Positions 1 to 36,271 of a stretch of DNA of 36,271 bases are shown here, in pieces. The DNA lies in the IMG/VR virus record IMGVR_UViG_2695420676_000012; one strand, written 5' to 3'. Every line of letters begins with the position of its first letter. Within the stretch, counting starts at the first letter, position 1. The DNA comes from a virus. Lineage: Duplodnaviria; Heunggongvirae; Uroviricota; Caudoviricetes. The notes under the pieces were generated by a model. It saw only the letters and a program-made list of their open reading frames with translations, did not search any database and had not been told where the DNA came from. Both the position numbers and the translations under genes were made by a program.

Positions 1-273
1 ATGAACATCGGTAAAGCAATCATCAACTACGCAGCACGTCGCAACATGGACATTACCTTGATTGGTGATGAGGCCGTGGCGTTCTGGGAAGCGGATAACG
101 ATTGTGAATGGATGTTCTCCTACATGATTGGTAATGATGGTTTCCTCCACTTTAAAGGCAATGTGTATCTGCCGCAGGAGATTAAAGAAGAATTACCGGC
201 GTGCATCGATACAGACAAGAAGCTGAAAGAAGTAATCAACTTTATCGCTAAAGAGTTTATCAGCAAGAAGTAA
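1..273 (+). CDS. hypothetical protein (90 aa); possibly 5'-truncated at the window edge
   Basis: ORF from track; ATG at position 1, so the true start may lie upstream; no recognisable motif. Confidence 0.35.
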   Translation: MNIGKAIINYAARRNMDITLIGDEAVAFWEADNDCEWMFSYMIGNDGFLHFKGNVYLPQEIKEELPACIDTDKKLKEVINFIAKEFISKK

Positions 274-285
274 GGCAGCAAAACA

Positions 286-672
286 ATGTTCAATATCATG
301 ATTCGTAAATTTGGTGAGATGACTTTCGAGAAAGCTGGTGTTGCGCGTACAGAAGAAGAAGCAATGGCCTTAGTTCTGGTAGCACTGAGATCATCACCTG
401 AGATTATCGACGCTGAATATGTTGCGGCTGAGGGTGAGATTAAAGAGATTAAAGCGGTTGCTAAGGAATTAGGTGTTAAAGGTTTCCGTAAGCTGAAACT
501 ATCCCGCGAGACTTATGTCATTGGACAGCAAGGACAATACCTAGATGAGAATAGCGCGATTGTCCTACTGAATAAGATCACCCGCTATGGTTTCCAGATT
601 GAGCAATATAAAACGTGTTTCGAATTATACGAAAAAGGTTTGCTGGATACTCTGACCATCGTTCGTGCTTAA
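286..672 (+). CDS. hypothetical protein (128 aa)
   Basis: ORF from track; weak SD-like AAGGCAG upstream of ATG; followed by a hairpin plus T-run. Confidence 0.45.
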   Translation: MFNIMIRKFGEMTFEKAGVARTEEEAMALVLVALRSSPEIIDAEYVAAEGEIKEIKAVAKELGVKGFRKLKLSRETYVIGQQGQYLDENSAIVLLNKITRYGFQIEQYKTCFELYEKGLLDTLTIVRA

Positions 673-687
673 TTAATTTCTAATTTG

Positions 688-714
688 GTGGGTGTAATTC
701 CCACCGCTTTTTAA
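688..714 (+). terminator. Rho-independent terminator candidate
   Basis: 'ggtggg-tgtaatt-cccacc' stem-loop followed by 'gcttttt' directly after the 286-672 ORF. Confidence 0.5.
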
Positions 715-980
715 ACTGGAGAATCAAACATGTTAGCTTTTATCTCATTCGTGGGAGGTAGTCTCACAACTATGATTAGTCTTTCTTATATTGTCGTTAG
801 TATGGGGTGAGCAATGAAACAATTTCATGATGGCATTTCATCCAAGACATTCAAGAAAGAATATAGCGGATTGTGTATTAACTGGATTGATTTGATTGGT
901 GCGGTTGTGTTTGGTCTGGTAATTAGCATCAATTTTTAACGATATAAATATATCGTAATTCATTCAAAGAGGATTCAATT

Positions 981-1322
981 ATGAAAAAGACTATCTACGC
1001 AATTATTGTTTCTGTGTGTGTTGGTGGCATCGGTGGATTTGTTTGTGGGTATGACTATTCCGATACTCAACATCAAGAGACTATCCGGTCAAATAAGGCC
1101 GAGATTAAGGATCTGAATCAGGAGATTAGCCAGTTAGAAAATGCTCTCTCACTCAAAGACAGTGAATATAGCGAGGTTTATGCAGATAAACAAAAATATT
1201 GGAAAGAGAAAGATAATCTCGTTGTTTACGGGATGAAATTGTGTAAGAGCATGAAGGACGAGCGCAGTTGTTTAATGGAACTTGCCCTTAAAGGTAACGT
1301 GACCATCGACTTCAAAGACTAA
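981..1322 (+). CDS. membrane-anchored coiled-coil protein (113 aa; N-terminal TM then coiled coil, Rz/i-spanin-like topology)
   Basis: Hydrophobic N-terminus 'IYAIIVSVCVGGIGGFV' followed by heptad-like charged region; SD 'AAAGAGGA' 7 nt before ATG; TATAAATA box at 943-950. Confidence 0.5.
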   Translation: MKKTIYAIIVSVCVGGIGGFVCGYDYSDTQHQETIRSNKAEIKDLNQEISQLENALSLKDSEYSEVYADKQKYWKEKDNLVVYGMKLCKSMKDERSCLMELALKGNVTIDFKD

Positions 1323-1351
1323 TTAATTCAAATAACAAAGAGGATTCTATT

Positions 1352-1597
1352 ATGAAAAAGATTATCGCTGGTATCGTTCTTGCTCTGGGTTTGGTTGGTG
1401 CTGCAAATGCCGAACAATATGTACAGGGTGATAGTGTCAAGCGTGCTGCCGTTGCACCTTCTTTAAATCAACTGTGTACTGAATTAGCACAGGTTGCCGG
1501 AGTTGGTGACGATGACGACTTTATTACTGCGTGTGTATGGAGTCATATCGAGGATATTAATAAACGTGATGCAAAACTAACTGGAAAGAAATATTAA
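1352..1597 (+). CDS. small secreted protein with Sec-type signal peptide (81 aa)
   Basis: N-terminus 'MKKIIAGIVLALGLVGAANA-EQ' looks like a cleavable signal peptide (no lipobox Cys); SD 'AAAGAGGA'; leader nearly identical to that of the preceding gene. Confidence 0.5.
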   Translation: MKKIIAGIVLALGLVGAANAEQYVQGDSVKRAAVAPSLNQLCTELAQVAGVGDDDDFITACVWSHIEDINKRDAKLTGKKY

Positions 1598-1613
1598 TGA
1601 CTTACTAACCAAT

Positions 1614-1653
1614 GCCCCTATCGTTATAATACGCGGTAGGGGCGTTTTTGTTT
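1614..1653 (+). terminator. terminator-like hairpin plus T-run
   Basis: 'gcccctA...Taggggc' inverted repeat followed by 'gtttttgttt'; overlaps the TTG-initiated extension of the recombinase ORF. Confidence 0.4.
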
Positions 1654-1662
1654 GGAAATGGT

Positions 1663-3342
1663 ATGAAAACTAAACTGTATTCGTATATTCGCTTCTCGTC
1701 TATGCGTCAGAATGATGGTTCGAGTTATGAACGACAAATCAGGATGGCGAGAGAGGTTGCGGCAAAGTATGACCTTGAACTGGTAAATGATTATCAGGAT
1801 CTGGGTGTATCTGCGTTTAAGGGTGCTAACTCCAAAACAGGGGCGCTATCTCGTTTCCTTGATGCAATAGGTAGATCCGTTCCTGTTGGTAGCTGGCTAT
1901 TCATCGAAAACTTGGACCGTTTATCCCGTGCCGATATTGTCAGTGCGCAGGAGTTATTCCTTTCAATCATCCGTAGGGGGATAACCATTGTTACTGGCAT
2001 GGATAACAAGATCTACTCGCTGGATACTGTTACCGCTAACCCGATGGACCTGATGTTCTCCATCCTTTTATTCATCCGTGGTAATGAGGAAAGCCAGACT
2101 AAGCGCAATCGTACTAACTCAAGCGCACTGATTAAGATTAAAGCCCATCAAGAAAATCCCCAGAATCCGGCAGTGGCAATCGAGGAAGTTGGAAAGAATA
2201 TGTGGTGGACTGATACCACTTCCGGTTATGTGTTGCCTCATCCTACATACTTCCCTGTTGTTCAGGAGATTGTGGAATTACGGAAGAATGGACGTTCAAC
2301 CGCCGAGATACTGGATCACCTTAACGAGACATATACACCGCCACCAGCGGTTAGTAATAAGAAGCATTCAAAATGGTCACGGGCAATGGTTGAAAGGTTG
2401 TTCCATACCCGCGCTTTGATTGGTATCAAGGAGGTCTCTGTCGATGGTGTTAACTATGAGTTAAAGGATTATTACCCTCGTGTTATTGATGATGCTACGT
2501 TCTATCACCTTAAGAAAAATATTGGTGCTAGAGCATGGAACTTTGGAGACAAGGAAGAAGTTAAACCGATCCCCCTGCTTAGTGGTATTGGCCTATTGAA
2601 ATGTGATCATTGCGGTTGCGCTATGGTTAAAGTGAAGGGAACGAACAAACGTTCTGACCAGTATCGTTATACATGTGATGCGACCCGTTCACGTAGACTT
2701 GATTGCGAGCATCCAAACTGGAGTTTTCGAGGTGATCAATTAGAGAAAGCTGTATTGCAATTGCTGGCTGATAAAATCTGGATTGCTGAGGACAAGGCTA
2801 ATCCGGTTCCGGCGTTGAAAGTACAGGTTGATGAAATATCACGCAAGATTGATAACCTGATTGCCCTTTCTGCTATGACAGGAGCAACGAAGGAGTTAGC
2901 CGATCAGATTACTACCCTCAATAGCGAGCGTGAAACACTCTACAATCAGATCAAGATGGCAGAAGAGGAAATGTATTCTGTGGACTCTCAAGGCTGGGAG
3001 AAGCTCGCAGAATTTGATTTAGAAGATGTTTATAACGAGGAACGACTAAAGGTCCGGTTTAAGATTAAGCAAGCTCTAAAGCGGATCGGGTGTAGCAGGA
3101 TTGACAGGAATAAAAACTTGTTTGTACTGGAATACATCGATGGAAAGACCCAGAGAGTTGTAATAGAAAATTCAAGAGGAACGAGGAAAGGACAAATCTT
3201 TGTCGATTTGAAAACTATCAATGATAGGCAGATTCTGGAGAGTAACGGGCTTGTTTTGCATCCATGTTTAGACATGCTGACAGATAAGAACTGGAAACCA
3301 GAAGAGGAAATACCAGGTCCATTACAGGAATTTGGAATTTAA
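1663..3342 (+). CDS. large serine recombinase (integrase/resolvase family)
   Basis: N-terminal resolvase catalytic motifs 'YIRFSSMRQ' and 'GVSAF...LFIENLDRLSR'; downstream Cys cluster 'CDHCGCAM...YRYTCD...LDCEH' (zinc ribbon) and coiled-coil segment; track ORF opens at 1648 with TTG, first ATG at 1663. Confidence 0.8.
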   Translation: MKTKLYSYIRFSSMRQNDGSSYERQIRMAREVAAKYDLELVNDYQDLGVSAFKGANSKTGALSRFLDAIGRSVPVGSWLFIENLDRLSRADIVSAQELFLSIIRRGITIVTGMDNKIYSLDTVTANPMDLMFSILLFIRGNEESQTKRNRTNSSALIKIKAHQENPQNPAVAIEEVGKNMWWTDTTSGYVLPHPTYFPVVQEIVELRKNGRSTAEILDHLNETYTPPPAVSNKKHSKWSRAMVERLFHTRALIGIKEVSVDGVNYELKDYYPRVIDDATFYHLKKNIGARAWNFGDKEEVKPIPLLSGIGLLKCDHCGCAMVKVKGTNKRSDQYRYTCDATRSRRLDCEHPNWSFRGDQLEKAVLQLLADKIWIAEDKANPVPALKVQVDEISRKIDNLIALSAMTGATKELADQITTLNSERETLYNQIKMAEEEMYSVDSQGWEKLAEFDLEDVYNEERLKVRFKIKQALKRIGCSRIDRNKNLFVLEYIDGKTQRVVIENSRGTRKGQIFVDLKTINDRQILESNGLVLHPCLDMLTDKNWKPEEEIPGPLQEFGI

Positions 3343-3379
3343 GCGGCCTAAATCGACGTATAACGAGCTAAACACTTTA

Positions 3380-3404
3380 AGGGGTACATCTGTACCCCTT
3401 TTTA
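3380..3404 (+). terminator. Rho-independent terminator (also candidate att-core palindrome)
   Basis: 'ggggtaca-tc-tgtacccc' perfect 8-bp inverted repeat followed by 'ttttt', directly 3' of the recombinase gene. Confidence 0.5.
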
Positions 3405-3415
3405 ATTTAATTGTA

Positions 3416-4414
3416 TTAAAGAGCCTCTAAAGGGCTTAAATCGAGTTCTAAGTCTTCCGGTGTTAAATCAGCTAACGGTGCATTCATCCACTGCGATAAA
3501 TCTCGTTCTATGTCTTCATCACTAATGTAGTTGTTCAGATTGATTGCGTTGGTATCATCAAAATACATTGGCTTAGATGGGTTGGTGTGGATGTATTCAT
3601 TGATGAATGATTTAACATCTTTCAGCTTGCTAATCGGTAGCGTTTCTGTGAATCCGCTATTCATTACCTTACGTGGGATTTTCTTGCCCTGAATATTCTT
3701 TTTAATCCCCATTTCTAAATCACCAGCTTTCCATCCAATGTTAAACAAATGTGAGCATTCAAAGGTGATTTTCTCGCTGGTGTGCTTCTGGTGTTCTCTT
3801 ACCCGTTGCATCGGATCTTTGCGAGTGGTAATTCCATATTTGAAAAACTTCTCGCCAACACGAATTAGATAAAAGTGCATAGGGCGCTGTGCAAACTTGT
3901 TTCTGATAACCTGTTTTCTACCATTCTGAATTGATTTAAGTACCCCCCTAACCAAAGGGCATGTTAACCCGCCTTGTCTGCGGTTATTGTGTAAATCACC
4001 TTTCTTGTGAATCTTTCCGTGGCACTTACAACGAAGAATTAGTTTAGTGTCAACACCCTGATAAGGTTCAGCCAGACCTAACACATCCCACCCTATCGGC
4101 TTGTAGAACTTGCGAGCGTTTTCTAAGTGTTCTTCTTCGGTAAATCTAAACTTCTTCTTAGGCGGTGATACTCTATCTTTGCCAGTAAACTGACCAGTTA
4201 GAACATGACTAATACATGGCGTTTTAACCTTTCCGTTAACTTCTATGCAAACTTTGGTGTTCTGGAATGGTTTCTTTACAGGAAGCACAAAACCACTGTA
4301 TAACCATCCATGCGCTTGACAAACTTTAATGATTCTGGTTTCATATTCGACCGGAGGGGTCGCACGTTTGCTTTTTGCGGTAAATTCGATATCCTTTGCT
4401 AAAGTAGTATTCAT
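3416..4414 (-). CDS. GIY-YIG-like nuclease domain protein (candidate free-standing homing endonuclease), 332 aa
   Basis: Central segment 'FYLIRVGEKFFKYGIT...RVREH...ITFECSHLF...LEMGIKKNI' resembles the GIY / YIG / Arg / FECS / Glu spacing of I-TevI-type nucleases; Cys/His-rich N-terminal part; SD GAGGA before ATG. Confidence 0.4.
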   Translation of the reverse strand: MNTTLAKDIEFTAKSKRATPPVEYETRIIKVCQAHGWLYSGFVLPVKKPFQNTKVCIEVNGKVKTPCISHVLTGQFTGKDRVSPPKKKFRFTEEEHLENARKFYKPIGWDVLGLAEPYQGVDTKLILRCKCHGKIHKKGDLHNNRRQGGLTCPLVRGVLKSIQNGRKQVIRNKFAQRPMHFYLIRVGEKFFKYGITTRKDPMQRVREHQKHTSEKITFECSHLFNIGWKAGDLEMGIKKNIQGKKIPRKVMNSGFTETLPISKLKDVKSFINEYIHTNPSKPMYFDDTNAINLNNYISDEDIERDLSQWMNAPLADLTPEDLELDLSPLEAL

Positions 4415-4456
4415 AGTAGTGAATCCTCAATAAAATAATATTCACTACTATTTATA
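4414..4456 (-). promoter_or_regulatory. TATAAATA box plus 11-bp hairpin occluding the RBS/start codon of the 3416-4414 gene
   Basis: Minus-strand 'TTATAAATAgtagtgaat[loop with GAGG]attcactactATG'; perfect 11-bp inverted repeat 4414-4424 / 4440-4450. Confidence 0.45.
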
Positions 4457-4460
4457 AGAA

Positions 4461-4832
4461 TTAATTATTGTAGTTTTGGAAACCAGTAAGATCGCAAAAT
4501 GAATCAGTGTCATGTGCTGGGGAACGATGTTCTGCTTCGTCAGAGAAAATGTTGGCTACCGGAGATTCCACTTTAACTTCCGGTGCTTCTTCAACATCTG
4601 ACTTAACTTCTTCGACCACTGGTTCAACTGCTGGAGATTCTTCTTTTGTTTCTTCAATGACGATCTCAGGTTCTTTCATTGCTTCAACCAGAGACGGATC
4701 AACTTCGTCGAATACAACTTTATCATCTGCGGTATATTTGTCTATAATGAAAAAATGGTCAGAAATATAGCTAACGTCGCCAGCATATTCTAACAAAAAA
4801 GCGCCTCTGGTGGGCGCTTTTGTTTTATCCAT
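4461..4832 (-). CDS. acidic hypothetical protein (E/V/P-rich); start uncertain
   Basis: Track ORF 4461-4862 starts with TTG and overlaps the peptidase gene and a hairpin; first in-frame ATG at 4832; codon usage matches neighbours better than the antisense S/T-rich ORF. Confidence 0.35.
   Translation of the reverse strand: MDKTKAPTRGAFLLEYAGDVSYISDHFFIIDKYTADDKVVFDEVDPSLVEAMKEPEIVIEETKEESPAVEPVVEEVKSDVEEAPEVKVESPVANIFSDEAEHRSPAHDTDSFCDLTGFQNYNN
4800..4827. terminator. bidirectional terminator-like hairpin
   Basis: 'agcgcc-tctggtg-ggcgct' flanked by A-run upstream and 'tttgtttt' downstream, at the 3' end of the peptidase gene. Confidence 0.45.
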
Positions 4833-5178
4833 TCCACCGTGATTTTTTTGATCTGGAATCAATATGCGTAAAGGTTTTATATTTTCCTAAGCCGTATTGA
4901 GTAGGATATTTCCCATCAAGATAAGCATGAACAATATCAGGAGAAATTCCTTTCACCGATATGTCAGCCGCGCGGCCTCGAACGTGATAGCTATTGGCTG
5001 CCCCGCCTACATTCTTGTTATGAGTCGGGCAACGGTTGCCACTGTTAATAATCACTGGTTTACCGAAGTGCTCTCGTACATCCTCAAGAATCACCAGTAA
5101 TTCAGCGTCGATTGTATCATAATCACATTTTCCGCATTTACATTTAAATTCCTTGCGAGAAAAATGCTTACTTAACAT
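4825..5178 (-). CDS. peptidase M15 family zinc peptidase (D-Ala-D-Ala carboxypeptidase-like), probable endolysin
   Basis: 'FSRKEFKCKCGKC...' then 'SGNRCPTHNKNVGGAANSYHVRGRAADI', the hallmark SG(Y/N)R..HN...S.H..G.A.D signature; SD 'AAGGGGGT'. Confidence 0.75.
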   Translation of the reverse strand: MLSKHFSRKEFKCKCGKCDYDTIDAELLVILEDVREHFGKPVIINSGNRCPTHNKNVGGAANSYHVRGRAADISVKGISPDIVHAYLDGKYPTQYGLGKYKTFTHIDSRSKKSRWNG

Positions 5179-5187
5179 ATTACCCCC

Positions 5188-5535
5188 TTAGATATATTGC
5201 ATAAGATAGCCGGTAAATCTAAGTCCCTTGATATAATAGTTAGTTGTCCCTACACACACCGCGCGTGTATCGCCAATACAATTGAAGTTGTAAGGATTAA
5301 CTACATCAATCTCCTGCCCTACACGAAAGCGATACTTAGGACGTTTAGCGAGTGTCGCAACACAAAACACTAGCCCGTTACCATCATCGCGGATCATCTG
5401 CTTGAATTGTTTATGTTGGACTCTCTTCGCCTCAAAATCATAGGTCATTGATTCTGGGCTAATGCCATTGATAAAAATACCGGAAAGCTGGTCGACCGGA
5501 TAAGTAGGAAATTCAGTGAAAATATTTTTAGCCAT
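5188..5535 (-). CDS. hypothetical protein (115 aa)
   Basis: ORF with SD 'GGGGGT' 6-7 nt before ATG; no recognisable motif. Confidence 0.5.
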   Translation of the reverse strand: MAKNIFTEFPTYPVDQLSGIFINGISPESMTYDFEAKRVQHKQFKQMIRDDGNGLVFCVATLAKRPKYRFRVGQEIDVVNPYNFNCIGDTRAVCVGTTNYYIKGLRFTGYLMQYI

Positions 5536-5573
5536 GTTATACCCCCATAAGTTTCTATGAGGGTATTTATGGA

Positions 5574-6257
5574 TTAAACGTATTTCATGCGCGATTTAAT
5601 GTGCTTATTGATGTTTTCAAGCATCATTGCTTCGTTGCTTTCCCACGATCCTAGCGTCGAATAACGAGTAGAAATTTTATCCGATTTAACGGCAACAATT
5701 CGCTTGCTCTGTTTCTGTATGCGTTTCTCTAAGCGACGTTTTGCCACCGCCGATCCATTCCTAGCGCGTTTGGTTCGGGATTTCTTAGGCTTGTACTTCT
5801 TCATGATAAAAGTCCCTTCCTTGTTCTCTACCTTGATGAAGTTGCCGTTTTCGAGGTTACGCATCATCTTACCGCCTTTGATGGCCTTAATGTTCCCGTG
5901 GGCGTCTAAGACCTTACCGTTGGCGATTGGAACTAGCTTATTGATTTTGCCCCCATCGAAATAGTGTTTCAGATAGTCGTCCTGACTGCCGATCTTCTTA
6001 TCCTTATCCCTTGCGCCCTTGATGAAGATTTGGTGTCTCGTCCCTGATCGGTTCTTGTAGTTGGTATTACCTACAGCTTGCTGAGTCCAGCGAGTAGGTC
6101 TATCAACATTCTTGTTAATCTTCTTCTGGAGTGCTCTGGAAGCAAAGATCGCCCCTTCCCCTATCGCCCTTTCGAATGTATCGGTTGCCTTTTCAGACCA
6201 TTGCCTCAACGCTTTCTTAGTCCTTAGAGCGTTTCGTTTATTGGTACTGGTTGCCAT
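5574..6257 (-). CDS. highly basic (K/R-rich) hypothetical protein, 227 aa
   Basis: ORF with SD 'AGGGGG'; start ATG overlaps the stop of the upstream small ORF (TAAcATG). Confidence 0.5.
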   Translation of the reverse strand: MATSTNKRNALRTKKALRQWSEKATDTFERAIGEGAIFASRALQKKINKNVDRPTRWTQQAVGNTNYKNRSGTRHQIFIKGARDKDKKIGSQDDYLKHYFDGGKINKLVPIANGKVLDAHGNIKAIKGGKMMRNLENGNFIKVENKEGTFIMKKYKPKKSRTKRARNGSAVAKRRLEKRIQKQSKRIVAVKSDKISTRYSTLGSWESNEAMMLENINKHIKSRMKYV

Positions 6258-6258
6258 G

Positions 6259-6429
6259 TTAGCCCCCTAATAACGAAAAGACCCCCGCCAGTGTCCTTAG
6301 CAATTGTTCATCCACGGTCATAGCCGGGAGTTCAAGCCCAAAGGACGTTAGCAGAGGTCTAATAGCTACGTTATAAGTGAGGGCGACAATCAAGAGATAA
6401 CCAAAATATTTCTTAAGTTTATTCTTCAT
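6259..6429 (-). CDS. small membrane protein (56 aa), not in the ORF track; holin-like size
   Basis: Manual translation 'MKNKLKKYFGYLLIVALTYNVAIRPLLTSFGLELPAMTVDEQLLRTLAGVFSLLGG'; SD 'AAAGGGGTG' upstream. Confidence 0.35.
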   Translation of the reverse strand: MKNKLKKYFGYLLIVALTYNVAIRPLLTSFGLELPAMTVDEQLLRTLAGVFSLLGG

Positions 6430-6447
6430 ATATTCACCCCTTTATTA

Positions 6448-6726
6448 TTATTTTTGTTTGAGTATGTCGAGAACTTGGTCAAATTTGGCGTCCATCGCAA
6501 CCACTTTCTTCTCTATACCGTGTAGTGTTTGTTCCATTTGGTAAACACGTTCAGCAATCTGAGTATGGTTATTCTGCATCGTCTCAAACTTCTGGTTTAA
6601 CAATGCGTCGCTGGATTCCAATTTCGACAATCTATTTTCTGTAGCTAATTGATTTCGGTGAAGTCTCCAAAGCCCACCACAAATTAAGGCGATAACACCG
6701 ATACCGCCATATATAATTTCAGTCAT
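6448..6726 (-). CDS. membrane-anchored coiled-coil protein (92 aa; i-spanin-like topology)
   Basis: N-terminal TM 'IIYGGIGVIALICGGLW' followed by coiled-coil-like region; SD 'GGGGG' before ATG. Confidence 0.5.
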   Translation of the reverse strand: MTEIIYGGIGVIALICGGLWRLHRNQLATENRLSKLESSDALLNQKFETMQNNHTQIAERVYQMEQTLHGIEKKVVAMDAKFDQVLDILKQK

Positions 6727-6771
6727 TACGCCCCCGATATTTTTATATAATTTAATGGCAGAATTATTTAG

Positions 6772-6814
6772 ATAAAAATAATCCCGCCTAACTCAAAAGA
6801 ATTAAGCGGGATTA
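6772..6814 (-). terminator. Rho-independent terminator after the J-like gene
   Basis: ~10-bp stem 'atcccgcCtaa / ttaagcgggat' followed on the minus strand by a T-run. Confidence 0.5.
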
Positions 6815-6831
6815 ATTATTAGAATTAAATT

Positions 6832-9800
6832 TTAAGAAACAGAAATACCAGTAGCGGCTTTCTTAGTTACCATTACCGTTAGATCGCTGATATATGCACT
6901 TGGGTTATAGTTGTTAACGCCCTTACAGTAAACTTCAAAAGTCATTGTTACTGCCCCGTGTCCGGCTGGCATGTCAATAACTCCACTGTACATACAGCCA
7001 GAAGTTGCAGTGCGATCATATAGAACACCACCATTTTTCTTAACGATTAGTCGGCAAGTATCCCAATGATCGCTACTTTCGCCACGACGAACAGACCCGT
7101 TATGATGAATCGCTGGAATCACTATTTGGCGATCGAATGGATGATCATCTTCGACCCTTACAGTGATTGCACCATCAGGCCAGTTTGGTTGGCGATGCGG
7201 GAAACTCCTACCAACCACTTTCACGAAGTCACCACGCACCTGATTAGCATCAAGCATACCCAAAATGCGGCAACTTGAATTAATCGTTACGTTGTTCATT
7301 TCGCCGGAATCAGCCACCAAATGACCACGAATATTAGCGTGTCTAAAATGACAAGTGCCATCTTTGCCGATATACCATCCATCGTTACCATTCCAGTTAT
7401 AAGACTGGATATAGTTACCAATTTTAGCATTATCGATAGAGCCATCAATGATATGACCTGTTCCGATCTGTGCGTGTTGGATGTGAGCGCCGTTAATCTG
7501 GGCTGTGCCGATCTTAGCCGTGGTGATACTAGCATCACTAATCTGGGCTGTGCCAATTGCAGCATTACGAATCATCGCATTATCAAGATAAACTTTGTTA
7601 TCTTCGATGCCAAACGGACAAACTTCTGATCCGTCTTGTGGAGCTACCGCGATTTTATCAGCCGTAAAGATGATTCTTGTCGGTTCTGCCGGATCATTGG
7701 TTGCGCTCATATGAATACCAGCCACGCGACCATCTGCATTAACTGCCAGATTATATTTGCTGTTAATGGTTCCCTTCAAAGCATCGATTTTTACATCTGC
7801 TTCCTGATTCACACCAGCAATCTTGCCATCCATTTCTACCCGAACTTGATCAATCTTACTTGCGCTTGCTGCCTCACTGGTAGCAATTGCTTGTTTCAGG
7901 GTAGTAGCAGATGCGCTAACTTCTTTGGTGATATCGCCTTTCAGTTCAGCTTTAACCTGATCAATCTTAGTTGCGCTGGCTTGCTCACTGGTAGCAATCA
8001 GACTCTTGAGAGTATCGGCTGAGGCTTGGACCGTCTGCCCTGTCTCGGTAGTAATCTGTTTATGCATTGCATCAATCTTAGCATCGGCATTAGCGCCAGC
8101 TTGAGCAATAGCATCCGCGATGGTTTCATCTAAGCGATCTTGTAAACCAATCAGGTCTTCCAGTGCTTCTTTGTCCTGATCGTCCCAGCTAATGGTAGAT
8201 TTCATTTGCATGAAATACGGTTCAGACCAAACAGCATCATCCATACCGAAAATATCATAGTGAGCACCACGGATATAATAATCACCGTCAGCCAAATCAA
8301 AGGAAGTATGACTAACGCTATTGGTAGTCACTGCCCTTGCATCGGAGAAAGTATTATCGGTTGCATACTGGATGATTGACCCTGCATAGTCATGTTCTAC
8401 GTCATCCGCCCAGCTAACAAACGCAGTATTAAAGCCACCACGCGCACTAAAACCTTTCATCGGCTTATGTTGTGGGTTGATAGCCACTAAACGCGCTGGG
8501 GCGCTCTCTGAGTTGTTATAGCCCTTGACTGATACTTCTACCGTCAATTCACGGGAAAGGCCGTTAAACTGGTTCATATCAAGCGTATAAGTCCATGATT
8601 CAGGATCGCGGGTACGGTACTGAATAGACTTACCAGCCTTGTTAGTTACCTTGATAATGTATGCTTCAAACAGGTCACTAAACTTGTTAGCTTCACCGTT
8701 GATCATCACATCTAATTGTTGCTGATTTTCCCATTCGATAATCAGATCATTGCCTTCGAAAGTACCAGGCGTGCTACCCTGATTTTTGATTCGAATAACC
8801 GGAGTCGGCAATTCATAGGTAACAGTAGGATTCTGGTTAACCAGTTCCACCCATTCGGAACGAGCAATAATACCGAAAGCACAAACGCGGTAATCGTAGG
8901 AGCGATCTTTTGCCAGTGCATTGATATTGAAAATTTGCTGTGAAGTCTGCCCCAGCTTAATCCAGTTAGGCGATCCACTTACACGGTAATCAATCTGGAA
9001 ACCGTAGCGGTTAAAATCTTCCGGTGCATCCCATGTCAAAGTAACGTTTTTACCGTGGATTGTCTCACCAGTTGCCTTAATTCTGAAATTAGTCGGTTTC
9101 TGTACTGTCATTGAATCCGGTAAACCAGTAGGTCTATTGTCTGGAGTTGCCGCATAGTTCAGGTCAGTATAAACCTGAGAATTATATTCTGTGGCGGTGA
9201 TAGTCATCATCCCAGCAATACCAGAATCAATAGAACGATCAATTGCAGTAATGCGCCAAAGTGAATTATTCAGTTTCAATTCATCATAGGTTACGCTGAT
9301 AACGTCCCATACTTCGGCGGTGAATGCGTCAGTAGTCATAAAGCTGATAACCTGAGTGATACGAGATTTATTTCGTTCTACACTCGCAAGTTTATCAATC
9401 TGGGCTTTAGACTTAACAAAACGATATTCAATATCTTTAGCGATAATTCGACCATCTTGACGAATAGTAGCATCGTTTTCAGCATCAGCCGGATAACGTA
9501 GCATTTGCTCTGAATAGTCGATTGATGGTTCTTGATACATCGCGTTAATGGTATTGAAATAACCGTTAGTGCCACCTGTTTTCAGTGATACCTTACCCAT
9601 CATGATATTGTCTTCATTGAAGGTATGCTTAACAATATCAGGAGCATCCAGTTTCAGCGTAATACGTCCAAAGGATTCGAACATCACCCCGCCGAAAGTC
9701 TGCATAAGGCTAGTTAAGTTCTCTTTAAAGCTGGCGTTCGGATCACATGCACCGTTGGAATGTAAATCCATCTGGCGTACTTGTTTACGCACTTTCAGGA

Positions 9801-10578
9801 ATGAATCAACGTTAATATTTTCAATCGGTACACTAAGACCATACTTTGTATTTGTCAGATAATGGAAAATCTGGTCCACGCCGTTAGTGCTAGCCTCAAT
9901 AGCATTGGTTTCAAGGTTACGAATCTTTAAGCCCATAACATCGACCGCTACCTGGCTATTAGGCTGGAGAATATCAACACCAGCAGCCAAAGATTTGTCA
10001 TCACGACGTAAAACAATACACATGGTCGCAATGCCGTTACCCTGATACCGATCATCCCAATCAGCGCCCAAATGATGTTTAGCTAAATCCAATGCAGTGT
10101 TAGGATTTTTACCCGTGCGAAACTCGACTTCTAAAACTTTGCGGTATTCGTCTTTAATGTTTCCTTTATCGAGAATGCCATCACGAATTGTCATATTCTG
10201 GCTAATGAGAACGTTTTTATTATCGATGTGCAGTGCTTTAAAGTGATCGATCTCACCTTCGGCAATAGCAAAAATTTGTACCAGCTTGTTATTTTCACGC
10301 TGTGAAATTGCCTTGTAAACGCAGATTGCACCAGTTCGGGTAGTACCGAAAAGAACGGGTAAAACTGTCTTAGGATCGTTTGATGTTCCTAGTGTCACCG
10401 CATTATCTGGGCTTTGTACTTTAGGTGTTTTTGGTGCGCCTACAGTGGAAGCGATCAAGGTCATTGCACCAGCAGCCATACCGATAGCGACTGCGGTCAT
10501 AACAGAAAATGTTGCAGCAGCAGCCATCCCAGCAGACGCACCAGCAATAACCGCGCCTACCAATATTTCAAATCCCAT
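6832..10578 (-). CDS. central tail fibre / host-specificity protein (lambda gpJ-like), 1248 aa
   Basis: Size and position after a K-like gene; C-terminal ~110 aa ('DDHPFDRQIV...VIDMPAG...TGISVS') resemble my recollection of the lambda J receptor-binding end; SD 'GGGGGTG'. Confidence 0.8.
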   Translation of the reverse strand: MGFEILVGAVIAGASAGMAAAATFSVMTAVAIGMAAGAMTLIASTVGAPKTPKVQSPDNAVTLGTSNDPKTVLPVLFGTTRTGAICVYKAISQRENNKLVQIFAIAEGEIDHFKALHIDNKNVLISQNMTIRDGILDKGNIKDEYRKVLEVEFRTGKNPNTALDLAKHHLGADWDDRYQGNGIATMCIVLRRDDKSLAAGVDILQPNSQVAVDVMGLKIRNLETNAIEASTNGVDQIFHYLTNTKYGLSVPIENINVDSFLKVRKQVRQMDLHSNGACDPNASFKENLTSLMQTFGGVMFESFGRITLKLDAPDIVKHTFNEDNIMMGKVSLKTGGTNGYFNTINAMYQEPSIDYSEQMLRYPADAENDATIRQDGRIIAKDIEYRFVKSKAQIDKLASVERNKSRITQVISFMTTDAFTAEVWDVISVTYDELKLNNSLWRITAIDRSIDSGIAGMMTITATEYNSQVYTDLNYAATPDNRPTGLPDSMTVQKPTNFRIKATGETIHGKNVTLTWDAPEDFNRYGFQIDYRVSGSPNWIKLGQTSQQIFNINALAKDRSYDYRVCAFGIIARSEWVELVNQNPTVTYELPTPVIRIKNQGSTPGTFEGNDLIIEWENQQQLDVMINGEANKFSDLFEAYIIKVTNKAGKSIQYRTRDPESWTYTLDMNQFNGLSRELTVEVSVKGYNNSESAPARLVAINPQHKPMKGFSARGGFNTAFVSWADDVEHDYAGSIIQYATDNTFSDARAVTTNSVSHTSFDLADGDYYIRGAHYDIFGMDDAVWSEPYFMQMKSTISWDDQDKEALEDLIGLQDRLDETIADAIAQAGANADAKIDAMHKQITTETGQTVQASADTLKSLIATSEQASATKIDQVKAELKGDITKEVSASATTLKQAIATSEAASASKIDQVRVEMDGKIAGVNQEADVKIDALKGTINSKYNLAVNADGRVAGIHMSATNDPAEPTRIIFTADKIAVAPQDGSEVCPFGIEDNKVYLDNAMIRNAAIGTAQISDASITTAKIGTAQINGAHIQHAQIGTGHIIDGSIDNAKIGNYIQSYNWNGNDGWYIGKDGTCHFRHANIRGHLVADSGEMNNVTINSSCRILGMLDANQVRGDFVKVVGRSFPHRQPNWPDGAITVRVEDDHPFDRQIVIPAIHHNGSVRRGESSDHWDTCRLIVKKNGGVLYDRTATSGCMYSGVIDMPAGHGAVTMTFEVYCKGVNNYNPSAYISDLTVMVTKKAATGISVS

Positions 10579-10997
10579 TATTCACCCCCGAATCTATAAA
10601 CTTGTTCATAGTCAATGTCTGAAACAGGAATGGTCATCCAGATACCATCTTCTTCAACAAGGCCATAACCGGAATAATGAGGAACTACGGAATAATATTT
10701 GCGGTTTCCTAATTTGTGGGCTGTGACCAGTAAGTCGCCGTCCTGTAAATCATCAGTGACTAATTTGAAATGTTTCTTAATTGGTTGAAGGATATTTGAA
10801 TACCCGCTTAATTCTTTGCAGATTTTCAAGCCTTCTTCTTTAGTTGAATATTTTTTATAAAGAGAATTATATAGGTCAGTACCAGCGAGAATATCGATGA
10901 TCTTACATGCAATTAGATTGCAATCATTCTCGCCTTGAACGAACTCCTGACCTATTAAAGAATTGATGTAATCGGTGATAAGCCTAGTTTTTAGCAT
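10578..10997 (-). CDS. tail tip protein with NlpC/P60-like motifs (lambda gpK-like)
   Basis: 'ENDCNLIACKI' (Cys) and later 'VVPHYSGYG' (His); start set at the ATG with SD GGAGGT (track ORF extends to 11153 through a start lacking an SD). Confidence 0.45.
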   Translation of the reverse strand: MLKTRLITDYINSLIGQEFVQGENDCNLIACKIIDILAGTDLYNSLYKKYSTKEEGLKICKELSGYSNILQPIKKHFKLVTDDLQDGDLLVTAHKLGNRKYYSVVPHYSGYGLVEEDGIWMTIPVSDIDYEQVYRFGGE

Positions 10998-11043
10998 GTT
11001 GAATACCTCCATGCTGTTATTTACTAGGCTTAGGGAGAAGGGA

Positions 11044-11697
11044 TTATTTCTTCGATGAATGCCACTTGCTTTCCGATTGCCAGCGCCCGGTCCTTGAGAA
11101 GAATAGATCGTTCTCGTTTCCAACATAGGAACGGTGGATACCATCGGAGGCATGACTACGAGCGTTTTTATCTAGAACTTCCCAGATACTATTAAGCTGA
11201 AATTCTGATTCGTTTTTACACTCATCATCTTCATGTTCGATGTTAATACCGATGGAATCGACTACCCCACGGAAAACAGGGTAAGTGGTTTCAACCTTGC
11301 CCGTGTTGGGGTTAAGGAAAACCATCTCGATTTTCACATCGGATTTATCGAATTGCTTGTTTCGAATGAGAGTAATGTATTCTTCGCGAACGTTAGAAAC
11401 GGTTACGTTAATCCCGTTGTTGTTGATCTCCTTCTCTTCGGTATTCGATGAGATTTGAAGAAAATCACCCGTTGCGAGATACGTAAATCCGTTATAGTCC
11501 AAATCGAAATACCCATCTGTAAGCCGTAGAACGTCCCCTGACGCTGTTATCACTTCGATAATGTGAAACATCGATCCAGTGGAAAAAAGCTGCGGTAGCG
11601 TCAATCTAGACACGTTCTGACCTGTCTGGTCGTTGTAGACCTCGATGAAGTCCAGATTAGTGCATAGTTTGCTGAATGATTCCTGAATAGTTGCCAT
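11044..11697 (-). CDS. minor tail protein (lambda gpL-like by position and size)
   Basis: ~218 aa between the M-like and K-like genes; start ATG overlaps the upstream stop (TAATG); weak resemblance to gpL. Confidence 0.4.
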   Translation of the reverse strand: MATIQESFSKLCTNLDFIEVYNDQTGQNVSRLTLPQLFSTGSMFHIIEVITASGDVLRLTDGYFDLDYNGFTYLATGDFLQISSNTEEKEINNNGINVTVSNVREEYITLIRNKQFDKSDVKIEMVFLNPNTGKVETTYPVFRGVVDSIGINIEHEDDECKNESEFQLNSIWEVLDKNARSHASDGIHRSYVGNENDLFFSRTGRWQSESKWHSSKK

Positions 11698-12257
11698 TAT
11701 ACATTCTCCACTAATTCGAATTTCATCTTGCCAATCTGGGCGATCTTCCAATCGATATTTTCAGTTTTGAGAACAAATTCACCTTCTACGTTCTGATACT
11801 TGATCACCTCACCAGCCAGGACGTTTTGACGCAAGTTAGGGAAGAGTTTCATTTCACCACCTGATTTCACATCTTCGGTGATCGTGTAGATTTTCTTGTG
11901 GTTCTCAAACTGGATGATAGTTCCCGCTTTCAGTGTTCCGGTGAAGTTGGAGAGTCTTACCTTACGCCCACCGCGAGCAGTACCAGCAGCAGCCGTTACC
12001 ATCTGGCGTACATCGCCTGTATATTTTGAAAAGTAAGACAGTGGCACACTAAAAGGACGACCAAAAAGGTGACGTGCTACAAATTCTTTTACTTCGTTAA
12101 TATCCTGAGCCATGAAATTAGCTGTAAATTCTGCTTCATAAAAATGAATACCAGTAAAGCGACGCTGGAACTTACCAGAAATAGATTGCGCCTTGAAGAA
12201 AGGCTGTTTTGATTTAAGAGTAAAATCTGTGATTTTAATATTCTTGGATTTGAACAT
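11697..12257 (-). CDS. minor/distal tail protein (gpM/Dit position), 186 aa
   Basis: First gene after the tape measure; SD 'GGGGG' lies in the 3' arm of the 12263-12302 hairpin. Confidence 0.4.
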   Translation of the reverse strand: MFKSKNIKITDFTLKSKQPFFKAQSISGKFQRRFTGIHFYEAEFTANFMAQDINEVKEFVARHLFGRPFSVPLSYFSKYTGDVRQMVTAAAGTARGGRKVRLSNFTGTLKAGTIIQFENHKKIYTITEDVKSGGEMKLFPNLRQNVLAGEVIKYQNVEGEFVLKTENIDWKIAQIGKMKFELVENV

Positions 12258-12258
12258 A

Positions 12259-12306
12259 GAAAAGCCCCCATAGTTTTATGATTATTTATCACTATGGGGG
12301 CTTTTA
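12259..12306 (-). terminator. intercistronic hairpin (attenuator) between tape-measure and distal tail genes
   Basis: Perfect 11-bp inverted repeat 'agcccccatag / ctatgggggct' with 18-nt loop; on the minus transcript followed by 'UUUUCU' and the ATG; 3' arm contains the SD. Confidence 0.45.
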
Positions 12307-12307
12307 A

Positions 12308-14737
12308 TTACATCTTACGACGCTGAACGTCTTCTATCGCCTGAGCAACAAACTTAGCGTGACGTTTGATAGCATCCATGACCATCTTGTCTGAGCTATT
12401 AACGTTGCCGTTAATGTTCAAAGGCGCATTAACTTCAATCGGCTGAGAGTTACCACCACCTGATTTTTGAGCAGCAAGGAAGTCTTTCAAATCACCGTTA
12501 GTACGCTGATCAACTACTCGTTCACCCTTATCAAGCAACCATGTACCCTCACGAGGGATGTTATCAATACCATCATGAGCCATACCGCTAACGTTAGTAG
12601 ACTTGATGTTTGCGATGTTCCCCATGTTCTGAGAAACAGCCAATGCAGCAGCCGCGATTTTTTGACCTGTGGTGACGTTGGTCGGATCGTTCCATGCATC
12701 GGTAGCAGCCGTCCACATGTTCACCGTCGCTTGTCCGATAGAGAATGCTTTATGAGCATTGAAAGCCATCTGCATAGCTTTAGTGTTTTCCTGCCCGAAG
12801 AGAGTCATTGCAGCAGCAAAACCGCCGTACATATCATCGGCTATTGACTGGCGAGCATCAGCATATTTCTTCTCAATTGCAGCCATTCGTTTTTGATGGT
12901 TTTCATTGAGTTTTTCTAATGCTTCCATCCGTTTAGCCGGATCGGTGATCCCATCAATCTTGAGTTTATCGGTCTTATAATCTTGTTCAGCATCCGATTT
13001 CTCTTTATCGATTGCATTAAATTTAGCAAACGGATTATTTGAGTCCTGATAGTCTAAGCTATTGGTCAATTGATTGGTTTTAAAACCATCCATTCCATGC
13101 AAAGAATCTTCAATCTGTGAATAACTTTGTTCGGTATCATTCACACGACGCATATATTCTTCGTAGGAGATAGCCTTACCATCAAGTAACCGTTTATGGC
13201 TTTCTAACTCGTTGTCCCTGATTTGTTGCAATTGTGTTAAAGCATTCAGAGCATCAACCGGATCAGCACCTAAGACCATTTTGTATACGTTTTCAGTATT
13301 CTGATCGATTAGCGCCTGGCGTTTCGCGGCTGCGTCTTCCTGAGAGATTAAGCCCAGAGCTAAAGCAGTATCCAAATCTTTCAAACTGGCTTCTAACTGC
13401 TTGTTTTGAGAAGCAATAGACGCGGCGACCTGCCCTTGCAATTTAACATCAAGTGCATTCAGTCGCTTGATTGCGTCCTCGCGTTCTTTCTGTGCTTTTT
13501 CTGCGGCTTCCTTAGCCTTTTTAGCTGCCTCTTCCGCTTTCTTGCGTGCTTCTTCTTCGGCTTTCTTCTCGTTGCCAGATTTACCCAATGATTCTGGTCT
13601 TACTGGTTTATTTGGTATAGTCAAATCAGTGTTAGGATCTGCCTTGCGTGTCAGATGTTCCCCGTTATCGACAACAATCAGAGAGCCATTTTTCTTATAA
13701 GAATCACCAAAACGTTTCTTAAATCCTTCAACATCAAAGCCAGCAGTACGAGGATCGACACCAGCACCACGGATCGCGGCCTTTTCCCAATCTGCCAGAT
13801 TATTCCAACGCTTTTCTTTATTGTACTTGTCAATAATTTTTTGAGCGTCTTTATGGTTGGCGTTAAGAATACCGCCAGTTGCGGTCTTGCCTTCTTTATT
13901 CAGTCGATCTAATGCCCTGAATAGAGAACTCTTTTCCCAATCAATATTAAACCAGTCAAATAACCAGTTTAAACTATCAACCAGCGGACCAGAAATGGTC
14001 ATACCGACACCTTTCAGGTTATTTTCCAGCTTATTGATATTTTGAGAAAATTTATCATATTTTTTAGCGTTTTCTTCGGTGACGTTAACAGATTGATTCT
14101 GAATAGCGATCATCGCCTCTTGAGCAGTATTATATTTCTCAAGCTGGCTGGTCATATGGCTTGAATCACTGGCTAAAGATTCCATCATGAACTTGATTTC
14201 AGCCATTGATTTTCCGGCTTTCTTCATGTCATAGAACACTTGGATCGCCGCTTTCATACCACCTTGCGGATCAGTCATGAAGTGAGCATAGTTTTCTAAC
14301 TTAAGGCCAACCGATTCTAAGTCATCGGCAATACCGCCACCGTTAGCCCATGCATCACCCATTTTATCTAAGGTGTCTTTGTTGATATCACCGAATTTTT
14401 CAACTGTTAGGCCAGTACCAGAAAATTCCTTTTCCAGTCTTTGAAGGGATTCAATCGAGAGTCCGGTCGCCCTAGATACTTCTGAATACTGTTTAACGTA
14501 TTCCGCACCAGCTTTAGCGGCTGCAACCACTGCGGTCGCAACTAAACCGATACCACCAGCAGCCAAACCAGCAGAGCCAGCGATCCCACGAAGAGATCCA
14601 GTCAGACCAGACAAGCCACCACCAAAATCAATATTACTTGCCTTTTCAGACAAATCATCGAGCAGGTCAGCGGCTTCACTAGTGCTTCTCTTTAGCCCTT
14701 TATTATCCCCTTCTATTGTTACTATATGTTTTGTCAT
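12308..14737 (-). CDS. tail tape measure protein, 809 aa
   Basis: Long Ala/Gly- and coiled-coil-rich protein between the chaperone pair and the tail-tip genes; SD 'AAAGGGGT'. Confidence 0.8.
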   Translation of the reverse strand: MTKHIVTIEGDNKGLKRSTSEAADLLDDLSEKASNIDFGGGLSGLTGSLRGIAGSAGLAAGGIGLVATAVVAAAKAGAEYVKQYSEVSRATGLSIESLQRLEKEFSGTGLTVEKFGDINKDTLDKMGDAWANGGGIADDLESVGLKLENYAHFMTDPQGGMKAAIQVFYDMKKAGKSMAEIKFMMESLASDSSHMTSQLEKYNTAQEAMIAIQNQSVNVTEENAKKYDKFSQNINKLENNLKGVGMTISGPLVDSLNWLFDWFNIDWEKSSLFRALDRLNKEGKTATGGILNANHKDAQKIIDKYNKEKRWNNLADWEKAAIRGAGVDPRTAGFDVEGFKKRFGDSYKKNGSLIVVDNGEHLTRKADPNTDLTIPNKPVRPESLGKSGNEKKAEEEARKKAEEAAKKAKEAAEKAQKEREDAIKRLNALDVKLQGQVAASIASQNKQLEASLKDLDTALALGLISQEDAAAKRQALIDQNTENVYKMVLGADPVDALNALTQLQQIRDNELESHKRLLDGKAISYEEYMRRVNDTEQSYSQIEDSLHGMDGFKTNQLTNSLDYQDSNNPFAKFNAIDKEKSDAEQDYKTDKLKIDGITDPAKRMEALEKLNENHQKRMAAIEKKYADARQSIADDMYGGFAAAMTLFGQENTKAMQMAFNAHKAFSIGQATVNMWTAATDAWNDPTNVTTGQKIAAAALAVSQNMGNIANIKSTNVSGMAHDGIDNIPREGTWLLDKGERVVDQRTNGDLKDFLAAQKSGGGNSQPIEVNAPLNINGNVNSSDKMVMDAIKRHAKFVAQAIEDVQRRKM

Positions 14738-14748
14738 AAATTACCCCT

Positions 14749-15090
14749 TTAACCGCTTCTGAGTTTCTCAAGCAAAGATGGATCAAACATGTTCAGCATT
14801 GCCGCTTTACGTTCTTCTTCTTTCTTGCGTGCAAGTTCTTCCAGTTCTTCTTTAGTTTTAAAGAGTTTTTCTTCTCTAATTAATTGGAATTGGCTAGGCT
14901 TGAGTTTGCGTGCAGTTTCGCGTGTCATTCCTTGCGACGTCATATACATGGAATATTGCAACATCGCATTCTGCATATCATGAAACGCGGGGCTTTGTGG
15001 TTCTAAGTAGGTGTCGAAAATGTATAATTTCCAAAACAGAGTGATTGGCATATTATCCATTTCATCTTTACTAAGCCCCGATCGCATCAT
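14749..15090 (-). CDS. tail assembly chaperone, T-frame portion (probably expressed as a G-T fusion by -1 frameshift)
   Basis: Frame is open from 15135, overlapping the last 5 codons of the upstream chaperone gene in the -1 frame; lies between major tail protein and tape measure. Confidence 0.5.
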   Translation of the reverse strand: MMRSGLSKDEMDNMPITLFWKLYIFDTYLEPQSPAFHDMQNAMLQYSMYMTSQGMTRETARKLKPSQFQLIREEKLFKTKEELEELARKKEEERKAAMLNMFDPSLLEKLRSG

Positions 15091-15119
15091 TTGCCGGAAA
15101 TAGAAATTCAGAAGCGGGT

Positions 15120-15135
15120 TTACTTTACCTCGTTT
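15120..15135 (-). other. candidate programmed -1 frameshift window (G/GT-type)
   Basis: Overlap between the end of the 15120-15428 ORF and the open -1 frame leading into 14749-15090; no canonical X XXY YYZ heptamer seen. Confidence 0.35.
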
Positions 15136-15428
15136 TCAATTACTGCCGGATCTTGCATCAATGACGCTTGAGCAACCAAACCGATTAATTCACTGCGGAC
15201 GTTAGTATACAGTGCCTTAACTTGTTCCATAGATTCAAATACTGGTTTACCGTCTTCATCTTCAATACAACGAAGAATAGAACGTTCATCACGGTCATCT
15301 TTATCGGTATTGAAAACATGTTCGTTAAATTCTTTTACTGACATAGGGCGAGCATAGAAAGTGAATCCACCGATGGTCAGAGATTCGCGTTTCGGAGAAA
15401 GAGCTTTCAGCATTTCATTAATATTCAT
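15120..15428 (-). CDS. tail assembly chaperone (gpG-like), 102 aa
   Basis: Immediately downstream of the major tail protein gene; SD 'AAGAGGAAA'. Confidence 0.55.
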   Translation of the reverse strand: MNINEMLKALSPKRESLTIGGFTFYARPMSVKEFNEHVFNTDKDDRDERSILRCIEDEDGKPVFESMEQVKALYTNVRSELIGLVAQASLMQDPAVIENEVK

Positions 15429-15473
15429 TCTTGTTTCCTCTTAAGTTAATTCGATATGTTTATTTAGAATTGG

Positions 15474-15503
15474 AAACAAAAAAGCCACCCCGAAGGATGG
15501 CTA
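15474..15503 (-). terminator. Rho-independent terminator after the major tail protein gene
   Basis: Minus transcript 'agccatcc-UUCG-gggtggcu' followed by 'uuuuuu'. Confidence 0.55.
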
Positions 15504-15510
15504 GATAATA

Positions 15511-15981
15511 TTAGAGTTTCTGGAAAACAGCTTGTTTAACCGGAGCACCATCTACTACAAAGGTGAAGGTACGGCCTACTACAGTATCCTCACCACCAGT
15601 CATGGTAGTTTTAGACAGGAAGCCGTTATAAGCGATATGTACACCAGATTTTTTCGTAGCGTCGATGTAGTAAGCAATTTTAAGCTGTACGCGCTTACCG
15701 TCTTCGGTTGCTTTAATCAGTTTTTCGTGTACTTCGTTACCCGGCATGTAGTTGATCGAAAGTTCGATATCCGGTACAGACATACGACCAACCAGCTTAC
15801 GGTTATACGGACCACCGAAGTTAGGAACATCGACAGTAGAACGTTCTACACCAGTTTCCGGGAAAGCCGCACATTCTGGAATTTCCAGATAGCTTTCACT
15901 GTCAAGATCGGTGTTAGTTACTTCTTCATGCAGAAACAGACCAACGAGGCCACCAGAAAAAATATCAAATTTAGTAGTCAT
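15511..15981 (-). CDS. major tail (tube) protein, lambda gpV N-domain-like, 156 aa
   Basis: Position just upstream of the chaperone pair; strongly biased high-expression codons; 'ELSINYMPGNEVHEKLIKATEDGKRVQLKIAYY' resembles the gpV 'MPGEQG...YKIRF' region (recollection); own terminator. Confidence 0.6.
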   Translation of the reverse strand: MTTKFDIFSGGLVGLFLHEEVTNTDLDSESYLEIPECAAFPETGVERSTVDVPNFGGPYNRKLVGRMSVPDIELSINYMPGNEVHEKLIKATEDGKRVQLKIAYYIDATKKSGVHIAYNGFLSKTTMTGGEDTVVGRTFTFVVDGAPVKQAVFQKL

Positions 15982-16035
15982 TATTCTTTTCCTTCTATTT
16001 TAAACAATAGGGCACATACCCGTAATTCTATTTAT

Positions 16036-16338
16036 TTAGCGGTTGCTCAAACGTCTATAACGAAGATGAGCGATCCCCCTATTTGTGCTAACGGTAATTA
16101 CCGCCCCTTGCGGTGCAATACAAGAATGAATCTGTCCCCAATCATGACCCTTATGGCTTCCAGAAACACACAAACCATGAATAAGCAATTCAGAGTCACC
16201 ACCGCCACCACCGGAAGAATGAGCACAGAATGAAATAGTCCCGAAAGCGTCGGCTGTCCAACCGTTAGGAATATCAAACCATCCTTGATTTGCTTTACCC
16301 GCCCTATTCCCCAAAGCGCCATCTACCCAAAATGCCAT
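16036..16338 (-). CDS. small glycine-rich protein, paralog 3 of 3 (100 aa)
   Basis: Shares 'W....FDIPNGW', Gly-run and 'G..WG...V..G..V' with the two upstream paralogs; start overlaps the upstream stop (TAATG). Confidence 0.55.
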   Translation of the reverse strand: MAFWVDGALGNRAGKANQGWFDIPNGWTADAFGTISFCAHSSGGGGGDSELLIHGLCVSGSHKGHDWGQIHSCIAPQGAVITVSTNRGIAHLRYRRLSNR

Positions 16339-16643
16339 TAGTGCATTCTCCTGAATTTAAAATAATGCAAACTACCTTTACCCAATGTAAAGCTAACGGT
16401 AGCACCAGCGCCAACTAAAGAACTAGCGCCCCAACTCCCAGCATCACCAGCATGATGACCTGATTCAATCAATCCATTTACAGCCAATTCAGAATCAAGA
16501 TCACCAGCACCGTTAATGGCTTCCATATGAGCAAAAACAATTCCGCATGAATCAGTAACCCAGCCGTTGGGGATATCAAAATATCCACCATTAGCCCAAA
16601 TACTAATAGCGTTTGACATTCTTTGATTTATCCATCCAGCCAT
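16338..16643 (-). CDS. small glycine-rich protein, paralog 2 of 3 (101 aa)
   Basis: Same conserved motifs (FDIPNGW, ...TVSFTLG...YFKF) as paralog 1. Confidence 0.55.
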   Translation of the reverse strand: MAGWINQRMSNAISIWANGGYFDIPNGWVTDSCGIVFAHMEAINGAGDLDSELAVNGLIESGHHAGDAGSWGASSLVGAGATVSFTLGKGSLHYFKFRRMH

Positions 16644-16645
16644 AA

Positions 16646-16942
16646 TTAAAACTCCATGAATTTAAAATATTCAACACCACCTTCACCCCCTAAACCAAAG
16701 GAGACGGTGCAGCCAGCAGGAACAAACGAATTTATAGTAGATCCCCAATTGGTCCCACCACGACGACGAGCAACGGTCAAACCATCTACGTTAATATGTG
16801 CATCAGACCACCCACCACCAGCATTATGACGCATTACAGCGACACCAGCACGAGCAGTACCATAGCCGTTAGGAATATCAAATACATGCCATTTTAAAGC
16901 ATCGATTTTAGTATTAATTTCACTACTTACCCAATATCCCAT
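16646..16942 (-). CDS. small glycine-rich protein, paralog 1 of 3 (98 aa)
   Basis: Motifs 'FDIPNGY', 'GGGW', 'TVSFGLGGEGGVEYFKF'; SD 'AAGGA' before ATG. Confidence 0.55.
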   Translation of the reverse strand: MGYWVSSEINTKIDALKWHVFDIPNGYGTARAGVAVMRHNAGGGWSDAHINVDGLTVARRRGGTNWGSTINSFVPAGCTVSFGLGGEGGVEYFKFMEF

Positions 16943-16980
16943 ATAAGAATCCTTAGCGGAGATTTCTCCCCGCTTTCCAA

Positions 16981-19900
16981 TTACCCTAATTTAGCTTCAA
17001 TTGCAGCAAGACGTTCACGAAGAAGTTTATTTTCTTCGCTCATTTCTTGGACCGCTTTAATTAAAAGCGCGTTCACTGCGGAGTTTGAAATTGTTAAAAT
17101 TTCTTCTGGGTTATCAAGACCACCAATTTTTGCGGTTTTAACAGCTTCCGGTAATACCTCTTGTAAATCCTGTGCGATAATACCAATCTCATGACCTATA
17201 ACTTCTCGGTCATTAAGAGATTTAACTTTATCGTAGGTTTTAACTTTGAGTTTATTTACCTTATCCACCGCATTTTCTTCGTAATCTTCAACATTAATTT
17301 TCAGACGACCATCGGAACGAATATAAACATCGTTAAAGTTACCATTACCAGGAGAATAGAAAGTACCATCATGATGAAATTCAAACACCGCTTGAGGATG
17401 ACCAGCCGCTGGCGATGCCTCCGCAGATCCAACGCGAATAATTGCTTGCCCCCAATTTTGAGGAACACGACGCATACCAAAATCGACGGCAGTTGTATAC
17501 CCTTGATTGGTGATTAAACTTCTTCCTTTAATAATTGGATAATAGCTATCTGGTCCTACATAACCATGATCGACAAATATCGGCGCTTCTAATCCCCATT
17601 GATCGCCCCAACCTCCAGATTGGCTAGCAGTCCAACGTTCACCATGAACATAGAATCGAACGTTATTGACATGAGTCATTTCGACACCTTTTGGACTTAG
17701 CGCGATATCACCCGCGTTTGTAATATTGATAGCAGCATTAGTAGCATAGCTATAGAACGCTAATCCATTATCAGCACCACCTTTACCGATATACCAGTTG
17801 TTATTATCAGCACAAGTACCCAGCAAATATATAGACGAATCACCCGTTTCGGCATTCATGACGATTGCGTCAGAACCACGATTAACTTTAAGTTTCCCGA
17901 AGAAGGTGTTTTTAATGGTATTATCACCCAATCGTTCAAATTCTGCGAAAAATCCTTTTGAGTCACGAAGACTTAAAACGTTATTTCGACCTGTATTGCT
18001 TGCCCCCCAATGGACGAGTTCCATATAGTCCATAGATTGACGAGAACCAGCTTTAAAGAAAAGGTTGTCTTCAAGACGGGTACTACCATCAATTCCGAGA
18101 TGCAAACAACGAGCGGTTGCAGTACCACCTAAATACAATCCACCGTCCGCAAAATCATAGCTGAATGGTCTGCGATTATTCCAACTACCAAAAGAATCTT
18201 TTAAATCGGTAGTAAGAATATGGAAGCTAGAACCATCATTGCGTAAAATCAAACCATAGTTACCACCTTTGACAGCCAAACGAGCATTTTCAGATAATGC
18301 AACTTCGCTATTCATTACAATTTTCTGGCCTTTACCGCCAGTAATATGCAATTCACCATCTTCAATCAGGTTTATAGAGTTTTGACCGTTATCGTTCCAC
18401 CAAATAAAATCTTTGGTTGTTCCATCACCAAAACCAAACCAACCATTACGAACATCTTGTCCAGTGCGATAATCCATGAAATTAAAATGACTTGATTCGT
18501 TTGGTCCTCGACGAATATCAATACCAGAATTTCCAGTAACACCGCCATCCAATGTTAATTTCTTGACATGTAACCCGGATGTTGCTGTCAGCAATAATTC
18601 CTGATTTGTATCTTCGTATCCAGTAGCAAGACGATATGCGTTATCATCAACTGTCTCATGCCAGATAGTGGCAGGAGCAGAACTACGGAAGCGACGCAAC
18701 ATTTTCTTAGCATTTGTTTGCTGTTCGTTCAAATGCTCAATGTCGTATTGGCCTTGATGGTTTCCAGCAAAATTTAACGTTCCACGGTTGCTAAAGTTAT
18801 TGAACGATGAAATGTTAAGAGCATCAAAAATTTCATCTGCAACAGGTTTTTCACCACCCAGATATTCAGGAGTATCCAACAGGTTTAAAGAAACACCACC
18901 GGAAGAAACTTGATATTCTGCTAAAACAAATCCTGTATGTGCACCGTAGTAAGCGTAAAGATCGTAATTGTCGCCATCGGTTGGAATAGCGCAAAAATGT
19001 TGTTCATGATGCCAAATAGTATAATACGCATTGAATACAACACCTTTCGGGCTATTGTTGCCGCATCGAATCACCAATTCGATAATATTGGCTTGTCCAT
19101 TATGTCCTACGTTATAACCGTTACCACCAACCAAACGGATCTTAGCCGTGCGACCGTGTTGTTGTGGCATTGTCAAAGTGCCTAGTTTAAACCAACCACC
19201 CTCGATACCAAAATTAAGCGTCTTCTGGAACAGTCGGTCAATTTCTGCTTTCGAATATGCGCCAATTTCAGCCGGAGTAGGTTTATCACCTTCATGATAC
19301 ATGCGGTGAGAATATGCCAAATGTCCCAATTCATCATAGCCGTATGTTCTTACCGTATGAACCGGATTAGACCCATAAGTGAACTCAAAACCACGAGCAT
19401 GATTAACGCCGGATGGGTGCGGAACATGCAAGATCATTGCAATATGACCCGCCAGGTCATTCATGCGAAATGCACCAAAGTAATCAAGATTAAGAGCACT
19501 CGGATCATCAAAAGGGTTTGCGGTCTTAGACAGCAAATAGCCATCAGTGCAAGTGTTTACGTGCTTTTTGATGTACTTGCCATCACTTGATCCATCGGCT
19601 GCATCAATACGGCTTTCTAAACGTGCAAGTTCGGAATCAGTGTAAGACTTGTTATTGTCAACTTTGCTATGAATTGCTGAATTTTTGGCTTCAACATCAC
19701 GGGTTAATGCTGCGACGTTATCCGCTGCCTCTTGCTTATTGGCTGCAATCACACCAGTAAGGTTATTGTAGGTGTCAGTTAACTGATTTTCCGCATAGGC
19801 GTGATTTGCTGCGATAGTGCGGTCAGTTTCTGCCTTAATCAAATCAACTTTGTCATTGATTGCTTTGTGATTGCTTACGATGGTTGCATCGGTACGGGAT

Positions 19901-20391
19901 TTAATATCATCAACTTTTTTATTGATGCGGGTGTCCAGTTCCTGAGTTGCTACAGCAGCCGCATTTTTATTAGCGTTGATGGTATCCGACAATTCAGCTT
20001 TAACACCAGCAAGATCGGAAGCAGCTTTATTTTTATTGGCCTCGATTGTCGCGTCGGTTTCGCGTTTAATTACATCAACTTTATTGTTAATTTCTGCGTG
20101 ATTTGCTGCGATGGTTGCATCAGTAGTTTGTTTAATTTCATCTACTTTAGCGTGAATATTGCGGCCATTTACTGCAATTGTGCTATCCAATTCTTGTTTG
20201 TTAGCATCAACTTTAGATTCTAGTGCCGCGTGAGTTTCAGGAGAAACAGAGATTTGAACTACTTCATGATCTCGGTCTTTGGTAAAAATAACATGGTCTT
20301 TAAGGTTGATTGCTACCTCACCGACCTGTAATTGTTCCGGCGTTGGCTTTTTGCCAGAAACATTAGTTCGTTTAAATTGGATTGATTGCAT
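16981..20391 (-). CDS. tail fibre with C-terminal intramolecular chaperone (peptidase S74-type) domain, 1136 aa
   Basis: C-terminal 'SDGRLK...GIIAQDLQEVLPEAV...LLRERLAAIEAKLG' matches the autoproteolytic chaperone module of T5 L-shaped fibre / endosialidase-type fibres; N-terminal ~22-aa 'KVD.IK..TDATI.ANH' repeats; SD 'GAGGTGA'. Confidence 0.8.
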   Translation of the reverse strand: MQSIQFKRTNVSGKKPTPEQLQVGEVAINLKDHVIFTKDRDHEVVQISVSPETHAALESKVDANKQELDSTIAVNGRNIHAKVDEIKQTTDATIAANHAEINNKVDVIKRETDATIEANKNKAASDLAGVKAELSDTINANKNAAAVATQELDTRINKKVDDIKSRTDATIVSNHKAINDKVDLIKAETDRTIAANHAYAENQLTDTYNNLTGVIAANKQEAADNVAALTRDVEAKNSAIHSKVDNNKSYTDSELARLESRIDAADGSSDGKYIKKHVNTCTDGYLLSKTANPFDDPSALNLDYFGAFRMNDLAGHIAMILHVPHPSGVNHARGFEFTYGSNPVHTVRTYGYDELGHLAYSHRMYHEGDKPTPAEIGAYSKAEIDRLFQKTLNFGIEGGWFKLGTLTMPQQHGRTAKIRLVGGNGYNVGHNGQANIIELVIRCGNNSPKGVVFNAYYTIWHHEQHFCAIPTDGDNYDLYAYYGAHTGFVLAEYQVSSGGVSLNLLDTPEYLGGEKPVADEIFDALNISSFNNFSNRGTLNFAGNHQGQYDIEHLNEQQTNAKKMLRRFRSSAPATIWHETVDDNAYRLATGYEDTNQELLLTATSGLHVKKLTLDGGVTGNSGIDIRRGPNESSHFNFMDYRTGQDVRNGWFGFGDGTTKDFIWWNDNGQNSINLIEDGELHITGGKGQKIVMNSEVALSENARLAVKGGNYGLILRNDGSSFHILTTDLKDSFGSWNNRRPFSYDFADGGLYLGGTATARCLHLGIDGSTRLEDNLFFKAGSRQSMDYMELVHWGASNTGRNNVLSLRDSKGFFAEFERLGDNTIKNTFFGKLKVNRGSDAIVMNAETGDSSIYLLGTCADNNNWYIGKGGADNGLAFYSYATNAAINITNAGDIALSPKGVEMTHVNNVRFYVHGERWTASQSGGWGDQWGLEAPIFVDHGYVGPDSYYPIIKGRSLITNQGYTTAVDFGMRRVPQNWGQAIIRVGSAEASPAAGHPQAVFEFHHDGTFYSPGNGNFNDVYIRSDGRLKINVEDYEENAVDKVNKLKVKTYDKVKSLNDREVIGHEIGIIAQDLQEVLPEAVKTAKIGGLDNPEEILTISNSAVNALLIKAVQEMSEENKLLRERLAAIEAKLG

Positions 20392-20411
20392 CTAATCACC
20401 TCACATAAAAC

Positions 20412-20452
20412 AGGAATAAGGGAGGCGTTAACCTCCCCGCGTCATGTTTTAT
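20412..20452 (-). terminator. terminator-like hairpin upstream of the tail fibre gene
   Basis: 'gggagg-cgttaa-cctccc' stem-loop followed on the minus strand by a T-rich run. Confidence 0.35.
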
Positions 20453-20464
20453 TTAGAGAAGCAA

Positions 20465-21298
20465 TCAGTATTCCCCGAAGTCGATCCGGTCATGGATAGA
20501 AACGGCTTCAATCTCGGCTGGTGTCGGTTTTTCTTCCGTGGAATACACTTTCACCCATCCAGAATTACCGTCTTTCTGGACTGTGCGAACTCGTAAACGT
20601 GGTGCGCCGGAAGCGGTGCAAGTTAATTGCCATCCTCCATCTTCATTAGGTTGAACGTGAATTAGTGAAGTATCAGCACTAAATGGGTTAGATGCGCTCG
20701 ATCCCTGATAGGTTACGAAACGGTTTCCGGCTAATGCTTCGCTATCAATCGGACCCGTGAATGGATTTACACCAGCACCCAAACCAAAATCACCTTGACG
20801 TAAGATCCGGCCTTCGGTGGCAATACCACGGTCGAGAATCCCACCATCAGGATCTAATTTAAATTCGATGGTAGTAACTTTGTTATCGCTACCACGGGTT
20901 TTGTGTGATGTGACGTATGCATCAAAAATGACGTAGTATCCTGTGTTAGCAGCACTATAGCCAGAGTTCACAACATAGAACATACGGAAGCGTAAAGGGG
21001 TTTTATCCTCTACCGCTTTCATCAACATTGCTTGATGTTCATCATCCAGAACACGGTTTACTGTGAGTGTTGTTGATTCAAGTTTACGATAGCCAGCCAA
21101 CTTACCAGTAACATCATGGTCATATTCTTCTAACGTCTGGATCTCTGTGGATTCGGTTATCGTCGGAAATGCTGCGATGTTCTCGATAGGACTAAATGCA
21201 GGATCGAAAAAGTCCGGCTGGTTATCCACCATAGTAGACACGGAGACTTCAACATGCGACCCCGTGAAAATGTCTAAGTTATCTTGTGTAATATTCAT
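20465..21298 (-). CDS. tail tube-like / neck structural protein, 277 aa
   Basis: Weak gpV-like pattern ('TLTVNRV...LRFRMFY...YVIFDAYVTS...TTIEFKL'); C-terminal 'KPTPAEIEAVS..DRIDF' also found in the tail fibre; SD 'AAGGGGT'. Confidence 0.4.
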   Translation of the reverse strand: MNITQDNLDIFTGSHVEVSVSTMVDNQPDFFDPAFSPIENIAAFPTITESTEIQTLEEYDHDVTGKLAGYRKLESTTLTVNRVLDDEHQAMLMKAVEDKTPLRFRMFYVVNSGYSAANTGYYVIFDAYVTSHKTRGSDNKVTTIEFKLDPDGGILDRGIATEGRILRQGDFGLGAGVNPFTGPIDSEALAGNRFVTYQGSSASNPFSADTSLIHVQPNEDGGWQLTCTASGAPRLRVRTVQKDGNSGWVKVYSTEEKPTPAEIEAVSIHDRIDFGEY

Positions 21299-21307
21299 TA
21301 TTACCCC

Positions 21308-21730
21308 TTAAAAACGCGCTAGATAAGAAAATTTAAGGCTAAGTGTCCCAACGATACCCCCATCACTAGAATCATCGTCATAATCGGTATTAGAGGCTAC
21401 TGGAGTGATATCTGAAATAGAGAATCCCATATCTTTAAAACGTGGGTTATCCGGCTGAATCTGGATTATCTGGCAAATACCCTCATGGATTTTGGTTTCA
21501 TGAATTTGGGAATATAATTGCATTTCGATAACACACTCAGCTTGCATTGCATTACCGCCACGGACCCTAGTGTAAGTCTCATTCATGCCAGTAATCCAAC
21601 AAACCACGTCATTACTAAAACCTTGCTGAGTTTGTTCTACGTTTAAAGCCAGACCTAAATCTTGTTCGATAATATCTTGCAAGGCGCGTTTGATTTTCAG
21701 TCTCGGCATATTATTAACGGTAGCGAGCAT
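21308..21730 (-). CDS. hypothetical head-tail joining region protein, 140 aa
   Basis: Position between capsid and tail genes; SD 'AGGGGGT'; overlaps the upstream gene by 17 nt. Confidence 0.45.
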   Translation of the reverse strand: MLATVNNMPRLKIKRALQDIIEQDLGLALNVEQTQQGFSNDVVCWITGMNETYTRVRGGNAMQAECVIEMQLYSQIHETKIHEGICQIIQIQPDNPRFKDMGFSISDITPVASNTDYDDDSSDGGIVGTLSLKFSYLARF

Positions 21731-22004
21731 GTGTACCCCCTGCTAAAGTGATAAAGCAATCACAAGTATTATCACCATTGCGCTTAATATATTGAACTTT
21801 GAAACGCTGATTTTCTACAATGACAATATCACCCTGCTTTAAGTCTCCCTCACGACAGAATAGAAATTCTGTTTCTGTCATTACCCCTTGTTCGTCGGTA
21901 GTAGTAATTTCATGATAAGCACGAATTGATTTACCACCTTCCACCGAAAATACAGGAGCACTTCGGAACATTCTTGATAATTGTGATTCTGATAATTTGA
22001 ACAT
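21714..22004 (-). CDS. hypothetical head completion / connector-region protein, 96 aa
   Basis: Position after the capsid gene; SD 'AAAGGGGGGT'. Confidence 0.45.
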   Translation of the reverse strand: MFKLSESQLSRMFRSAPVFSVEGGKSIRAYHEITTTDEQGVMTETEFLFCREGDLKQGDIVIVENQRFKVQYIKRNGDNTCDCFITLAGGTHARYR

Positions 22005-22036
22005 AGTTACCCCCCTTTATGGAGTATTTACATACA

Positions 22037-22062
22037 AAAAAGCCCCACCATTAAGGCAGGGC
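22037..22062 (-). terminator. Rho-independent terminator after the capsid gene extension
   Basis: Minus transcript 'agcccugcc-uuaau-gguggggcu' followed by 'uuuuuu'. Confidence 0.45.
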
Positions 22063-22068
22063 TAATTA

Positions 22069-22200
22069 TTATTTTGCTTTAGTCTTACGTTCTTTTTTAA
22101 CTGTGGCTTTCGCCGTAACCTCTTGAACTTCTTCTTCCTGAGATGGAATCAGATTTTCTTCCCCCAAATCGGGGGAAGGTTCAGAAGGTTCTACAGGAGT
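22069..22200 (-). other. in-frame 43-codon open extension after the capsid gene UGA stop (possible readthrough product)
   Basis: Manual translation after TGA: 'TPVEPSEPSPDLGEENLIPSQEEEVQEVTAKATVKKERKTKAK' then TAA TAA; no ATG/GTG start or SD inside. Confidence 0.3.
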
Positions 22201-24201
22201 TCATTCAGCGGAGATGTGAAGAACTTTCAGGGCTTCCGGCTGTGCTACAACGTAGTCCAAATCTACAAAGATACGAGGCACTACCGCACCACGATCCCTA
22301 TATGTAGTTAGATCCATGTCGAGTTCCAGACCTCCCCACTCACCGATAGTAATACCGGAGAAGTCACCCAGAACGATGTGGTCTGCCGGGATAACGCCAG
22401 AAGTAACTACTTCGTAACCAGCCAGTTTGCCGTTTTCGATGATATAACCGGAAACGCCGTTATCTTTCAGGGTAGATTCCAGTTCAGCAGCAGTTGCACC
22501 GCTCATTGCAAACTTGATCGCCTGAGCAGGAACGCCAGCGTCGGTCAGTGCTGCAATTTCTTTCAGGAAGTCTTTATAAGAGAAAGCAGCTTTCTTGGTA
22601 ACGCGGCTAGCGTCTACCAGTTGCTTAACCAGACCAGCCGGACCACGAGCATTTTCTTTATCAGACAGAATCAGTTGTTCCAGTTTGATACGAACAGCTT
22701 TGTTAATGTGATCAGTGATCAGGGTAGCGATGCCCGGAACGGTTTTCAGCGACTGACGGCTGATCGGGTTGCCACCAGCAAAAGTTTTCGGAGACAGTTT
22801 CACGTTCGCAAATTCAGCTTTGCTTTCCGGTGCAGCACCGTTTTCATCAACGAAGCCGAAAGCGTCAACGCTGGAAGCGGTCATTTTTGGAATAGCGGTC
22901 GGGGAGTTCAAGCCACTGTAAACAGTCACACCCAGACGACCCAGAACAGATTCCGGCATCAGCATTTCGATGTAGGATTCAGTCATCAGTTTTTCGTCAG
23001 TTACAGCGGTCAGAGTAGTTTTGGTGTTACCATCAGCAGCAGCACGCAGAGCAGCAGCCGGAACGAATACAGAGCCACCACGAGCAGCACGACCACGCTG
23101 CATCGCAGCACCAGCAGCCATAGAGGAATATTCAGCTTCGTTAGCACCCAGAGCAGCACCATCTACCAGAGAGCGAATTACGTTGTTCAGGTCAAAAGTT
23201 TTTTCCATTTTAGAGTCCTTAATTTGTTCGTTATTACGTTGAGCATTGACGAGATTATTTAGTGCCTTAGTGCGGAATGCTTCCGGCGTCATGTCTTTAA
23301 TTGCCAATGCGCGTTTCAATTCTTCGTCATCAATATTTAGTTCGCGTGCAATTTCGCGAATTTCTAATTCGTCTTCTTCGGAACGTTCAGCCACTTCTTC
23401 GATTTTTTCTTCTTCAACCGGAGCAGCTTCACGTTCTTCTTTTATTTCTTCTTCCCGAACAGTTGAACTATCATCATCAACACTTTCAGGATGTTCAGCG
23501 TCTTTTCCGTCTTCGAGATTTTCATCTTCTTTATTCTCTTCAACTTGGCGCTCTTGAGTTTCTTCAACTTCCGATTCTTTAATTTCTTCTACCGGAGTTT
23601 CTTCAACCTGAGCGGATTCTTGTTCTTCTTTGATTTCTTCAATTTGTTCTTTAGTCATATCGCGTTTAGCCTCCAAATTAACTGTGATAGTATTTAGAGA
23701 GCGATTTAAACCGACCGTATCGTCAGCAGGAACGGTGACAAATGAGAGTTCATAGGGCGCCCACTTAGTAACAATCAATTGCCCTTTGGCGTAATCGATG
23801 TGATATTCTTTAATGTCATAGCCGACAGAAATTTTTTCCATCGTACCTTCAATGACTTTATTGCGAATATCATTAGCCAAAGTGCCATGCTTAGAGAATT
23901 TAACCAGAGCACGACCTACGTTATCCGCATCGATTCGAGCGTCGCAGACTACACCTAAATGATTATCGAAATTATGATTGAACAGCAACGGAGCGTTATT
24001 ATTCAGACGAGACAGATCAACCGCTTCCGGTGTATGTACCAGAATTTCATCTAGTACCACCATCTCTTGATTTTGCTCATCCCAGAATTGGCGCTGATAC
24101 GGCTGTTCACTGGAGAAAGCAATTTCAAATTCGTATTGATCGTTATGCCCTTCGTTAATAACTCCACCGTAACCGTTAAGATCGCGGCGAAATTTAAGCA
24201 T
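22201..24201 (-). CDS. prohead protease (HK97/S78-like) - acidic scaffold-like linker - major capsid protein fusion, 666 aa
   Basis: N-terminal ~160 aa ends with protease-like 'ELSFVTVPAD'; E/D-rich linker (~residues 180-290); C-terminal ~350 aa Ala/Gly-rich capsid-like domain; between portal and connector genes. Confidence 0.7.
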   Translation of the reverse strand: MLKFRRDLNGYGGVINEGHNDQYEFEIAFSSEQPYQRQFWDEQNQEMVVLDEILVHTPEAVDLSRLNNNAPLLFNHNFDNHLGVVCDARIDADNVGRALVKFSKHGTLANDIRNKVIEGTMEKISVGYDIKEYHIDYAKGQLIVTKWAPYELSFVTVPADDTVGLNRSLNTITVNLEAKRDMTKEQIEEIKEEQESAQVEETPVEEIKESEVEETQERQVEENKEDENLEDGKDAEHPESVDDDSSTVREEEIKEEREAAPVEEEKIEEVAERSEEDELEIREIARELNIDDEELKRALAIKDMTPEAFRTKALNNLVNAQRNNEQIKDSKMEKTFDLNNVIRSLVDGAALGANEAEYSSMAAGAAMQRGRAARGGSVFVPAAALRAAADGNTKTTLTAVTDEKLMTESYIEMLMPESVLGRLGVTVYSGLNSPTAIPKMTASSVDAFGFVDENGAAPESKAEFANVKLSPKTFAGGNPISRQSLKTVPGIATLITDHINKAVRIKLEQLILSDKENARGPAGLVKQLVDASRVTKKAAFSYKDFLKEIAALTDAGVPAQAIKFAMSGATAAELESTLKDNGVSGYIIENGKLAGYEVVTSGVIPADHIVLGDFSGITIGEWGGLELDMDLTTYRDRGAVVPRIFVDLDYVVAQPEALKVLHISAE

Positions 24202-24246
24202 TTAATCACCTTTAATTAATTGGGGACATTGCGCCCCCGTTGGTTA

Positions 24247-25758
24247 TTAGGGATCGGCTGGGGAATTTTTTTCTTCACCCTCGCCATTAACGATAATATT
24301 TAGTGCGCTCTTTTCGGCTTGAATCTCTGAGAATACTTTTTCAGGATCATCACCACGTTCAAGAATAACGGCAGTACGTGATTTAAGTCCGTTATCAATT
24401 AAAGCAATCTCGGCGCTTACGTCTTTAAATGGATCGACGGATTCAAAACGCGGACGAATAATAGTAGTGTTATCGATAATATGCGGAATTGCAGTAATAC
24501 GAATCGGAACAATACCACGCGCGGAATAATGGCGTAGATATGCTTCGAAAATTGGCAATACCACTGTTTCAATCAATTTGTTTTGCAGTGCTTTAACGCG
24601 GTGTCGTTGCATTAAATCACCGAATCTACTGGCGCTGTAATTTATTTGGCTAGTGTCACCAGTCAAGCCCTGTTTAAACACGCCTAAGCCCATCGCGACG
24701 CTACCATACATCGCATCGTTAAAGGATTTGAAATCATCACCGCTTTGCGTCGCCTGGATGCTCTTGATCGTTGCCCCTTCCGGTAATTCCTGAATAGTAC
24801 CAGGTGCAAAATCCTGTACTACTTCCGGCGCTTGATATTGTTCATCATCTTCACCAGTATCAAAATCGTCACCAGAATCTTTCGGACGCTCGATAAAGCC
24901 CATAGAGCTAGCTGCAATGCGTTTCTGGATAATTGCAGTTTCGCGGAATGCGTCTTGATGTGCGATATCCTTAATCACTGGCAGGAAGTCAGTCACACCA
25001 CGCAGGGATTCGGCGGTAAGTGGTTGATAGTAATGGCATACTTGCGATGCTTCTACACGATAGTTATCACCTGTGTAAGTCTGAGTCAGTAGGTTGACTT
25101 TACGAAACCAGTATGCTACGGGCTTCATTGTTTCTACGTCATACTCGATCCCCTGATAGATCGCACGTTCTTTGCTTACTTCACGGTTGAGCGTCCAGTC
25201 GCACTTATCAGCAGACAGGATAGAAACATTTAACTCATTGTTTTCTTTGGTTAAAACTATGAAGCACTCACCACCCATAACGCGCTCACGTTCAGCCATT
25301 ACCAGCAATTCACGGAAGTTAAAACGACCATTGCGAGAGAAGCGTTTAGCATTCTGCGCCCACTTCCAGAAAGCATTCTCGATCTGCTTATTCAGTGCGC
25401 TATCAAGTTTTCCATTTGGTTTAACAACTGACGGCTTCGGATCTAGGCCAGTACCTACCACCATATCGGTGATGTATTGCGTGTAGCGACTGCCTACGGA
25501 AGTGTTTAAGGCCAGAGTACGACCCTGATCATAAAGGCGCTTACCATTCGATTTGAGAGCCTTATTGAAGGTTCCTGTAATGGTGTCTTGTTGAAGTGAT
25601 CCATCAATACGATCACCAACCAGTCCTAAACTACGAGTCGCCAGAGATTTCTGGAATTTTTCTACTTGCTTATCGATGAAAATTTTTGGTTGTTGCTGGC
25701 GGTGATTAGTTTTAACTGGAGTTTCTACCGCCTTTTTGCGTCGAAAAAGATTAAACAT
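24247..25758 (-). CDS. portal protein, 503 aa
   Basis: Size and position between terminase and the protease/capsid gene; SD 'AAGGGGT'; no motif independently verified. Confidence 0.65.
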   Translation of the reverse strand: MFNLFRRKKAVETPVKTNHRQQQPKIFIDKQVEKFQKSLATRSLGLVGDRIDGSLQQDTITGTFNKALKSNGKRLYDQGRTLALNTSVGSRYTQYITDMVVGTGLDPKPSVVKPNGKLDSALNKQIENAFWKWAQNAKRFSRNGRFNFRELLVMAERERVMGGECFIVLTKENNELNVSILSADKCDWTLNREVSKERAIYQGIEYDVETMKPVAYWFRKVNLLTQTYTGDNYRVEASQVCHYYQPLTAESLRGVTDFLPVIKDIAHQDAFRETAIIQKRIAASSMGFIERPKDSGDDFDTGEDDEQYQAPEVVQDFAPGTIQELPEGATIKSIQATQSGDDFKSFNDAMYGSVAMGLGVFKQGLTGDTSQINYSASRFGDLMQRHRVKALQNKLIETVVLPIFEAYLRHYSARGIVPIRITAIPHIIDNTTIIRPRFESVDPFKDVSAEIALIDNGLKSRTAVILERGDDPEKVFSEIQAEKSALNIIVNGEGEEKNSPADP

Positions 25759-25768
25759 GATTTACCCC

Positions 25769-26266
25769 TTATCGCGTAAGACGTAATTTGATATTTTTAA
25801 TCGGGCTAATTCCCTGTTTACGTCGTTCGGCTTGAATTAATTTAGACAGTTGACGTTCATAATCGACTTTTAGAGTCTGGAGAACAGCCAATGACTCATA
25901 GGCGAAAGTATTCCCTTTCACTGTCATTGCTGATAATGCGGCTTCGTCCCCAGATAAACGGGCGAAAATAACTTGCTCGATTAAGGCGATAGTTTCCCGC
26001 AGATATTCTTTTTTGGATTGTTTGGCGAATACTGGTAAAACAGTTAATTCCTGCATTGATATCAGTTCTTCTTCCAAAGTTATTACGATGGTATATTTAC
26101 CTTCGGCAAAATCTAAGGTTTTAATCTCGTGATTAGCCGGAGTATCATCAACCTGATAAATGATACCTTTATTATTATTTCCTACCTGAATTGTTACACC
26201 CTCTTCATTCGCCAGCGTGATTTTTTCGCCTTTACGAATTACTAAGGGAATTAGTTCTAAATTCAT
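25769..26266 (-). CDS. hypothetical protein between terminase and portal, 165 aa
   Basis: ORF with SD 'AAGGGGT'. Confidence 0.5.
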   Translation of the reverse strand: MNLELIPLVIRKGEKITLANEEGVTIQVGNNNKGIIYQVDDTPANHEIKTLDFAEGKYTIVITLEEELISMQELTVLPVFAKQSKKEYLRETIALIEQVIFARLSGDEAALSAMTVKGNTFAYESLAVLQTLKVDYERQLSKLIQAERRKQGISPIKNIKLRLTR

Positions 26267-26314
26267 AATTACCCCTTATTTAATTGTTATTGGATTAACA
26301 ATATTTAGGAGTAA

Positions 26315-26332
26315 GCCGCCCCGAAGGACGGC
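26315..26332 (-). promoter_or_regulatory. intercistronic hairpin (RNA processing/stability element candidate)
   Basis: 'gccgcc-ccgaag-gacggc' equivalent to a 'ccUUCGgg'-type hairpin on the minus transcript; no T-run. Confidence 0.35.
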
Positions 26333-26338
26333 GAGTTA

Positions 26339-28246
26339 TTAGAACGATGTTACCCAGCTACGGCCTCTATTTGGGCGTCTGGCGATGTTTTGACGTTGCG
26401 GTCGTGTGATTGGCTTAGTTTCTTCGATTTGCTCGTCAGATTGCGATTCAGGAGCTTTTACGGGTTCTTCTTTAACGCTGTTTAAGCTGTCTTTCATTGC
26501 AATGAGTTTATCCCATGACATTTTTGAAAGGACGTAGCGAGAAGCAGCATAGCTATAAACCAGACAGTCGAGAGCCTCGTTTCGGGTACTACCTGGATTT
26601 TTCACCCAACGAACACCAGTAGTAGTACGCTTGATGGATTCACTCAAAAGCTGATCGAGATAATCATCAGGAACGGTTTCTGATATTTCTAAGCCAATAT
26701 GAGGATTATCTTTCAGGTTTCTAACCAGCATTTCACGAACAGCGGATTTACCAACGTTAACGCCCAGCATAAGCAATTCATGACCACCTGTGCGGGTAGG
26801 TTTAACCGGAATCACTGGAGCATTACCAGATGAACTACCTTTAATAGCGTGTAGGTTCTTCCACTTACCACAAATACGGTATCCGGCTTGAGTGAATCGA
26901 CCGTTTGATGTATCGAGGAAGCTGGCGAGCATTGGCACACGTTCACCATTAACGTTATAGAATTTGGTTTTCTTGAAGTTAACCAGACGATCCCATACAG
27001 GTGATTCGTATCGTTCACAGTTATGATCGTAAAAGCTACGGTGATCCAGAATGTAAACCTTATCTTTCGCTACACCTAAGATGGTAGATTCTGCGCGATC
27101 CAATTGCTGGTCAATTCCTGAGCACAAGAAAATCACGTCATCAGGGATATTCTCGATAGAAACATCTGTTTTGAGTTGTTCCAGTTCATTTGCTTCTACT
27201 GCCGTGTCCTGATCATCGTATACCTTGCCTAACACGGTGTTATAAAATGATTGTAAATCAAAGGATTGCCACGCATGACTAAAATCAACCACACAAGCGC
27301 GGATCGTGCTGAAAGGTGAATACAGACGGCTAATCCAGAATCCTGCTACTTCACTTTCACGGGTTGCTCTCCACTCGCCTTGCGCTACTGCCCTGATTCG
27401 TTCCCCTTCTGTCCATGCGTTCTTACAGTGGGGGCAAATATAACGAGCGGTATCAGGATCGGGTAAGTTCTTACCATCGATGTTACGCCATTCAAATTGA
27501 ACGTTTTCCCACTCGATCACCTGGTGTTCCCCGCAATGAGGACACGGAACAAAAAACATACGCATATCGCTTGATAACCATTGCTGGTTAATGCTTCCGA
27601 GCTTACTGGTCGGGGTACTGGATACGACTAATCGGCCTTCATCGCCAAAGGTAGTTAAACGGTTAGCAGCCAGTGCCACCGGATCACCTTCTTCTGAGGC
27701 TGTAGCAGCATCGATTTCGTCTAGTAGTCCGACCTTTGCGGTCTTACCACGTAGGGTCGATGGACTGGTTAGCGATACCATGTACAGGAAGTGATTCGTT
27801 TTTAGCTGTAGCTGGTTATTGTTGTTAACCGCATTGCGATCATTCTTGTCTGTAACCACGTCTTTTAATGCATCACATGCTTCGATAGACGGTCGGATCT
27901 TACCAGCGAGATATTGAGACATTTCTTTAGCGGTTGATTGTCCGATAATCATATTGCATGGATCGTTAGCCATCTGGTTAAACAGGATGCCGTTCAAGAT
28001 GGTAGTCTTTCCGATCTGCGCACTGGTCATCAGAACATACTTTTTCTTGTTCTCAAGGAAAGGAGCATCAATCATACCTTTCTGGAATGACAGCAATTTA
28101 ACTTTATCCCCAGCTTGAGGACCATCTACCAGCACCATATTAGCTTCGCACCATTCAGAAGGAAGGAGTTTAGGCGGTGGCGTAATATATTTGGCTGCAT
28201 TTCTGAGAATCTTTTTTAATTTGGCCTTATTAGAAATTAGTTTCAT
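26339..28246 (-). CDS. terminase large subunit, lambda gpA family, 635 aa
   Basis: Walker-A-like 'AQIGKTT'; 'PCPHCGEHQ' and 'YICPHCK' zinc-finger-like motifs; 'GIDQQLDR'; '[14 protein letters not shown]'; order and spacing match gpA as I recall it. Confidence 0.9.
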
Positions 28247-28289
28247 GTAATTACCCTCATTACGAAATATGAAGGTATTTATTAAATTG

Positions 28290-28317
28290 TTGATTTTTTG
28301 ATAAATACGGGTATTAA
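28290..28317 (+). promoter_or_regulatory. sigma70-like promoter candidate for the plus-strand gene at 28334
   Basis: 'TTGATT'-16 nt-'TATTAA' in the divergent region between the terminase and 28334 genes. Confidence 0.3.
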
Positions 28318-28333
28318 GATTTAAGGGGGTTGT

Positions 28334-28936
28334 ATGCTAATTAATCAGCAACAAAGAGATGAATTAGAATTAGCCTTGTCTTGTACCGATCATGAATATC
28401 GTTTGCCAGTAAAACATAAGCACTTAAGGACTGATTACACAACATCCGGTTTTAGCCGTGAGGAAGCGAAAGAGATTTTAATAGAATTTTACCGTGATAA
28501 TGGTTATACAGACGTTCACAACTTCTTTAAGAAGCATAGAACATCACATACAGAGTTTCGGAGAGTCCGAGATTGGTTTGATTTTGATATCAAGCGTTAT
28601 TATCGCATTGATGACGGTCCTATCTATCGGTTGCAGTGGAAGCCGATCCGAGAAGTGTTGAAACAGAAGAGATTGAATCACGCTATTACACGCTATCGTA
28701 ACGAGGCTTTTAAGAAAGGCTATGGTGATACAAGGGAATTGTTTGTAGAACTCGCTAACGTGCGATATAGCCACTATTACAACGATCCTAAGTCCTTCTT
28801 CGAAGTGCTGCGCAAGGTTGATATAAGTCGGGGTACATACTATTCACGGTTGAAGAAGTACGGGATTAAGGCAGAGTTCTTTATGTCGGTTGACGATGGA
28901 GAACTTTTTCCTATAAAATGTAAGTCCTCTAAATAA
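28334..28936 (+). CDS. basic Tyr/Arg-rich protein with C-terminal HTH-like module, 200 aa
   Basis: C-terminus '[25 protein letters not shown]' resembles the two small HTH proteins at 28966 and 32781; SD 'AAGGGGG'. Confidence 0.5.
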
Positions 28937-28965
28937 AGGTGAACATTCACTTTAATTTGGAGAAA

Positions 28966-29196
28966 ATGACTATGACTACTAAAGCTACTCGCGGTCGCCC
29001 TGCCCGTTTTAATCGTGAACAACTGGCAGCGATTGTAAAAGCGTACTATCAAGCACCGAAAGGTAAAGAGAACAAAGAACGGGTATTAAATGAGCATGGC
29101 TTATCTATAGCCCAGCTATACAAATCCCTACATAAAGTTGATTTGAAATTCTTTGTTCAGGTTGACGGTGAAATGGTAGAAGCAACAGGAATTTGA
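28966..29196 (+). CDS. small HTH DNA-binding protein (RP.KF.RE...HTH module), ~76 aa
   Basis: 'GRPARFNREQLAAIVKAYY...HGLSIAQLYKSLHK...VQV'; start at ATG with SD 'GGAGAAA' (track ORF opens with GTG at 28939); paralog of 32781-32960. Confidence 0.5.
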   Translation: MTMTTKATRGRPARFNREQLAAIVKAYYQAPKGKENKERVLNEHGLSIAQLYKSLHKVDLKFFVQVDGEMVEATGI

Positions 29197-29202
29197 TTCT
29201 CT

Positions 29203-29233
29203 AGGCCAATCCTTCGGGGTTGGCCTTTTTTAT
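29203..29233 (+). terminator. Rho-independent terminator
   Basis: 'aggccaa-tccttcgggg-ttggcct' followed by 'tttttat' immediately after the 28966-29196 gene. Confidence 0.6.
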
Positions 29234-29237
29234 ATCC

Positions 29238-29453
29238 GCTCAAAACTGAGCACATCTCTAAGTCATTGATTCTTCCGATGAGTCCAGATTTGGACTGATC
29301 TATAGATGCCCTCAAAACTGAGGAGATGTGCTTAAAGTTCAGCGTATCTATCTAAGTGGTTGATTCTTTCGAGAAATTCAAACTTGAATCAATCGGCGCA
29401 AAACTGCGCTCATCTCTAACCTATTGATTCTTCCGATAAATCCAAATCTGGAT
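29238..29453. repeat. three tandem ~65-85-nt units each carrying two conserved hairpins with compensatory substitutions (candidate structured RNA / protein-binding array)
   Basis: Hairpin 1: GCTCA-AAAC-TGAGC (29238), CCTCA-AAAC-TGAGG (29310), GCGCA-AAAC-TGCGC (29396). Hairpin 2: AGTCCA-GATT-TGGACT (29281), ATTCA-AACT-TGAAT (29376), ATCCA-AATC-TGGAT (29440). Conserved 'ttgattcttccgat' between them. Confidence 0.6.
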
Positions 29454-29465
29454 GCATCAGATACA

Positions 29466-29497
29466 AAAAAGCCCAGCGCAATTATGCGCCGGGCGAT
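29466..29497 (-). terminator. Rho-independent terminator for the minus-strand Rha-like operon
   Basis: Minus transcript 'gcccggcgc-auaau-gcgcugggc' followed by 'uuuuuu', directly after the 29501 stop. Confidence 0.5.
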
Positions 29498-29500
29498 TAA

Positions 29501-30334
29501 TCAGATCCCAAAATCAACAAGGGAAATTACGTTACCTGATTCACGAATCTGTTTAGCAGCTTTGTTTTGAATCAGAATAGTGTTATTTGGCTGCGGCAGT
29601 TTAAGAGTTGCTTTCTGTTCTTCTTCCAAAACGCCCAATTCAACCAGCACCGGAAGAACATCAACAGTAAACTCAAGCTGGTAATGAGCATTCATGCGGC
29701 AGAAAGACAGAGAAGAGTCATTAGCAACATACCCACACGGCTTGTTATTTTCATCATAGACGCGCTCAATGTAGCCAGCAGTACGTAAGGCCGTCAGTGC
29801 TTGTTTAACCTTCGTAGCGCCCTTTTTAGCGCCTAACAGACGTGTCATAGAATGGCTATCTACGGATTTGCGAATGTGTAGCTCAATCAGTTTTTTATTT
29901 TTGCGTTTTTCATCTAATGCCAGTTCGATCCAGTCGGTTTCTTCAAAGTCCGCATACGGGTTAACAGGAGTATTATTGGCGGTTTTCAGTTTCTCTTCCA
30001 GATAATTCCAACGGTCAACCAGTTGGCGAGTAAATTCCGGTACGTTTTGAGCAATCAAGACAATCGAATCTAAGCGACCTTGCTCACCCTCAAACACATA
30101 ATCTTTAACAGTAACAGCAAACCCTAAGTTATTGATTTTTTCGAAATTCTGCGTTGCAGGTTTTCGGATAACTTGGCGTTCAACCAGTCGGTTCATAGAA
30201 GTTTCAAGGTTTGAAAAACGAACTCCAATAAGGTCGGCAATTTCACGAAGAGTCATTTTTGCAACTTCGTTATCAACAACCAGAGACACGGAAGCAGTTT
30301 TAACAGCAGTATTCATAGTAGTAACAGTATTCAT
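29501..30334 (-). CDS. Rha-like phage regulatory protein (antirepressor-like), 277 aa
   Basis: N-terminal 'MTLREIADLIGVRFSNLETSMNRLVERQVI' resembles the Rha N-terminal DNA-binding motif; SD 'AAGGGG'. Confidence 0.45.
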   Translation of the reverse strand: MNTVTTMNTAVKTASVSLVVDNEVAKMTLREIADLIGVRFSNLETSMNRLVERQVIRKPATQNFEKINNLGFAVTVKDYVFEGEQGRLDSIVLIAQNVPEFTRQLVDRWNYLEEKLKTANNTPVNPYADFEETDWIELALDEKRKNKKLIELHIRKSVDSHSMTRLLGAKKGATKVKQALTALRTAGYIERVYDENNKPCGYVANDSSLSFCRMNAHYQLEFTVDVLPVLVELGVLEEEQKATLKLPQPNNTILIQNKAAKQIRESGNVISLVDFGI

Positions 30335-30423
30335 AGTAAAATTCCCCTTAAACGGTTTAGTGATATTGATCCTCCTAGTTCCGGCATCACCACCGGAACA
30401 TTTTTATTTATGATAGAAATTTA

Positions 30424-30756
30424 TTACCAATCGATTTCTACTTGGTCTTCTTCATAATAAGGAATCGCATATTCATAACGCCAATTTTCGATGATTTCAC
30501 GTTCTTCATTAGTAAGAAGGTGATTGTTAACTGGAGTCGCATTGTGATTACCAGCTTCGAATTGCTCGCGAACTTCCAGCATTGCATGAATACCAGTTAA
30601 GGTCATCAGATCAAACGGAACATGCATACTACGGGAGATAGTTTCACGGGATACACCCCAATCATTTTCTACATGGCTAGGGGTTACAGAAACGGTTTTG
30701 CCGGAGATTTTAACAGTCCAGTCATACAGGGATTTAGTGATGGTAAATTCTTTCAT
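30424..30756 (-). CDS. hypothetical protein, 110 aa
   Basis: ORF with SD 'AAGAGGA'. Confidence 0.5.
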   Translation of the reverse strand: MKEFTITKSLYDWTVKISGKTVSVTPSHVENDWGVSRETISRSMHVPFDLMTLTGIHAMLEVREQFEAGNHNATPVNNHLLTNEEREIIENWRYEYAIPYYEEDQVEIDW

Positions 30757-30802
30757 GTTACATCCTCTTTACAAATCTAGGTCAAATAGATTCAAAGTTG
30801 TC

Positions 30803-30830
30803 AAGTGCGATAATCATAAAAAAGTCAGAA
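30803..30830 (-). promoter_or_regulatory. sigma70-like promoter candidate (minus strand) inside an inverted TTGTCAA/TTGACAA pair
   Basis: Minus-strand 'TTGACA'-17 nt-'TATGAT'; plus strand shows 'ttgtcaa-tacccc-ttgacaa' inverted repeat at 30825-30847. Confidence 0.3.
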
Positions 30831-30876
30831 ATTTTTGTCAATACCCCTTGACAAGACGCCAAAGGGTTGACCTAAC

Positions 30877-31335
30877 TTACAGCATATCTAAGCCTTCATC
30901 GTAACCGTAGAAGCCACCGTGAGAAGAGAAACAGATTGGTGTGTAGTCGTCGTCATCTTCGTCTTGTTCATCTTCTTCTGGGGCTTCCTGAGCGGTTTCT
31001 TTACCATAATCAGCCATAATCTGGTCAAGATCGGCGATCCCATAGTAAGAGCCTAAATCAACGTCATATTCACGAACATCAAAAGGCAGGTCATCACGAA
31101 CAATAATTGCTGGAATATCGTTGTATTGAAGACGACCCTCATCAGTAAAACAGTCGATGATCACAGTAGGACGACCATTTCGTTTTAAAGCGTAGAAAGC
31201 AGTTGAGTAGTTGGAGTCTTCGGAATGACGAATGATGTTATAACCACGATGAGCGAAAACTTCTAGCATATGGAAGTTACCATAGTTTTCAGAGTCCAGA
31301 CCCAGAAGTACGAAAGGAGTTTTAGTATTGATCAT
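30877..31335 (-). CDS. hypothetical protein with strongly acidic C-terminal tract, ~152 aa
   Basis: Start placed at ATG with SD 'AGAGGA' (track ORF extends to 31365); C-terminal 'EEDEQDEDDDDY'. Confidence 0.5.
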   Translation of the reverse strand: MINTKTPFVLLGLDSENYGNFHMLEVFAHRGYNIIRHSEDSNYSTAFYALKRNGRPTVIIDCFTDEGRLQYNDIPAIIVRDDLPFDVREYDVDLGSYYGIADLDQIMADYGKETAQEAPEEDEQDEDDDDYTPICFSSHGGFYGYDEGLDML

Positions 31336-31355
31336 AGTGGTATCCTCTAAAAGAA

Positions 31356-31386
31356 AGTGAATCAAGTAAGTTCACTATTATTTATA
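31356..31386 (-). promoter_or_regulatory. TATAAATA box followed by GTGAA/TTCAC hairpin upstream of the 30877-31335 gene
   Basis: Minus-strand 'TTATAAATAatAGTGAActtacttgaTTCACT...AGAGGA...ATG'; same architecture as 4414-4456 and 32508-32537. Confidence 0.4.
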
Positions 31387-31588
31387 AAGAGAAAATTCTT
31401 GTTATTATGAAAGGTGATTGTATTCAGTCGGGCAAAGCCCTCCTTCATGATTTGATTAAATTATGATCAAAACGAAGAAGTATCTTTAGAATATAATAAT
31501 CTTTCTTTTGGAGAAATAATAATCAGGAAGTAATTTAGCAACCGAAGGTTGCAATCCCGAAGGGATACCAATACCTTTCATGATCATT

Positions 31589-31846
31589 AAAGTGATCTAG
31601 AATCATCTAGTAACCAGTTAACTACTATTATCTTCAAAGTGATTATTACTATCTTTCTAGAATCAGTTAGTAACTAGTATTAAATCCCTTTCGAGAAAAT
31701 CCTTTCAGAAGTGATTCTCGATGCCACGCAGTGGCGTCGCAGACGTTTGAGAGTGAGCGAAGCGAGCGAGCAAACTAGTTAATTCCTTCTAAGACCATCT
31801 AGTATCATCTAGTTTAAATTAGTTGTTACTAGAAGTAATTGGTTAG
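31589..31846. repeat. CTAG-rich imperfect direct/palindromic repeats in an ORF-free region
   Basis: 'aaagtgat' x3 (31589, 31636, 31708); 'tctagaatca(t/g)(c/t)tagtaac(c/t)agt' x2 plus variant 'tctaagaccatctagtatcatctag'; palindromes 'agttaact', 'actagt'. Confidence 0.45.
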
Positions 31847-32017
31847 CGCTTCGCGCAGTCGGGCTACGCCCTCCTAATTATCTTTTTGGTTATTTGTTGT
31901 TTTTAGTTTTACACATGAGCGTAGCGAATGTGTTATATAATATCTATGCACGCCCGATCCCCCGCTTTTACCCCTCGCTAAGTTAATGTTTTATAAAGAG
32001 TTTTTATCACCAATCCT

Positions 32018-32216
32018 TTTCAGGGGCAAAAATGAGGGGCAAAAATTAGATTTTCAGGGGCAATTATTGGCATTTCAGGGGCAAAAATGAGGGGCAAAAT
32101 CACTGTTTCCCAGAATTTCAGGGGCAAAAATAGTAGGTTTCAGGGGCAAAAATGGGATAGTAGAATCTTGGGGATTTTATTCGGGGGCAAAAATTCAGAA
32201 TTTCAGGGGCAATTCC
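32018..32216. repeat. direct-repeat (iteron-like) array: 9 copies of (T)TCAGGGGCAA(A)AAT core
   Basis: 'GGGGCAA' at 32023, 32036, 32057, 32078, 32091, 32121, 32143, 32184, 32206; exact 27-nt duplicate 'tttcaggggcaaaaatgaggggcaaaa' at 32018 and 32073; spacings 13/21/21/13/30/22/41/22 nt. Confidence 0.8.
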
Positions 32217-32408
32217 CATCAAATATTTTGATAGAAAATTCTTGTATATTATTTAATCAAAAAATCACCAAAAAGTGGCGTAAGTTAATGATTTAAAAAG
32301 AATTGTCAAAAGGTCTCCGTGCTATAATAGGTTATAAAGGTTGATAATCCTGATCTACAATTTTCAAACAAAAATTTTGATAGTCATTTCTCGCTTAGGT
32401 CAAGTGCA

Positions 32409-32437
32409 TTGACAACTGTCAAGGATTATTTTATACT
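32409..32437 (+). promoter_or_regulatory. consensus sigma70 promoter with palindromic -35 (TTGACA-AC-TGTCAA)
   Basis: 'TTGACA' (32409-32414), 17-nt spacer, 'TATACT' (32432-32437); -35 lies in a perfect inverted repeat. Confidence 0.55.
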
Positions 32438-32507
32438 TTTTCTCACTGGTGGGGGTTGAAATTTTCTAAACAGTCCCCATATAGATGATAAGCAAGAATT
32501 TCCACGT

Positions 32508-32537
32508 TATAAATACATGTGTGAAATGATTGTTCAC
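32508..32537 (+). promoter_or_regulatory. TATAAATA box followed by GTGAA/TTCAC hairpin
   Basis: 'TATAAATA' 32508-32515, hairpin 'gtgaa-atgattg-ttcac' 32521-32537. Confidence 0.4.
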
Positions 32538-32574
32538 TTCTGAAAATCTCCTGATTCACTGCTAATTCATACAT

Positions 32575-32600
32575 CACTGGTTAGATATACAGTGCTTTTT
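32575..32600 (+). terminator. terminator-like hairpin plus T-run in the leader region
   Basis: 'cactg-gttagatata-cagtg' followed by 'cttttt'. Confidence 0.4.
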
Positions 32601-32658
32601 CGGTTGAATATTGTACGAATTGATTAATAATTAATCTTCTCTTTAGCAATTCGTGCTC

Positions 32659-32686
32659 CCACTGATCGGATATACAGTGGTTTTAC
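32659..32686 (+). terminator. terminator-like hairpin plus T-run
   Basis: 'ccactg-atcggatata-cagtgg' followed by 'tttta...gggttttc'. Confidence 0.4.
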
Positions 32687-32707
32687 AGGGTTTTCTGACA
32701 ATCATTT

Positions 32708-32747
32708 TATAAATACAAGTGTTCAGAGCGAAATGCTCTTTTTTTAA
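32708..32747 (+). promoter_or_regulatory. TATAAATA box followed by hairpin plus T7 run (attenuator-like) before the 32781 gene
   Basis: 'TATAAATA' 32708-32715; 'agagc-gaaat-gctct' 32725-32739; 'ttttttt' 32740-32746. Confidence 0.4.
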
Positions 32748-32780
32748 GAAATTATTAATCCACATGTGAGGAATCGACTG

Positions 32781-32960
32781 ATGGCTAGACCTGTTAAGTT
32801 CACTCGTGAAATGATTGTTGATATTGCTAAACGCTTTTACAGCGACACTGAGCGAGGCGGGGAAAACTTCTTTAAGAAGGAAGGAATTGATAGAAGCGGA
32901 TTCTACAAGCTAATGAAGAAATACGAAATTCAGGTAAAGATTAACGTTCAAGTTTGTTAA
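32781..32960 (+). CDS. small HTH DNA-binding protein, paralog of 28966-29196 (~59 aa)
   Basis: 'ARPVKFTREMIVDIAKRFY...GIDRSGFYKLMKKYEIQVKINVQV'; start at ATG with SD 'GAGGA' (track ORF opens with GTG at 32766). Confidence 0.5.
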   Translation: MARPVKFTREMIVDIAKRFYSDTERGGENFFKKEGIDRSGFYKLMKKYEIQVKINVQVC

Positions 32961-33074
32961 TCCACTTTCACTGAGAATTATATGATGGCTTTAAAAAAGA
33001 AAAAGCCTCCCTTGTTGCAGCAAAGGAGGCTTGAAATGAACAATTAAAACTAACTTTCCACAGGAGTATTTATA

Positions 33075-34037
33075 ATGTTATTTTCCGCTAACTTTTTCAC
33101 TAACGAAGTAACCAACGCTAAAGCAGTTATCAAATTTGGCACCGAAGCAAACAAGAAGATTCAGCCGAAAGTTGTTGCTCATGTTTCCTTTGCGCAGCAG
33201 AAATCCGCTTTCGCTGGCTTTAAAGCACATCGTGAAGCACTGATCGCGGCTGGCTTTGGTGTTGACGGTAAACTGCCTAACGGCATTCGTAAAGCAATCG
33301 ACCGCGTTAAACCTGCTAAAGACGTTGCAGTAGACCACATCGTTACTTTCACCGTTAAGAACTCTTCTGAACTGTTCCACCTAGTGATTGCTGGTGATAC
33401 TGCTATCGTTTCCGCTCCTAACATGGATTTTCAGGATACCGCTGATTGCAACATTACCTTTGGTCGTCGTAAAGAAGTTACCGGAAAAGCTAAACTGAAC
33501 TTCACCAAATCCGGCAATCCTTACTTTGCTGTATTCTTTAACAGCCACGCTACTGAGAAAGAAGTAGTAGAACTGGTTGCATATGAAGGTGAAGAAAAAG
33601 CACGTATTGAATCTTGCGACGCTTTCGTAGAACTGGAAGCACAGGTTAATGCTGTTTCTCCGGTTGCTGTTGAAGATCGTTTCTCTGCACTGGAAGCACA
33701 GATCGCAGAACTGAAAGCTGCACTGAAAGAAAAAGACCAGATCATCGAAGCACAGAAAGCTGAGATTGAAGAACTGAAAGCTAAAGAAGTTGCTCCGGTT
33801 GCTGTTGAAGCAGATCAGGAAGTTGAATCTAAAGACTTCTTTACTCAAGCGGTTGAATCTAAAGACAAACAAGCTCTTTGGATTCTGCTTAACGAAAAGC
33901 GTACTGTTGCAGACGTTGCAGAATGGAACAAATACCTGATTAAGAAAAATGGTTCTTCCGTTCAATTCATCGATTTAATGACAGTTAAAGTTTTTGATGC
34001 GTTCGAAAATGTGTTCGACGTTCGCAAAGCAGCTTAA
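33075..34037 (+). CDS. hypothetical abundant protein with coiled-coil and internal 'SPVAVE/APVAVE' repeat, 320 aa
   Basis: Strong high-expression codon bias (ctg, cgt, gct, gaa, aaa); SD 'GGAG'; downstream of the consensus promoter. Confidence 0.6.
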   Translation: MLFSANFFTNEVTNAKAVIKFGTEANKKIQPKVVAHVSFAQQKSAFAGFKAHREALIAAGFGVDGKLPNGIRKAIDRVKPAKDVAVDHIVTFTVKNSSELFHLVIAGDTAIVSAPNMDFQDTADCNITFGRRKEVTGKAKLNFTKSGNPYFAVFFNSHATEKEVVELVAYEGEEKARIESCDAFVELEAQVNAVSPVAVEDRFSALEAQIAELKAALKEKDQIIEAQKAEIEELKAKEVAPVAVEADQEVESKDFFTQAVESKDKQALWILLNEKRTVADVAEWNKYLIKKNGSSVQFIDLMTVKVFDAFENVFDVRKAA

Positions 34038-34063
34038 TTTTTAATTTAATTGGAGACCCTACT

Positions 34064-34405
34064 ATGGCAACTTTAAACGAAAAAGCACTGTCCCGTAAAA
34101 CTCTGAAAGAGAAAAACATGATTCTTTCTGAAACGCTAAAACAGACTAATGCTGAGTGTGAATTTTTGACCATTAAACTTTCGATTAAAGAGAAAGAATG
34201 CAATGAGCTAATGGAAAAGTACAAATCCTTACATGATAATTACGTGAAACTTGGTGAAGGATTTAAAGCCATGCAAGAAGACTACAAGAAATCATTGAGG
34301 GAACAGATTAAACTACTTGAAGAATTGAAAGGGTATAGAGAAAAGTCCGTTAAAGAAAAGAAAATACAGAAGATGAAAAACAAAGGATTGCGTCTTGTTG
34401 CTTAA
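34064..34405 (+). CDS. Lys/Glu-rich coiled-coil protein, 113 aa
   Basis: ORF with SD 'GGAGA'; heptad-like charged sequence. Confidence 0.55.
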   Translation: MATLNEKALSRKTLKEKNMILSETLKQTNAECEFLTIKLSIKEKECNELMEKYKSLHDNYVKLGEGFKAMQEDYKKSLREQIKLLEELKGYREKSVKEKKIQKMKNKGLRLVA

Positions 34406-34410
34406 GACAA

Positions 34411-34437
34411 TAAAAAAAGGGACTCCGAAGAGTCCCT
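34411..34437. terminator. hairpin with A-run/T-run flanks (bidirectional terminator candidate)
   Basis: 'gggactc-cgaag-agtccc' preceded by 'aaaaaaa' (T-run on the minus strand). Confidence 0.4.
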
Positions 34438-34502
34438 AGTAAGTTTAGGTTAGGTTTGCACAACAAAGATGAGGTTATAATGAACATAATGCTACATTAT
34501 TC

Positions 34503-34541
34503 TTTAAAGCCAGAAAAATAACCGCCCCGAAGGGCGGGAGG
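34503..34541 (-). terminator. Rho-independent terminator for minus-strand transcripts from the terS-like block
   Basis: Minus transcript 'cccgccc-UUCG-gggcgg' followed by 'uuauuuuucu'. Confidence 0.5.
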
Positions 34542-34695
34542 ATTAACACTCAATCTATACTTGTTATGTTTTTATGTTGTATAGATCACTGACTATGAAA
34601 ACACTGTACTGGAGTGTGTTTTATGGCTTTTAATCGGGAATCCTCAAAGAAGATCCCCTGTTAATAACCATAAGGAGAAAAGGCAGATTACACTA

Positions 34696-34869
34696 TTATT
34701 TAGTATCCTTTTTACAGCAACTAAAAAGAATAAACAAAAAGAAGCATACCCAGCCGTAAGGCGTACCGATTAGAAATTTGAAAAACACCACCAGCGATAT
34801 AAAAATCAATTTAATGCCAGCGACGATAGTCAAAAACAGCAGAGTAGCAAAGTAGACAAAAAGATCCAT
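34696..34869 (-). CDS. small hydrophobic membrane protein (57 aa), not in the ORF track
   Basis: Manual translation 'MDLFVYFATLLFLTIVAGIKLIFISLVVFFKFLIGTPYGWVCFFLFILFSCCKKDTK'; SD 'AGAGGA' 7 nt before ATG. Confidence 0.4.
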   Translation of the reverse strand: MDLFVYFATLLFLTIVAGIKLIFISLVVFFKFLIGTPYGWVCFFLFILFSCCKKDTK

Positions 34870-34922
34870 AGATAATCCTCTTTGAAAACGACCATCATCT
34901 ATAGTTCAATTCATCGATTTAA

Positions 34923-35024
34923 TTAATGATACTTGAAAGCGTTACACACAGCAGAAATGCCAATATGTGCCAGTGAAAATACGATAGTTAGCCCTACAGC
35001 CAGATAAATTAAAAATTCAACCAT
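34923..35024 (-). CDS. small hydrophobic peptide (33 aa), not in the ORF track
   Basis: Manual translation 'MVEFLIYLAVGLTIVFSLAHIGISAVCNAFKYH'; SD 'GAGGA' before ATG. Confidence 0.3.
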   Translation of the reverse strand: MVEFLIYLAVGLTIVFSLAHIGISAVCNAFKYH

Positions 35025-35121
35025 AGGTAAATCCTCAAATAAGAAAAAGGTTAGCGGGGGGTGATTCCCCCGTAGACGTTGACCATCAACATCTTTCACA
35101 TATGTATTTAGTATCTAATTT

Positions 35122-35673
35122 TTAAGACACATCAAATTCATCGTCTTCTTCTGGTTCTTGTTCCGGTTCATCGATTAATGGTAATTCTTCTTCCTCGTCA
35201 TCGCCTAAATCCGCATTTTCGAACAAGTCCCCTACTTCATTTAAACGACGCTCGATGATCTCCCTTAGCTTATTCTTCAATGTTTTCTGATCAGTGGCAG
35301 ATTCGAGAATTTCTAAAGCGTCGATTGTGGCGATCTGCAAAATAGTCTGTTTCACCTTTCCGCAATATTCCGCTAGCTCCTGCTCAACATACCCGACCGG
35401 AATCAGGAGATTCATTGCTTCCTGGTTCTCTCGTTCGATAGCGTCAGCCTCGCCTCGCGCCTTGCGTAGTTTCTCTTGTTGGATTTGGGCTTGTACATCC
35501 ACTTCCCGCAAAGGATTGATTATGTTGGTGAGTATCCACTTAATGGCTAGATCGCGAGGACAACGGCGGGTATTAGAATTGAATGGCAAACCGCGTTCTT
35601 TCCATTTAGTGACAGCCGGAAGTGAATAACCATACATTTTCGATAATTCTGTTAGTGTAATTTCTGCGGACAC
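35122..35673 (-). CDS. Nu1-like small terminase subunit candidate (winged-HTH N-terminus, acidic C-terminus), 183 aa
   Basis: N-terminal 'LTELSKMYGYSLPAVTKWKERGLPF...LAIKWIL' resembles my recollection of lambda Nu1 'KKQLADIFGASIRTIQNWQEQGMPV...VIKWY'; size matches Nu1 (~181 aa); GTG start with SD 'GGAGGA'. Confidence 0.45.
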   Translation of the reverse strand: MSAEITLTELSKMYGYSLPAVTKWKERGLPFNSNTRRCPRDLAIKWILTNIINPLREVDVQAQIQQEKLRKARGEADAIERENQEAMNLLIPVGYVEQELAEYCGKVKQTILQIATIDALEILESATDQKTLKNKLREIIERRLNEVGDLFENADLGDDEEEELPLIDEPEQEPEEDDEFDVS

Positions 35674-35698
35674 TTTTTAATCCTCCATATTAGAAAAT

Positions 35699-35729
35699 TT
35701 GCGTAATGGTATTTAGATGAATTACGCAA
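35699..35729. promoter_or_regulatory. perfect 9-bp inverted repeat with 13-bp spacer (operator or packaging-site candidate)
   Basis: 'TTGCGTAAT-ggtatttagatga-ATTACGCAA' 26-56 nt upstream of the terS-like start. Confidence 0.35.
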
Positions 35730-35905
35730 TAAAACGCGCTGTAATGAGATGAGAGAGATCGGCGTGTGATAAGGCGTTGAAGGGTGTTTTAGCTCGTTGT
35801 GGAGTGTGCTGGAGGGCTTAACTAAACCGTTTTGAAAAATGCTCACGCACATCAAAAACCGGGGTGCCGAAAACTCGCTTTATTTCACTCGTGGAACAGT
35901 ACCTT

Positions 35906-35934
35906 TTGATTTTGTCAAGTCTTTTTTATAAATA
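35906..35934 (+). promoter_or_regulatory. sigma70-like promoter candidate with TATAAATA -10 region
   Basis: 'TTGATT' (35906-35911), 15-16 nt spacer, 'TATAAATA' (35927-35934); ATG at 35966. Confidence 0.4.
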
Positions 35935-35965
35935 ATCGAAAATATTTTTCACACGAGGGCAAATC

Positions 35966-36271
35966 ATGAAGACTAAAGATATTAAGATTGACTTTGAAAC
36001 TGTTGATGACGTTCGGGAACATCGCATTGATTCTACTGGCTGCATCTTCCAGCTTACTAACTCCCCTATTGGATTGATTATCTATGTAGCAGAAGATGAC
36101 GTGTACGCTATATGGGATGGACAGGATGAGTTTAAAGGCGGGAATAGCCATCTGATCAATACTCATGAGGGATTTGATCCGACTCCTGTCTGTATGCTTG
36201 CTTATCACGTAACACTGGATGAACTACCGGAAGCAAGCGCGCGTATCCGTAGAATGAAAGACATTAAGTGA
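35966..36271 (+). CDS. hypothetical protein, 101 aa
   Basis: ORF with SD 'GAGGG'; stop TGA at the window end. Confidence 0.55.
   Translation: MKTKDIKIDFETVDDVREHRIDSTGCIFQLTNSPIGLIIYVAEDDVYAIWDGQDEFKGGNSHLINTHEGFDPTPVCMLAYHVTLDELPEASARIRRMKDIK

Follow-up and report, generated by a model that had tools for sequence, protein, structure and literature searches.

A large serine recombinase of an Escherichia coli prophage, its probable attachment site in ycdX and the palindrome at the 3′ end of its gene

A perfect palindrome directly 3′ of a large serine recombinase (LSR) gene raises the question of whether it is the site at which the enzyme recombines or the terminator of its gene. We examined this for a 36,271-nucleotide stretch of tailed-phage DNA, IMG/VR record IMGVR_UViG_2695420676_000012, which we refer to as the window. 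We conclude that the LSR encoded at 1663–3342 very probably integrates a phage of ~37–39 kb at a TT dinucleotide in the host gene ycdX, and that the palindrome at 3379–3400 is very probably the terminator of the LSR gene.

The prophage and its recombinase

The window is the interior of a siphovirus-like temperate prophage of E. coli, ~37–39 kb in length. A query with positions 1–12000 found matches in 62 of 5,426 complete E. coli genomes. All were chromosomal, and in 44 genomes the match extended over at least 80% of the query. The prophage encodes a full siphovirus-type morphogenesis module; this module and the chromosomal integration bear out the temperate lifestyle that the original prediction had proposed (with a mobile cassette as its alternative). 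Copies in IMG/VR are derived from prophages and trimmed at gene boundaries, as the window is, and the right end of the window is mosaic, closest to a relative inserted in hicB. Searches of 50,697 phage records by megablast with 1300–3700 and by blastn with the capsid-to-terminase region found no relatives, and the sole DNA similarity to these records was one 565-nt stretch at 70%. No sequenced isolate of the phage was present among them, which left no free-phage ends from which to define attP. We found no description of the element in the literature on ycdX or hicB with prophage or serine integrase.

The open reading frame at 1648–3342 was confirmed in the sequence (TTG start, 564 aa). Translation probably begins at the ATG at 1663; the protein then has 559 aa, a length that RefSeq also assigns to a 99.3%-identical copy. 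The features of the gene are as follows.

1663–3342, + strand: LSR (integrase) gene, 559 aa (Pfam, PHROG, alignment, AlphaFold2, Foldseek)
1678–2121, + strand: Resolvase domain (PF00239), N-terminal and catalytic, residues 6–153, nucleophile S12 (Pfam, 9.8e-15)
2254–2523, + strand: Recombinase domain (PF07508), residues 198–287 (Pfam, 4e-9)
2590–2766, + strand: zinc ribbon (PF13408, Zn_ribbon_recom), residues 310–368 (Pfam, 1e-10)
2806–2979, + strand: predicted coiled coil, residues 382–439 (AlphaFold2 model)
3076–3339, + strand: beta-rich C-terminal extension, residues 472–559 (predicted structure)

The motifs YIRFSS and LDRLSR occupy residues 8–13 and 84–89. In an alignment of 33 homologues, R10, S12, Q16, D85, R86 and R89 were all invariant, as were the cysteines C314, C317, C338 and C348. 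PHROG 95 ('integrase') matched the protein at 3.3e-63. In the AlphaFold2 model (pLDDT 82.8), two long antiparallel helices, residues 382–406 and 410–439, immediately follow the zinc ribbon. A phmmer search of the PDB returned nothing at E ≤ 1e-3 (only 3guv, at 0.0025), and it was the comparison of folds that established the relationship. The best Foldseek matches of the model were full-length serine integrases (E from 4e-17 to about 1e-8), and it aligned over its whole length with the cryo-EM or crystal structures 9dxf, 9dxd, 9dxh, phiC31 (9rah) and LI (4kis); the alignments take in integrase structures that contain the coiled coil. We also found that the model matched the C-terminal domains of attP-bound LI integrase (4kis, E = 3e-8), and that the catalytic domain superposed on those of TP901-1, gamma-delta and Sin. 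That the protein is a phiC31-type LSR, as had been proposed from the resolvase motifs, Cys zinc ribbon and coiled coil, is supported by its domains, its invariant catalytic residues and its predicted fold, and it is presumably catalytically active.

LSRs carry out unidirectional attP × attB recombination without host factors and require a directionality factor for excision; the coiled coil emerging from the zinc ribbon governs synapsis and directionality. Among the ORFs neighbouring the LSR gene, no directionality factor, repressor or replication gene was recognizable by Pfam or PHROGs.

Insertion sites of the prophage and its relatives

The crossover was defined by comparing attL and attR with the empty K-12 site. 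The genes at the two edges of the window are the outermost prophage genes.

1–273, + strand: first prophage gene, left edge of the window (match to locus L009; 27 genomes with the junction)
35966–36271, + strand: last prophage gene, right edge of the window (relatives L015–L017, L019–L022 and L070)

Locus L009 is identical to window 1–7342 (0 mismatches) and upstream runs into a C-terminal fragment of ycdX; in UTME-9, the C-terminal and N-terminal fragments of ycdX are parted by the prophage. Six of the eight contigs listed with an identical LSR reach host DNA, all six beside csgG-ycdZ-ycdY, and in four the ycdX fragment is called as a gene. The attL junction in ycdX is present in 27 complete E. 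coli genomes, and in CFSAN061761 the distance from attL to attR is 39,265 bp. Only a TT is common to the host and phage arms (attB A-TT-T, attP G-TT-C). It lies 43–44 nt upstream of window position 1 and ~1.7 kb upstream of the LSR gene, and the P′ arm of attP (CCCTAATATCATGTACCCAC...) ends 2 nt ahead of position 1. On the right side, the P arm (...GGGGGTTGACTACGTTCGGG) and the TT were located, in the relatives listed above, 88–89 nt past the stop codon of the last gene. Both junctions are outside the window, so we infer its insertion site from the contigs with an identical LSR and from L009, identical over 7.3 kb.

Joining the two prophage ends gives a putative attP of ...TATTGGGGGTTGACTACGTTCGGG-TT-CCCTAATATCATGTACCCACAATA..., centred on GTTCGGG-TT-CCCTAATATC. 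The corresponding attB, ...CATATTTGGGA-TT-TCCGGGATGG..., belongs to the host gene ycdX, which encodes a zinc phosphatase and is split by the insertion. This attP is a reconstruction, because no excised or circular junction occurred among the contig collections scanned; neither the ycdX-type nor the hicB-type junction had an exact match in IMG/VR viral or JGI metagenome contigs. The reconstructed attP has dyad symmetry at 16 of 24 positions, compared with 6 expected by chance, and attB at 8 of 24. The junctions thus look like those of the LSR family: the crossover is 2 bp and non-palindromic, the dyad symmetry of attP is imperfect, and long direct repeats are absent. By analogy with the phiC31, Bxb1 and LI integrases, LSR dimers would bind the ~50-bp attP and ~40-bp attB through their Recombinase and zinc-ribbon domains; after synapsis, Ser12 would cut both sites at the central dinucleotide, and the subunits would rotate and religate. 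The prophage can presumably be excised, with a predicted circular junction of ...GTTCGGGTTCCCTAATATC....

Within this prophage family, we found that LSRs with 74–94% identity insert at three or more chromosomal targets, namely ycdX, hicB (an antitoxin gene) and a gene for a codB-like permease. The P′ arm motif TT-(C/G)CCTAA(T/C)AT is common to Salmonella relatives and to relatives at the hicB and codB-like sites, and LSR type, attP arm and target co-vary on the same contigs. The LSR P0009 belongs to a prophage in hicB (loci L025 and L026, beside ydcR-ydcS) and is 94% identical to the LSR of the window. The two proteins differ at 34 residues, 33 of them within residues 195–351; the catalytic domains are identical, and the coiled-coil and C-terminal regions differ at a single position (543).

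2245–2715, + strand: putative target-specificity segment of the LSR, codons 195–351 (33 of 34 differences from P0009), across the Recombinase domain and the greater part of the zinc ribbon

We slightly favour the view that these relatives form a natural retargeting series in which the 157-residue cassette, with the cognate attP arms, may be sufficient to switch the target. If so, evolution would already have validated a compact template from which serine-integrase specificity could be reprogrammed. For this uncharacterized enterobacterial LSR clade, the comparison yields an attP/attB pair whose TT core lies in ycdX, and it shows close relatives reaching hicB and a codB-like gene by way of substitutions restricted to the two DNA-binding domains. 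Orthogonal integration tools, and work on how sites are recognized, can draw on LSR/att pairs native to E. coli and on specificity switches that arose naturally. In a lysogen, ycdX is split or the hicB antitoxin gene truncated, and host phenotypes could follow.

These data also bear on whether the LSR is the integrase at all, rather than a resolvase, invertase, transposase-like enzyme or defence-island-associated serine recombinase in a phage integrated by another factor. The sources name the protein merely 'recombinase family protein', a second, weaker PHROG match is to 'DNA invertase', and a variable island with nuclease and helicase genes follows the LSR gene; it has been proposed that serine recombinases mark defence islands (PMC12632615). 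Against this, the architecture and fold of the protein are those of a complete LSR and are not found in small invertases and resolvases; RefSeq annotates no other recombinase in the UTME-9 copy of the prophage; and a Pfam scan of 21 window ORFs, a set with a minority of the small ORFs, revealed no other integrase family. The junctions carry the LSR signature of a 2-bp overlap and a dyad-symmetric attP, and, within single contigs, substitutions in the DNA-binding domains go together with the insertion site. We consider integration by another factor extremely improbable, and take the LSR to be the integrase of the prophage.

The palindrome behind the gene

The LSR gene is flanked by hairpins on both sides.

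1611–1646, + strand: terminator-like hairpin, GCCCCTA...TAGGGGC followed by TTTTT (terminator scan, 14 pairs)
3379–3405, + strand: predicted intrinsic terminator of the LSR gene (terminator scan, folding, conservation in 42 loci)

The sequence GGGGTACA-TC-TGTACCCC is exactly 3381–3398, so the predicted perfect 8-bp inverted repeat around a dinucleotide is present. Its real extent is a perfect 10+2+10 palindrome, AAGGGGTACATCTGTACCCCTT, at 3379–3400, followed by TTTAATTT. It lies 37 nt past the LSR stop codon, between convergent genes, and is flagged by the terminator scan. As RNA, the element at 3379–3405 forms a 9-bp stem with a 4-nt loop and a G+C core, GGGGTAC/GTACCCC, that is conserved in the family, followed by a T-run. 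The hairpin has a folding energy of −14.5 kcal/mol (z = −4.2), and none of 200 shuffled sequences was equally stable. A perfect 8-bp repeat with a 2-nt spacer is by itself unremarkable: the window has two, and Markov-1 simulations gave a mean of 0.72, with at least one in 53%. What is non-random is the combination of a G+C-rich stem, a T-run and a position after the stop codon.

Across 42 family loci, a 7-bp stem and the T-run were nearly invariant, the stem being one base shorter in four. The centre of the hairpin took nine forms (ATTC in 16 loci, AGAT in 11, ATCT in 8, ATCC in 2, GAT in 2, and others), and its central dinucleotide differed (TC, TT, GA and others) even where the loci encode an identical LSR. 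GGGGTAC/GTACCCC and the T-run persist in Salmonella relatives despite a diverged surrounding spacer. Scan, folding energy and conservation of stem and T-run all support the terminator function that the original prediction had also suggested for the palindrome. The palindrome would act as a Rho-independent terminator, a G+C-rich hairpin followed by a U-tract, and transcription of the LSR gene probably ends there. We also considered a bidirectional terminator and rejected it; the reverse-strand U-tract is poor (UUAAAGUGUUU), so termination is probably mainly unidirectional.

The original prediction had in addition suggested that 3381–3398 is an att core; this would make it attP or another recombination site of the LSR, with a TC crossover. 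The layout, with two perfect 8-bp arms flanking 2 nt, invites this reading, as does the place beside the integrase gene, a frequent position of attP, and the 8-mer ATGTACCC occurs both in the palindrome, read on its bottom strand, and distally in the true P′ arm. However, prophages are colinear over 3381–3398 in at least 44 genomes, leaving neither attL nor attR there, and the real junctions are in ycdX, 1.7 kb away. The variable centre is difficult to reconcile with a crossover dinucleotide, which should be constant for a given LSR, and the 8+2+8 layout is kept in only 17 of the 42 loci. Nor does the palindrome co-vary with specificity: it is identical in sister phages that integrate into hicB or the codB-like gene, although their true attP arms differ. 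It spans 22 bp, whereas serine-integrase sites span ~40–50 bp (PMC3783163). The sharing of ATGTACCC is at chance level (about one occurrence expected per 72 kb of two strands), and the hicB-type P′ arm has ATGCCCCC instead. Binding of the LSR to the palindrome through GTACCC motifs in common with the P′ arm was rejected because of this chance-level match and lack of co-variation. The att-core reading was overturned by the very observation that the original prediction had named as decisive, prophage junctions mapping elsewhere (to the TT in ycdX), and we regard it as having almost no chance of being correct.

A further alternative is that the palindrome acts at the DNA level, besides or instead of termination, as the site of a dimeric phage regulator or as a module boundary for exchange of the variable island. 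The stem is constant base for base, with no compensatory pairs, even beside the diverged Salmonella spacer, and the loop occurs in both orientations (ATCT and AGAT), a signature of DNA-level hairpin or template-switch events. The variable island starts right after the palindrome, and in the loci printed the similarity among relatives breaks at ~3407, a few bases past the T-run, where different cargo genes follow. On the other side, the 7-bp G+C stem and T-run 37 nt past the stop codon explain the palindrome fully as a terminator. A short stem leaves little room for substitutions, no candidate binding protein is known, and terminators at gene boundaries are often mosaic joints because they are located between genes. 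The palindrome is unique in the window, and further occurrences of GGGGTACA and TGTACCC are single half-sites, as frequent as expected by chance. As the stem never varies, covariation is uninformative, and with no compensatory changes the comparative data are equally compatible with an RNA hairpin and a DNA-level palindrome. On balance, a DNA-level role appears unlikely, and termination remains our preferred explanation.

The hairpin ahead of the gene, at 1611–1646, sits between an 81-aa ORF and the LSR start and has a perfect TATAAT in its loop (1625–1630). Its arms and the TATAAT are kept 5′ of the LSR gene in E. coli relatives and in Salmonella relatives (71–77% protein identity). It may serve as a terminator or as the integrase promoter. 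The LSR cassette, which is conserved, has this hairpin ahead of it and the predicted terminator at 3379–3400 behind it.

Comparison with known systems

The LSR is an ordinary, uncharacterized member of a known family. The prophage is of the conventional serine-integrase type, and no new mechanism is involved. The hairpin behind its gene differs in nothing material from canonical Rho-independent terminators, having the same G+C-rich stem of 7–9 bp, 4-nt loop and immediate U-tract (UUUUUAAUUU).

Among isolated phages, the nearest proteins are the LSRs of Burkholderia phages JC1, Bcep176 and Bcep22 and the YbcK-like LSRs of E. coli lambdoid phages (4A7, Perceval and others). The similarity covers 80–94% of the length, and several of these proteins are annotated as serine recombinase or integrase, but identity is only 28–32% and the phage backbones are unrelated to that of the window.

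Durrant et al. (2022) derived attB and attP by comparing integrated elements with empty sites, and reported TT cores and clusters in which close orthologues hit different target genes (PMC10083194). In the text parts of the supplements to that study, we did not find the LSR of the window or its att sequences. The present family resembles such clusters, with ycdX, hicB and codB-like targets among close relatives.

The integrases of phiC31 and of Listeria (the A118-like LI integrase) and the integrase–RDF complexes 9dxd, 9dxf and 9dxh have the same domain order as the LSR of the window: a catalytic domain, a long helix, the Recombinase domain and a zinc ribbon carrying the coiled coil. The catalytic Ser, Arg and Asp and the four Cys residues are conserved, and the predicted fold aligns over the whole length, although identity in the structural alignments is only 14–16%. 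These systems also share a non-palindromic 2-bp crossover, an imperfectly dyad-symmetric attP and a target inside a host gene. Unlike them, the LSR of the window has an extra beta-rich C-terminal region of ~90 aa (residues 472–559) and a Gram-negative enterobacterial host, and its gene is 1.7 kb from attP, with four small ORFs between.

The integrase and its prophage

The open reading frame 1648-3342 was listed with a TTG start, and the ATG at 1663 gives a large serine recombinase (LSR) of 559 aa, equal in length to the product that RefSeq annotates in E. coli UTME-9, whose copy is 99.3% identical.

Features of the integrase region
1611-1646: terminator-like hairpin, 17 nt before the integrase ATG, with a perfect TATAAT in its loop (1625-1630)
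1663-3342, plus strand: LSR gene
LSR residues 8-13 (YIRFSS), 84-89 (LDRLSR) and a CxxC...C...C cluster: motifs seen in the sequence
LSR residues 6-153: Resolvase (Pfam, 9.8e-15)
LSR residues 198-287: Recombinase (Pfam, 4e-9)
LSR residues 310-368: Zn_ribbon_recom (Pfam, 1e-10)
3381-3398: palindrome GGGGTACA-TC-TGTACCCC, a perfect 8+2+8 inverted repeat
3416-4414 and 4461-4862, minus strand: cargo-island ORFs

The YIRFSS, LDRLSR and Cys-cluster motifs of the original prediction are present in the 559-aa protein, and its assignment to the phiC31-type serine integrases is borne out by the three Pfam domains, the invariant catalytic residues and structural matches to integrases. In an alignment of 33 homologues, with identity down to 28%, S12, R10, Q16, D85, R86 and R89 were invariant, as were C314, C317, C338 and C348, and PHROGs assigned the protein to phrog_95 'integrase' (3.3e-63). 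An AlphaFold2 model (mean pLDDT 82.8) had the domains in the expected succession, with long helices (382-406 and 410-439) after the zinc ribbon and then a beta-rich C-terminal region. The best Foldseek matches of this model in the PDB were full-length serine integrases (9dxf, 9dxd, 9dxh, phiC31 integrase 9rah and LI integrase 4kis; E 4e-17 to 3e-8, 14-16% identity); in a plain sequence search of the PDB, the best E-value was 0.0025. The window protein shows all of the family's defining features that could be tested and is a genuine, though divergent, large serine recombinase. The beta-rich region of about 90 aa (residues 472-559, window 3076-3339), past the coiled coil and the three Pfam matches, is almost invariant between enzymes that target the host genes ycdX and hicB.

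A temperate lifestyle, which had been suggested from the recombinase, is supported by chromosomal prophages: among 5,426 complete E. coli genomes, 62 matched window 1-12000, with 80-99% identity and always in the chromosome, and at least 80% of this query was covered in 44 genomes. The window encodes a lambda-type terminase, portal, protease-capsid fusion, tail tube, tail-tip J protein, tail fibre and M15 endolysin. RefSeq annotates no tyrosine integrase or second recombinase in the UTME-9 copy, and no integrase family was found among the 21 window ORFs scanned against Pfam, a set that took in only a minority of the small ORFs. No sequenced phage isolate was alike at the DNA level. UTME-9 (NZ_CP157110.1) carries two related prophages, in ycdX (3380617-3417838) and in hicB (around 2805817-2812122, L024), so that a single cell harbours both integrase specificities. 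In HeN100 (NZ_CP044443.1), the region of hit H46, which matches window 29552-36271 in the right-hand early region, also covers the annotated colistin-resistance gene mcr-1.1 with ISApl1 and ISKpn26, suggesting an insertion inside the prophage.

Attachment sites and crossover

The window runs from the ATG of the first prophage gene to the stop of the last, and IMG/VR copies of the family are trimmed alike from gene start to gene stop; because of this trimming, the attachment junctions lie just outside the window. The UTME-9 prophage separates a ycdX fragment without its N terminus from one without its C terminus, and alignment with the intact K-12 gene placed both breakpoints at the same spot. 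Six of the eight contigs shown with an identical LSR reach host DNA, all beside csgG-ycdZ-ycdY, and the ycdX fragment is also a called gene in four of these six. The left junction of L009, one of these six contigs and identical to window 1-7342, reads ...CATATTTGGGA-TT-CCCTAATATCATGTACCCACAATAACACGAGGGGGTACAACA, followed by the ATG at position 1, and this puts the crossover 43-44 nt before position 1 and about 1.7 kb before the start of the integrase gene. With the last window gene as probe, seven genomes gave right junctions of the form ...GGGGGTTGACTACGTTCGGG-TT-TCCGGGATGGCTTATT..., with the TT 88-89 nt past the stop codon of that gene. In CFSAN061761, both junctions are available, 39,265 bp apart, and the bases around the TT differ between the host site (attB, A-TT-T) and the phage site (attP, G-TT-C), which confines the exchange to the TT. 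The crossover thus maps to the TT in ycdX and not to 3381-3398, where the original prediction had looked for it and through which prophage copies in E. coli genomes are uninterrupted.

Dyad symmetry was found at 16 of 24 positions in the reconstructed attP (6 expected by chance) and 8 of 24 in attB. The ycdX sites share the standard anatomy of serine-integrase sites, which are about 40-50 bp long with imperfect dyad symmetry and a non-palindromic central dinucleotide (PMC3783163). With a 300-nt attL probe, 27 complete E. coli genomes were found to carry the junction; in nearly all others, the match stopped at the TT and covered only the intact host half. Excised attP was not found in viral or metagenome contig collections.

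Integration splits the zinc-phosphatase gene ycdX (host flanks L001/L002), and sister phages remove the C-terminal part of the antitoxin HicB, leaving hicA intact (host flanks L004/L005). About 90 nt past the last prophage gene, locus L023 (GCA_040375855.1, ABTEJR010000014.1) has a hybrid right junction, with the attP left arm of the ycdX type (...GACTACGTTCGGG-TT) running into host DNA of hicB (GCCAATTCGCC...). Off-target integration or a recombinant phage could account for it, and the junction suggests that crossover in hicB takes place at the TT beside GCC.

The palindrome 3' of the integrase gene

The palindrome extends to a perfect 10+2+10 repeat (3379-3400), followed by TTTAATTT. Perfect 8+2+8 inverted repeats occur twice in the 36-kb window, with a mean of 0.72 in simulations and at least one in 53% of simulated sequences, and such a repeat alone is not improbable in 36 kb. 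It is the context that makes it non-random: it lies 37 nt past the LSR stop codon between convergent genes, is picked up by a terminator scan and folds as RNA at -14.5 kcal/mol (z = -4.2), a stability that no sequence among 200 shuffles reached. The stem GGGGTAC/GTACCCC and the T-run persist in 42 related loci, four of which have a stem 1 base shorter, and the centre reads ATTC (16), AGAT (11), ATCT (8), ATCC (2), GAT (2) or, once each, GATT, TTAG and a deletion. Several loci with an identical LSR protein have ATTC rather than the window's ATCT. The perfect 8+2+8 layout is present in only 17 of the 42; two further loci keep its centre but lack a base in the 3' arm. This hairpin also lies after the integrase gene in relatives integrated in hicB (87-94% LSR identity), at a codB-like permease gene (74%) and, despite a diverged stop-to-hairpin spacer, in Salmonella ycdX relatives (71-77%). 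By contrast, the attP arms change with the target gene.

The two readings make opposite predictions: in a terminator, the loop may vary while the stem and T-run stay fixed, with no tie to integration specificity, and in a crossover site the reverse should hold. Because the loop is free, the stem and T-run are fixed and the hairpin is independent of integration specificity, the palindrome is not an att core and is very probably the integrase-gene terminator. Of the two roles originally proposed, termination accords with the conserved stem, T-run and RNA fold, and the att core is refuted by junctions in ycdX and a varying centre. An additional role at the DNA level, whether in binding a protein or in marking a boundary for module exchange, would fit the lack of compensatory changes in the stem across family loci and, in the loci printed, the end of family similarity at about 3407, a few bases past the hairpin, after which different cargo genes follow; we consider such a role improbable.

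The bottom strand of the palindrome (3391-3398) carries ATGTACCC, an 8-mer that also stands in the distal part of the attP P' arm (…ATCATGTACCCAC), just before window position 1. We judged this match coincidental: chance alone would give about one, and in hicB-type phages the arm has ATGCCCCC with the palindrome unchanged. The loop (window 3387-3392) occurs in both orientations in the 42 loci (ATCT in 8, AGAT in 11), variants that look like small inversions as from template switching in hairpins.

Both arms and the TATAAT of the upstream hairpin (1611-1646) are kept in Salmonella relatives, even with a shorter loop, and this hairpin may be a promoter embedded in a terminator, insulating integrase expression. 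A variable cargo island (about 3407-4824) lies between the integrase terminator and the endolysin gene. Its window version comprises a 133-aa ORF and one for a 332-aa protein whose C-terminal part is endonuclease-like (phrog_681). In their place, relatives have a GIY-YIG nuclease, a UvsW-like DEAD-box helicase or other unknown proteins. The island may be a defence or counter-defence hotspot.

Target specificity and relation to known integrases

Closely related LSRs of this prophage family use different targets, as seen at the sister-integrase loci (L025/L026, L027-L030 and L034/L035).

Targets of related LSRs
P0009: 94% LSR identity, antitoxin gene hicB
P0018: 89% LSR identity, antitoxin gene hicB
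P0066: 74% LSR identity, codB-like permease gene
Salmonella relatives: 71-77% LSR identity, ycdX

Where a contig provides both ends, each LSR type is paired with its own attP arm and target gene. P0009 differs from the window LSR at 34 residues, 33 of which fall in 195-351 (window 2245-2715), the Recombinase and zinc-ribbon domains; the two enzymes share an identical catalytic domain, and the one remaining difference, at position 543, falls in the coiled-coil and C-terminal regions. According to the accepted model, the att half-sites are recognised by the Recombinase and zinc-ribbon domains, and the distribution of these differences agrees with it. This pair offers a compact natural specificity switch.

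We infer LSR activity, termination and excision. Most likely, the phage circularises so that the right-end P arm and left-end P' arm meet as attP. With its Recombinase and zinc-ribbon domains, the LSR would bind attP and the attB in ycdX, then synapse the sites, cut at TT via Ser12, rotate and religate, yielding the attL and attR seen in genomes and a split ycdX. The integrase gene would form a small insulated cassette, with a hairpin before it and a terminator after it. No directionality factor could be named among the ORFs searched with Pfam and PHROGs.

A literature search found no published description of the ycdX prophage or its integrase. The searched supplement text of a large LSR catalogue (PMC10083194) did not contain the window LSR, which the catalogue as a whole may well include. 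Members of the clade of the window LSR are widespread in E. coli, Shigella, Salmonella, E. fergusonii and Edwardsiella and carry no annotation there beyond 'recombinase family protein'. Among isolated phages, the nearest integrases, those of Burkholderia JC1, Bcep176 and Bcep22 and the YbcK-like LSRs of E. coli lambdoid phages, are only 28-32% identical.

Follow-up and report, generated by a model that had tools for sequence, protein, structure and literature searches.

Control by a late promoter fused to a hairpin that occludes the ribosome-binding site (RBS) was reportedly studied in bacteriophage T4 by McPheeters in 1986 and by Gott in 1988. To our knowledge, control of this kind, with transcription starting inside the RBS-occluding hairpin, has so far been a speciality of the T4 family and tied to gp55. 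It governs gene e (lysozyme), soc, 49 and I-TevI of T4 (PMC3014915, PMC2988022), and also I-TevII, I-TevIII, segB and the mobE gene of phage Aeh1 (reviewed in PMC3014915 and PMC2988022). The gp55-dependent late promoters carry TATAAATA at positions -13 to -6, with A or T at -13 in RB49 and CTAAATA in Aeh1 (PMC1524935). A T4-late-like motif, TggTAaAAtA, is associated with the late genes of phage rV5, the genome of which has no homologues of gp55, gp33 or gp45 (PMC3606486).

The window (the whole stretch of DNA that was analysed, 36,271 nucleotides) is an entire temperate prophage of E. coli, ~36 kb long, which encodes a serine recombinase and has virion genes of siphovirus type. Among 5426 E. 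coli genomes, 62 contain the complete, integrase-bearing prophage, which also occurs in Salmonella and Proteus and has no match in the plasmid collection. The E. coli strains PEC41, ETEC1739 and UTME-9 harbour it with 95-98% identity. An earlier note, made from the sequence alone, had proposed that a nuclease gene of this element (ORF332, Table 1) is controlled in the style of T4 gene e and I-TevI. The architecture is indeed there, but the surroundings are those of a temperate siphovirus-type prophage and not of a T4-like genome.

Table 1. Positions of the nuclease gene, the boxes, the putative gates and neighbouring features in the window.
Feature	Position	Strand	Remarks
ORF332, 332 aa	3416..4414	-	CapR-like N-terminal domains and C-terminal GIY-YIG-fold (T5orf172/MUG113-like) nuclease domain
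Hairpin 3' arm, ATTCACTACTAT	4413..4424	-	Spans the SD-AUG spacer and the first two bases of ATG (4414-4412)
Loop of 15 nt, ATTATTTTATTGAGG	4425..4439	-	Shine-Dalgarno GAGG (4425-4428) at its 3' end
Hairpin 5' arm, ATAGTAGTGAAT	4440..4451	-	Start predicted at G4443, inside the arm, by T4 geometry
TATAAATA box	4449..4456	-	Shares its last 3 nt with the beginning of the hairpin 5' arm
Truncated Inh-like ORF	4461..4862	-	Upstream of ORF332; stop codon 4461-4463
Hairpin of bidirectional terminator type, GC-rich and flanked by T runs	4791..4827		Junction of endolysin gene and Inh-like patch
Second putative gate	5539..5570	-	ATAAATA (5564-5570) overlaps a 12-bp stem; 3' arm holds SD GGGGG; precedes a 115-aa ORF (ATG 5535)
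Third putative gate	12260..12305	-	Box (12283-12289) in the loop of a perfect 15-bp stem; 3' arm contains the SD for an ORF that begins at 12257
Fourth putative gate	28247..28282	-	Box (28276-28282) abuts a 7-9 bp stem; 3' arm holds SD GAGGG; precedes the large terminase gene (ATG 28246)
Box heading the virion-gene block	31379..31386	-	Before ORF152 (ATG 31335)
Box in the 1.3-kb non-coding control region	32508..32515	+	Position conserved in relatives
Further ATAAATA boxes	944..950, 28301, 32709, 35928	+	Intergenic
Further ATAAATA boxes	33067, 30405, 16029	-	Intergenic

The product of ORF332, a predicted nuclease, has the GIY-YIG alpha/beta fold, in agreement with the GIY-YIG-like endonuclease of the earlier note. 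Residues Y182, G194, R204 and E257 are invariant across the family, of which 6 of 16 members match T5orf172 and 2 of 16 match MUG113 in HMM searches, with E values of 1e-4 or weaker; the protein of the window itself matches CapR alone, below the cut-off, and the ORF332 profile has no match among PDB sequences. In every relative examined, whether from E. coli, Salmonella or Proteus, the gene occupies one fixed place, with the lysis genes on one side and the serine recombinase on the other. The only case of absence that was examined, DEC5A, is due to a deletion by which the final 12 codons of ORF332 have become joined to the Inh-like ORF. Phage records hold only partial matches of 24-35% (eight records), and the IMG/VR relatives are all on prophage-type contigs of 18-36 kb, none of them on a contig of T4 size. 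A recently imported, mobile homing cassette was rejected as an identity for ORF332 on account of its fixed position, its loss by deletion and the lack of copies on T4-size contigs; judged by these comparisons, ORF332 behaves as a resident gene.

The minus strand before ORF332 reads TTATAAATA-GTAGTGAAT-ATTATTTTATTGAGG-ATTCACTAC-TATG. The TATAAATA box lies where the earlier note had placed it. The hairpin, which had been described as a perfect 11-bp stem abutting the start codon and sequestering the Shine-Dalgarno (SD) sequence, is perfect, but 12 bp long, overlapping the last 3 nt of the box; it pairs the 10-nt spacer between SD and AUG as well as the first two bases of AUG; and it does not sequester the SD, as GAGG is unpaired in the loop of the window's copy. 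The SD-AUG distance of 10 nt is long. As RNA, the region folds with -15.2 kcal/mol (z = -3.75), a value equalled by 1 of 200 shuffles. Among the inverted repeats of the window only two are longer than its stem; the other long inverted repeats are mostly GC-rich hairpins of terminator type. As an intrinsic terminator the ORF332 hairpin was rejected, the minus strand having no U tract and the recombinase having a plus-strand terminator at 3379-3400, and searches for known RNA families and tRNAs found none. The modelled accessibility of the ORF332 RBS, 0.19, is joint lowest among 42 gene starts. In a promoter scan the box had no sigma70-type pairing, -35 hexamer or TG extension. The earlier note's expectation that a transcript starting 6-8 nt past the box would begin inside the 5' arm agrees with T4 geometry (PMC1524935), by which a start at G4443 would leave 4 of the 12 nt of the arm; with this predicted start, modelled accessibility rises to 0.49.

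The hairpin is retained in 12 of 13 relatives, the proteins of which are 48-99% identical to ORF332. In an alignment anchored on the arms, 87% of cells are paired, compared to only 20-60% in slid registers, and the covariation score of 0.219 (0.140 in shuffles) was reached by none of 500 shuffles, a significance that these controls overstate because the relatives are phylogenetically related. Stem position 4 is G-C in seven cases, A-U in four and G-U in one. GG of the SD is itself paired in several relatives, its partner being CC at the top of the 5' arm. The leader of a 37%-identical paralogue of ORF332 is almost identical. The hairpin is weak or alternative in the relatives L016 (-3.3 kcal/mol) and L014. 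The family consensus of the box is (T/A)ATAAATA, with CTAAATA in two lineages; the forms seen in relatives are AATAAATA, TAATAAATA or CTAAATA, of which AATAAATA and CTAAATA are variants reported for late promoters of RB49-type phages and Aeh1 (PMC1524935), bearing out the view that this is a box of T4 late-promoter type. In L013, L014 and L016 the gene upstream of ORF332 is divergent, so that ORF332 needs a promoter of its own, and the box is the sole element of the 71-154 nt spacer that is common to the other leaders. Box and hairpin are real and evolutionarily conserved, down to about 50% protein identity.

Within the window, TATAAATA occurs seven times (2.8 expected). Its ATAAATA core has 13 intergenic copies and none in coding sequences, whereas 7-mers of the same composition divide 102:183; 3.0 intergenic copies were expected, and none of 500 shuffles had more than 9. 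Coding sequences were expected to contain 2.5 copies in sense and 4.9 in antisense orientation, and the depletion on both strands fits a signal at the DNA level. Eleven of the 13 boxes are followed, 25-70 nt further on, by a start codon on their own strand; with the exception of that at 33067, the further boxes of Table 1 are among them, at distances of 26-70 nt. The boxes are positionally conserved in relatives while their flanks diverge. They have no -35 element, no k-mer of at least 6 nt is common to more than 4 of the 13 upstream regions, and a common activator site was sought in these 13 regions and not found. Downstream of the box, T is present at +5 in 9 of 13 cases and a purine at +6 in 12 of 13, a likely Y-1/R+1 signature at the very place predicted for a start of T4 type. 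The virion block contains many box-headed units with terminators between them. The best reading of these distributions is that ATAAATA marks a prophage-wide class of -35-less promoters, which would head most transcription units. Sigma70-like sites are fewer in the prophage than in shuffles; two canonical sigma70 promoters (11 of 12 matches) in the control region could drive early regulators. Nothing relevant on TATAAATA promoters in prophages, or on satellites of T4-like phages, was found in the literature library that was searched.

RBS-occluding stems are fused to only 4 of the 13 boxes, that of ORF332 and three others (Table 1). For the boxes at 5564, 12283 and 28276, with predicted starts at about 5559, 12278 and 28271, the modelled accessibility of the RBS is 0.12-0.32 in long transcripts and increases to 0.47-0.59 in those begun at the box, and at the first of these the design is kept in relatives with three unrelated stem sequences. 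The earlier note had seen the same architecture recur at 31356-31386 and 32508-32537. The boxes of both places are real and conserved, and the box at 31379 has the extended motif TTCTCnTTATAAATA(A/C)TAGTG in common with the ORF332 box, but the hairpins, of 6 and 5 bp respectively, are not conserved and do not occlude an RBS; the next ORF after the 32508 box begins ~250 nt or more downstream.

The prophage encodes no homologue of gp55, gp33 or gp45. A gp55-like late sigma factor, which the earlier note had suggested looking for, did not emerge from any search: tblastn, with each of the 43 ORFs searched against the complete genome of Phi1, gave nothing to genes 55, 33 and 45; a 24-member gp55 profile compared with all ORFs gave hhalign probabilities of no more than 1.6% and nothing with hmmsearch --max; six-frame scans of the element gave only E > 0.2; and PHROGs and Pfam searches of the element for gp55, gp33 and gp45 were negative. 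The record of Escherichia phage DCP80 (PQ671644), filed under Straboviridae, has a first 22 kb that is syntenic with the virion genes of the prophage (28-49% amino acid identity) and full of sense-strand ATAAATA boxes. It was rejected as a natural T4/siphovirus hybrid and not used as evidence, the record being a scrambled assembly with three copies of rIIA, two of the exonuclease genes, and truncated terminase and gp34 genes.

The ORF332 locus is, somewhat more probably than otherwise, a translational gate of the T4 gene e/I-TevI type within a prophage-wide class of -35-less promoters. An mRNA entering from upstream would fold the 12-bp hairpin, in which the whole spacer and the first two bases of AUG are paired and the SD is held at the edge of the loop, and ribosomes would load poorly. 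The overlapping TATAAATA box would serve as a -35-less promoter with its start ~6 nt past the box (G4443), and transcripts begun there, keeping only GAAU of the 5' arm, would form no stem and be translated. The ORF332 box would be one copy of the ATAAATA promoter class and not a stray T4 remnant, and four transcription units would use the start-inside-hairpin design. The most likely reader of the box would be host RNA polymerase in the lytic cycle of the prophage itself, equipped with a putative prophage-encoded specificity factor or activator. Candidates for the latter are ORF110, which lies downstream of the sigma70 promoter at 30841, the Rha-like protein, ORF152, the C-terminal tail of which is conserved, and the three HTH paralogues. 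Several observations count against such a gate. In the window's copy the SD, being in the loop, may still be accessible; TATAAA in the box might act as a weak -10 element for sigma70; and no factor able to read the box was recognised in the prophage by profile, PHROGs, Pfam and six-frame searches. The long SD-AUG distance, the weak or alternative hairpins of L016 and L014 and the small share of boxes with RBS-occluding stems also count against it. The genes upstream of ORF332 are co-oriented with it, but the terminator-type hairpin at 4791-4827 intervenes and should already limit read-through into ORF332, which weakens the need for a gate.

Exchange of DNA with Krischvirus (RB49-like) phages has been recent and repeated. 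Positions 4478-4735, upstream of ORF332, match Krischvirus inh at 97.7-98.4% identity, a match that stops 21 nt before the box; patches of Krischvirus DNA in the prophage have 74-99% identity, and other exchanges involve a tail fibre (95-99%) and a 75-nt intergenic repeat. Relatives have Inh-like or UvsW-like genes directly upstream of ORF332 (48-84% amino acid identity), L013 with the same 71-nt spacer; inh and uvsW are neighbouring genes in T4-like genomes. These findings lend some weight to a different and rather unlikely reading, that the boxes are genuine late promoters of gp55 type, recognised by the gp55, gp33 and gp45 of a superinfecting Krischvirus, through which the prophage would sense the late phase of the invader. 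At a late stage, a T4-like infection would turn on ORF332 and perhaps the prophage as a whole, which could lead to defence, marker exclusion or self-mobilisation: the prophage could cut or recombine with the invader at the inh-uvsW locus, or express its own virion genes. Activation by an invader would explain the missing late factor, the T4-like patches near the nuclease, and a box density twice that of Phi1 (13 in 36 kb compared to 31 in 164 kb). It also accords with the identity of the box core and its variants to those of T4-like late promoters, the purine at +6 without a -35 element, and the division of the virion genes into many promoter-terminator units, which is typical of T4-like phages and not of temperate siphoviruses. 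However, with essential virion genes such as that of the large terminase behind boxes and gates, a complete, integrase-bearing prophage that occurs in E. coli, Salmonella and Proteus would need a helper; the relatives of ORF332 are confined to contigs of prophage size; and rV5 has such a motif without gp55.

It is quite unlikely that the hairpin is a constitutive attenuator, present in all ORF332 transcripts and damping a toxic nuclease or stabilising the 5' end, with a start upstream of the stem and a box that is either a weak sigma70 -10-like element or part of an AT-rich leader. Damping alone could select for a hairpin, and an SD in the loop would permit some translation; TATAAA fits five of six positions of the -10 hexamer, and the 31379 box is in a sigma70-like arrangement with 9 of 12 matches. 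The ORF332 box, however, has neither a -35 hexamer nor a TG extension, in a prophage with fewer sigma70-like sites than shuffles, and an AT-rich leader leaves unexplained the invariance of ATAAATA, its restriction to intergenic regions and its depletion on both strands of coding sequences. At four independent sites, moreover, a start 6 nt past the box falls inside or after the 5' arm.

That the inverted repeat acts in DNA and not in RNA, as a protein-binding palindrome over the promoter (for example, in autorepression by the nuclease), is very unlikely. I-TevI represses its own late promoter via an overlapping operator (PMC2988022), and a dyad-symmetric binding site would also be expected to covary, but the stem alignment includes five G-U cells, which indicate RNA on the minus strand and which, on the opposite strand or in a dyad, would amount to C-A mismatches. 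The loops between the arms vary from 10 to 15 nt, the 3' arm ends in the AU of AUG in every case, and equivalent gates in relatives have unrelated stem sequences. Translational coupling, by which ribosomes ending the Inh-like ORF would melt the stem and make translation of ORF332 dependent on it, is scarcely credible and was rejected on gene order, for although the Inh-like stop codon is 9 nt from the 5' arm in the window, the upstream stop is ~27-38 nt away in relatives, and the box and hairpin are still present in L013, L014 and L016, where the upstream gene is on the other strand.

What is new here is the occurrence of four such putative gates, together with a genome-wide box of T4-late type, in a temperate, non-T4 prophage without gp55. 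If the gates belong to the prophage's own cycle, a new transcription factor would give host RNA polymerase a T4-late-like specificity. If the late machinery of invading T4-like phages switches on the resident prophage, this would be a new interplay between prophage and phage, bearing on phage therapy with Krischvirus-type phages and on the movement of tail-fibre genes between virulent and temperate phages.

In lambdoid, P2 and Mu-type phages, a single late operon depends on Q antitermination or on the activators Ogr or C. The prophage resembles them in its temperate lifestyle and siphovirus-type order of virion genes, but its virion block is split into many box-headed units between terminators, and its boxes have no common upstream activator-binding motif. 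It resembles rV5 in having a T4-late-like motif upstream of late genes without gp55, gp33 or gp45; rV5, however, is a large virulent myovirus with a looser motif, for which no hairpin gates are described. With the gp55-dependent late promoters the boxes share the 7-nt core, the same variants at the first two positions, the lack of a -35 element, a purine at the sixth nucleotide downstream, short leaders of 25-70 nt and a frequent location just after terminators, but the prophage has no cognate sigma factor or co-activator. The closest likeness in architecture is to T4 e, soc, 49 and I-TevI: a TATAAATA-type box directly precedes, or lies within, a stable stem in which the SD and/or the AUG are paired; by its distance from the box, a late start (predicted, in the prophage) would fall inside the stem, so that long transcripts alone would be blocked; and ORF332 is of GIY-YIG type, like I-TevI and the seg genes. 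Unlike those of T4, the ORF332 gate is in a temperate siphovirus-type prophage without gp55, gp33 and gp45, has its SD in the loop in the window's copy, and would control a nuclease gene that is resident at a fixed position, neither intron-encoded nor demonstrably mobile, and the same design would serve the terminase gene and other genes of the virion block as well.

The minus-strand leader of ORF332 (a 332-aa gene at 3416-4414) reads ...TAATTC-TTATAAATA-GTAGTGAAT-ATTATTTTATTGAGG-ATTCACTAC-TATG-AAT, and joins a box resembling T4 late promoters to an inverted repeat of 12 perfect base pairs, one pair more than the perfect 11-bp stem of the earlier note. The repeat shares its first three bases with the end of the box and its last two with the A and U of the start codon. 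In the window copy the stem pairs the spacer and the start codon, whereas GAGG, the sole Shine-Dalgarno (SD)-like sequence, lies in the loop, and the stem does not itself sequester the SD as had been proposed. The leader RNA folds at -15.2 kcal/mol (z = -3.75 versus dinucleotide shuffles), the inverted repeat ranks third in length within the window, the other long ones being mostly GC-rich, terminator-type hairpins, and the accessibility of the ribosome-binding site (RBS), modelled with 70 nt of upstream context, is 0.19, joint lowest among 42 gene starts.

The leaders of 13 full-length ORF332 homologues (48-99% identity) share the pattern (T/A/C)(A/T)TAAATA-(G/A)TA(G/A)TG, a loop with (G)AGG, and CTA(C/T)TATG; a 394-aa paralogue family is 36-38% identical, and the leader of a 37%-identical paralogue is nearly the same. 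In a gap-free alignment with the arms anchored at box and ATG and the variable loops cut to 8 nt, standard pairs occupy 87% of stem cells, compared with 20-60% in slid registers, and the covariation score of 0.219 (0.140 ± 0.021 in shuffles) was reached by none of 500 shuffles. Stem position 4 is G-C in seven leaders, A-U in four, G-U in one and mismatched in one, and the five G-U cells of the whole alignment favour an RNA helix on the minus strand over a DNA dyad. The hairpin folds in 12 of the 13 leaders (an alternative fold is preferred in that of relative L014), and is weak in L016 (-3.3 kcal/mol). In three relatives (L011, L012 and L039) a CC atop the 5' arm and the SD's GG form pairs, so that the SD is directly sequestered there. 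These comparisons indicate that the hairpin is under selection. Two independent Logan assemblies (L041 and L042) break off within the leader, both at precisely 37 nt before the start of ORF332, which would fit a leader that is repeated in those genomes.

The description of ORF332 as GIY-YIG-like is borne out at the level of the fold: its C-terminal half is an endonuclease by PHROGs (E = 3e-20), family members match CapR (14/16), T5orf172 (6/16) and MUG113 (2/16), and Y182, G194, R204 and E257 are invariant. All placeable homologues occupy one place in a single prophage family (E. coli, Salmonella, Proteus), flanked by the lysis genes and the serine recombinase. A mobile cassette was rejected: the position is fixed, absence from DEC5A is a deletion that leaves the last 12 codons of ORF332 fused to the ORF upstream, IMG/VR relatives are on 18-36 kb contigs only, and phage genomes have only 24-35% partial matches. 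Several relatives have additional T5orf172, GIY-YIG or CapR nuclease genes between the endolysin and Inh-like genes, mostly on the opposite strand, and this corner of the prophage appears to gather nuclease genes.

The core of the box, ATAAATA, occurs 13 times in the window, always in intergenic DNA, which makes up 11.5% of the total (gene list modelled on PGAP calls in relatives), whereas 7-mers of the same composition number 102 intergenic versus 183 coding; shuffled intergenic segments hold 3.0 ± 1.75 copies (maximum 9). From codon-order shuffles, 2.5 sense and 4.9 antisense copies would be expected in genes, where none is observed; zero sense copies are not rare (41/500 shuffles), but zero antisense copies arose in just 4/500. 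Such depletion from both gene strands points to a DNA-level signal. For eleven of the boxes a start codon on the same strand follows 25-70 nt downstream. Box positions are kept in relatives though the flanks diverge. Downstream of the box, base +5 is T in 9 of the 13 and base +6 a purine in 12; since T4-type late promoter boxes span -13 to -6 (PMC1524935), a T4-type late start would coincide with these bases. At 32709-32739 (plus strand) and its equivalents in L019-L034, a terminator-like hairpin and T run come within 10 nt after a box, and the hairpin stem covaries among relatives (AGAGC/GCTCT, GAGCG/CGCTC); this order suggests possible attenuation or antitermination of the rightward genes. 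About 35 nt past the box at 33067-33073 (minus) comes a strong terminator (33003-33032), and the interval has no ORF; the stretch 33003-33073 could encode a small RNA of about 60 nt, and it matches no Rfam family.

When long transcripts were modelled against transcripts begun 6 nt past the box, the RBS was occluded in the former and opened in the latter at four box sites, of which that of ORF332 is one (see table). Relatives retain box, stem and ATG at the 5564 site with three unrelated stems, CCCTCATA/TATGGGGG, CTTCTATG/CATAGAAG and GTATGAA/TTCATAC. The earlier note had placed recurrences of the arrangement at two other sites, which behave differently. The box at 31379-31386 is invariant in 15 IMG/VR relatives, starts the virion block and has the extended motif TTCTCnTTATAAATA(A/C)TAGTG in common with the ORF332 box, but its 6-bp hairpin is not kept and lies upstream of the SD; at 32508-32515 relatives keep the box but not the 5-bp hairpin, and about 250 nt without an ORF follow. 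ORF152 (30877-31335, minus), the first gene after the most conserved box, has a variable acidic linker and then a conserved C-terminal peptide, GFYGYDEGL(D/E)ML, kept even in a 65%-identical relative, which might be a docking motif, e.g. for clamp or polymerase.

Coordinates of the ORF332 leader, modelled gates and associated features
Feature	Position	Strand	Detail
Box TATAAATA	4449-4456	minus	sequence
Hairpin 5' arm ATAGTAGTGAAT	4440-4451	minus	sequence
Hairpin 3' arm ATTCACTACTAT	4413-4424	minus	sequence
Loop, 15 nt	between ORF332 hairpin arms	minus	sequence
GAGG, SD-like	4425-4428	minus	3' end of loop
Gate, ORF332	box 4449		RBS accessibility 0.19 -> 0.49; 12-bp stem
Gate, 115-aa ORF	box 5564		0.20 -> 0.59; 12-bp stem, SD GGGGG in 3' arm
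Gate, ORF starting at 12257	box 12283		0.12 -> 0.47; box in loop of 15-bp stem, SD in 3' arm
Gate, large terminase	box 28276		0.32 -> 0.55; 7-9 bp stem
Sigma70 promoter TTGACA-17-TATACT	32409-32437	plus	canonical
Sigma70 promoter TTGACA-17-TATGAT	30841-30813	minus	canonical
Large serine recombinase	1648-3342		
Added nuclease genes of relatives	L010 2878-3474, L011 2941-3525, L039 2813-3400, L040 2878-3459, L046 1886-2467, L013 1836-2873		
75-nt element copies	Phi1 98870-99093, 62512-62585, 149926-150000; L004 (relative) 1501-1575, about 1650-1720		

The window is not a T4-like genome. A truncated ycdX lies about 40 nt from position 1 in PEC41 and a truncated hicB abuts the last base in L3Cip3, so the 36.3 kb are essentially the entire prophage, which is present in 62 of 5426 complete E. 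coli genomes, chromosomal every time; megablast found no cultured phage covering it. The minus-strand block runs from a lambda-gpA-type terminase (nearest cultured terminase, 43% identity) through portal, capsid, tape measure and tail tip to an M15 endolysin. Small genes and non-coding DNA take up about 5 kb. Eight repeats of (A/G)GGGGCAA(A/T)(A/T)(A/T)T (0-1 mismatch, single strand) lie at 32022-32194 (plus), with 11 matches window-wide versus 1.8 expected by chance; together with a more diverged copy seen by eye at about 32205, the array (32022-32220, inside a 1.3-kb non-coding region) looks like replication-origin iterons or another protein-binding array. Three small basic proteins (28334-28936, 28939-29196 and 32781-32960, plus) share an RPxKFxRE...FFKKxGIxRxxFYxLxKKYxI-type motif that looks like a putative helix-turn-helix; they match no family at significant E-values and are candidate regulators of the prophage.

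The prophage is interleaved with DNA of Krischvirus (RB49, Phi1, JSE). Positions 4478-4735 are 97.7-98.4% identical to an internal inh segment, the identity ending 21 nt before the ORF332 box, and 16020-19528, which comprises the gene for the distal tail fibre with three small ORFs downstream of it, reaches 95-99% identity to Krischvirus genomes (KFS-EC, G37-3). The latter match indicates a very recent exchange of tail fibres between the temperate prophage and virulent T4-like phages. A 75-nt element (31451-31525), 65 nt upstream of the box heading the virion genes, is 75-84% identical to a Krischvirus intergenic repeat with four copies in Phi1 intergenic DNA, and may belong to the PeSL promoter/stem-loop cassettes reported in RB49 and phi1 (PMC2839356). 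The ORFs at 1-273 and 286-672 are 43-46% identical to Phi1 ORF194 and ORF190. Two short, almost exact Phi1 matches also lie between or at the borders of prophage genes, at 15474-15507 (97%, Phi1 100296-100328, just downstream of hoc) and 1348-1384 (92%, Phi1 158658-158694). The inh and uvsW genes of T4-like genomes lie side by side and diverge. Upstream of ORF332, relatives have one of two genes, an Inh-like gene (48-68% aa identity to Phi1 Inh residues 49-190) or, on the opposite strand, a UvsW homologue (65-84% identity); the spacer of relative L013 is 71 nt, equal to that of Phi1, which has AATAAATA before inh and TATAAATA before uvsW. Salmonella and some E. coli members have a full-length UvsW-type helicase gene (L014/L015 1772-3277, L056 786-2285; 73% aa identity to Phi1 UvsW) immediately upstream of the ORF332 homologue and in divergent orientation; other members retain the N-terminal fragment alone. 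PQ671644.1 (Escherichia phage DCP80, filed under Straboviridae/Gaprivervirus) looks like a scrambled assembly, in which rIIA occurs three times and the exonuclease genes twice, and terminase and gp34 are truncated; the first 22 kb are a siphovirus-type virion module akin to that of the prophage, with 12 sense and no antisense ATAAATA.

The gp55-like late sigma factor that the earlier note had thought worth seeking did not appear: neither the ORFs nor the six-frame fragments of the prophage show any resemblance to gp55, gp33 or gp45. There is about an even chance that the box is read by a prophage-encoded factor or activator, as is favoured by the otherwise complete temperate phage with its terminase set behind a gate, by canonical early promoters able to drive regulators, and by the precedent of rV5, which lacks gp55, gp33 and gp45 and yet has a T4-late-like motif (PMC3606486). 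The late machinery of a superinfecting Krischvirus is an unlikely reader. In its favour, the box variants of the prophage family are exactly those of RB49-type phages, with A or T at -13, and of Aeh1, with CTAAATA (PMC1524935), and ATAAATA numbers 31 in the 164 kb of Phi1 versus 13 in the 36 kb of the prophage. Sigma70 alone, with the hairpin as a constitutive damper, is if anything slightly less probable; the 13 boxes have neither a -35 hexamer nor a common upstream motif, and the two canonical sigma70 promoters are a class distinct from them.

The anatomy of the ORF332 leader is that of the T4 e, soc, 49 and I-TevI gate; the earlier note had named gene e and I-TevI. In T4 an inhibitory helix forms in long transcripts, cutting lysozyme synthesis from gene e about 100-fold, and late transcripts that start inside the helix are translated (PMC3014915, PMC2988022). 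By this analogy a gate of the T4 type is, on balance, probably the working mechanism at ORF332, the box being the presumed promoter and G4443 the presumed start: long transcripts would fold the hairpin and translation would be inhibited, and box-started transcripts, begun inside the hairpin, would be translated. A terminator-type hairpin between the endolysin gene and the ORF332 unit (4791-4827) suggests that read-through is already limited, and the gate would act on the leftover long transcripts. The searchable literature yielded no prior description of such gates or of a genome-wide box in a temperate prophage. The type of mechanism is already known from T4; what is new is its four-fold use in a temperate non-T4 prophage without T4 late factors, and a T4-late-type box that is genome-wide and exclusively intergenic in a prophage.

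What the first reader, a model, noticed from the sequence alone, without database searches (positions are those of the whole stretch)
6259..6726. Two small membrane proteins (one missing from the ORF track) beside the M15 peptidase: dispersed lysis-like genes
A 92-aa type-II membrane coiled-coil protein and an unlisted 56-aa membrane ORF (6259-6429, good SD) sit between the J-like gene and the M15 peptidase (4825-5178). No canonical holin-endolysin-spanin cassette is seen and no lipobox Cys for an o-spanin. A second TM/coiled-coil plus secreted-protein pair with near-identical 5' leaders lies at 981-1597.
Basis: inference. Interest (0 to 1): 0.35.

Follow-up and report, generated by a model that had tools for sequence, protein, structure and literature searches.

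The report
Probable holin pair beside prophage endolysin
Two small membrane-protein genes in an E. coli prophage are real and conserved, and most likely make the membrane holes that let the phage's cell-wall enzyme out at lysis; this is an ordinary job done by an unnamed protein family, and it has not been tested.

Summary
The window is a roughly 37-kb siphovirus prophage inserted in E. coli ycdX. On the minus strand, directly after the J-like tail-tip gene, a strong hairpin terminator is followed by five tightly packed genes with GGGG(G)-type ribosome-binding sites: P92 (6448-6726), P56 (6259-6429), P227 (5574-6257), P115 (5188-5535) and a 117-aa soluble Peptidase_M15_3 (4825-5178). A second terminator closes the unit.

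The block keeps its order in relatives from Salmonella, Providencia, Edwardsiella, Proteus, Rahnella and Enterobacter, in metagenome contigs and in one GenBank phage record. Only the last gene changes: M15_3, M15_4, T4-type lysozyme, or absent.

P92 is predicted N-out/C-in with a cytoplasmic coiled coil, not type II. P56 is predicted N-in/C-out. The window has no lipoprotein ORF, so no canonical spanin.

Best reading (about 0.5): P92 and/or P56 supply holin or holin-partner function for the soluble endolysin. P227 (PHROG "minor tail protein") and P115 are probably virion accessories.

The pair at 981-1597 sits in an integrase-side accessory-gene hot-spot and is not conserved.

All four families are tiny orphans and function is untested. 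Modest interest.

The parts
6832..10578 (-). J-like tail tip protein (1248 aa), the last recognisable tail gene upstream of the unit
   Evidence: ORF. RefSeq calls it 'phage tail tip protein' in L001. Homologues carry PF09327 Phage_Tail_Tip.
6779..6814 (-). Intrinsic-terminator-like hairpin (16 bp stem plus T-run) between J and P92. A hairpin at this position is conserved in all relatives.
   Evidence: RNAfold of the J-P92 intergenic region in 9 loci. In L008, L010 and L013 the 3' arm contains the SD of the P92 homologue.
6448..6726 (-). P92: bitopic membrane protein with a Gly-rich TM segment (residues 4-20), then the conserved W-[KR]-x-H motif, then a coiled coil of about 70 aa. Predicted N-out/C-in. 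Candidate holin or holin partner.
   Evidence: PHROG hits. Pfam gives only generic coiled-coil hits.
6259..6429 (-). P56: small membrane protein with a basic N-terminus, a TM segment carrying an invariant Y-N, and an acidic or amphipathic Gly/Ala-rich C-tail. Predicted N-in/C-out. Candidate holin or partner.
   Evidence: phrog_2024 (unknown function) is hit by 4 of 10 members.
5574..6257 (-). P227: very basic protein (pI 10.7, 56 K+R), remote member of phrog_1924 'minor tail protein'. Probably a virion or morphogenesis protein.
   Evidence: AF2 model pLDDT 69 with no fold match. The Ralstonia phage homologue lies next to terS/terL, away from that phage's lysis cassette.
5188..5535 (-). P115: beta-rich orphan protein, lying immediately upstream of the muralytic gene wherever that gene is present. 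Weak fold resemblance to tail tube, Dit and hub domains.
   Evidence: pLDDT 86; Foldseek best E 0.005-0.3, not significant.
4825..5178 (-). Soluble Peptidase_M15_3 endolysin (117 aa). Putative Zn ligands H65, D72 and H105, plus a CxCxxC...C cluster. No signal or anchor sequence.
4797..4821 (.). Bidirectional terminator hairpin closing the five-gene unit (a T-run follows on the minus strand as well)
   Evidence: and the sequence.
981..1322 (+). P113: N-in/C-out TM plus coiled-coil protein in the attL-integrase accessory-gene region. Not conserved in Salmonella, Providencia, Proteus or Edwardsiella relatives.
   Evidence: phrog_739 Rz-like spanin, E = 0.0024.
1352..1597 (+). P81: secreted protein with an SPI-type signal (…GAANA/EQ) and no lipobox. 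Its leader is nearly identical to that of P113.

Best explanation
P92 and P56 are two small inner-membrane proteins of opposite predicted orientation. They are encoded at the head of a terminator-bounded sub-operon at the very end of the late (structural) transcription unit of a temperate siphovirus, and that sub-operon ends with a soluble endolysin.

The most likely mechanism has four steps:
1. Late in infection a reduced amount of read-through transcription passes the J-proximal terminator.
2. P92 and P56 accumulate in the inner membrane. P92 has its Gly-rich TM helix in the membrane and a cytoplasmic coiled coil that would drive oligomerisation or timing. P56 is N-in with a periplasmic amphipathic tail.
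3. One of them, or both together, forms the membrane lesion (holin function, with the other as co-holin or regulator).
4. The cytoplasmic M15 peptidase then reaches and cuts the peptidoglycan.

P227 and P115, although embedded in the same unit, are more likely minor virion or tail accessory proteins.

The gene structure, conservation, predicted topology and endolysin identity are shown by the data. The holin role and the division of labour between P92 and P56 are inferred.
For: 1. The genes are real. Orthologues at 24-70% identity occur in eight lineages at the same position, and their divergence parallels that of J and Dit.
2. The operon structure is clear. There are five ORFs with gaps of 1-38 nt (some overlap in relatives), each with a GGGG(G)-type SD, and terminators at both ends.
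3. A holin is needed. The M15 enzyme, the M15_4 enzymes and the T4-e-like lysozymes at the end of the unit have no signal or SAR segment.
4. The terminal enzyme is replaced by non-homologous muralytic types while the upstream genes stay, as expected for an endolysin slot in a lysis cassette.
5. P92 and P56 are the only membrane proteins conserved with that slot. The other small membrane ORFs in the window (34696-35024) are replaced by a different 94-aa ORF in a 95%-identical prophage.
6. The architecture is holin-like: small size, one TM segment, a Gly-rich helix, a charged cytoplasmic C-terminal domain, and a consistent charge bias across the family.
7. Four of nine P92-family members hit phrog_1296 'holin'. 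The best is the Edwardsiella orthologue at E = 5.8e-6, aligned in register (residues 6-51 against profile 6-51 of 93).
8. The Edwardsiella relative carries a canonical i-spanin/o-spanin pair in addition to its P92 and P56 orthologues, so P92/P56 are not simply the spanins.
9. There is precedent. The PBSX and SPbeta late operons place two small holin-like proteins (XhlA/XhlB, BhlA/BhlB) and a soluble protein of unknown role (XepA) right after the tail genes and before the lysin (PMC6834076).
Against: - There is no experimental evidence.
- The window's own P92 does not reach phrog_1296. Its best hits are phrog_12015 (unknown function, 4.2e-5) and only weak, coiled-coil-driven matches, including an Rz-like spanin (0.036).
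- No Pfam or NCBIfam holin family matches.
- Two non-membrane genes separate P92/P56 from the endolysin. One of them belongs to a 'minor tail protein' PHROG, so the unit is not a clean lysis cassette.
- An Enterobacter relative keeps P92-P56-P227-P115 but has no muralytic gene after them.
- Topology rests on the positive-inside rule, not on a dedicated predictor or on an experiment.
- The region after the tail-tip gene is also a classic site for superinfection-exclusion membrane proteins.
Confidence: 0.5

Rival explanations
1. P92 and P56 are prophage- or late-expressed inner-membrane proteins that protect the cell. They would act in superinfection exclusion or as an injection block, like HK97 gp15 or the cor/lom-type genes that sit after tail-tip genes. 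On this reading they are unrelated to lysis and the adjacent endolysin is coincidental.
For: They lie directly after the J-like gene and behind a terminator, which is the usual position for such accessory genes (established knowledge). They are small bitopic membrane proteins. The Enterobacter relative keeps them without an adjacent endolysin.
Against: - They are not mobile or patchy like accessory ('moron') genes. They are present in every relative examined and co-diverge with J and Dit down to about 25-30% identity.
- No sigma-70-like promoter was found upstream on the coding strand.
- Their SDs match those of the rest of the late sub-operon.
- The lineage's true accessory-gene hot-spot is on the integrase side and is highly variable.
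- This reading would leave the phage with no holin candidate for a soluble endolysin.
Confidence: 0.17
2. P92, P56, P227 and P115 act together as one virion- or tail-associated module. Examples would be a membrane-anchored assembly platform or chaperones for the tail tip or the acquired T-even-type fibre, or proteins delivered at infection. The muralytic enzyme may then be virion-associated or simply the next gene.
For: - The four genes always travel together, even when the enzyme is absent or replaced.
- Eight of ten P227-family members hit phrog_1924 'minor tail protein'.
- The weak fold matches of P115 are mostly tail tube, Dit and hub proteins.
- The unit follows the tail genes.
Against: - The fold matches are not significant (E >= 0.005).
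- In the Ralstonia phage, a P227 homologue sits next to terS/terL with no P92-, P56- or P115-like gene among the ORFs of at least 50 aa listed for its two ends. A canonical lysis cassette lies elsewhere in that record, so P227 can be separated from P92/P56.
- A conserved terminator separates the unit from the structural genes.
- The 117-aa M15 enzyme is about 55-63% identical to free-standing genes annotated as endolysin in SP6-like phages.
- Homing-endonuclease and acetyltransferase genes are inserted inside the unit in some relatives, so the genes are not obligatorily coupled.
Confidence: 0.15
3. P92 is a short i-spanin-like protein. With P56 as a non-lipoprotein partner, it disrupts the outer membrane in place of the missing Rz/Rz1-type spanins.
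For: The window has no lipoprotein ORF, so no canonical o-spanin or u-spanin. Five of nine P92-family members give weak hits to phrog_739 'Rz-like spanin' (best 0.0037). The N-terminal TM segment plus coiled coil is the i-spanin layout.
Against: - The charge bias in 13 of 13 members predicts that the coiled coil is cytoplasmic.
- P56 has no Cys in the window protein and no lipobox in any aligned homologue.
- The Edwardsiella relative has a bona fide spanin pair (an o-spanin with PF26831 and a lipobox) as well as its P92/P56 orthologues.
- The PHROG hits are weak and largely coiled-coil-driven.
- A helix of about 70 residues is short for spanning the periplasm without an outer-membrane partner (inference).
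Confidence: 0.08

Closest known systems
PBSX XhlA/XhlB and SPbeta BhlA/BhlB holin-like pairs of Bacillus subtilis prophages
   Same: Two small membrane proteins are encoded side by side right after the tail genes, in the late operon and upstream of the lysin. One of each pair combines a single TM segment with a coiled-coil or charged domain (own knowledge). An extra soluble protein of unknown role (XepA/YomS) sits in or near the cassette (PMC6834076).
   Different: No detectable sequence similarity: no XhlA or BhlA Pfam family appears among the hits at E <= 0.1. The host here is Gram-negative. In P92 the TM segment is N-terminal, whereas in XhlA it is C-terminal (own knowledge). Two non-membrane genes lie between the membrane pair and the lysin.
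Lambda S105/S107 and phage 21 S21 (class I/II holin-antiholin systems)
   Same: Small inner-membrane proteins that gate release or activation of an endolysin. They have a charged cytoplasmic C-terminus, and helix packing involves Gly-rich faces (established knowledge).
   Different: Those systems have 3 or 2 TM segments in one gene with dual starts. Here there are two separate one-TM (or one-plus) genes and no dual-start motif that adds charge. There is no homology.
T4 holin T (class III, one TM segment)
   Same: A single TM segment and use with a soluble lysozyme. The Rahnella and DCP80 relatives carry a T4-e-like lysozyme.
   Different: T is N-in/C-out with a large periplasmic domain (established knowledge). 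P92 is predicted N-out/C-in with a cytoplasmic coiled coil. No similarity was detected.
Two-component spanins (lambda Rz/Rz1, T4 PseT.3/PseT.2)
   Same: P92 and P113 have the N-terminal TM plus coiled-coil outline of i-spanins and give weak phrog_739 hits.
   Different: There is no lipoprotein partner. P92's predicted orientation is the opposite one. A true T4-type spanin pair coexists with P92/P56 orthologues in Edwardsiella.
Endolysin-annotated genes of SP6/K1-5/K1E-like phages (Peptidase_M15_3)
   Same: The 4825-5178 product is about 55-63% identical over its full length. It belongs to the same Pfam family, with the H-D-H metal site and a Cys cluster.
   Different: The surrounding lysis genes of those podoviruses are unrelated to P92, P56, P227 or P115.

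Membership tests
Holin (functional class) | Small protein with at least one TM segment and a charged, hydrophilic C-terminus | tested here: met
   P92 has a TM segment at 4-20 and a charged C-terminal domain. P56 has a TM segment at about 8-28. These features are necessary but not specific.
Holin (functional class) | Encoded with the endolysin in the late lysis unit | tested here: met
   It lies in the same terminator-bounded five-gene unit as the M15 enzyme. Synteny is kept in eight lineages with three enzyme types. However, it is separated from the enzyme by two other genes, and one relative lacks the enzyme.
Holin (functional class) | Forms a timed, lethal lesion in the inner membrane that releases or activates the endolysin | not testable with these tools
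   Requires expression and complementation experiments.
Curated holin sequence families (Pfam, NCBIfam) | Significant match to a holin profile | tested here: not met
   Pfam gives only generic coiled-coil families below their cut-offs for all nine P92-family members. NCBIfam gives nothing relevant. P56 has no Pfam or NCBIfam hit.
PHROG phrog_1296 'holin' | Profile match | tested here: inconclusive
   Four of nine family members match. The best is the Edwardsiella orthologue at 5.8e-6, in register over TM segment plus flank. The window protein itself does not match at E <= 0.05.
Two-component spanin | The i-spanin is N-in/C-out with a periplasmic coiled coil | tested here: not met
   For P92 the charge bias predicts N-out/C-in in 13 of 13 members. 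This is a prediction only. P113 does fit the N-in/C-out pattern (its sequence: KK before the TM segment, an acidic stretch after it).
Two-component spanin | The o-spanin is a lipoprotein with a lipobox Cys, encoded within, overlapping or next to the i-spanin gene | tested here: not met
   A scan of every start codon in all six frames found no credible lipobox ORF. P56 has no Cys. P81 has an SPI-type site and no lipobox.
Unimolecular spanin (T1 gp11 type) | N-terminal lipobox plus a C-terminal TM segment | tested here: not met
   No lipobox ORF in the window.
Peptidase_M15_3 endolysin (4825-5178) | Pfam PF08291 above the gathering score, and the metal-binding H...D...H residues | tested here: met
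   98.3 bits against 23.2, covering profile positions 1-108 of 108. H65, D72 and H105 are read from the sequence. phrog_894 'endolysin' scores 1.4e-45.
Peptidase_M15_3 endolysin (4825-5178) | Peptidoglycan-degrading activity and a requirement for lysis | not testable with these tools
   Needs a zymogram or turbidity assay and a knockout.

The most novel reading that the evidence does not exclude
P92, P56, P227 and P115 together form a previously undescribed four-component envelope-breaching module. It would work with interchangeable muralytic enzymes and, in the E. coli and Salmonella lineages that lack any lipoprotein spanin, would also take over outer-membrane disruption. For example, the extremely cationic P227 could act on the outer membrane once released.
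Probability: 0.07. Interest if true: 0.7.

Novelty: new member of a known kind. Interest (0 to 1): 0.3.

Why it matters
If P92 and/or P56 are holins, they add a new sequence family. Its layout is unusual for Gram-negative phages: an N-out single-pass protein with a long cytoplasmic coiled coil, paired with a 56-aa N-in protein.

They would also give a lysis function to a prophage lineage that is widespread in Salmonella and present in about 1% of complete E. coli genomes. At present all five genes are 'hypothetical' or generically named.

The lineage also lacks a recognisable spanin in E. coli and Salmonella, while an Edwardsiella relative has one. That makes it a convenient natural comparison for how outer-membrane disruption is achieved or dispensed with.

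None of this changes current concepts of phage lysis. It fills an annotation gap.

Tried and rejected
- tblastn of P92+P56+P227+P115 against 50,697 GenBank phage records found no match at E <= 1. The Edwardsiella P92 orthologue gave only chance hits. P113+P81 gave no match.
- phmmer of the four proteins against 1.84 billion representative proteins found 28 hits in all, every one from the same prophage lineage and none with a useful name.
- A profile search with the P92 family added only a few more unnamed relatives.
- Pfam, NCBIfam and PDB sequence searches gave nothing for P92, P56, P227 or P115.
- AlphaFold models plus Foldseek: P227 (pLDDT 69) had no match. P115 (pLDDT 86) had only non-significant tail-tube/Dit/hub-like matches.
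- The search for related loci with the P227 and P115 alignments failed because no stretch was conserved enough.
- I compared P113/P81 with the Edwardsiella spanin pair and found no similarity, so I rejected the idea that they are diverged spanins.
- I looked for a shared late-promoter motif upstream of P92. The 16-mer occurs once only, and no sigma-70-like site lies on the coding strand.
- I checked whether SP6-like phages, which have the closest endolysins, have P92-like neighbours. They do not.
- I considered the small membrane ORFs at 34696-35024 as alternative holins. I rejected them as core lysis genes because a 95%-identical prophage has a different ORF there.

Full report
**Context.** The window matches, at about 95% identity and near full length, a chromosomal element found in 62 of 5,426 complete E. 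coli genomes. In strain UTME-9 this element splits ycdX, and it carries a large serine recombinase, which in the window lies at 1648-3342. It is a complete siphovirus-type prophage. On the minus strand it encodes terL, portal, a 666-aa capsid protein, a fibre, tail tube, tape measure, Dit and a J-like tip protein. GenBank phages share no DNA similarity with the finding region apart from one small fragment. The capsid protein has only distant relatives there, 43% identity at best.

**The observation.** On the minus strand the J-like gene ends at 6832. It is followed by a 16-bp-stem hairpin with a T-run (6814-6779) and then by five ORFs:
- P92 (6726-6448)
- P56 (6429-6259)
- P227 (6257-5574)
- P115 (5535-5188)
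- a 117-aa protein (5178-4825)

The gaps between them are 1-38 nt. Each is preceded by a GGGG(G)-type SD. The unit is closed by a hairpin at 4797-4821 that has T-runs in both directions. RefSeq annotates all five genes in the UTME-9 copy, including the 56-aa one. 'Missing from the ORF track' therefore reflects only a length cut-off.

P92 has one hydrophobic segment (residues 4-20). Its remaining 68 residues keep a single heptad register with 75% hydrophobic a/d positions. P56 has a lysine-rich N-terminus, one hydrophobic segment and a Gly/Ala/Ser-rich C-terminal stretch. The last gene is a Peptidase_M15_3 (98.3 bits against a cut-off of 23.2). It hits phrog_894 'endolysin' at 1.4e-45 and is about 55-63% identical to the endolysin-annotated genes of SP6/K1-5-like phages. 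It carries the H65/D72/H105 metal site and has no hydrophobic segment.

**Are the small ORFs genes?** Yes.
- Word-seeded HMMER searches of 5.8 billion proteins found P92 and P56 homologues in E. coli and Salmonella, plus a P92 homologue in Providencia.
- An exhaustive phmmer scan of 1.84 billion representatives, using the four unknown proteins joined together, found only 28 hits. These fall into four small families with parallel depth. Their members come from Edwardsiella, Proteus, Rahnella, Shigella and Salmonella, and none carries a name.
- I fetched the genomic context for seven further lineages. All have the order J, hairpin, P92-like, P56-like, P227-like, P115-like.
- Identity of the four proteins to the window falls in step with that of J and Dit, from 76-78% for J and Dit in Providencia to 33-44% in the most distant loci. 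They are therefore vertically inherited core genes, not mobile accessory genes.
- Invariant residues in P92 are G17, W20, E30, R32, E37 and E65. In P56 they are Y19, N20, P35 and G49.

**What the comparison shows about the unit.** Only the last gene varies:
- Peptidase_M15_3 in the window, Salmonella, Providencia, Edwardsiella and Proteus.
- Peptidase_M15_4 in four genome or metagenome contigs.
- A T4-e-like Phage_lysozyme in Rahnella and in GenBank record PQ671644 ('Escherichia phage DCP80').
- Nothing in an Enterobacter hormaechei prophage, where the P115 homologue is followed directly by the recombinase gene.

Replacement of one small soluble muralytic enzyme by unrelated ones at a fixed position is what is seen in endolysin slots of lysis cassettes (established knowledge). 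None of these enzymes has a signal or SAR segment, so a holin is required.

A GC-rich hairpin followed by Ts lies between J and the P92 homologue in the nine loci folded, although its sequence differs between them. In three distant loci its 3' arm contains the SD of the P92 homologue. This suggests that expression of the unit is held below that of the structural genes (inference).

**Topology.** In all 13 P92-family members examined, no K or R precedes the TM segment and 10 of 13 have an acidic residue there. Two to five K/R follow within 15 residues, including the conserved W-[KR]-x-H motif. By the positive-inside rule this gives N-out/C-in, with the coiled coil in the cytoplasm. P56-family members have 2-6 K/R before the TM segment and a net acidic tail after it, which gives N-in/C-out. 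These are predictions from sequence, not measurements.

**Similarity to known families.**
- Pfam and NCBIfam give nothing beyond generic coiled-coil matches.
- Against PHROGs, four of nine P92-family members hit phrog_1296 'holin'. The best is the Edwardsiella orthologue at 5.8e-6, aligned 6-51 to profile 6-51 of 93.
- Five of nine hit phrog_739 'Rz-like spanin' weakly (best 0.0037). Several hit families of unknown function.
- The window's own P92 hits phrog_12015 (unknown function, 4.2e-5) best.
- P56 members hit only phrog_2024, of unknown function.
- Eight of ten P227-family members hit phrog_1924 'minor tail protein' (best 9.8e-6).
- In a Ralstonia phage record, a P227 homologue sits immediately upstream of terS/terL, while a canonical cassette of endolysin, holin and spanins lies elsewhere. 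P227 is therefore not tied to lysis.
- The P115 model is confident (pLDDT 86). It finds only non-significant matches, most of them tail tube, Dit or hub proteins.
- The P227 model (pLDDT 69) finds nothing.

**Spanins and the second pair.** A scan of every possible start in six frames found no credible lipobox ORF, so the window has neither an o-spanin nor a u-spanin. The Edwardsiella relative does have a textbook pair: a 108-aa TM plus coiled-coil protein overlapping by 4 nt an 83-aa lipoprotein that matches PF26831 Phage_T4_Spanin. This pair lies downstream of its recombinase gene and is present in addition to its P92 and P56 orthologues. That argues against P92/P56 being the spanins.

The window's P113/P81 pair (981-1597) has near-identical leaders. 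P113 has the N-in/C-out layout and a weak Rz-like hit (0.0024). However, P81 has an SPI-type signal and no lipobox. Neither protein resembles the Edwardsiella pair, and neither has any phage homologue. The attL-integrase interval they occupy holds unrelated envelope genes in relatives: an OmpW-like protein, a YadA-like adhesin and assorted lipoproteins. I read them as lysogenic-conversion-type accessory genes of unknown function, not as part of a dispersed lysis system.

**Interpretation.** The best-supported reading is that P92 and/or P56 provide the holin function for the soluble endolysin at the end of the same unit. The other protein would act as co-holin or regulator. P227 and P115 would be minor virion or morphogenesis proteins that happen to be encoded between them.

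This layout follows the Bacillus prophage pattern, where two small holin-like proteins and a soluble protein of unknown role follow the tail genes and precede the lysin (PMC6834076). The resemblance is one of architecture; no homology was detected.

I put this reading at about 0.5. The main rivals are:
- a protective or exclusion role (0.17);
- a four-gene virion-associated module (0.15);
- a non-canonical spanin-like role (0.08).

The remainder is 'something else'. Nothing here is experimentally tested.

**Verdict.** The finding is a correct observation of real genes. Its interpretation is plausible but incomplete, and it is wrong in two details: the topology of P92 and the relevance of the second pair. 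Holins are notoriously diverse, and new sequence families are routine. I therefore rate this as a new member of a known kind, of modest interest.

Noticed in passing
window 4478-4733 and 16020-19528; L017 10924-12624: DNA shared with virulent T-even phages. A 256-bp piece of the inh (prohead-protease inhibitor) gene is 98% identical to that of RB49-like Krischvirus phages. The fibre region is 83-97% identical to long-tail-fibre distal subunit genes of the same phages. Salmonella relatives carry UvsW- and UvsY-like genes in the same cargo slot.
   Followed up: partly
L014 (GenBank PQ671644, 'Escherichia phage DCP80') 1-26300: A 141-kb record classified as a T4-like Gaprivervirus begins with about 26 kb of a siphovirus related to this prophage. 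That stretch runs from terL through J, the P92-, P56-, P227- and P115-like genes and a lysozyme to a terS-like gene, with no integrase. T4-type genes (motA, rIIA) follow. It looks like a chimeric assembly or an unusual recombinant.
   Followed up: no
window 34696-34869 (-) and 34923-35024 (-); L001 46866-47150: Two small, very hydrophobic ORFs (57 and 33 aa, both with GAGGA SDs) lie just downstream of the terS-like gene. A 95%-identical prophage has a different 94-aa, roughly 3-TM ORF at this spot, so it is a variable membrane-protein slot of unknown function.
   Followed up: partly
window 964-980, 1335-1351, 34870-34888: Three unrelated small envelope ORFs (P113, P81 and the 57-aa ORF) share the leader CAAAGAGGATT, placed 5-6 nt before the ATG.
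   Followed up: no
L008 6905-6959, L010 7505-7555, L013 7955-8003: In three distant relatives, the terminator-like hairpin after the tail-tip gene includes the SD of the P92 homologue in its 3' arm. This could couple termination with translational occlusion.
   Followed up: partly
L003 11763-12337 (-): The Edwardsiella tarda relative encodes a canonical overlapping i-spanin/o-spanin pair (108 aa plus an 83-aa lipoprotein, PF26831). It lies downstream of the recombinase gene and converges on the endolysin gene with only 12 nt between the stop codons. The E. coli window has no equivalent.
   Followed up: partly
L012/L013 9055-9482: The Enterobacter hormaechei relative keeps the P92-, P56-, P227- and P115-like genes but has no muralytic gene before the recombinase. 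The P115 homologue there was not called by the source's gene finder.
   Followed up: partly
L007 6090-6554 and 7307-7915; L014 22959-23426: An Endonuclease VII (HNH-type) gene is inserted between the P92 and P56 homologues in both Rahnella and DCP80. In Rahnella an acetyltransferase on the opposite strand lies between the P227 and P115 homologues.
   Followed up: no
window 35122-35673 (-) versus 26339-28246 (-): The terS-like gene (phrog_57, 1e-14) lies about 7 kb from terL, separated by divergently transcribed regulatory genes. In DCP80 the homologue directly follows the lysozyme region.
   Followed up: no
window 814-939 (+): A 41-aa ORF with a GGGG SD and a C-terminal hydrophobic segment lies just upstream of P113. 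It is not annotated in the RefSeq relative.
   Followed up: no

Follow-up and report, generated by a model that had tools for sequence, protein, structure and literature searches.

The 36,271-nt stretch of tailed-phage DNA analyzed here (hereafter the window) carries a central tail fibre gene whose 3' end resembles the receptor-binding tip of phage lambda gpJ, which raises the question of whether this likeness also tells which outer-membrane receptor the fibre recognizes. The gene (6832..10578, minus strand) was identified as a tail tip/central tail fibre gene from its 1248-aa ORF, Pfam and PHROGs matches and RefSeq homologues; it matches PHROGs tail fibre families, and the RefSeq homologues are annotated as 'phage tail tip protein'. 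Its product is made up of a hub and an fn3 region, a coiled-coil shaft and a beta-prism plus the receptor-binding domain (RBD), with Pfam matches to PF13550 (weak), fn3, PF09327 and PF12421. Positions 6832-7170, in which the initial annotation had placed a lambda J-like C-terminal RBD, comprise the stop codon and the last 112 codons of this minus-strand gene. The residues quoted there are indeed found on the minus strand of the ORF, whose C-terminal end reads ...VEDDHPFDRQIVIPAIHHNGS...GVIDMPAGHGAVTMTF...VTKKAATGISVS* in translation.

Profile, sequence and predicted-structure matches indicate that the 3' end of the fibre gene almost certainly encodes a gpJ-type RBD. The Ig-like domain (aa 1132-1248; 6835..7185, minus strand) matched the gpJ C-terminal RBD profile Ig_GpJ_C (PF12421) across the last 117 residues of the protein (E=1.6e-34; profile positions 17-135 of 135), with 119.3 bits against a gathering cut-off of 26.2 bits. 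In phmmer searches of PDB chains, residues 1068-1247 aligned with residues 947-1131 of lambda gpJ (8iyk/8xcj, E~3e-34), and the best sequence match among solved structures was 'A8 gpJ 713' (9wca, E=3.6e-44). The alignment to the lambda J C-terminus that had been proposed as a check is therefore significant. A monomeric AF2 model of the RBD had a pLDDT of 78 overall and above 85 across most of the domain, and with this model Foldseek retrieved 8xck, 9wcb, 9wca and 8xcj, all solved gpJ fibres, at E~1e-16 and TMq 0.65-0.67; the next match (E=1e-4) was 12 orders of magnitude weaker. With the last 143 residues as query, a word-indexed search for homologues yielded no more than 17 proteins, of which at least 11 bear the label partial; these mainly served to pad the structure-prediction alignment. 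The RBD occupies the very C-terminal end of a central fibre of siphophage type, with PF09327 immediately upstream, and it is an ordinary further member of the known gpJ RBD family, with nothing conceptually new. The assignment of a lambda J-like RBD to the fibre thus stands, and so does the significant homology behind the statement that it 'closely resembles' the lambda gpJ C-terminus; the wording overstated the degree, as 41% of residues are identical to lambda J across 180 aa, and 42-44% within the Ig domain.

The lambda-like portion is limited to the last ~180 residues, the remaining ~1070 being not detectably lambda-J-like. Against the whole-protein NCBIfam model lambda_TipJ (NF049904), the fibre scored 194 bits versus a cut-off of 1950, with the alignment confined to aa 1069-1248 (profile positions 974-1163). 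The Phage_Tail_Tip domain (PF09327, E=4.4e-17; aa 931-1092; 7303..7788, minus strand) spans the fibre shaft and beta-prism, and over aa ~830-1040 PDB matches included the tail fibre protein 9l9p_S, the F2-pyocin tail fibre 25vf_A and other J-like fibres. The last beta-prism turns and the hinge (aa 1068-1131; 7186..7377, minus strand), delimited by phmmer and multiple alignment, are homologous to lambda J 947-1010 and end in a conserved ..NQVRGDFVK junction. At the N-terminus, a hydrophobic stretch (aa 1-47) precedes a gpI-like segment (aa 48-107; 10258..10437, minus strand), which was detected by BLASTP (35% identity to aa 156-223 of phage 434 gpI, pairwise E=1e-6) and by a weak PDB match to 8iyk_I. 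The lambda M-L-K-I gene set is not found upstream of the fibre gene; the gpI-like segment is instead fused to the fibre N-terminus. The upstream tail-tip module, which is not lambda-like (10578..14737, minus strand; PHROGs and Pfam), consists of genes for a tape measure protein (12308-14737), a pb9-like distal tail protein (11697-12257), a Gp84_N-type hub protein (PF09931; 11044-11751) and a DUF6950 protein (10578-11153), all on the minus strand. The PF09931 gene, the weak PF13550 match and the preceding distal tail protein recall the tip modules of RcGTA/phiJL001 type (Gp84_N hub plus Phage-tail_3 'host specificity' protein); these matches are weak, and the likeness concerns the backbone only, not the RBD.

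The DNA represents a temperate siphophage of E. coli, uncharacterised and here in the prophage state. The window matches prophages in E. coli chromosomes, homologues with 78-98% identity belong to Escherichia coli wherever the source names one, and the prophage was present in 62 of 5426 complete genomes, all in keeping with the enterobacterial host predicted earlier. The window encodes terminase, portal and capsid as well as tail and lysis functions, and the sister prophage in UTME-9 is annotated alike. A separate long side tail fibre of 1136 aa (16981..20391, minus strand) was assigned by phrog_1699 (1e-126), Gp34_trimer and a Peptidase_S74 chaperone domain. When the variable genes close to the attachment site were scanned with PADLOC, only marginal matches emerged.

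Identity to lambda J is unevenly distributed within the RBD, being concentrated in the scaffold (57%) and falling to 20% in four variable loops with indels (10 of 51 positions, with 5 gapped columns). The scaffold motifs FDRQI, C.L.V.KNG, DMPAG.G and KK..GIS are common to both fibres; DDHPFDRQ, DMPAG.G and KK..GIS belong to the scaffold or to conserved loops throughout the family and are just as much present in the OmpC-binding A8/phi330, 1A2/Sakai and 434 fibres. The four variable stretches coincide with the specificity hotspots 1012, 1048/49, 1077/78 and 1107 of lambda gpJ, which were defined experimentally (PMC6646904), and in the predicted beta-sandwich they are interleaved with conserved loops. 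L1 (aa 1126-1135, FPHRQPNWPD; 7174..7203, minus strand; alignment and entropy) corresponds to hotspot 1012, with lambda S1012 falling in a gap of the window sequence. L2 (aa 1158-1174, HHNGSVRRGESSDHWDT; 7057..7107, minus strand) is the counterpart of lambda 1048/49 and of the hairpin that, in phi330, is predicted to reach into the OmpC barrel (PMC12502783); it is equal in length to lambda L2 and 5-6 residues shorter than the phi330 hairpin. L3 (aa 1188-1197, DRTATSGCMY; 6988..7017, minus strand) corresponds to lambda 1077/78. L4 (aa 1216-1229, VYCKGVNNYNPSAY; 6892..6933, minus strand) corresponds to lambda D1107, whose aligned residue is N within a dissimilar loop (KGVN-NYNPSAY here, RHSADIPPYTF in lambda). 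The L4 segment VNNYNP (aa 1221-1226) fits a pattern N-N-[WY]-x-P that is also found in A8/phi330 (ANNWTP) and 1A2 (VNNWYP), the lambda counterpart being HSADIPP. A disulfide between Cys1195 in L3 and Cys1218 in L4 was considered, as both residues are present in the window type; strain 24AR0357 has Ser at position 1195, so this idea stays weak.

Comparison of related prophages suggests how such loops are exchanged. Mosaic boundaries against a sister prophage delimit an exchangeable specificity cassette (~aa 1119-1228, ~330 bp; 6896..7222, minus strand): compared with ETEC1739 (L004), DNA identity stays at 100% as far down as ~7223, drops to 38-72% within 6896-7222 and returns to 87-97% below 6895, and protein identity to the sister prophage is 99% in the backbone and 60% in the RBD. 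At least five RBD alleles with 50-85% identity are carried on a 99%-identical backbone in E. coli, and Salmonella homologues have an unrelated C-terminal domain. Diversifying selection was sought within the window-type allele group and was not found; comparison with two alleles of the same type gave instead an RBD dN/dS of 0.12-0.18, loops included, with dS of 0.4-1.4, indicating purifying selection. Judged from these sequence comparisons, the RBD behaves as a swappable specificity cassette of ~330 bp, and its diversity arises via cassette replacement rather than by detectable positive selection within a type.

Which porin this cassette addresses can be approached from the characterised members of the family, all of which bind a trimeric porin. 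The nearest characterised RBD is that of VT1-Sakai (Sp15) J (57% identity in the RBD and in the cassette, 71% in the scaffold, 33% in the loops), which corresponds to the Eligo gpJ chimera '1A2' that delivers via EDL933 OmpC. Every readable stretch of the 1A2 DNA translates to VT1-Sakai J sequence, and the equivalence is claimed for these stretches only, because the DNA was taken from a machine-read supplementary PDF with frame-breaking errors, the readable stretches spanning three frames. The Sakai and window fibres have L4 loops of equal length with a common VNN[WY]xP motif and differ in the sequences of L1 and L2, L1 being shorter in the window fibre; in VT1-Sakai J itself the backbone is a genuinely lambda-like J, and lom and stf lie downstream, whereas the window fibre is followed by a lysis cassette. 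The A8 fibre (phage phi330) shares the fold (Foldseek E=1.8e-16, TM 0.67) and the L4 N-N-W/Y-x-P motif, but its RBD is 45% identical and has a long L2 hairpin of its own, ENFNSNNQQS, which is predicted to enter the OmpC barrel. OmpC is the receptor of A8 (PMC11338833; PDB 9wcb is A8 gpJ with OmpC) and of phi330, the latter by Keio knockout and complementation (PMC12502783), and the contact of the phi330 hairpin A1015-P1020 with the OmpC rim is an AlphaFold3 prediction, not a measurement (PMC12502783). Phage 434, cited as an OmpC binder, also has an RBD 45% identical to that of the window; the two fibres align over their last ~176 residues (46% identity, BLASTP E=2e-39) and share the hinge (..TQVRGDFVK in 434), but the four loops differ in length and sequence and everything upstream is unrelated. 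Lambda, which binds LamB (PMC11101478), is the most distant characterised member, with 42% RBD identity. In its closed (8xck) and LamB-bound (8xcj) structures, lambda gpJ resembles the window fibre in Pfam domain, Ig-like fold, C-terminal position after shaft and beta-prism, conserved scaffold motifs and the placement of four variable loops at equivalent hotspots. None of 50,697 phage records matched the fibre gene in a Megablast search, so there is no cultured close relative to lend a receptor assignment. Gifsy-2 J and HK97 J, users of OmpC and LamB, respectively, were set aside as receptor comparators: both have a different, non-PF12421 C-terminal domain and are therefore uninformative on this family.

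On this comparison the receptor is likely to be a trimeric porin, and an OmpC-type general porin is our best guess, with about an even chance of being right; the sequence by itself does not reveal the receptor. Against OmpC count the low loop identity to its characterised binders and an L2 shorter than the phi330 hairpin. The initial prediction of a maltoporin-type receptor is not sustained. It had in its favor the domain family and fold common with lambda gpJ, an L2 as long as that of lambda and a scaffold stretch, DDHPFDRQIV, identical to the lambda one, but the motifs on which it relied occur family-wide, the closest characterised relative is an OmpC binder, and homology to lambda ends ~180 residues from the C-terminus. 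The loops carry indels in L1, L3 and L4 besides their low identity, S1012 is absent, and D1107 is replaced in an unlike L4. Moreover, lambda and the OmpC binder A8 are themselves 43% identical, which implies that similarity at such a level does not carry receptor specificity. Since the receptor-touching parts are unlike those of lambda and the closest studied relatives bind OmpC, LamB is not predictable from this fibre; the receptor is probably not LamB, and a lambda-like use of this porin seems distinctly improbable.

A tentative alternative is that the RBD binds another outer-membrane protein, one unrecorded for natural gpJ-type RBDs, such as OmpF, PhoE, an NmpC/OmpN-type porin or a non-porin barrel. 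Its loops are only 20-33% identical to those of any characterised member (22-33% for the OmpC binders), and in a tree of 16 RBD sequences, a p-distance neighbour-joining tree that is not robust, the window, P0068 and P0079 form a branch of their own. Lambda gains the use of OmpF via four substitutions (PMC6646904), indicating that specificity in the gpJ fold is labile, and the several alleles on one E. coli backbone could mean different receptors, not OmpC variants. However, nothing points positively to one or another of these candidates, OmpC binders have the L4 motif as well, and these binders sit on two separate branches of the tree. The motif itself may be partly structural, as the loops vary among the OmpC binders themselves, and the contacts used by 434 are not those of phi330 (PMC12502783). 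A narrower version, in which the window-type alleles recognize a receptor that is neither LamB nor OmpC and unrecorded for natural gpJ-type domains, and the alleles constitute a natural specificity panel, is unlikely. That the prophage is defective and the RBD a remnant in decay, with no current receptor-binding role, is scarcely credible: defective E. coli prophages are numerous and the fibre gene has no DNA-level match among cultured phages of the collection, but the 1248-codon ORF is intact, the structural and lysis genes accompany it in the window, the low dN/dS persists across the RBD despite dS up to 1.4, and the same allele occurs at ≥99% identity in nine complete genomes that are unrelated and come from chicken, frog, human, pig and dog. 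Strains PK8568, ES2 and DEC5A have the identical allele.

Adsorption might proceed as in the solved lambda gpJ-LamB and A8 gpJ-OmpC complexes. By analogy with these, the fibre would be a trimer, the last ~130 codons of 6832-10578 providing the gpJ-family (PF12421) Ig-like RBD at its tip, and the four hypervariable distal loops L1-L4 would dock into a trimeric outer-membrane porin; binding would then be relayed via the beta-prism and coiled-coil shaft, so that the tail tip opens and DNA is ejected. The separate side tail fibre probably gives the first, reversible adsorption step.

For annotation, this example suggests caution: a gpJ C-terminal domain identifies a receptor-binding module, not a receptor, since the recognizable conserved motifs are those of the scaffold, and of the five characterised specificity types compared here, four bind OmpC, not LamB. 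The gpJ RBD family supplies parts to retarget lambda-derived DNA-delivery particles (PMC11338833), and a 330-bp cassette that has sharp boundaries and occurs in several natural alleles on a non-lambda backbone adds retargeting candidates, the ..RGDFVK hinge marking a natural fusion point. Should the alleles prove to be a specificity panel, each might suit a porin, or a variant of a porin, of its own and be graftable onto lambda-based delivery particles. Beyond the cassette, an intrinsic-terminator-like hairpin with a 16-bp stem followed by a T run (6779..6814, minus strand) starts 18 nt past the fibre stop codon.

The central tail fibre protein is encoded by a 3747-nt ORF on the minus strand (6832-10578; 1248 aa), whose 3' end is the segment 6832-7170 in which the initial annotation had recognised a C-terminal receptor-binding domain (RBD) closely resembling that of lambda gpJ; the plus-strand frames of this segment are full of stops. 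The strings quoted there (DDHPFDRQIVIPAIHH, VIDMPAGHG, and KKAATGISVS) were all found within the last ~110 residues of the ORF. Residues 1132-1248 matched Pfam family PF12421 (Ig_GpJ_C, 'Tip attachment protein J, C-terminal receptor binding domain') at E=1.6e-34, scoring 119 bits where the cut-off is 26, and a phmmer search of all PDB chains aligned aa 1068-1247 significantly with lambda gpJ 947-1131 (8iyk/8xcj, E~3e-34), a still better match being 'A8 gpJ 713' (9wca, E=3.6e-44), an engineered gpJ chimera. The AlphaFold2 model of aa 1065-1248 is a beta-sandwich (pLDDT 78), for which Foldseek returned strong matches only to the four solved gpJ fibre tips (E~1e-16, TM 0.65-0.67): lambda in the closed state (8xck) and with LamB (8xcj), and A8 in the closed state (9wca) and with OmpC (9wcb). 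The next match was 12 orders weaker. The family is narrow: of 1.84 billion representative proteins, only 176 reached E<=1e-3, and 58 of them reached E<=1e-30. The likeness to the gpJ C-terminal domain is real and far beyond chance, although 'closely' was an overstatement, as an alignment of 180 aa gives 41% identity to lambda J and the Ig domain gives 42-44%. The RBD is an ordinary further member of a known domain family, which had already been annotated automatically, as the precomputed annotation of fibre-protein homologues includes PF12421. Directly 3' of the stop codon, a strong terminator-like hairpin on the minus strand (6779-6814; 16-bp stem and T run) resembles terminators annotated downstream of J in phages 434 and 21.

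The domain behaves as an exchangeable specificity cassette. The sister prophage of E. coli ETEC1739 has DNA identical to the window (100%) as far down as position ~7223; identity falls to 38-72% across 6896-7222, and is 87-97% below 6895, continuing into the downstream genes. Dozens of E. coli homologues share ~99% identity over aa 1-1067 and 92-97% over aa 1068-1131, compared with 60% in the Ig domain; in further homologues, Ig-domain identity is 52%, 62%, or 80-85%, and in one Providencia protein 51%. In Salmonella homologues, a backbone of 74-86% identity is followed, past a conserved GD(F/I) hinge, by an unrelated C-terminal domain. The window allele, at an identity of at least 99%, occurs in 9 of 5426 complete genomes, always in the tail tip gene of this prophage family, and its hosts were isolated from chicken, frog, human, pig, and dog. 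Within its allele group, purifying selection acts on the domain and also on its loops (dN/dS 0.12-0.18 at dS 0.4-1.4), and the domain therefore represents a maintained, functional specificity type rather than a relic. Such clean boundaries, together with the allele panel, could serve to retarget lambda-type delivery particles. The C-termini of Salmonella enterica homologues (P0100-P0120), Gifsy-2 J (L005 37032-37955), and HK97 J (L011 4142-8032) do not belong to PF12421 and all start past the same '(F/V/I)GDI' hinge, which appears to be a recombination joint common to unrelated RBD modules across siphophage central fibres.

A 16-sequence alignment revealed a conserved scaffold broken by four stretches that are variable and rich in indels, L1 (aa 1126-1135), L2 (aa 1158-1174), L3 (aa 1188-1197), and L4 (aa 1216-1229), which alternate in the predicted sandwich with three conserved loops (DDHPFDRQ, KNG, and DMPAGHG). 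They map exactly onto the lambda J hotspots 1012, 1048/49, 1077/78, and 1107, which were tied to receptor switching and natural diversification by Maddamsetti et al. (PMC6646904), and agree with the 'four bottom loops L1-L4', which in lambda are inserted into LamB (PMC11101478). A cysteine pair, Cys1195 in L3 (6994-6996) and Cys1218 in L4 (6925-6927), is present only in the window-type group (window, P0068, P0079, and PD23) and might form a disulfide staple joining the two loops; it is not strictly conserved, strain 24AR0357 having Ser at 1195.

The receptor is probably a trimeric porin, and among individual porins OmpC stands at about even chances. OmpC is bound by the A8 chimera (45% identical to the window cassette; delivery assays in PMC11338833 and the solved complex 9wcb), phage phi330 (45%; Keio ompC knockout and complementation, PMC12502783), phage 434 (45%; as cited in PMC12502783), and, in its EDL933 form, the 1A2 chimera (57%). 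The phi330 RBD is 99% identical to that of A8, and 1A2 matches the C-terminus of VT1-Sakai prophage J over every readable stretch of a machine-read supplement. In a simple neighbour-joining tree, OmpC binders flank the window's branch on both sides. The L4 motif N-N-[W/Y]-x-P (VNNYNP in the window, ANNWTP in phi330, VNNWYP in 1A2) may be taken as a positive pointer to OmpC, the phi330 L4 hairpin contacting the OmpC barrel rim extensively in an AlphaFold3 model (PMC12502783). Against OmpC, loop identity between the window and any OmpC binder is only 22-33%. Overall identity is a poor guide, as lambda and A8 are 43% identical yet use different porins, and phi330, 434, and lambda share 35-40% identity despite differing receptors (PMC12502783); another outer-membrane protein is a less probable receptor than OmpC.

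LamB, which had been proposed from the gpJ-like motifs, is an improbable receptor. These motifs belong to the scaffold and conserved loops and are also present in OmpC binders, and they therefore mark the domain rather than the receptor. Lambda, at 42% identity to the cassette, is the most distant of the characterised members compared; scaffold identity to it is 57%, whereas the loops reach 20% with indels, S1012 has no counterpart, and D1107 aligns to N within a dissimilar L4. In favour of LamB and against OmpC, L2, which in phi330 is a hairpin predicted to enter the OmpC barrel, is 5-6 residues shorter in the window and has the length of lambda L2. The initial annotation was right about the domain and the host, and its inference of LamB is not supported.

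Beside what was observed (domain family, predicted fold, fibre-tip position, cassette boundaries, allele diversity, purifying selection, and gene context), a porin-triggered mechanism can be proposed by analogy. From homology with the structures of lambda and A8, the fibre would be a trimer, and its L1-L4 would enter the extracellular mouth of a trimeric porin; the RBD base would then spread, and the change could be relayed along the beta-prism, which has IGTAQI-type repeats (aa ~950-1110), and along the coiled-coil shaft (aa ~800-940; PF09327), after which the hub would open and the plug be released (PMC11101478).

Considered in full, the fibre protein is not a lambda J. The NCBIfam model lambda_TipJ aligned to aa 1069-1248 only (194 bits against a cut-off of 1950), and only the last 176 residues aligned with the lambda-type J of 434 (BLASTP; 46% identity, E=2e-39). 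The best deposited-phage match of the N-terminal 826 aa was 39% (Escherichia phage DCP80), followed by ~22% in Vibrio phages, and no lambdoid phage was present among the 25 best records. Upstream of J, lambda has M-L-K-I, whereas the window has genes for tape measure, pb9-like distal tail, Gp84_N-type hub, and DUF6950 proteins. At the N-terminus of the fibre protein (aa 1-107; 10258-10578, minus strand), a hydrophobic stretch (aa 1-47) precedes residues 48-107, which align with the C-terminus of the lambda-type gpI of 434 (aa 156-223; 35% identity, pairwise E=1e-6). The four genes immediately upstream gave no gpI family match, and a gpI plug module appears, from these alignments, to be fused to the N-terminus of the hub/fibre protein. 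Downstream, a lysis cassette with an M15 endolysin (4825-5178) is present instead of lom/stf. A separate long side tail fibre (1136 aa; 16981-20391, minus strand), located between head and tail genes, combines a T4 gp34 trimerisation domain with a Peptidase_S74 intramolecular chaperone at its C-terminus and gives gp37-like PHROG matches (1e-126); it is probably a second, independent host-range determinant. The fibre gene and the endolysin gene are separated by three small minus-strand genes (5574-6726), for which no informative family match was obtained: one encodes a coiled-coil protein of 92 aa, one is an ORF of 56 aa that is annotated in relatives, and one encodes a protein of 227 aa with a weak 'minor tail protein' PHROG match. 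They may have a tail accessory, lysis, or exclusion role.

The window is an E. coli prophage, with matches to its first 24 kb (80-99% identity) in 62 of the 5426 complete E. coli chromosomes. Full-length fibre-protein homologues (78-98% identity) come from E. coli wherever the source names an organism, and the predicted enterobacterial host is therefore correct; among 50,697 phage records, no DNA-level relative of the fibre gene was found. In E. coli UTME-9, the element lies inside a truncated ycdX beside the csg curli operon (L001 11620-12273), and the window begins at the same junction. A large serine recombinase (1648-3342, plus strand) is present instead of a tyrosine integrase. The prophage G+C content (38-45%) is below the E. 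coli average of ~51%, and its genes are for the most part annotated as hypothetical. Two members of this prophage family lie in the UTME-9 chromosome, one near 2.78 Mb and the other near 3.38 Mb, both with a 1248-aa tail tip gene and one with a window-type RBD (99.7% DNA identity). Genes between recombinase and lysis cassette vary within the family (window 3416-4862, minus strand; UTME-9 L001 15415-16948; ETEC1739 L004 6661-8075): in the window and in ETEC1739, a short ORF accompanies the gene for a 332-aa protein with an endonuclease-like match (phrog_681), and UTME-9 has three hypothetical proteins of ~160 aa each. This interval may be a variable site for cargo or defence genes, but a PADLOC scan of it gave marginal matches only.

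Follow-up and report, generated by a model that had tools for sequence, protein, structure and literature searches.

The stretch of DNA analysed here, referred to below as the window (36,271 nt, representing an E. coli prophage of about 35 kb), very probably carries a lambda-type G/GT pair of tail assembly chaperone genes, in which a longer fusion protein would be produced by a programmed -1 frameshift at an A_AAG tetramer located directly upstream of the G stop codon. Read from its sequence, the pair is an unannotated member of the known G/GT frameshift class, and its shift would be the known single-tRNA slip at A_AAG rather than a new mechanism. The arrangement of the genes, the conservation of the slip site in related prophages, a translation-type constraint on the DNA that precedes the annotated start codon of T, and the absence of an initiation signal at that codon are the observations that carry this reading, together with the chaperone fold of the G model.

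Gene order and the identity of G and T

The genes and expression signals around the chaperone pair, all on the minus strand, are as follows.

15511 to 15981, minus strand: major tail tube protein gene, 156 aa (PHROG 158, major tail protein, E 8e-20)
15473 to 15502, minus strand: intrinsic-terminator-like hairpin AGCCATCCTTCGGGGTGGCT (hairpin 15502-15483) followed by a T tract, in the gap that separates G from the tail tube gene (terminator scan)
15436 to 15442, minus strand: Shine-Dalgarno sequence AAGAGGA of G (anti-SD duplex -6.0 kcal/mol)
15120 to 15428, minus strand: G-like tail assembly chaperone gene, 102 aa, with ATG at 15428 and TAA at 15122-15120 (from the list of open reading frames)
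14749 to 15123, minus strand: T segment as read after the proposed slip, 124 aa and the stop codon 14751-14749, with base 15123 read twice
12308 to 14737, minus strand: tape measure protein gene, 809 aa (PHROG 13674, tail length tape measure protein, E 1e-66)

The order is thus tail tube, G, T in the -1 frame, and tape measure, which is the gene order that characterises the G/GT class. For the tail tube gene, the Pfam matches to Phage_TTP_12 and Phage_TTP_11 are weak, and its homologue bears the name "phage tail tube protein" in RefSeq.

The identification of the G product as a tail assembly chaperone is supported by a profile match and by its modelled fold. The profile match is to PHROG 344 (tail assembly chaperone, E 3e-7); against Pfam Phage_TAC_13, G reaches an E-value of 3e-4 at 21.5 bits, under the cut-off of 28.8. 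An AlphaFold (AF2) model of G, built from the narrower alignment A1, has a mean pLDDT of 80 and a pTM of 0.70. In the PDB, the model agrees best with 2ob9, the tail assembly chaperone of HK97 (probability 1.00, TM 0.55-0.60, about 20% identity), yet the E-value of 3.5e-3 is modest, and the search of the G sequence against PDB chains returned nothing meaningful. Among the viral models in BFVD, several of the matches to the G model are named tail assembly chaperone.

T matches its presumed family, Pfam Phage_tail_T, weakly, with an E-value of 2.5e-4 in the window (21.8 bits, under the cut-off of 25.9), and matches to this family are found in eight of 14 relatives, the best with an E-value of 1.9e-6. 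The alignment profiles of G and T did not match lambda G and T significantly (E about 0.1), and an hhalign comparison of T to lambda T gave an E-value of 0.12. The link to lambda is therefore one of architecture and family profiles rather than of pairwise similarity. The initial annotation of this region had proposed a G/GT chaperone arrangement, and gene order, the G fold, the weak Phage_tail_T match and the comparative evidence presented below all speak for it.

At the terminator-like element, 39 nt agree at 95% identity with a terminator annotated in T4-like coliphages, and the element may serve to lower the expression of the chaperones relative to the tube protein. When the region was compared with 50,697 phage records by megablast, this 39-nt match alone was returned, and tblastn of G gave a single weak match, with no characterised phage close.

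The overlap and the start of T translation

Three short elements bear on where translation of T could begin.

15136 to 15138, minus strand: TGA at the upstream limit of the open -1 (T) frame, so that a slip must lie 3' of it (sequence and open reading frame analysis)
15123 to 15129, minus strand: proposed shift site G_GUA_AAG (A_AAG at 15126-15123), part of a conserved NNA_AAG, with no second 0-frame A_AAG in the accessible stretch
15088 to 15090, minus strand: ATG used by gene callers as the T start, without a Shine-Dalgarno sequence and absent in some lineages

The T frame extends over 128 open codons from 15135 up to its stop codon at 14751-14749, lies in the -1 frame relative to G exactly as first reported, and has its first ATG at 15090. 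Since the TGA at 15138-15136 closes the -1 frame, any shift must occur within 15135-15123. The overlap had been described as five codons, which is roughly right; it consists of 13 nt of G sense sequence, namely four codons (N99, E100, V101 and K102) plus one base of E98, followed by the stop codon. The string quoted for it, aaaacgaggtaaag, spans 14 nt (15136-15123) instead of 13, its first base belonging to the TGA. As the initial annotation had noted, there is no X_XXY_YYZ heptamer in the overlap.

For comparison, 52 related loci were collected from viral and genome collections and grouped into 14 lineages with G identities down to about 48%; these lineages share descent, and counts across them are accordingly not independent. 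The -1 overlap is retained in every intact relative, and stop codons close the +1 frame in all cases. Shifting by +1 or -2 was rejected on account of the stops in the +1 frame.

The alternative that retains most weight, although we regard it as unlikely, is that T is made alone: ribosomes terminating at the G stop codon (15122-15120) would re-initiate 30-33 nt further on at the ATG pair 15090/15087 and produce a free T protein of 113 aa. This ATG pair does exist, a methionine occupies the position in most lineages, all gene callers annotate a separate T protein of 73-123 aa, and the nearness of the G stop makes such coupling conceivable. Against it stands, first, the missing initiation signal. 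No Shine-Dalgarno sequence was found before ATG 15090 by anti-SD duplex energy, which amounts to -1.1 kcal/mol for ATG 15090 and -1.7 kcal/mol for ATG 15087, compared with -5.7 to -12.9 kcal/mol for the neighbouring structural genes. Secondly, the start codon is not universal in the family: in L042, L043 and L050/L051 (handles of this kind denote lineages), the position is occupied by Ile-Leu, and no ATG, GTG or TTG occurs for 31-38 codons. The annotated starts are moreover inconsistent, as is to be expected where no real start exists; T homologues are annotated with three start positions, giving proteins of 113-118, 102-105 and 73-79 aa.

Two further results concern the DNA upstream of ATG 15090. 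Ten codons there encode part of a post-slip peptide, xN[PW]xxxFx[YF]Rxx[ML]R[RKS]GL[ST], whose conservation across 16 sequences of 14 lineages begins with its first residues; ATG 15090 corresponds to the first M of "...RQMMRSGLS" within it. Substitutions among close relatives between the G stop and this ATG also follow the T frame, with ten of 16 at T-frame third positions. Counted by codon, the T frame shows nine synonymous and seven nonsynonymous changes, compared with 3/12 and 2/13 in the other two frames, and four of the seven nonsynonymous T-frame changes fall in one variable codon. DNA upstream of the annotated start is thus conserved as protein and periodic in the T frame, which is difficult to reconcile with re-initiation at ATG 15090.

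T accordingly lies, as members of the G/GT class do, in a shifted frame and without initiation signals of its own. Independent translation of T from ATG 15090 was the outcome that the initial annotation had named as refuting a fusion; the missing Shine-Dalgarno sequence, the lack of a start codon there in three representative lineages, the conservation of the upstream peptide and the T-frame periodicity argue against this scenario. These four results agree that translation of T would begin at the slip, and ATG 15090 is most likely an internal methionine codon of GT. In the clade of the window, re-initiation could nevertheless take place alongside the frameshift.

A conserved A_AAG site

Within the 13-nt stretch, a tetramer of the type Z_ZZN, namely A_AAG (15126-15123), is found immediately 5' of the G stop codon. 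It had been overlooked at first, when only a non-canonical slip site was surmised; this expectation is borne out and can now be specified as A_AAG in GUA_AAG, abutting the stop. Exactly one 0-frame NNA_AAG is present in the -1-accessible stretch of all 14 lineages, related by descent as they are, in the following forms.

G_GUA_AAG: clade of the window, L036, L038, L039
A_GUA_AAG: L031, L046
G_GAA_AAG: L035, L042, L043, L047
A_GAA_AAG: L050
A_AAA_AAG (the canonical heptamer): L034/L040 (Buttiauxella), L041

The canonical A_AAA_AAG of two lineages occupies the position homologous to the site of the window. AAG is the minor lysine codon in these genes (27% of Lys codons), GUA accounts for 36% of their valine codons, and elsewhere in the G genes of the family just 5 of 1377 codons present a 0-frame A_AAG. 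As the -1 overlap is kept in all intact relatives, the +1 frame is closed, and 0-frame A_AAG is this rare elsewhere in G, the arrangement is, by sequence comparison, beyond chance.

The site also persists where the surrounding sequence has changed. L017 carries a 3-nt insertion (GUA AAG UAG UAA), and in L038 and the Edwardsiella type the stop codon is lost (AAG AAA); in each case, A_AAG and the frame relation are intact. A 0-frame stop codon directly follows A_AAG in eight of the 14 lineages, while in other sequences it lies one codon later (five) or 4, 6 or 11 codons later (three). Since the position of the stop varies among lineages, its adjacency is not essential. The -1 frame is open 3' of A_AAG and an overlapping AAA is available for re-pairing, which is what slippage at NNA_AAG calls for. 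The canonical X_XXY_YYZ of the G/GT class is absent from the window, which has the A_AAG tetramer only; many annotated chaperone frameshifts are without a heptamer as well, so that the heptamer is typical of the class and not obligatory (PMC10274946).

A -1 slip elsewhere in the 13-nt stretch appears very improbable. The main candidate is GAA_AAC (15137-15132), at which tRNA-Asn would move from AAC to AAA and yield the junction ...IEN|RGKVNP...; its A_AAC falls within the accessible stretch, and IS1-type elements use A_AAA_AAC (PMC4066793). However, GAA_AAC is not conserved, being replaced by GAA CAA in L031, by GAA GAA TCG in L036/L039 and by other sequences in distant lineages. Tetramers beyond A_AAG, U_UUY, C_CCY and A_AAA are barely or not at all shift-prone in E. 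coli (PMC4066793), and E. coli tRNA-Asn takes part in tandem slips only (PMC5009743), whereas its tandem partner here, U_GAA, cannot re-pair. Transcriptional slippage was rejected for the window, where the A run has just three bases.

We also considered elements that might stimulate the proposed shift at A_AAG. No downstream hairpin or pseudoknot was detected in the 60-170 nt that span and follow the site, which in the window fold no better than shuffled sequences (z +1.1 and +1.4); in the same test, the corresponding regions of 13 relatives were no more stable than shuffles either (z -1.5 to +1.6). A search for a conserved Shine-Dalgarno sequence 6-17 nt upstream of the site found none across the relatives. 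The GAGG directly 5' of the site is present only in the clade of the window and in L038, and was rejected as a conserved stimulator, as it is absent from most lineages. Judging from the RF2 and dnaX cases, a Shine-Dalgarno spacing of 2 nt would in any event favour +1 over -1 shifting.

In reporter assays, tetramers without a stimulator gave 0.147% shifting, compared with a background of 0.112%, and A_AAG reached 5.6% only when a pseudoknot was present (PMC4066793). Because such tetramers remain near background and no stimulator was found here, the yield of GT could be very low. Lambda requires only about one GT per 30 G (PMC5009743).

The lack of a detectable stimulator is also the point in favour of regarding the overlap as an evolutionary relic, with T unexpressed or unneeded and G acting as the sole chaperone. 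We give this reading hardly any credence, as T is open and conserved as a protein down to about 32-40% T identity, has nine invariant residues and carries the Phage_tail_T signature, and as the frame relation survives both the indel and the loss of the stop codon described above.

Proposed mechanism and comparison with known systems

In the mechanism that we favour, a -1 slip at A_AAG, most ribosomes would read G from 15428 to 15123 and stop at the UAA, releasing the 102-aa chaperone, and a minority would slip back by one base at G_GUA_AAG (15129-15123). The tRNA-Lys (anticodon mnm5s2UUU), of which E. coli has a single species (PMC5009743), would re-pair from AAG (15125-15123) to AAA (15126-15124), the next codon would be GUA (15123-15121), and the T frame would then be read to 14751-14749. 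The predicted GT fusion comprises 102 + 124 = 226 aa (about 26.5 kDa), with the predicted junction ...IENEVK|VNPLLNFYFRQMMR... (i.e. ...IENEVK|VNPLLNFYFR...).

Given that the P-site tRNA-Val on GUA re-pairs poorly with GGU, the event would be essentially a single-tRNA NNA_AAG slip and not a tandem one. Among E. coli -1 tetramers, the order is A_AAG >> U_UUC > U_UUU > C_CCY > A_AAA (Sharma et al. 2014, PMC4066793). Shifting at A_AAG varies in efficiency with the 5' codon, and codons read by broad-wobble tRNAs lead to more shifting (Atkins et al. 2016, PMC5009743). Slow decoding of the adjacent stop codon may add to the slip in the window, in line with the "shifty stop" concept (Weiss et al. 1987, as cited in PMC5009743). 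If the proteins act as they do in lambda, the tape measure protein would be coated by G and by the G portion of GT, tail tube subunits would be brought in through the T portion, and a low slip frequency would set the G:GT ratio.

More tentatively, and with considerable doubt on our part, the series A_AAA_AAG, G_GAA_AAG and G_GUA_AAG might indicate that P-site re-pairing is dispensable for sufficient GT, and that the clade in which A_AAG is the last sense codon, eight of the 14 lineages, slips as a -1 "shifty stop", with tRNA-Lys in the P site and the stop codon in the A site. If so, the release-factor activity and tRNA-Lys thiolation of the host, and not an RNA structure, would tune the G:GT ratio and thereby tail assembly.

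The closest parallel is lambda gpG/gpGT, for which a -1 frameshift at G_GGA_AAG has been described (Levin et al. 1993; Xu et al. 2004, 2013, 2014; as cited in PMC5009743). Both systems share the gene order from tube to tape measure given above, a slip near the 3' end of G, the identical A-site half A_AAG, a T without a start of its own and no evident required stimulator, and the T of the window carries the weak Phage_tail_T signature. They differ in the P-site codon, GUA in the window compared with GGA in lambda, a change of one base that leaves no tandem re-pairing in the window. The stop codon directly follows the slip codon in the window, whereas it lies 5 codons later in lambda, and G has 102 aa compared with 140 aa in lambda.

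Single-tRNA slippage at NNA_AAG has precedents in the IS1222 transposase (G_CGA_AAG) and in B. subtilis cdd (A_CGA_AAG), according to the work summarised in PMC5009743 (Licznar et al. 2003; Mejlhede et al. 1999). In these cases, as in the mechanism proposed here, A_AAG is preceded by a 5' codon that does not re-pair, and shifting is of low level and dependent on tRNA-Lys(UUU). Unlike them, the window has GUA as its 5' codon (GAA in relatives) instead of CGA, belongs to a phage chaperone gene, and has a site that abuts the 0-frame stop, with neither a downstream structure nor an upstream Shine-Dalgarno sequence found. The A_AAA_AAG sites of dnaX and IS911 employ the same slippery lysine codon, and the relatives L034/L040 and L041 carry this exact heptamer. 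In contrast, the window has none of the three elements that go with the high efficiency of dnaX, namely the heptamer, a Shine-Dalgarno sequence about 10 nt upstream and a downstream stem-loop.

The known picture of tail assembly and frameshifting is unchanged by these results, and their value lies in annotation and in a natural series of variants. In RefSeq, G and T each appear as a hypothetical protein of their own, and many G homologues bear the name "cytochrome" at NCBI. In the protein databases searched, no annotated G+T fusion and no naturally fused GT open reading frame was found. The predicted 226-aa GT as a query against a protein database returned no matches, whereas G and T do match singly, and this result is not counted against the fusion. 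Frameshift finders that demand X_XXY_YYZ overlook the site of the window, and the family offers clear comparative grounds for admitting NNA_AAG as a chaperone shift site, above all where a stop codon adjoins it. The site variants at one homologous position further constitute a test set, in E. coli, for the contributions of P-site re-pairing and an adjacent stop to low-level -1 shifting.

The prophage family is common in its hosts, E. coli and other Enterobacterales, and all annotations of its chaperone pair treat the two genes as encoding unrelated hypothetical proteins. DNA nearly identical to the window is present in 52 of 5,426 complete E. coli genomes, a scan of species-representative genomes recovered two loci only, and members of the family also occur in Salmonella, Proteus, Edwardsiella, Providencia and Buttiauxella. 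In one E. coli genome, the prophage adjoins ycdY/ycdZ and encodes a serine recombinase, a homologue of which is found in the window as well.

Natural variants of the G gene and the shift site

In a close relative, L017, the shift site carries a 3-nt insertion (L017:3295-3315) and reads GUA AAG UAG UAA ACC, by which the G stop becomes UAG and the T frame gains one Val. Despite this insertion, both A_AAG and the -1 relation of the two frames are retained. Another variant was found in a related prophage (IMGVR_UViG_2925919700_000005; L030:3222-3700), whose G gene is interrupted after codon 74 by an insert with 100% identity to IS10R/ISVsa5, and this prophage copy is probably tail-defective.

Most homologues of the G chaperone (window 15120-15428; proteins P0001-P0027) are named 'cytochrome' at NCBI, which looks like a propagated misannotation. 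For the T homologues, three different start positions have been called.

Hairpin, fibre-like ORF and capsid gene upstream of the chaperone pair

Three features of the window lie upstream of G:

15473-15502, minus strand: strong terminator-like hairpin (8 bp, GC-rich, with a T tract) separating the tail tube gene from G
16981-20391, minus strand: tail-fibre-like ORF of 1136 aa, in which Gp34 trimerisation and endosialidase chaperone (Peptidase_S74) domains are present
22201-24201, minus strand: capsid gene of 666 aa, in which a prohead protease domain (Peptidase_S78) is fused to an HK97-type major capsid domain

A 39-nt stretch at the hairpin shares 95% identity with an annotated terminator of the T4-like coliphages vB_EcoM_G2494 and G5211, and the hairpin may dampen transcription of the downstream chaperone and tape measure genes. 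The fibre-like ORF is located upstream of the tube gene, with head genes on one side and small head-tail/tail-completion genes on the other; within a siphovirus-type module, such a location is unusual for a fibre gene.

Possible homing-endonuclease insertions and a host label in related loci

The RefSeq relative L033, from E. coli ETEC1703, contains a NUMOD3-domain gene within the tail module and, close to the recombinase, a gene for a GIY-YIG nuclease (L033:22632-23402 and L033:31897-33072), and both genes may represent mobile homing-endonuclease insertions. The ORF layout at 10578-12257 suggests that the NUMOD3 gene is missing from the window. Besides, an enterobacterial-type chaperone pair was observed on the 10-kb contig L035 (JBEBQJ010000175.1), which has been assigned to a MAG with the label Sphingobacterium yanglingense; this placement may be a binning error.

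Follow-up and report, generated by a model that had tools for sequence, protein, structure and literature searches.

We analysed a 36,271-nucleotide stretch of viral DNA (the window) in which three small genes, here called A, B and C, lie one behind the other on the minus strand at positions 16646–16942, 16338–16643 and 16036–16338, respectively. The open reading frames encode proteins of 98, 101 and 100 amino acids, each of which ends in a signature specific to its class: ...EYFKFMEF for A, ...F.FRRM[HQW] for B and ...RYRRL followed by SNR or GS for C. Genes A and B are separated by 2 nt, the stop codon of B overlaps the start codon of C (TAATG), and a Shine–Dalgarno-like sequence (GGAG/AAGGA) is found 7–10 nt 5′ of each gene. 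A previous reading of the letters alone (the sequence-only reading) had described three paralogues of about 100 amino acids at this position, packed back to back just downstream of a fibre gene and sharing several sequence blocks, and our analysis bears out each of these points. W4, FDIPNG, G33, D47, G54-L55, W66-G67 and G77 are invariant in a full-length three-way alignment, and pairwise BLASTP comparisons give E values of 2e-12 (A–B), 9e-15 (B–C) and 6e-09 (A–C). Judged by these alignments, the paralogy of the three proteins is far above chance level.

A central glycine run, which the same reading had taken to be a feature of the family, did not hold up. The run differs between the three proteins (GGG in A, NGAG in B and GGGGG in C), is variable or missing in their relatives, and falls in a predicted inter-strand loop. 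Glycine makes up 16–17% of the residues of A, B and C, and the proteins are not built up from glycine-rich repeats. All three genes are under purifying selection, with dN/dS values of 0.04–0.29 across alleles (0.06–0.29 for gene C), and among these genes C is the best conserved.

The gene preceding A encodes a fibre protein of 1,136 amino acids (positions 16981–20391, minus strand). This protein matches the Pfam families Gp34_trimer (8e-14), gp37_trimer (0.012) and Peptidase_S74 (4e-14), together with the PHROG of the long tail fibre distal subunit (1e-126). It combines a prophage-specific N-terminal part with a shaft and tip resembling those of gp34 and gp37, and the 3′ ~2.1–2.5 kb of its gene shares 83–97% DNA identity with gene 37 of Krischvirus. 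Residues 1–1025 are the predicted mature fibre. The remaining residues, 1026–1136 (positions 16984–17316, minus strand), correspond to a C-terminal intramolecular chaperone of the Peptidase_S74 type (PF13884 at residues 1026–1085), which opens with a predicted autocleavage motif, YIR-S1026-DGRL-K1031, that is kept in all partner fibres. By extension from its family, the window fibre is expected to cleave itself at S1026. From the cleavage motif on, it aligns to gp37 of S16 (PDB 6F45; CRDLNVSSDRRIK versus FNDVYIRSDGRLK, E 3.5e-4), which puts the two proteins in one class of processed fibres.

A spacer of 38 nt separates the fibre stop codon from gene A. Within it, before the Shine–Dalgarno sequence and ATG of gene A, lies a GC-rich hairpin (GCGGGGAG-AAAT-CTCCGC; positions 16956–16973, minus strand) that has a fold energy of −16 kcal/mol (z −2.1) and no U-tract. 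The position of this hairpin is kept in E. coli, Salmonella and Krischvirus loci, with loops that vary, and in a T7-like locus (L036) it is swapped for another GC hairpin, GGGAGGG-CTTG-TCCCTCC. On the far side of the triplet, gene C is followed by the gene for the major tail (tube) protein (positions 15511–15981, minus strand; PHROG 158 at 8e-20 and Pfam Phage_TTP_12), which belongs to the genomic context and not to the fibre-tip cap discussed below. The sole convincing terminator of the area (positions 15483–15502) is located past the tube gene. Thus, the fibre gene, A, B, C and the tube gene look like one late transcription unit, and A, B and C are most likely to be late structural genes. 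The backbone of the prophage further encodes a large terminase, a portal, a fused protease–capsid protein, a T5-like distal tail protein and a gpJ-like tip protein; a search of 50,697 phage records returned no relative of this backbone.

We searched for relatives of the three proteins in sequence databases and in the literature. The family had gone unrecognised in the sequence-only reading, and A, B and C have no family match in Pfam (with a cut-off of E≤1 for the gp38 families), PHROG, NCBIfam or PADLOC. Homology to a characterised non-structural family, which that reading had named as an outcome that would tell against it, was likewise not found in these four databases. Matches to PHROG 9116 (E 0.008), PHROG 746 (E 0.05) and Pfam CAF17_C (E 0.05) are weak and fall under any threshold, and a PDB sequence match to designed ‘Pizza’ propellers (E 3e-4) is a sum over ‘PNGxxxDSAG’ repeats in which no single stretch is significant. 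The family is very small: a set of 5.8 billion proteins holds 35 clusters of it, and a set of 1.84 billion holds 19 representatives. Four of these 19, which are 1,118–3,591 amino acids long and have up to 19 matched stretches, were judged to be low-complexity or repeat artefacts (P0054 consists of unrelated repeats). Gene A occurs in 5 of the 50,697 phage records, which represent four phages (KFS-EC was deposited twice). A scan of genome contigs for the FDIPNG pattern, with one genome per species, gave no confirmed relative, the representative genomes probably being free of the prophage. Every copy of A, B or C that we found is annotated as a hypothetical protein, and no account of the genes was found in the literature on the four phages or on heterotrimeric or C1q-like fibre tips. 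The A/B/C family is thus undescribed in the databases and literature searched.

We then compared copy number and divergence across relatives, a check that the sequence-only reading had suggested, and found three copies in the order A-B-C in every intact locus. Among 24 loci with the family in phages, E. coli, Salmonella and IMG/VR, 22 have exactly this arrangement and the two exceptions are visibly broken, by a deletion in KFS-EC and by a frameshift in L019. The same pattern is seen in five further, distant metagenomic loci, two of them near-identical, which encode proteins of 98/122/100, 98/125/98, 98/114/98 and 98/105/110 amino acids. Hidden Markov models of the three classes, built from the enterobacterial triplets, assigned 14 of the 15 distant metagenomic genes to the class that their place in the triplet predicts. 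The C-terminal signatures of A, B and C are, in turn, shared by Escherichia and Salmonella loci. This positional assignment of distant members, together with the recurring C-termini, indicates that the triplication is old and that all three copies have been retained. Orthologues of gene B in Salmonella and in metagenomes encode an extra 10–30 amino acids at the N terminus.

The constancy of the triplet bears on the main rival to a heterotrimeric assembly of A, B and C, namely that the three proteins are independent adhesin modules. They could then be alternative tip adhesins, each forming its own homotrimer or acting as a monomeric lectin-like unit, that sit on different fibres or in different pockets and broaden host range. 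Modules that are interchangeable in this way should shuffle, come and go, whereas intact loci always contain exactly A-B-C even in very distant lineages, and the class-specific termini persist across the Escherichia, Salmonella and metagenomic lineages. The tight translational coupling of the genes in addition suggests equimolar synthesis. We therefore regard alternative adhesins as an unlikely explanation.

The triplet is also constant in the company that it keeps. Each one is located directly 3′ of a gene for a fibre that ends in Peptidase_S74 with an xRSDxxLK motif, and this linkage is found in three contexts: siphovirus-type prophages of Escherichia and Salmonella, gene 37 of T4-like Krischvirus, and a contig with a T7-type fibre (L036), in which the partner fibre has a Phage_T7_tail domain at its start and the S74 domain at its end.

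The Krischvirus genomes permit a comparison between the triplet and gp38. The cassette of the window shares 97% DNA identity with part of the genome of vB_EcoM_G37-3 (G37-3), a virulent T4-like phage, and the triplet is also present in G2248 and UPWr_E1 and, in truncated form, in KFS-EC. In these phages it is found between gene 37 and orf79/holin t, which is the classical gene-38 slot, so that the triplet and gp38 have a genomic slot in common. A bona fide gp38 occupies the slot in MIZ4 and FL15 (MIZ4 gp38 matches Pfam GP38 at 4e-71). In RB49 the slot is empty and gp38 is displaced to ~45 kb, a displaced position that has been described previously (PMC3157838).

Searches of the phages with an intact triplet by tblastn, using MIZ4 and RB49 gp38 as queries and RB49 as the positive control, gave no gp38 match at E≤0.7; these searches covered 164.7 of 167.8 kb (98%) of G37-3, ~95% of G2248 and 100% of UPWr_E1. 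At the locus where RB49 has its gp38 gene, G37-3 has 37 bp in place of ~908 bp, and the same empty junction is present in G2248 and UPWr_E1. KFS-EC has the opposite configuration. An out-of-register deletion in this phage fuses residue 88 of A to the middle of C at glycine codons, which destroys the triplet, and its gp38 is intact and 98% identical to that of RB49. Thus, gp38 is missing from the sequence covered in all three phages with an intact triplet and present in the one phage with a broken triplet, and the other Krischvirus examined (RB49, MIZ4 and FL15) have gp38 and no triplet. The triplet and gp38 are mutually exclusive in Krischvirus, and no other observation argues as strongly that the triplet takes over the role of gp38.

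In RB49-like phages, experiments support gp38 as the adhesin of the long tail fibre, and host-range mutations map to it (PMC9569957). In phages of the T2/T6 type, gp38 caps the end that is left once the C terminus of gp37 has been removed proteolytically (PMC3157838). Both gp38 and the triplet are encoded directly behind a gene-37-type fibre with an S74-like C terminus. Position alone is nevertheless no proof of adhesin function, because T4 itself uses this slot for a gp38 that serves as a chaperone instead of an adhesin.

The exclusivity with gp38 and the linkage to S74 fibres also weigh on the idea that A, B and C are passenger (‘moron’) genes for superinfection exclusion, anti-defence or lysis that hitch-hike with the recombination-prone 3′ end of the fibre gene. 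Passengers would not be expected to be kept intact under purifying selection in virulent T4-like phages, to exclude gp38, or to be linked to S74 fibres independently in three morphotypes. The genes are, moreover, inside a late structural operon with no promoter or terminator of their own, and their products have no PADLOC match and no signal peptide or transmembrane segment (the maximum hydropathy over 15 residues on the Kyte–Doolittle scale is 1.1–1.3). A passenger role is accordingly highly improbable.

Structure prediction, another of the checks proposed in the sequence-only reading, was run on A and B. The AlphaFold2 models of B (pLDDT 86.3) and A (pLDDT 81.7) agree with each other, and both consist of a single short N-terminal helix of low confidence followed by a compact, high-confidence β-sandwich of eight to ten strands with a jelly-roll arrangement. 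A helix modelled with low confidence is as expected of an element that depends on a binding partner. The closest solved folds are mostly C1q/TNF heads, with carbohydrate-binding modules scoring equally high, and the named matches among predicted viral structures are mostly C-terminal ends of tail fibres, C1q-domain proteins or collagen-repeat proteins. These models place A and B in the fold class of fibre heads and binding modules; the class is not proof of homology, because generic jelly-rolls score similarly.

The predicted fold is relevant to a further explanation, according to which A, B and C help the fibre to assemble or mature, as chaperones or cleavage helpers in the manner of T4 gp38 or Tfa, and do not become part of the virion. 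As small genes co-expressed with a fibre gene and immediately downstream of it, they share the classic position of Tfa in lambda, Mu and P2 and of the T4 gp38 chaperone (PMC3157838). These known factors differ from the triplet in being encoded by a single gene and in belonging to another fold class, whereas the triplet is a conserved set of three genes whose partner fibre chaperones itself. The Tfa protein of Mu remains attached to the tip of the fibre. The fibre of the window already has its own intramolecular chaperone, and fibres with the same tip and chaperone assemble without the triplet in MIZ4, FL15 and RB49, which have the adhesin gp38 instead. The proteins match no Tfa or chaperone family in Pfam, PHROG or NCBIfam, and a jelly-roll of the C1q/CBM-like type is typical of binding heads and unlike known fibre chaperones. 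We consider a role in assembly to be quite unlikely.

The explanation that we favour, with a probability of about 0.58, is that the products of A, B and C form a cap at the distal end of the tail fibre and that this cap is the receptor-binding adhesin. The proposal of the sequence-only reading, that the proteins determine host range as decoration proteins or as adhesins at the fibre tip, is supported by the linkage to S74 fibres in three morphotypes, by the gp38 slot and the exclusivity with gp38, and by the predicted fold. The glycine-rich motifs that had been offered as an argument for it do not serve that purpose: A, B and C have no polyglycine domain like that of gp38 and no homology to gp38. 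The alternation of glycine-rich motifs with hypervariable segments that is a trait of gp38 is absent from A, B and C, each of which has at most one short, non-conserved glycine run.

The cap would accordingly be an analogue of gp38. The adhesin gp38 (PF05268 and PF21721) was not matched by any of the three proteins in Pfam, where MIZ4 gp38 served as the positive control, and an hhalign comparison of the family profile with MIZ4 gp38 gave a probability of 0.2%. The triplet comprises three polypeptides and gp38 is one, although their total sizes are similar (~300 versus 260 amino acids), and the β-sandwich jelly-roll predicted for A and B contrasts with the β-helix and polyglycine-II sandwich of gp38. 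Thus, the cap is most probably analogous and not homologous to gp38, and most probably represents a new, non-homologous form of detachable fibre-tip adhesin.

We envisage that the fibre would trimerise with the aid of its own C-terminal S74 chaperone, which would then cleave itself at S1026 and expose a base with three-fold symmetry. One copy each of A, B and C would dock onto this base through their N-terminal helices, and the three C1q/TNF-like jelly-rolls would pack into a pseudo-threefold knob whose variable loops touch the host surface. In this way, the cap would do the job of the single-chain gp38 adhesin of T2-, S16- and RB49-type phages with an unrelated protein. We infer the virion location, the docking through helices, the 1:1:1 stoichiometry and the binding of a receptor from the genomic and modelling evidence. 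Variation between alleles of A, B and C is concentrated in predicted loops (approximately residues 36–52, 55–65 and 80–90), which is consistent with a knob that turns a variable face to the receptor.

The proposed docking step follows the example of S16 gp38, which has three N-terminal helices with a conserved tryptophan at the apex of each; these tryptophans fill three hydrophobic pockets of gp37 that are equivalent by symmetry (PMC6851490). Each of A, B and C is predicted to have one N-terminal helix, as modelled for A and B. W4, in the first turn of this helix, is invariant in the enterobacterial members, and some distant members have M, L or Q at this position; in gp38, too, the third tryptophan is a tyrosine in RB49. 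Whereas gp38 presents three Trp-tipped helices in one chain, the triplet would present three in total, Trp-tipped in its enterobacterial members, and three chains with one such helix each would match the three gp37 pockets. The motifs GYWVSSE, AGWINQR and AFWVDGA resemble the gp38 motifs PGWIGSS, QRWMSQA and PCWMSQF, a likeness that extends over only 4–5 residues.

We examined whether the triplet is matched to particular fibre tips. The partner fibres have tips of three unrelated types, and identical A/B/C alleles are found with different types, which rules out tip-specific pairing. As a result, there is no tip-specific co-variation to support docking. This objection is weakened by the behaviour of gp38, which likewise occurs with more than one tip type: MIZ4 and FL15 have tip I, and RB49 has tip II, two of the three types seen with the triplet. 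A feature common to all partner fibres is the last few residues before the cut, [ND]-D-[VI]-Y-IRSD, so that docking must use this conserved base and not the variable tip.

A heterotrimer of A, B and C in a 1:1:1 ratio is suggested indirectly by the fixed copy number and order of the genes, the retention of three class lineages, the translational coupling, and the membership of the predicted fold in a family of trimeric knobs. The triplet may be likened to the heads of heterotrimeric complement C1q, with its A, B and C chains, and to those of BclA and collagen VIII NC1. C1q is a trimeric knob built from three paralogous chains. The proteins of the triplet have no match to Pfam C1q (PF00386) or TNF (PF00229), and their sandwiches of ~80 residues are smaller than the 120–135 residues of C1q/TNF heads. 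Unlike those heads, the putative knob would have no covalent continuity with the stalk, and would be assembled from free subunits that each carry a short helix. The likeness of the models to C1q/TNF may therefore be convergent or generic to jelly-rolls. The carbohydrate-binding modules with a similar fold (a pectate-lyase CBM, CBM51, CBM61, CBM36 and CBM35) are monomeric domains within enzymes and have no sequence similarity to A, B or C.

More tentatively, and with the balance somewhat against so specific a claim, the triplet could be the first phage receptor-binding tip that is an obligate heterotrimer of three separately encoded paralogues, with a C1q-like knob and three single Trp-tipped helices, serving as a plug-in module that passes between the S74 fibres of siphoviruses, myoviruses and podoviruses. 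If the proposed cap is correct, S74-processed fibres have a second, unrelated adhesin system, and a homotrimeric fibre carries a natural heterotrimeric cap, which bears on the mismatch between monomer and trimer symmetry at fibre tips. Efforts to engineer or predict the host range of T-even-type phages centre largely on gp38. Receptor-prediction models and gp38 typing would miss phages with the triplet, all copies of which are labelled hypothetical. The small size (3 × ~100 amino acids) and loop variability of such a cap would make it attractive for host-range engineering.

The fibre tip and cap appear to move as a host-range cassette among siphovirus-type prophages, T4-like myoviruses and phages with T7-type fibres. 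The prophage cassette and its counterpart in a virulent T4-like phage are 97% identical in DNA, which documents a recent exchange of a host-range module between temperate and virulent phages. GC content (cassette, 44%; window, 41.5%; G37-3, 40%) is uninformative on the direction of transfer. Among complete E. coli genomes, the cassette is present in 24 of 5,426, in each case on the chromosome, and many of the listed strains come from pigs.

The C-terminus of the fibre protein reads ...LRERLAAIEAKL(F)G in all of the triplet-linked E. coli fibres (16984-17030 in the window, and the equivalent 3' ends elsewhere), and this end is present even where the S74 domain of the fibre belongs to a different subtype elsewhere along its length. 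Because the same end is common to fibres across S74 subtypes, comparison of these sequences suggests that the exchanged cassette takes in the last ~15 codons of the fibre gene as well as genes A, B and C.

A GC-rich hairpin that lacks a U-tract (16956-16973, minus strand) lies after the stop codon of the fibre gene and ahead of gene A. It is kept at the same position in the loci of E. coli, Salmonella and Krischvirus, and is replaced by another GC hairpin in the T7-like fibre locus L036. The annotation of the Krischvirus phage G2248 labels it a terminator, and the hairpin could set the ratio of fibre to cap expression.

The cassette also occurs as deletion derivatives. In phage KFS-EC (L003:5001-5324), residues 1-88 of A are joined to the middle of C, with the junction in the Gly-run codons. 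In the proteins P0026 and P0035, a C-terminal portion of C is attached to the N-terminus of Krischvirus orf79 (MVYNIVIGA). Gly-run codons seem to be hot spots for deletion. Separately, gp37 of the gp38-bearing Krischvirus phages MIZ4 (L025:2438-5206) and FL15 (L026:3438-6197) ends in ...KISKYFKF, which recalls the YFKF block at the C-termini of A and B; this likeness may be due to chance or may be a recombination scar.

Directly upstream of the fibre gene, on the minus strand, lies a gene for a 277-aa protein (20465-21298) that matches the major-tail-protein family phrog_158 over its N-terminal 154 aa (E 4e-9). The 156-aa tube protein (15511-15981) matches the same family, and the module of fibre and A/B/C is therefore flanked by two tube-protein paralogs. 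The 277-aa paralog might form a ring for attachment of the fibre.

Outside the fibre gene and the cassette, the prophage backbone of the window is essentially without DNA relatives in a set of 50,697 deposited phage genomes, where the sole other similarity is a pair of short matches to phage DCP80 at about 69% identity. Among the triplet-bearing Krischvirus phages, G2248 and UPWr_E1 have in common an additional gene that encodes about 715 aa (G2248_00084, L033:46893-49037, and WWT36651, L035:10690-12837, respectively), which is absent from RB49 and G37-3 and adjoins the rI.-1/rI region.

Follow-up and report, generated by a model that had tools for sequence, protein, structure and literature searches.

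The gene studied here encodes the side tail fibre of a temperate siphovirus-type E. coli prophage and is, as judged from alignments, a mosaic in which a gp37-like joint is followed by an inserted stalk and by the shaft and tip of a gp37 protein. Its product is very probably a four-module side fibre, homotrimeric as judged from homology, that serves as the host-recognition organ of the phage by the mechanism proposed below. Taken by itself, it is a fairly ordinary tail-fibre gene and one more example of a well-understood class. The sequence-only reading of this DNA had recognized a tail fibre, an identity borne out by the match to phrog_1699 and by the homology to gp37, but it had overlooked the mosaic origin in gp37. 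The features discussed are listed in Table 1, with positions referring to the window, i.e., the whole stretch of 36,271 nt that was analyzed.

Table 1. Features of the fibre cassette and its surroundings, with window positions (nt), strand and supporting evidence.
Feature	Position	Strand	Evidence or remark
Side tail-fibre gene, 1136 aa	16981..20391	-	ORF; phrog_1699 'long tail fiber protein distal subunit', E 1e-126
N-terminal anchor/joint domain, aa 1-55, MQSIQFKR...GEVAINLKDHVIFTKD	20227..20391	-	aa 1-51 with 41% identity to aa 4-54 of Krischvirus KFS-EC gp37
Stalk of 22-residue (2 x 11) repeats, aa 56-264	19600..20226	-	Period-22 signal, no Pro, sub-threshold Apolipoprotein match
KPTPAEIGAYSKAEIDRLF module-boundary motif, aa 370-388	19228..19284	-	Motif also at the corresponding site of Krischvirus gp37 (aa 156)
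Shaft and receptor-binding tip homologous to gp37, aa 280-1025	17317..19554	-	KFS-EC gp37 homology, Gp34_trimer
Intramolecular chaperone (Peptidase_S74), aa 1026-1136	16984..17316	-	Pfam; PDB profile search; S16 gp37 cleavage-site alignment
277-aa predicted fibre anchor	20465..21298	-	Tail-tube-fold domain and fibre-like C-terminal domain
Three paralogues, 98/101/100 aa	16646-16942, 16338-16643, 16036-16338	-	gp38 slot; candidate tip cap
Major tail tube protein, 156 aa	15511..15981	-	phrog_158, E 8e-20; downstream end of fibre cassette

The window is a siphovirus-type E. coli prophage of ~36 kb, relatives of which occur in 58 of 5426 genomes. Its tail module follows the order tube, tail chaperone, tape measure, distal tail protein and tip genes, the last four lying 3' of the 156-aa tube gene. 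A survey of the genes and profiles of the window found no sheath gene in this module, which indicates a siphovirus-type tail, and neither gp34, gp35 and gp36 genes nor a T4-type baseplate were found there. Outside the fibre cassette, megablast against 50,697 phage records gave no match, and plasmids likewise gave none, which indicates that no sequenced phage is a close relative of the prophage backbone; NCBIfam returned zero matches across the eight proteins searched. IS elements break up the tail region in several relatives. These disruptions would fit a decaying gene relic in a defective prophage that makes no functional fibre, a very improbable reading given that the 3.4-kb ORF is intact, as is every structural gene adjoining it in the window. 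Moreover, dN/dS values of 0.1-0.3 place the stalk under purifying selection, those of the three small downstream genes are 0.08-0.24, and the fact that cassettes have repeatedly and recently been exchanged with lytic phages implies active use.

The homology to gp37 comprises both ends of the protein. Besides the N-terminal joint, fibre aa 280-1136 align with aa 66-920 of KFS-EC gp37 at 87% amino acid identity (857 aa), and Pfam places a Gp34_trimer match (PF21446) at aa 644-745. At the DNA level the gp37-homologous part is 89% identical to Krischvirus overall, and the identity reaches 96.4% in the 1.8 kb from nt 1597 to 3411 of the gene. The joint is kept in all cassette types of the prophage family, and the sequence 3' of it differs between them.

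The last 111 of the 1136 residues, located behind the gp37-type shaft and tip, are supported by profile and alignment evidence as an S74-type intramolecular chaperone with its scissile serine at residue 1026. Peptidase_S74 (PF13884) covers aa 1026-1085 over the entire profile (positions 1-58 of 58; E 4.3e-14) at 53 bits, well over the curated cut-off of 22 bits. In a domain-profile search of the PDB the best match was gp37 of phage S16 (6F45; E 4e-26), besides MYRF (7DC3; E 3e-10), GA-1 gp12 (3GUD; E 5e-4), in which the released fragment or chain starts at the aligned serine, and a T5-type L-shaped fibre (8HQZ; E 2e-3). Processing has been demonstrated for these chaperones. A chaperone signature in the C-terminal ~110 aa and an autocleavage serine in SDGRLK near residue 1026 had been predicted in the sequence-only reading, which had let this claim depend on an alignment to S74 domains; such alignments extend over the full Pfam profile and recur among the PDB chaperones, and SDGRLK begins at residue 1026 precisely, the codon of Ser1026 being nt 17314-17316 and that of Lys1031 nt 17299-17301. 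Serine, aspartate and lysine are invariant across an alignment of five diverse homologues. Additionally, the Ser-x4-Lys spacing of S1026-D-G-R-L-K1031 is the same as that of the catalytic dyad of T5 pb1, Ser1264 and Lys1269 (PMC4690869), and the fibre segment DVYIR^SDGRLKIN aligns with DLNVS^SDRRIKK, the site at which S16 gp37 is cleaved (PMC7917993). Cleavage of the 124.9-kDa precursor is thus predicted between R1025 and S1026, which would yield a mature protein of 112.6 kDa (aa 1-1025) and a released fragment of 111 aa with a computed mass of 12.3 kDa.

Compared to Krischvirus gp37, the fibre carries an insert of ~225 aa behind its N-terminal joint, and this insert contains the stalk, which is absent from gp37 and is predicted to form a trimeric alpha-helical coiled coil. 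The N-terminal 22-residue repeats noticed earlier are real, although their unbroken register comprises nine full units and one partial unit as compared to the roughly eight first counted, with close copies of.KVD.IK..TDATI.ANH. in four or five of the units. At lag 22 the BLOSUM62 score averages 1.02 (30% identity), whereas the best score at any lag in 1000 shuffles had a mean of -0.09 ± 0.08 and a maximum of 0.31. Hydrophobic residues occupy hendecad columns 2, 6 and 9, the 209 aa of the stalk include 0 Pro and 3 Gly, and the match to the Apolipoprotein 11/22-mer family of Pfam lies below threshold. The repeats that had been described at the DNA level (nt 19650-20250) are likewise present but degenerate: five 18-nt copies occur between nt 19834 and 20214 at spacings of 66, 165, 66 and 66 nt, and a 114-nt repeat pair shows 71% identity. 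It had been suggested that this region is a recombination substrate through which the fibre changes its length by gain and loss of units. The presence of the degenerate, 66-nt-spaced repeats is in line with such a process, as is the variety of stalks in the other cassette types of this prophage family, which run from ~120 to ~215 aa and differ in period; in a stalk made of 29-residue units, PI7 and RMDEC332 differ by ~38 aa. Nevertheless, length variation by recombination is improbable for the stalk type studied here: an 1171-nt query across the repeat region matches 1169-1173 nt in ~25 E. coli relatives, and in the Salmonella homologue, which is 55% identical, the length of the stalk is essentially unchanged, so that the number of repeats is constant in both comparisons. 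Furthermore, exact direct repeats reach 17 nt at most, Tandem Repeats Finder detected no array in the fibre gene, and the purifying selection on the stalk (dN/dS 0.2-0.3) also argues against this suggestion.

A six-frame translation of the whole window contained only three occurrences of KP[TS][PAKNC]x[DEQ][ILVMF], namely at fibre aa 15, at fibre aa 370 and at aa 257 in the C-terminal end of the 277-aa protein, in agreement with the earlier observation that a KPTPAEI motif is common to the fibre and the adjoining protein. The motif is present four times in gp36 and is a recurrent module boundary of long tail fibres, which in the 277-aa protein marks a gp36-like C-terminal end; this, too, had escaped the sequence-only reading. 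Due to this recurrence, a specific duplication between the fibre gene and the 277-aa gene was rejected; the flanking DNA, with an identity of only 38/96, also argues against a duplication involving the two genes.

The 277-aa protein consists of a tail-tube-fold domain (aa ~13-163) and a fibre-like C-terminal domain, of which the last 28 residues (aa 250-277; nt 20468-20551) resemble the end of gp36. These residues, KPTPAE[IV] and the final IDFG.[FY] among them, align end to end with the C-terminus of gp36. It passes the tube-fold and tail-tube profile tests, and its AF2 model is reliable for the tube domain only, the C-terminal domain being modelled at pLDDT 28-45. Sequence searches of the PDB with this C-terminus as well as with the N-terminal joint of the fibre returned spurious matches only (designed trefoils, CylK), and a solved structure of a gp36-gp37 joint was not found in them. 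The protein was also considered as the major tube protein and rejected, as its gene is not at the canonical position directly 5' of the tail chaperone and tape-measure genes; that position is occupied by the 156-aa gene, whose product has the stronger profile match. Between a hexameric tube-fold ring and a trimeric fibre there is no obvious symmetry match. Because it combines a tail-tube fold with a C-terminus matching that of gp36, the 277-aa protein is likely the anchor of the fibre. The fibre could instead be mounted at the distal tail tip, the 277-aa protein being a terminator or decorated tube protein with no fibre role. The well-studied side fibres of siphophages, those on the T5 collar and the Stf fibres of lambda (Ur-lambda), sit near the tip according to two reports (PMC10038345, PMC12617516), the 277-aa gene takes the usual place of a tail-terminator gene, and the mismatch between hexamer and trimer agrees with attachment at the tip. 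We regard this arrangement as unlikely, since adjacent genes encoding an 'ID[FL]G..' C-terminus and then a gp37-like N-terminus were found in five independent contexts (Krischvirus gp36/gp37, nine sampled E. coli prophages, a Salmonella prophage, the DCP80 record and a metagenomic contig) and homologues of 465-698 aa, longer than the 277-aa protein, bear additional gp36-like fibre modules ahead of the same terminus.

Three small, conserved paralogous genes are located directly behind the chaperone-bearing gp37, in Krischvirus as well as in the prophages. Their products have no match in Pfam, PHROG or NCBIfam and no BLAST match to gp38 of MIZ4 or ETEC4085, and a gp38 homologue was not found within the window. 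The predicted fold is a C1q/TNF-like jelly roll as opposed to the glycine-rich polyglycine-II sandwich of gp38, and in all three paralogues an invariant W4 precedes a predicted helix. The trio and the gp38 adhesin exclude each other on fibres whose last 250 mature residues share 96-97% identity. A search for Rosetta-stone fusions to fibre proteins among 1.84 billion representatives yielded only 19 clusters, almost all of them stand-alone proteins of ~100 aa; the few long matches to the family cover short stretches of the profile only, and the one inspected, P0106, is a repetitive protein of 1118 aa. It is quite conceivable, if somewhat short of probable, that the small proteins are folding or assembly chaperones of the fibre, or unrelated cargo, rather than parts of the virion tip. 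Against this, the fibre has a chaperone domain of its own, the predicted jelly roll is a typical fold of trimeric heads, the trio alternates with the gp38 adhesin on nearly identical fibre ends, and every member has a predicted N-terminal Trp-bearing helix, comparable to the three Trp helices of gp38. We tentatively suggest that the trio might form a 1:1:1 heterotrimeric C1q/TNF-like cap, with one Trp-tipped helix per subunit, on the fibre end bared by release of the chaperone, and that this cap, together with the tube-fold anchor ending like gp36, might amount to a hitherto undescribed means by which a siphovirus tail carries a T-even distal fibre. Such a cap would be split and truly three-fold, whereas the gp38 adhesin is monomeric with three Trp helices.

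Following this, we propose that the first module, the ~55-aa joint with homology to the T-even gp37 N-terminus, docks to the gp36-like C-terminus of the 277-aa tail-tube-fold protein, which would enter the tail as a specialised ring. The second module, the ~210-aa double-hendecad stalk, would form a straight three-stranded coiled coil ~30 nm long and would replace the proximal half-fibre (gp34-gp36) absent from this phage. The third module, shaft and tip of gp37, was presumably acquired nearly entire from virulent Krischvirus (RB49-like) phages. In the last module, three C-terminal 111-aa S74 chaperone domains would nucleate and register the folding of the beta-structured tip; once the correct trimer is reached, Lys1031 would activate Ser1026, each chain would be cleaved, and the departing fragments would expose the distal end of the mature fibre. 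The exposed tip may be the receptor binder itself or may be capped by the three small downstream proteins.

The direct value of the fibre lies in annotation and in host-range prediction. The locus moreover illustrates how lytic T-even phages and a temperate siphovirus prophage have recently exchanged DNA: a complete receptor-binding module was transferred at up to 96-100% DNA identity, with breakpoints at conserved motifs, either behind the N-terminal joint or the stalk, and within the chaperone domain. It also points to a tube-fold adaptor with a gp36-like end and to an uncharacterised set of three genes that alternates with gp38; if these assignments are true, adaptor and trio would be practical handles for fibre engineering across phage morphotypes.

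Compared to gp37 of Krischvirus (KFS-EC YP_010097272.1, MIZ4, G37-3), the fibre is collinear, with the same KPT motif, Gp34_trimer region, tip and S74 chaperone, and the downstream accessory genes are common to both loci. Contrarily to Krischvirus gp37, it contains the coiled-coil insert and is encoded by a temperate phage with a non-contractile tail that has neither gp34-gp36 nor a T4-type baseplate; hence it is not part of a gp34-gp35-gp36-gp37 fibre on the baseplate of a contractile tail, and its sole gp36-like partner is the terminus of the 277-aa protein. In Salmonella phage S16, a C-terminal chaperone of ~113 residues cleaves gp37 before SD.R.K and exposes a docking surface (PMC7917993). 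The fibre resembles this S16/T2-type gp37-gp38 system (PDB 6F45), the best PDB match of its chaperone domain, and prophage relatives have a true gp38 3' of a 97%-identical tip, whereas the window encodes three ~100-aa predicted jelly-roll proteins and no gp38 in that place. With T5 pb1, where receptor binding is unmasked once the chaperone has been removed (PMC4690869), it has in common that it is a siphophage side fibre with an S74 chaperone and an equally spaced Ser/Lys dyad; beyond the chaperone, however, no similarity to the T5 fibre is detectable, and T5 fibres sit on the collar near the tail tip, whereas the predicted anchor here is a tube-fold protein encoded beside the head-tail joining genes. 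The Pfam family and the conserved Ser, Asp and Lys are also shared with the K1F endosialidase chaperone, GA-1/phi29 gp12 and the ICA domain of MYRF, although the passenger here is a fibre tip and not a sialidase or a transcription factor. Finally, gp36 of T-even fibres lies between the gp35 knee and gp37 (PMC5537660), and the 277-aa protein differs from it in that its N-terminal two-thirds are predicted to adopt a tail-tube fold instead of a fibre shaft.

As judged from its sequence, the protein encoded by the fibre gene belongs to a known class, gp37-type fibres that carry an S74 chaperone. The Pfam profile Peptidase_S74 matched residues 1026-1085 over its full length (E 4.3e-14, 53 bits; Pfam cut-off 22 bits), and the SDGRLK motif starts at residue 1026 with the serine codon at nt 17314-17316, which confirms both the C-terminal chaperone signature and the position of the predicted cleavage serine given in the sequence-only reading. 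Alignment to other S74 chaperones was likewise obtained: in a single-sequence search, the fibre alone aligned with S16 gp37 (6F45) through the cleavage site, DLNVS^SDRRIKK, at which a 113-residue chaperone is released (PMC7917993). Moreover, a chaperone-domain profile built from five diverse homologues matched 6F45 (4e-26), the MYRF ICA domain (3e-10), the GA-1 neck-appendage chaperone 3GUD (5e-4), whose crystallised fragment begins at the serine aligned with fibre Ser1026, and a T5-type L-shaped fibre (2e-3). Ser, Asp and Lys of the SD...K motif are invariant in the alignment of these five homologues, and the Ser/Lys spacing is that of Ser1264/Lys1269 in T5 pb1, in which S1264A stops processing (PMC4690869). 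Cleavage is predicted to yield a mature chain of 112.6 kDa ending with R1025 and a fragment of 12.3 kDa (111 aa). Homology supports the main interpretation of the earlier reading.

The N-terminal repeats of about 22 residues were also recovered: residues 56-264 keep an unbroken 22-residue register with nine full units and a partial one, and self-comparison at lag 22 gave a mean BLOSUM62 score of 1.02, as compared to a best any-lag score of -0.09 ± 0.08 (maximum 0.31) in 1000 shuffles. Written as 11-mers, this stalk has hydrophobic columns 2, 6 and 9, with Asn alternating in column 9; its 209 residues include no proline and three glycines, and residues 77-249 gave a sub-threshold match to Pfam Apolipoprotein (11/22-mer helix). 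We infer a hendecad-based, three-stranded alpha-helical coiled coil, which would be about 30 nm long if helical. The accompanying DNA repeats exist, but in degenerate form: cores of 18 nt recur at a spacing of 66 nt, a 114-nt pair is 71% identical, the longest exact repeat is 17 nt, and Tandem Repeats Finder detected no array in the fibre gene. The suggested recombinational length variation was not borne out for this stalk when relatives were compared, since around 25 of them span 1169-1173 nt over the first 1171 nt of the gene and a Salmonella prophage fibre (55% identical) has essentially the same stalk length. Stalk dN/dS is 0.2-0.3. In other cassette types the stalks range from about 120 to about 215 aa and differ in period; stalk length therefore varies between lineages, without gain or loss of units in this stalk.

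Fibre residues 280-1136 are 87% identical to aa 66-920 of gp37 from Krischvirus (RB49-like) phage KFS-EC, and a second stretch of homology, at 41% identity, pairs residues 1-51 with aa 4-54 of gp37. Since homology flanks it on both sides, the stalk is an insert between gp37 joint and gp37 shaft. At the DNA level, homology to the gp37 gene begins at window position 19528, and nt 1597-3411 of the fibre gene are 96.4% identical to KFS-EC. A Gp34_trimer domain common to T4 gp34 and Mu gpS lies at aa 644-745. In related prophages, different cassettes occupy the interval from the 277-aa gene to the tube gene: PK8568 and KSC64 have the same fibre with another tip, ETEC4085 has the same fibre and after it a true gp38 adhesin, and EC24 and 266917_2 have an 824-aa fibre with two other genes. 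Downstream of gp38, ETEC4085 (10398-10595) retains a 3' remnant of the third of the three small genes that follow the fibre here (compared with window 16036-16233), so a gp38 cassette has replaced the trio cassette; at its other edge, the breakpoint falls about 45 nt short of the chaperone-domain end.

Coordinates of features in the window
Feature	Position	Strand	Remark
564-aa serine recombinase	1648-3342	+	
Terminator-like hairpin	15483-15502	-	after tube gene
156-aa tube protein	15511-15981		
Trio of tandem paralogues (98, 101, 100 aa)	16036-16942	-	gp38 slot
Fibre (1136 aa)	16981-20391	-	
Terminator-like hairpin	20419-20438	-	between 277-aa gene and fibre gene
277-aa protein	20465-21298	-	tail-tube fold, gp36-like C-terminus
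Terminator-like hairpin	22041-22063	-	after capsid gene
666-aa prohead protease-major capsid protein fusion	22201-24201	-	

The C-terminus of gp36 is the part that joins the N-terminus of gp37. The final 28 residues of the 277-aa protein, a second tube paralogue distinct from the 156-aa tube protein, aligned over their whole length with the final 28 of Krischvirus gp36 (13/28 identical, E 3e-5), which sits between the gp35 knee and gp37 in T-even fibres (PMC5537660). Translated in all six frames, the window contains just three copies of the KPTPAEI-type motif, two in the fibre and one at the C-terminal end of the 277-aa protein; its sharing by these two proteins, noticed earlier, therefore holds and extends nowhere else in the window. 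The protein family comprises 82 clusters in Enterobacterales, and all 18 members sampled have a C-terminal ID[FL]G[ET][FY]; longer members (465-698 aa) carry additional gp36-like fibre modules before the terminus. The DCP80 record (proteins of 698 and 745 aa) and one metagenomic contig show the same pairing, a gp36-like terminus and then a gene that starts with a gp37-like joint. These sequence comparisons make the 277-aa protein the putative fibre anchor; judging by gene order, it may form one specialised ring close to the neck. The DCP80 record (Escherichia phage, PQ671644.1) carries the label of a 141-kb Gaprivervirus (Straboviridae), yet the opening ~18 kb (1-18560) encode head and tail genes of siphovirus type in the same order as in this prophage family, suggesting a chimeric assembly or mislabelling.

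Among 5426 complete E. coli genomes, 58 had chromosomal matches to the window region, and a plasmid search gave no match. Strain PK8568 carries this ~36-kb element, which encodes a large serine recombinase, between two halves of the antitoxin gene hicB (L001 1-540 and 36030-36540), which for this reason appears to be the integration site. The tail genes (156-aa tube, chaperone, 809-aa tape measure, distal tail protein, 1248-aa tip protein) are of the non-contractile type, with no sheath gene among them. Fibre cassette aside, no DNA-level likeness to the window was found in 50,697 phage records. The 666-aa fusion combines Peptidase_S78 (aa 40-162) and Phage_capsid (aa 407-662) domains across an acidic linker. 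The fibre and trio may form a separately attenuated transcription unit.

The trio proteins are mutually 24-43% identical, without family annotation in Pfam, PHROGs or NCBIfam, and are predicted to fold as an N-terminal helix and a C1q/TNF-like jelly roll. Their DNA, which lies where GC skew reaches its most negative value in the window (-0.30, positions 16001-17000), is 97% identical to the genes between gp37 and the holin gene of Krischvirus G37-3, i.e., the gp38 slot. The three always occur together (22 E. coli prophages and three Krischvirus phages), the Salmonella trio shows 1:1:1 orthology (51-61% identity), and dN/dS of 0.08-0.24 indicates purifying selection. One tentative proposal is that the trio caps the fibre tip. 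Trp4 is invariant in each paralogue, gp38 docks on gp37 via three Trp-tipped helices (PMC6851490), and W9, W22 and W37 of the gp38 encoded by relatives lie in comparable contexts; a search of the window for gp38 found none, and the last 250 mature fibre residues are 96-97% identical to gp38-partnered fibres. The cap role is nevertheless doubtful, because trio conservation exceeds that of the accompanying tips, the trio goes with the chaperone domain end and not with the mature tip, and KFS-EC retains only a collapsed remnant (L003 6855-7298 versus window 16020-16942), one 107-aa protein that is chimeric between paralogues 1 and 3 and looks like the product of a deletion between paralogues. KFS-EC is a described lytic isolate despite this collapse. 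The added interest lies in the so far uncharacterised trio, a putative tube-fold anchor ending like gp36, a predicted coiled coil in place of the proximal half-fibre, and recent exchange with lytic T-even phages.
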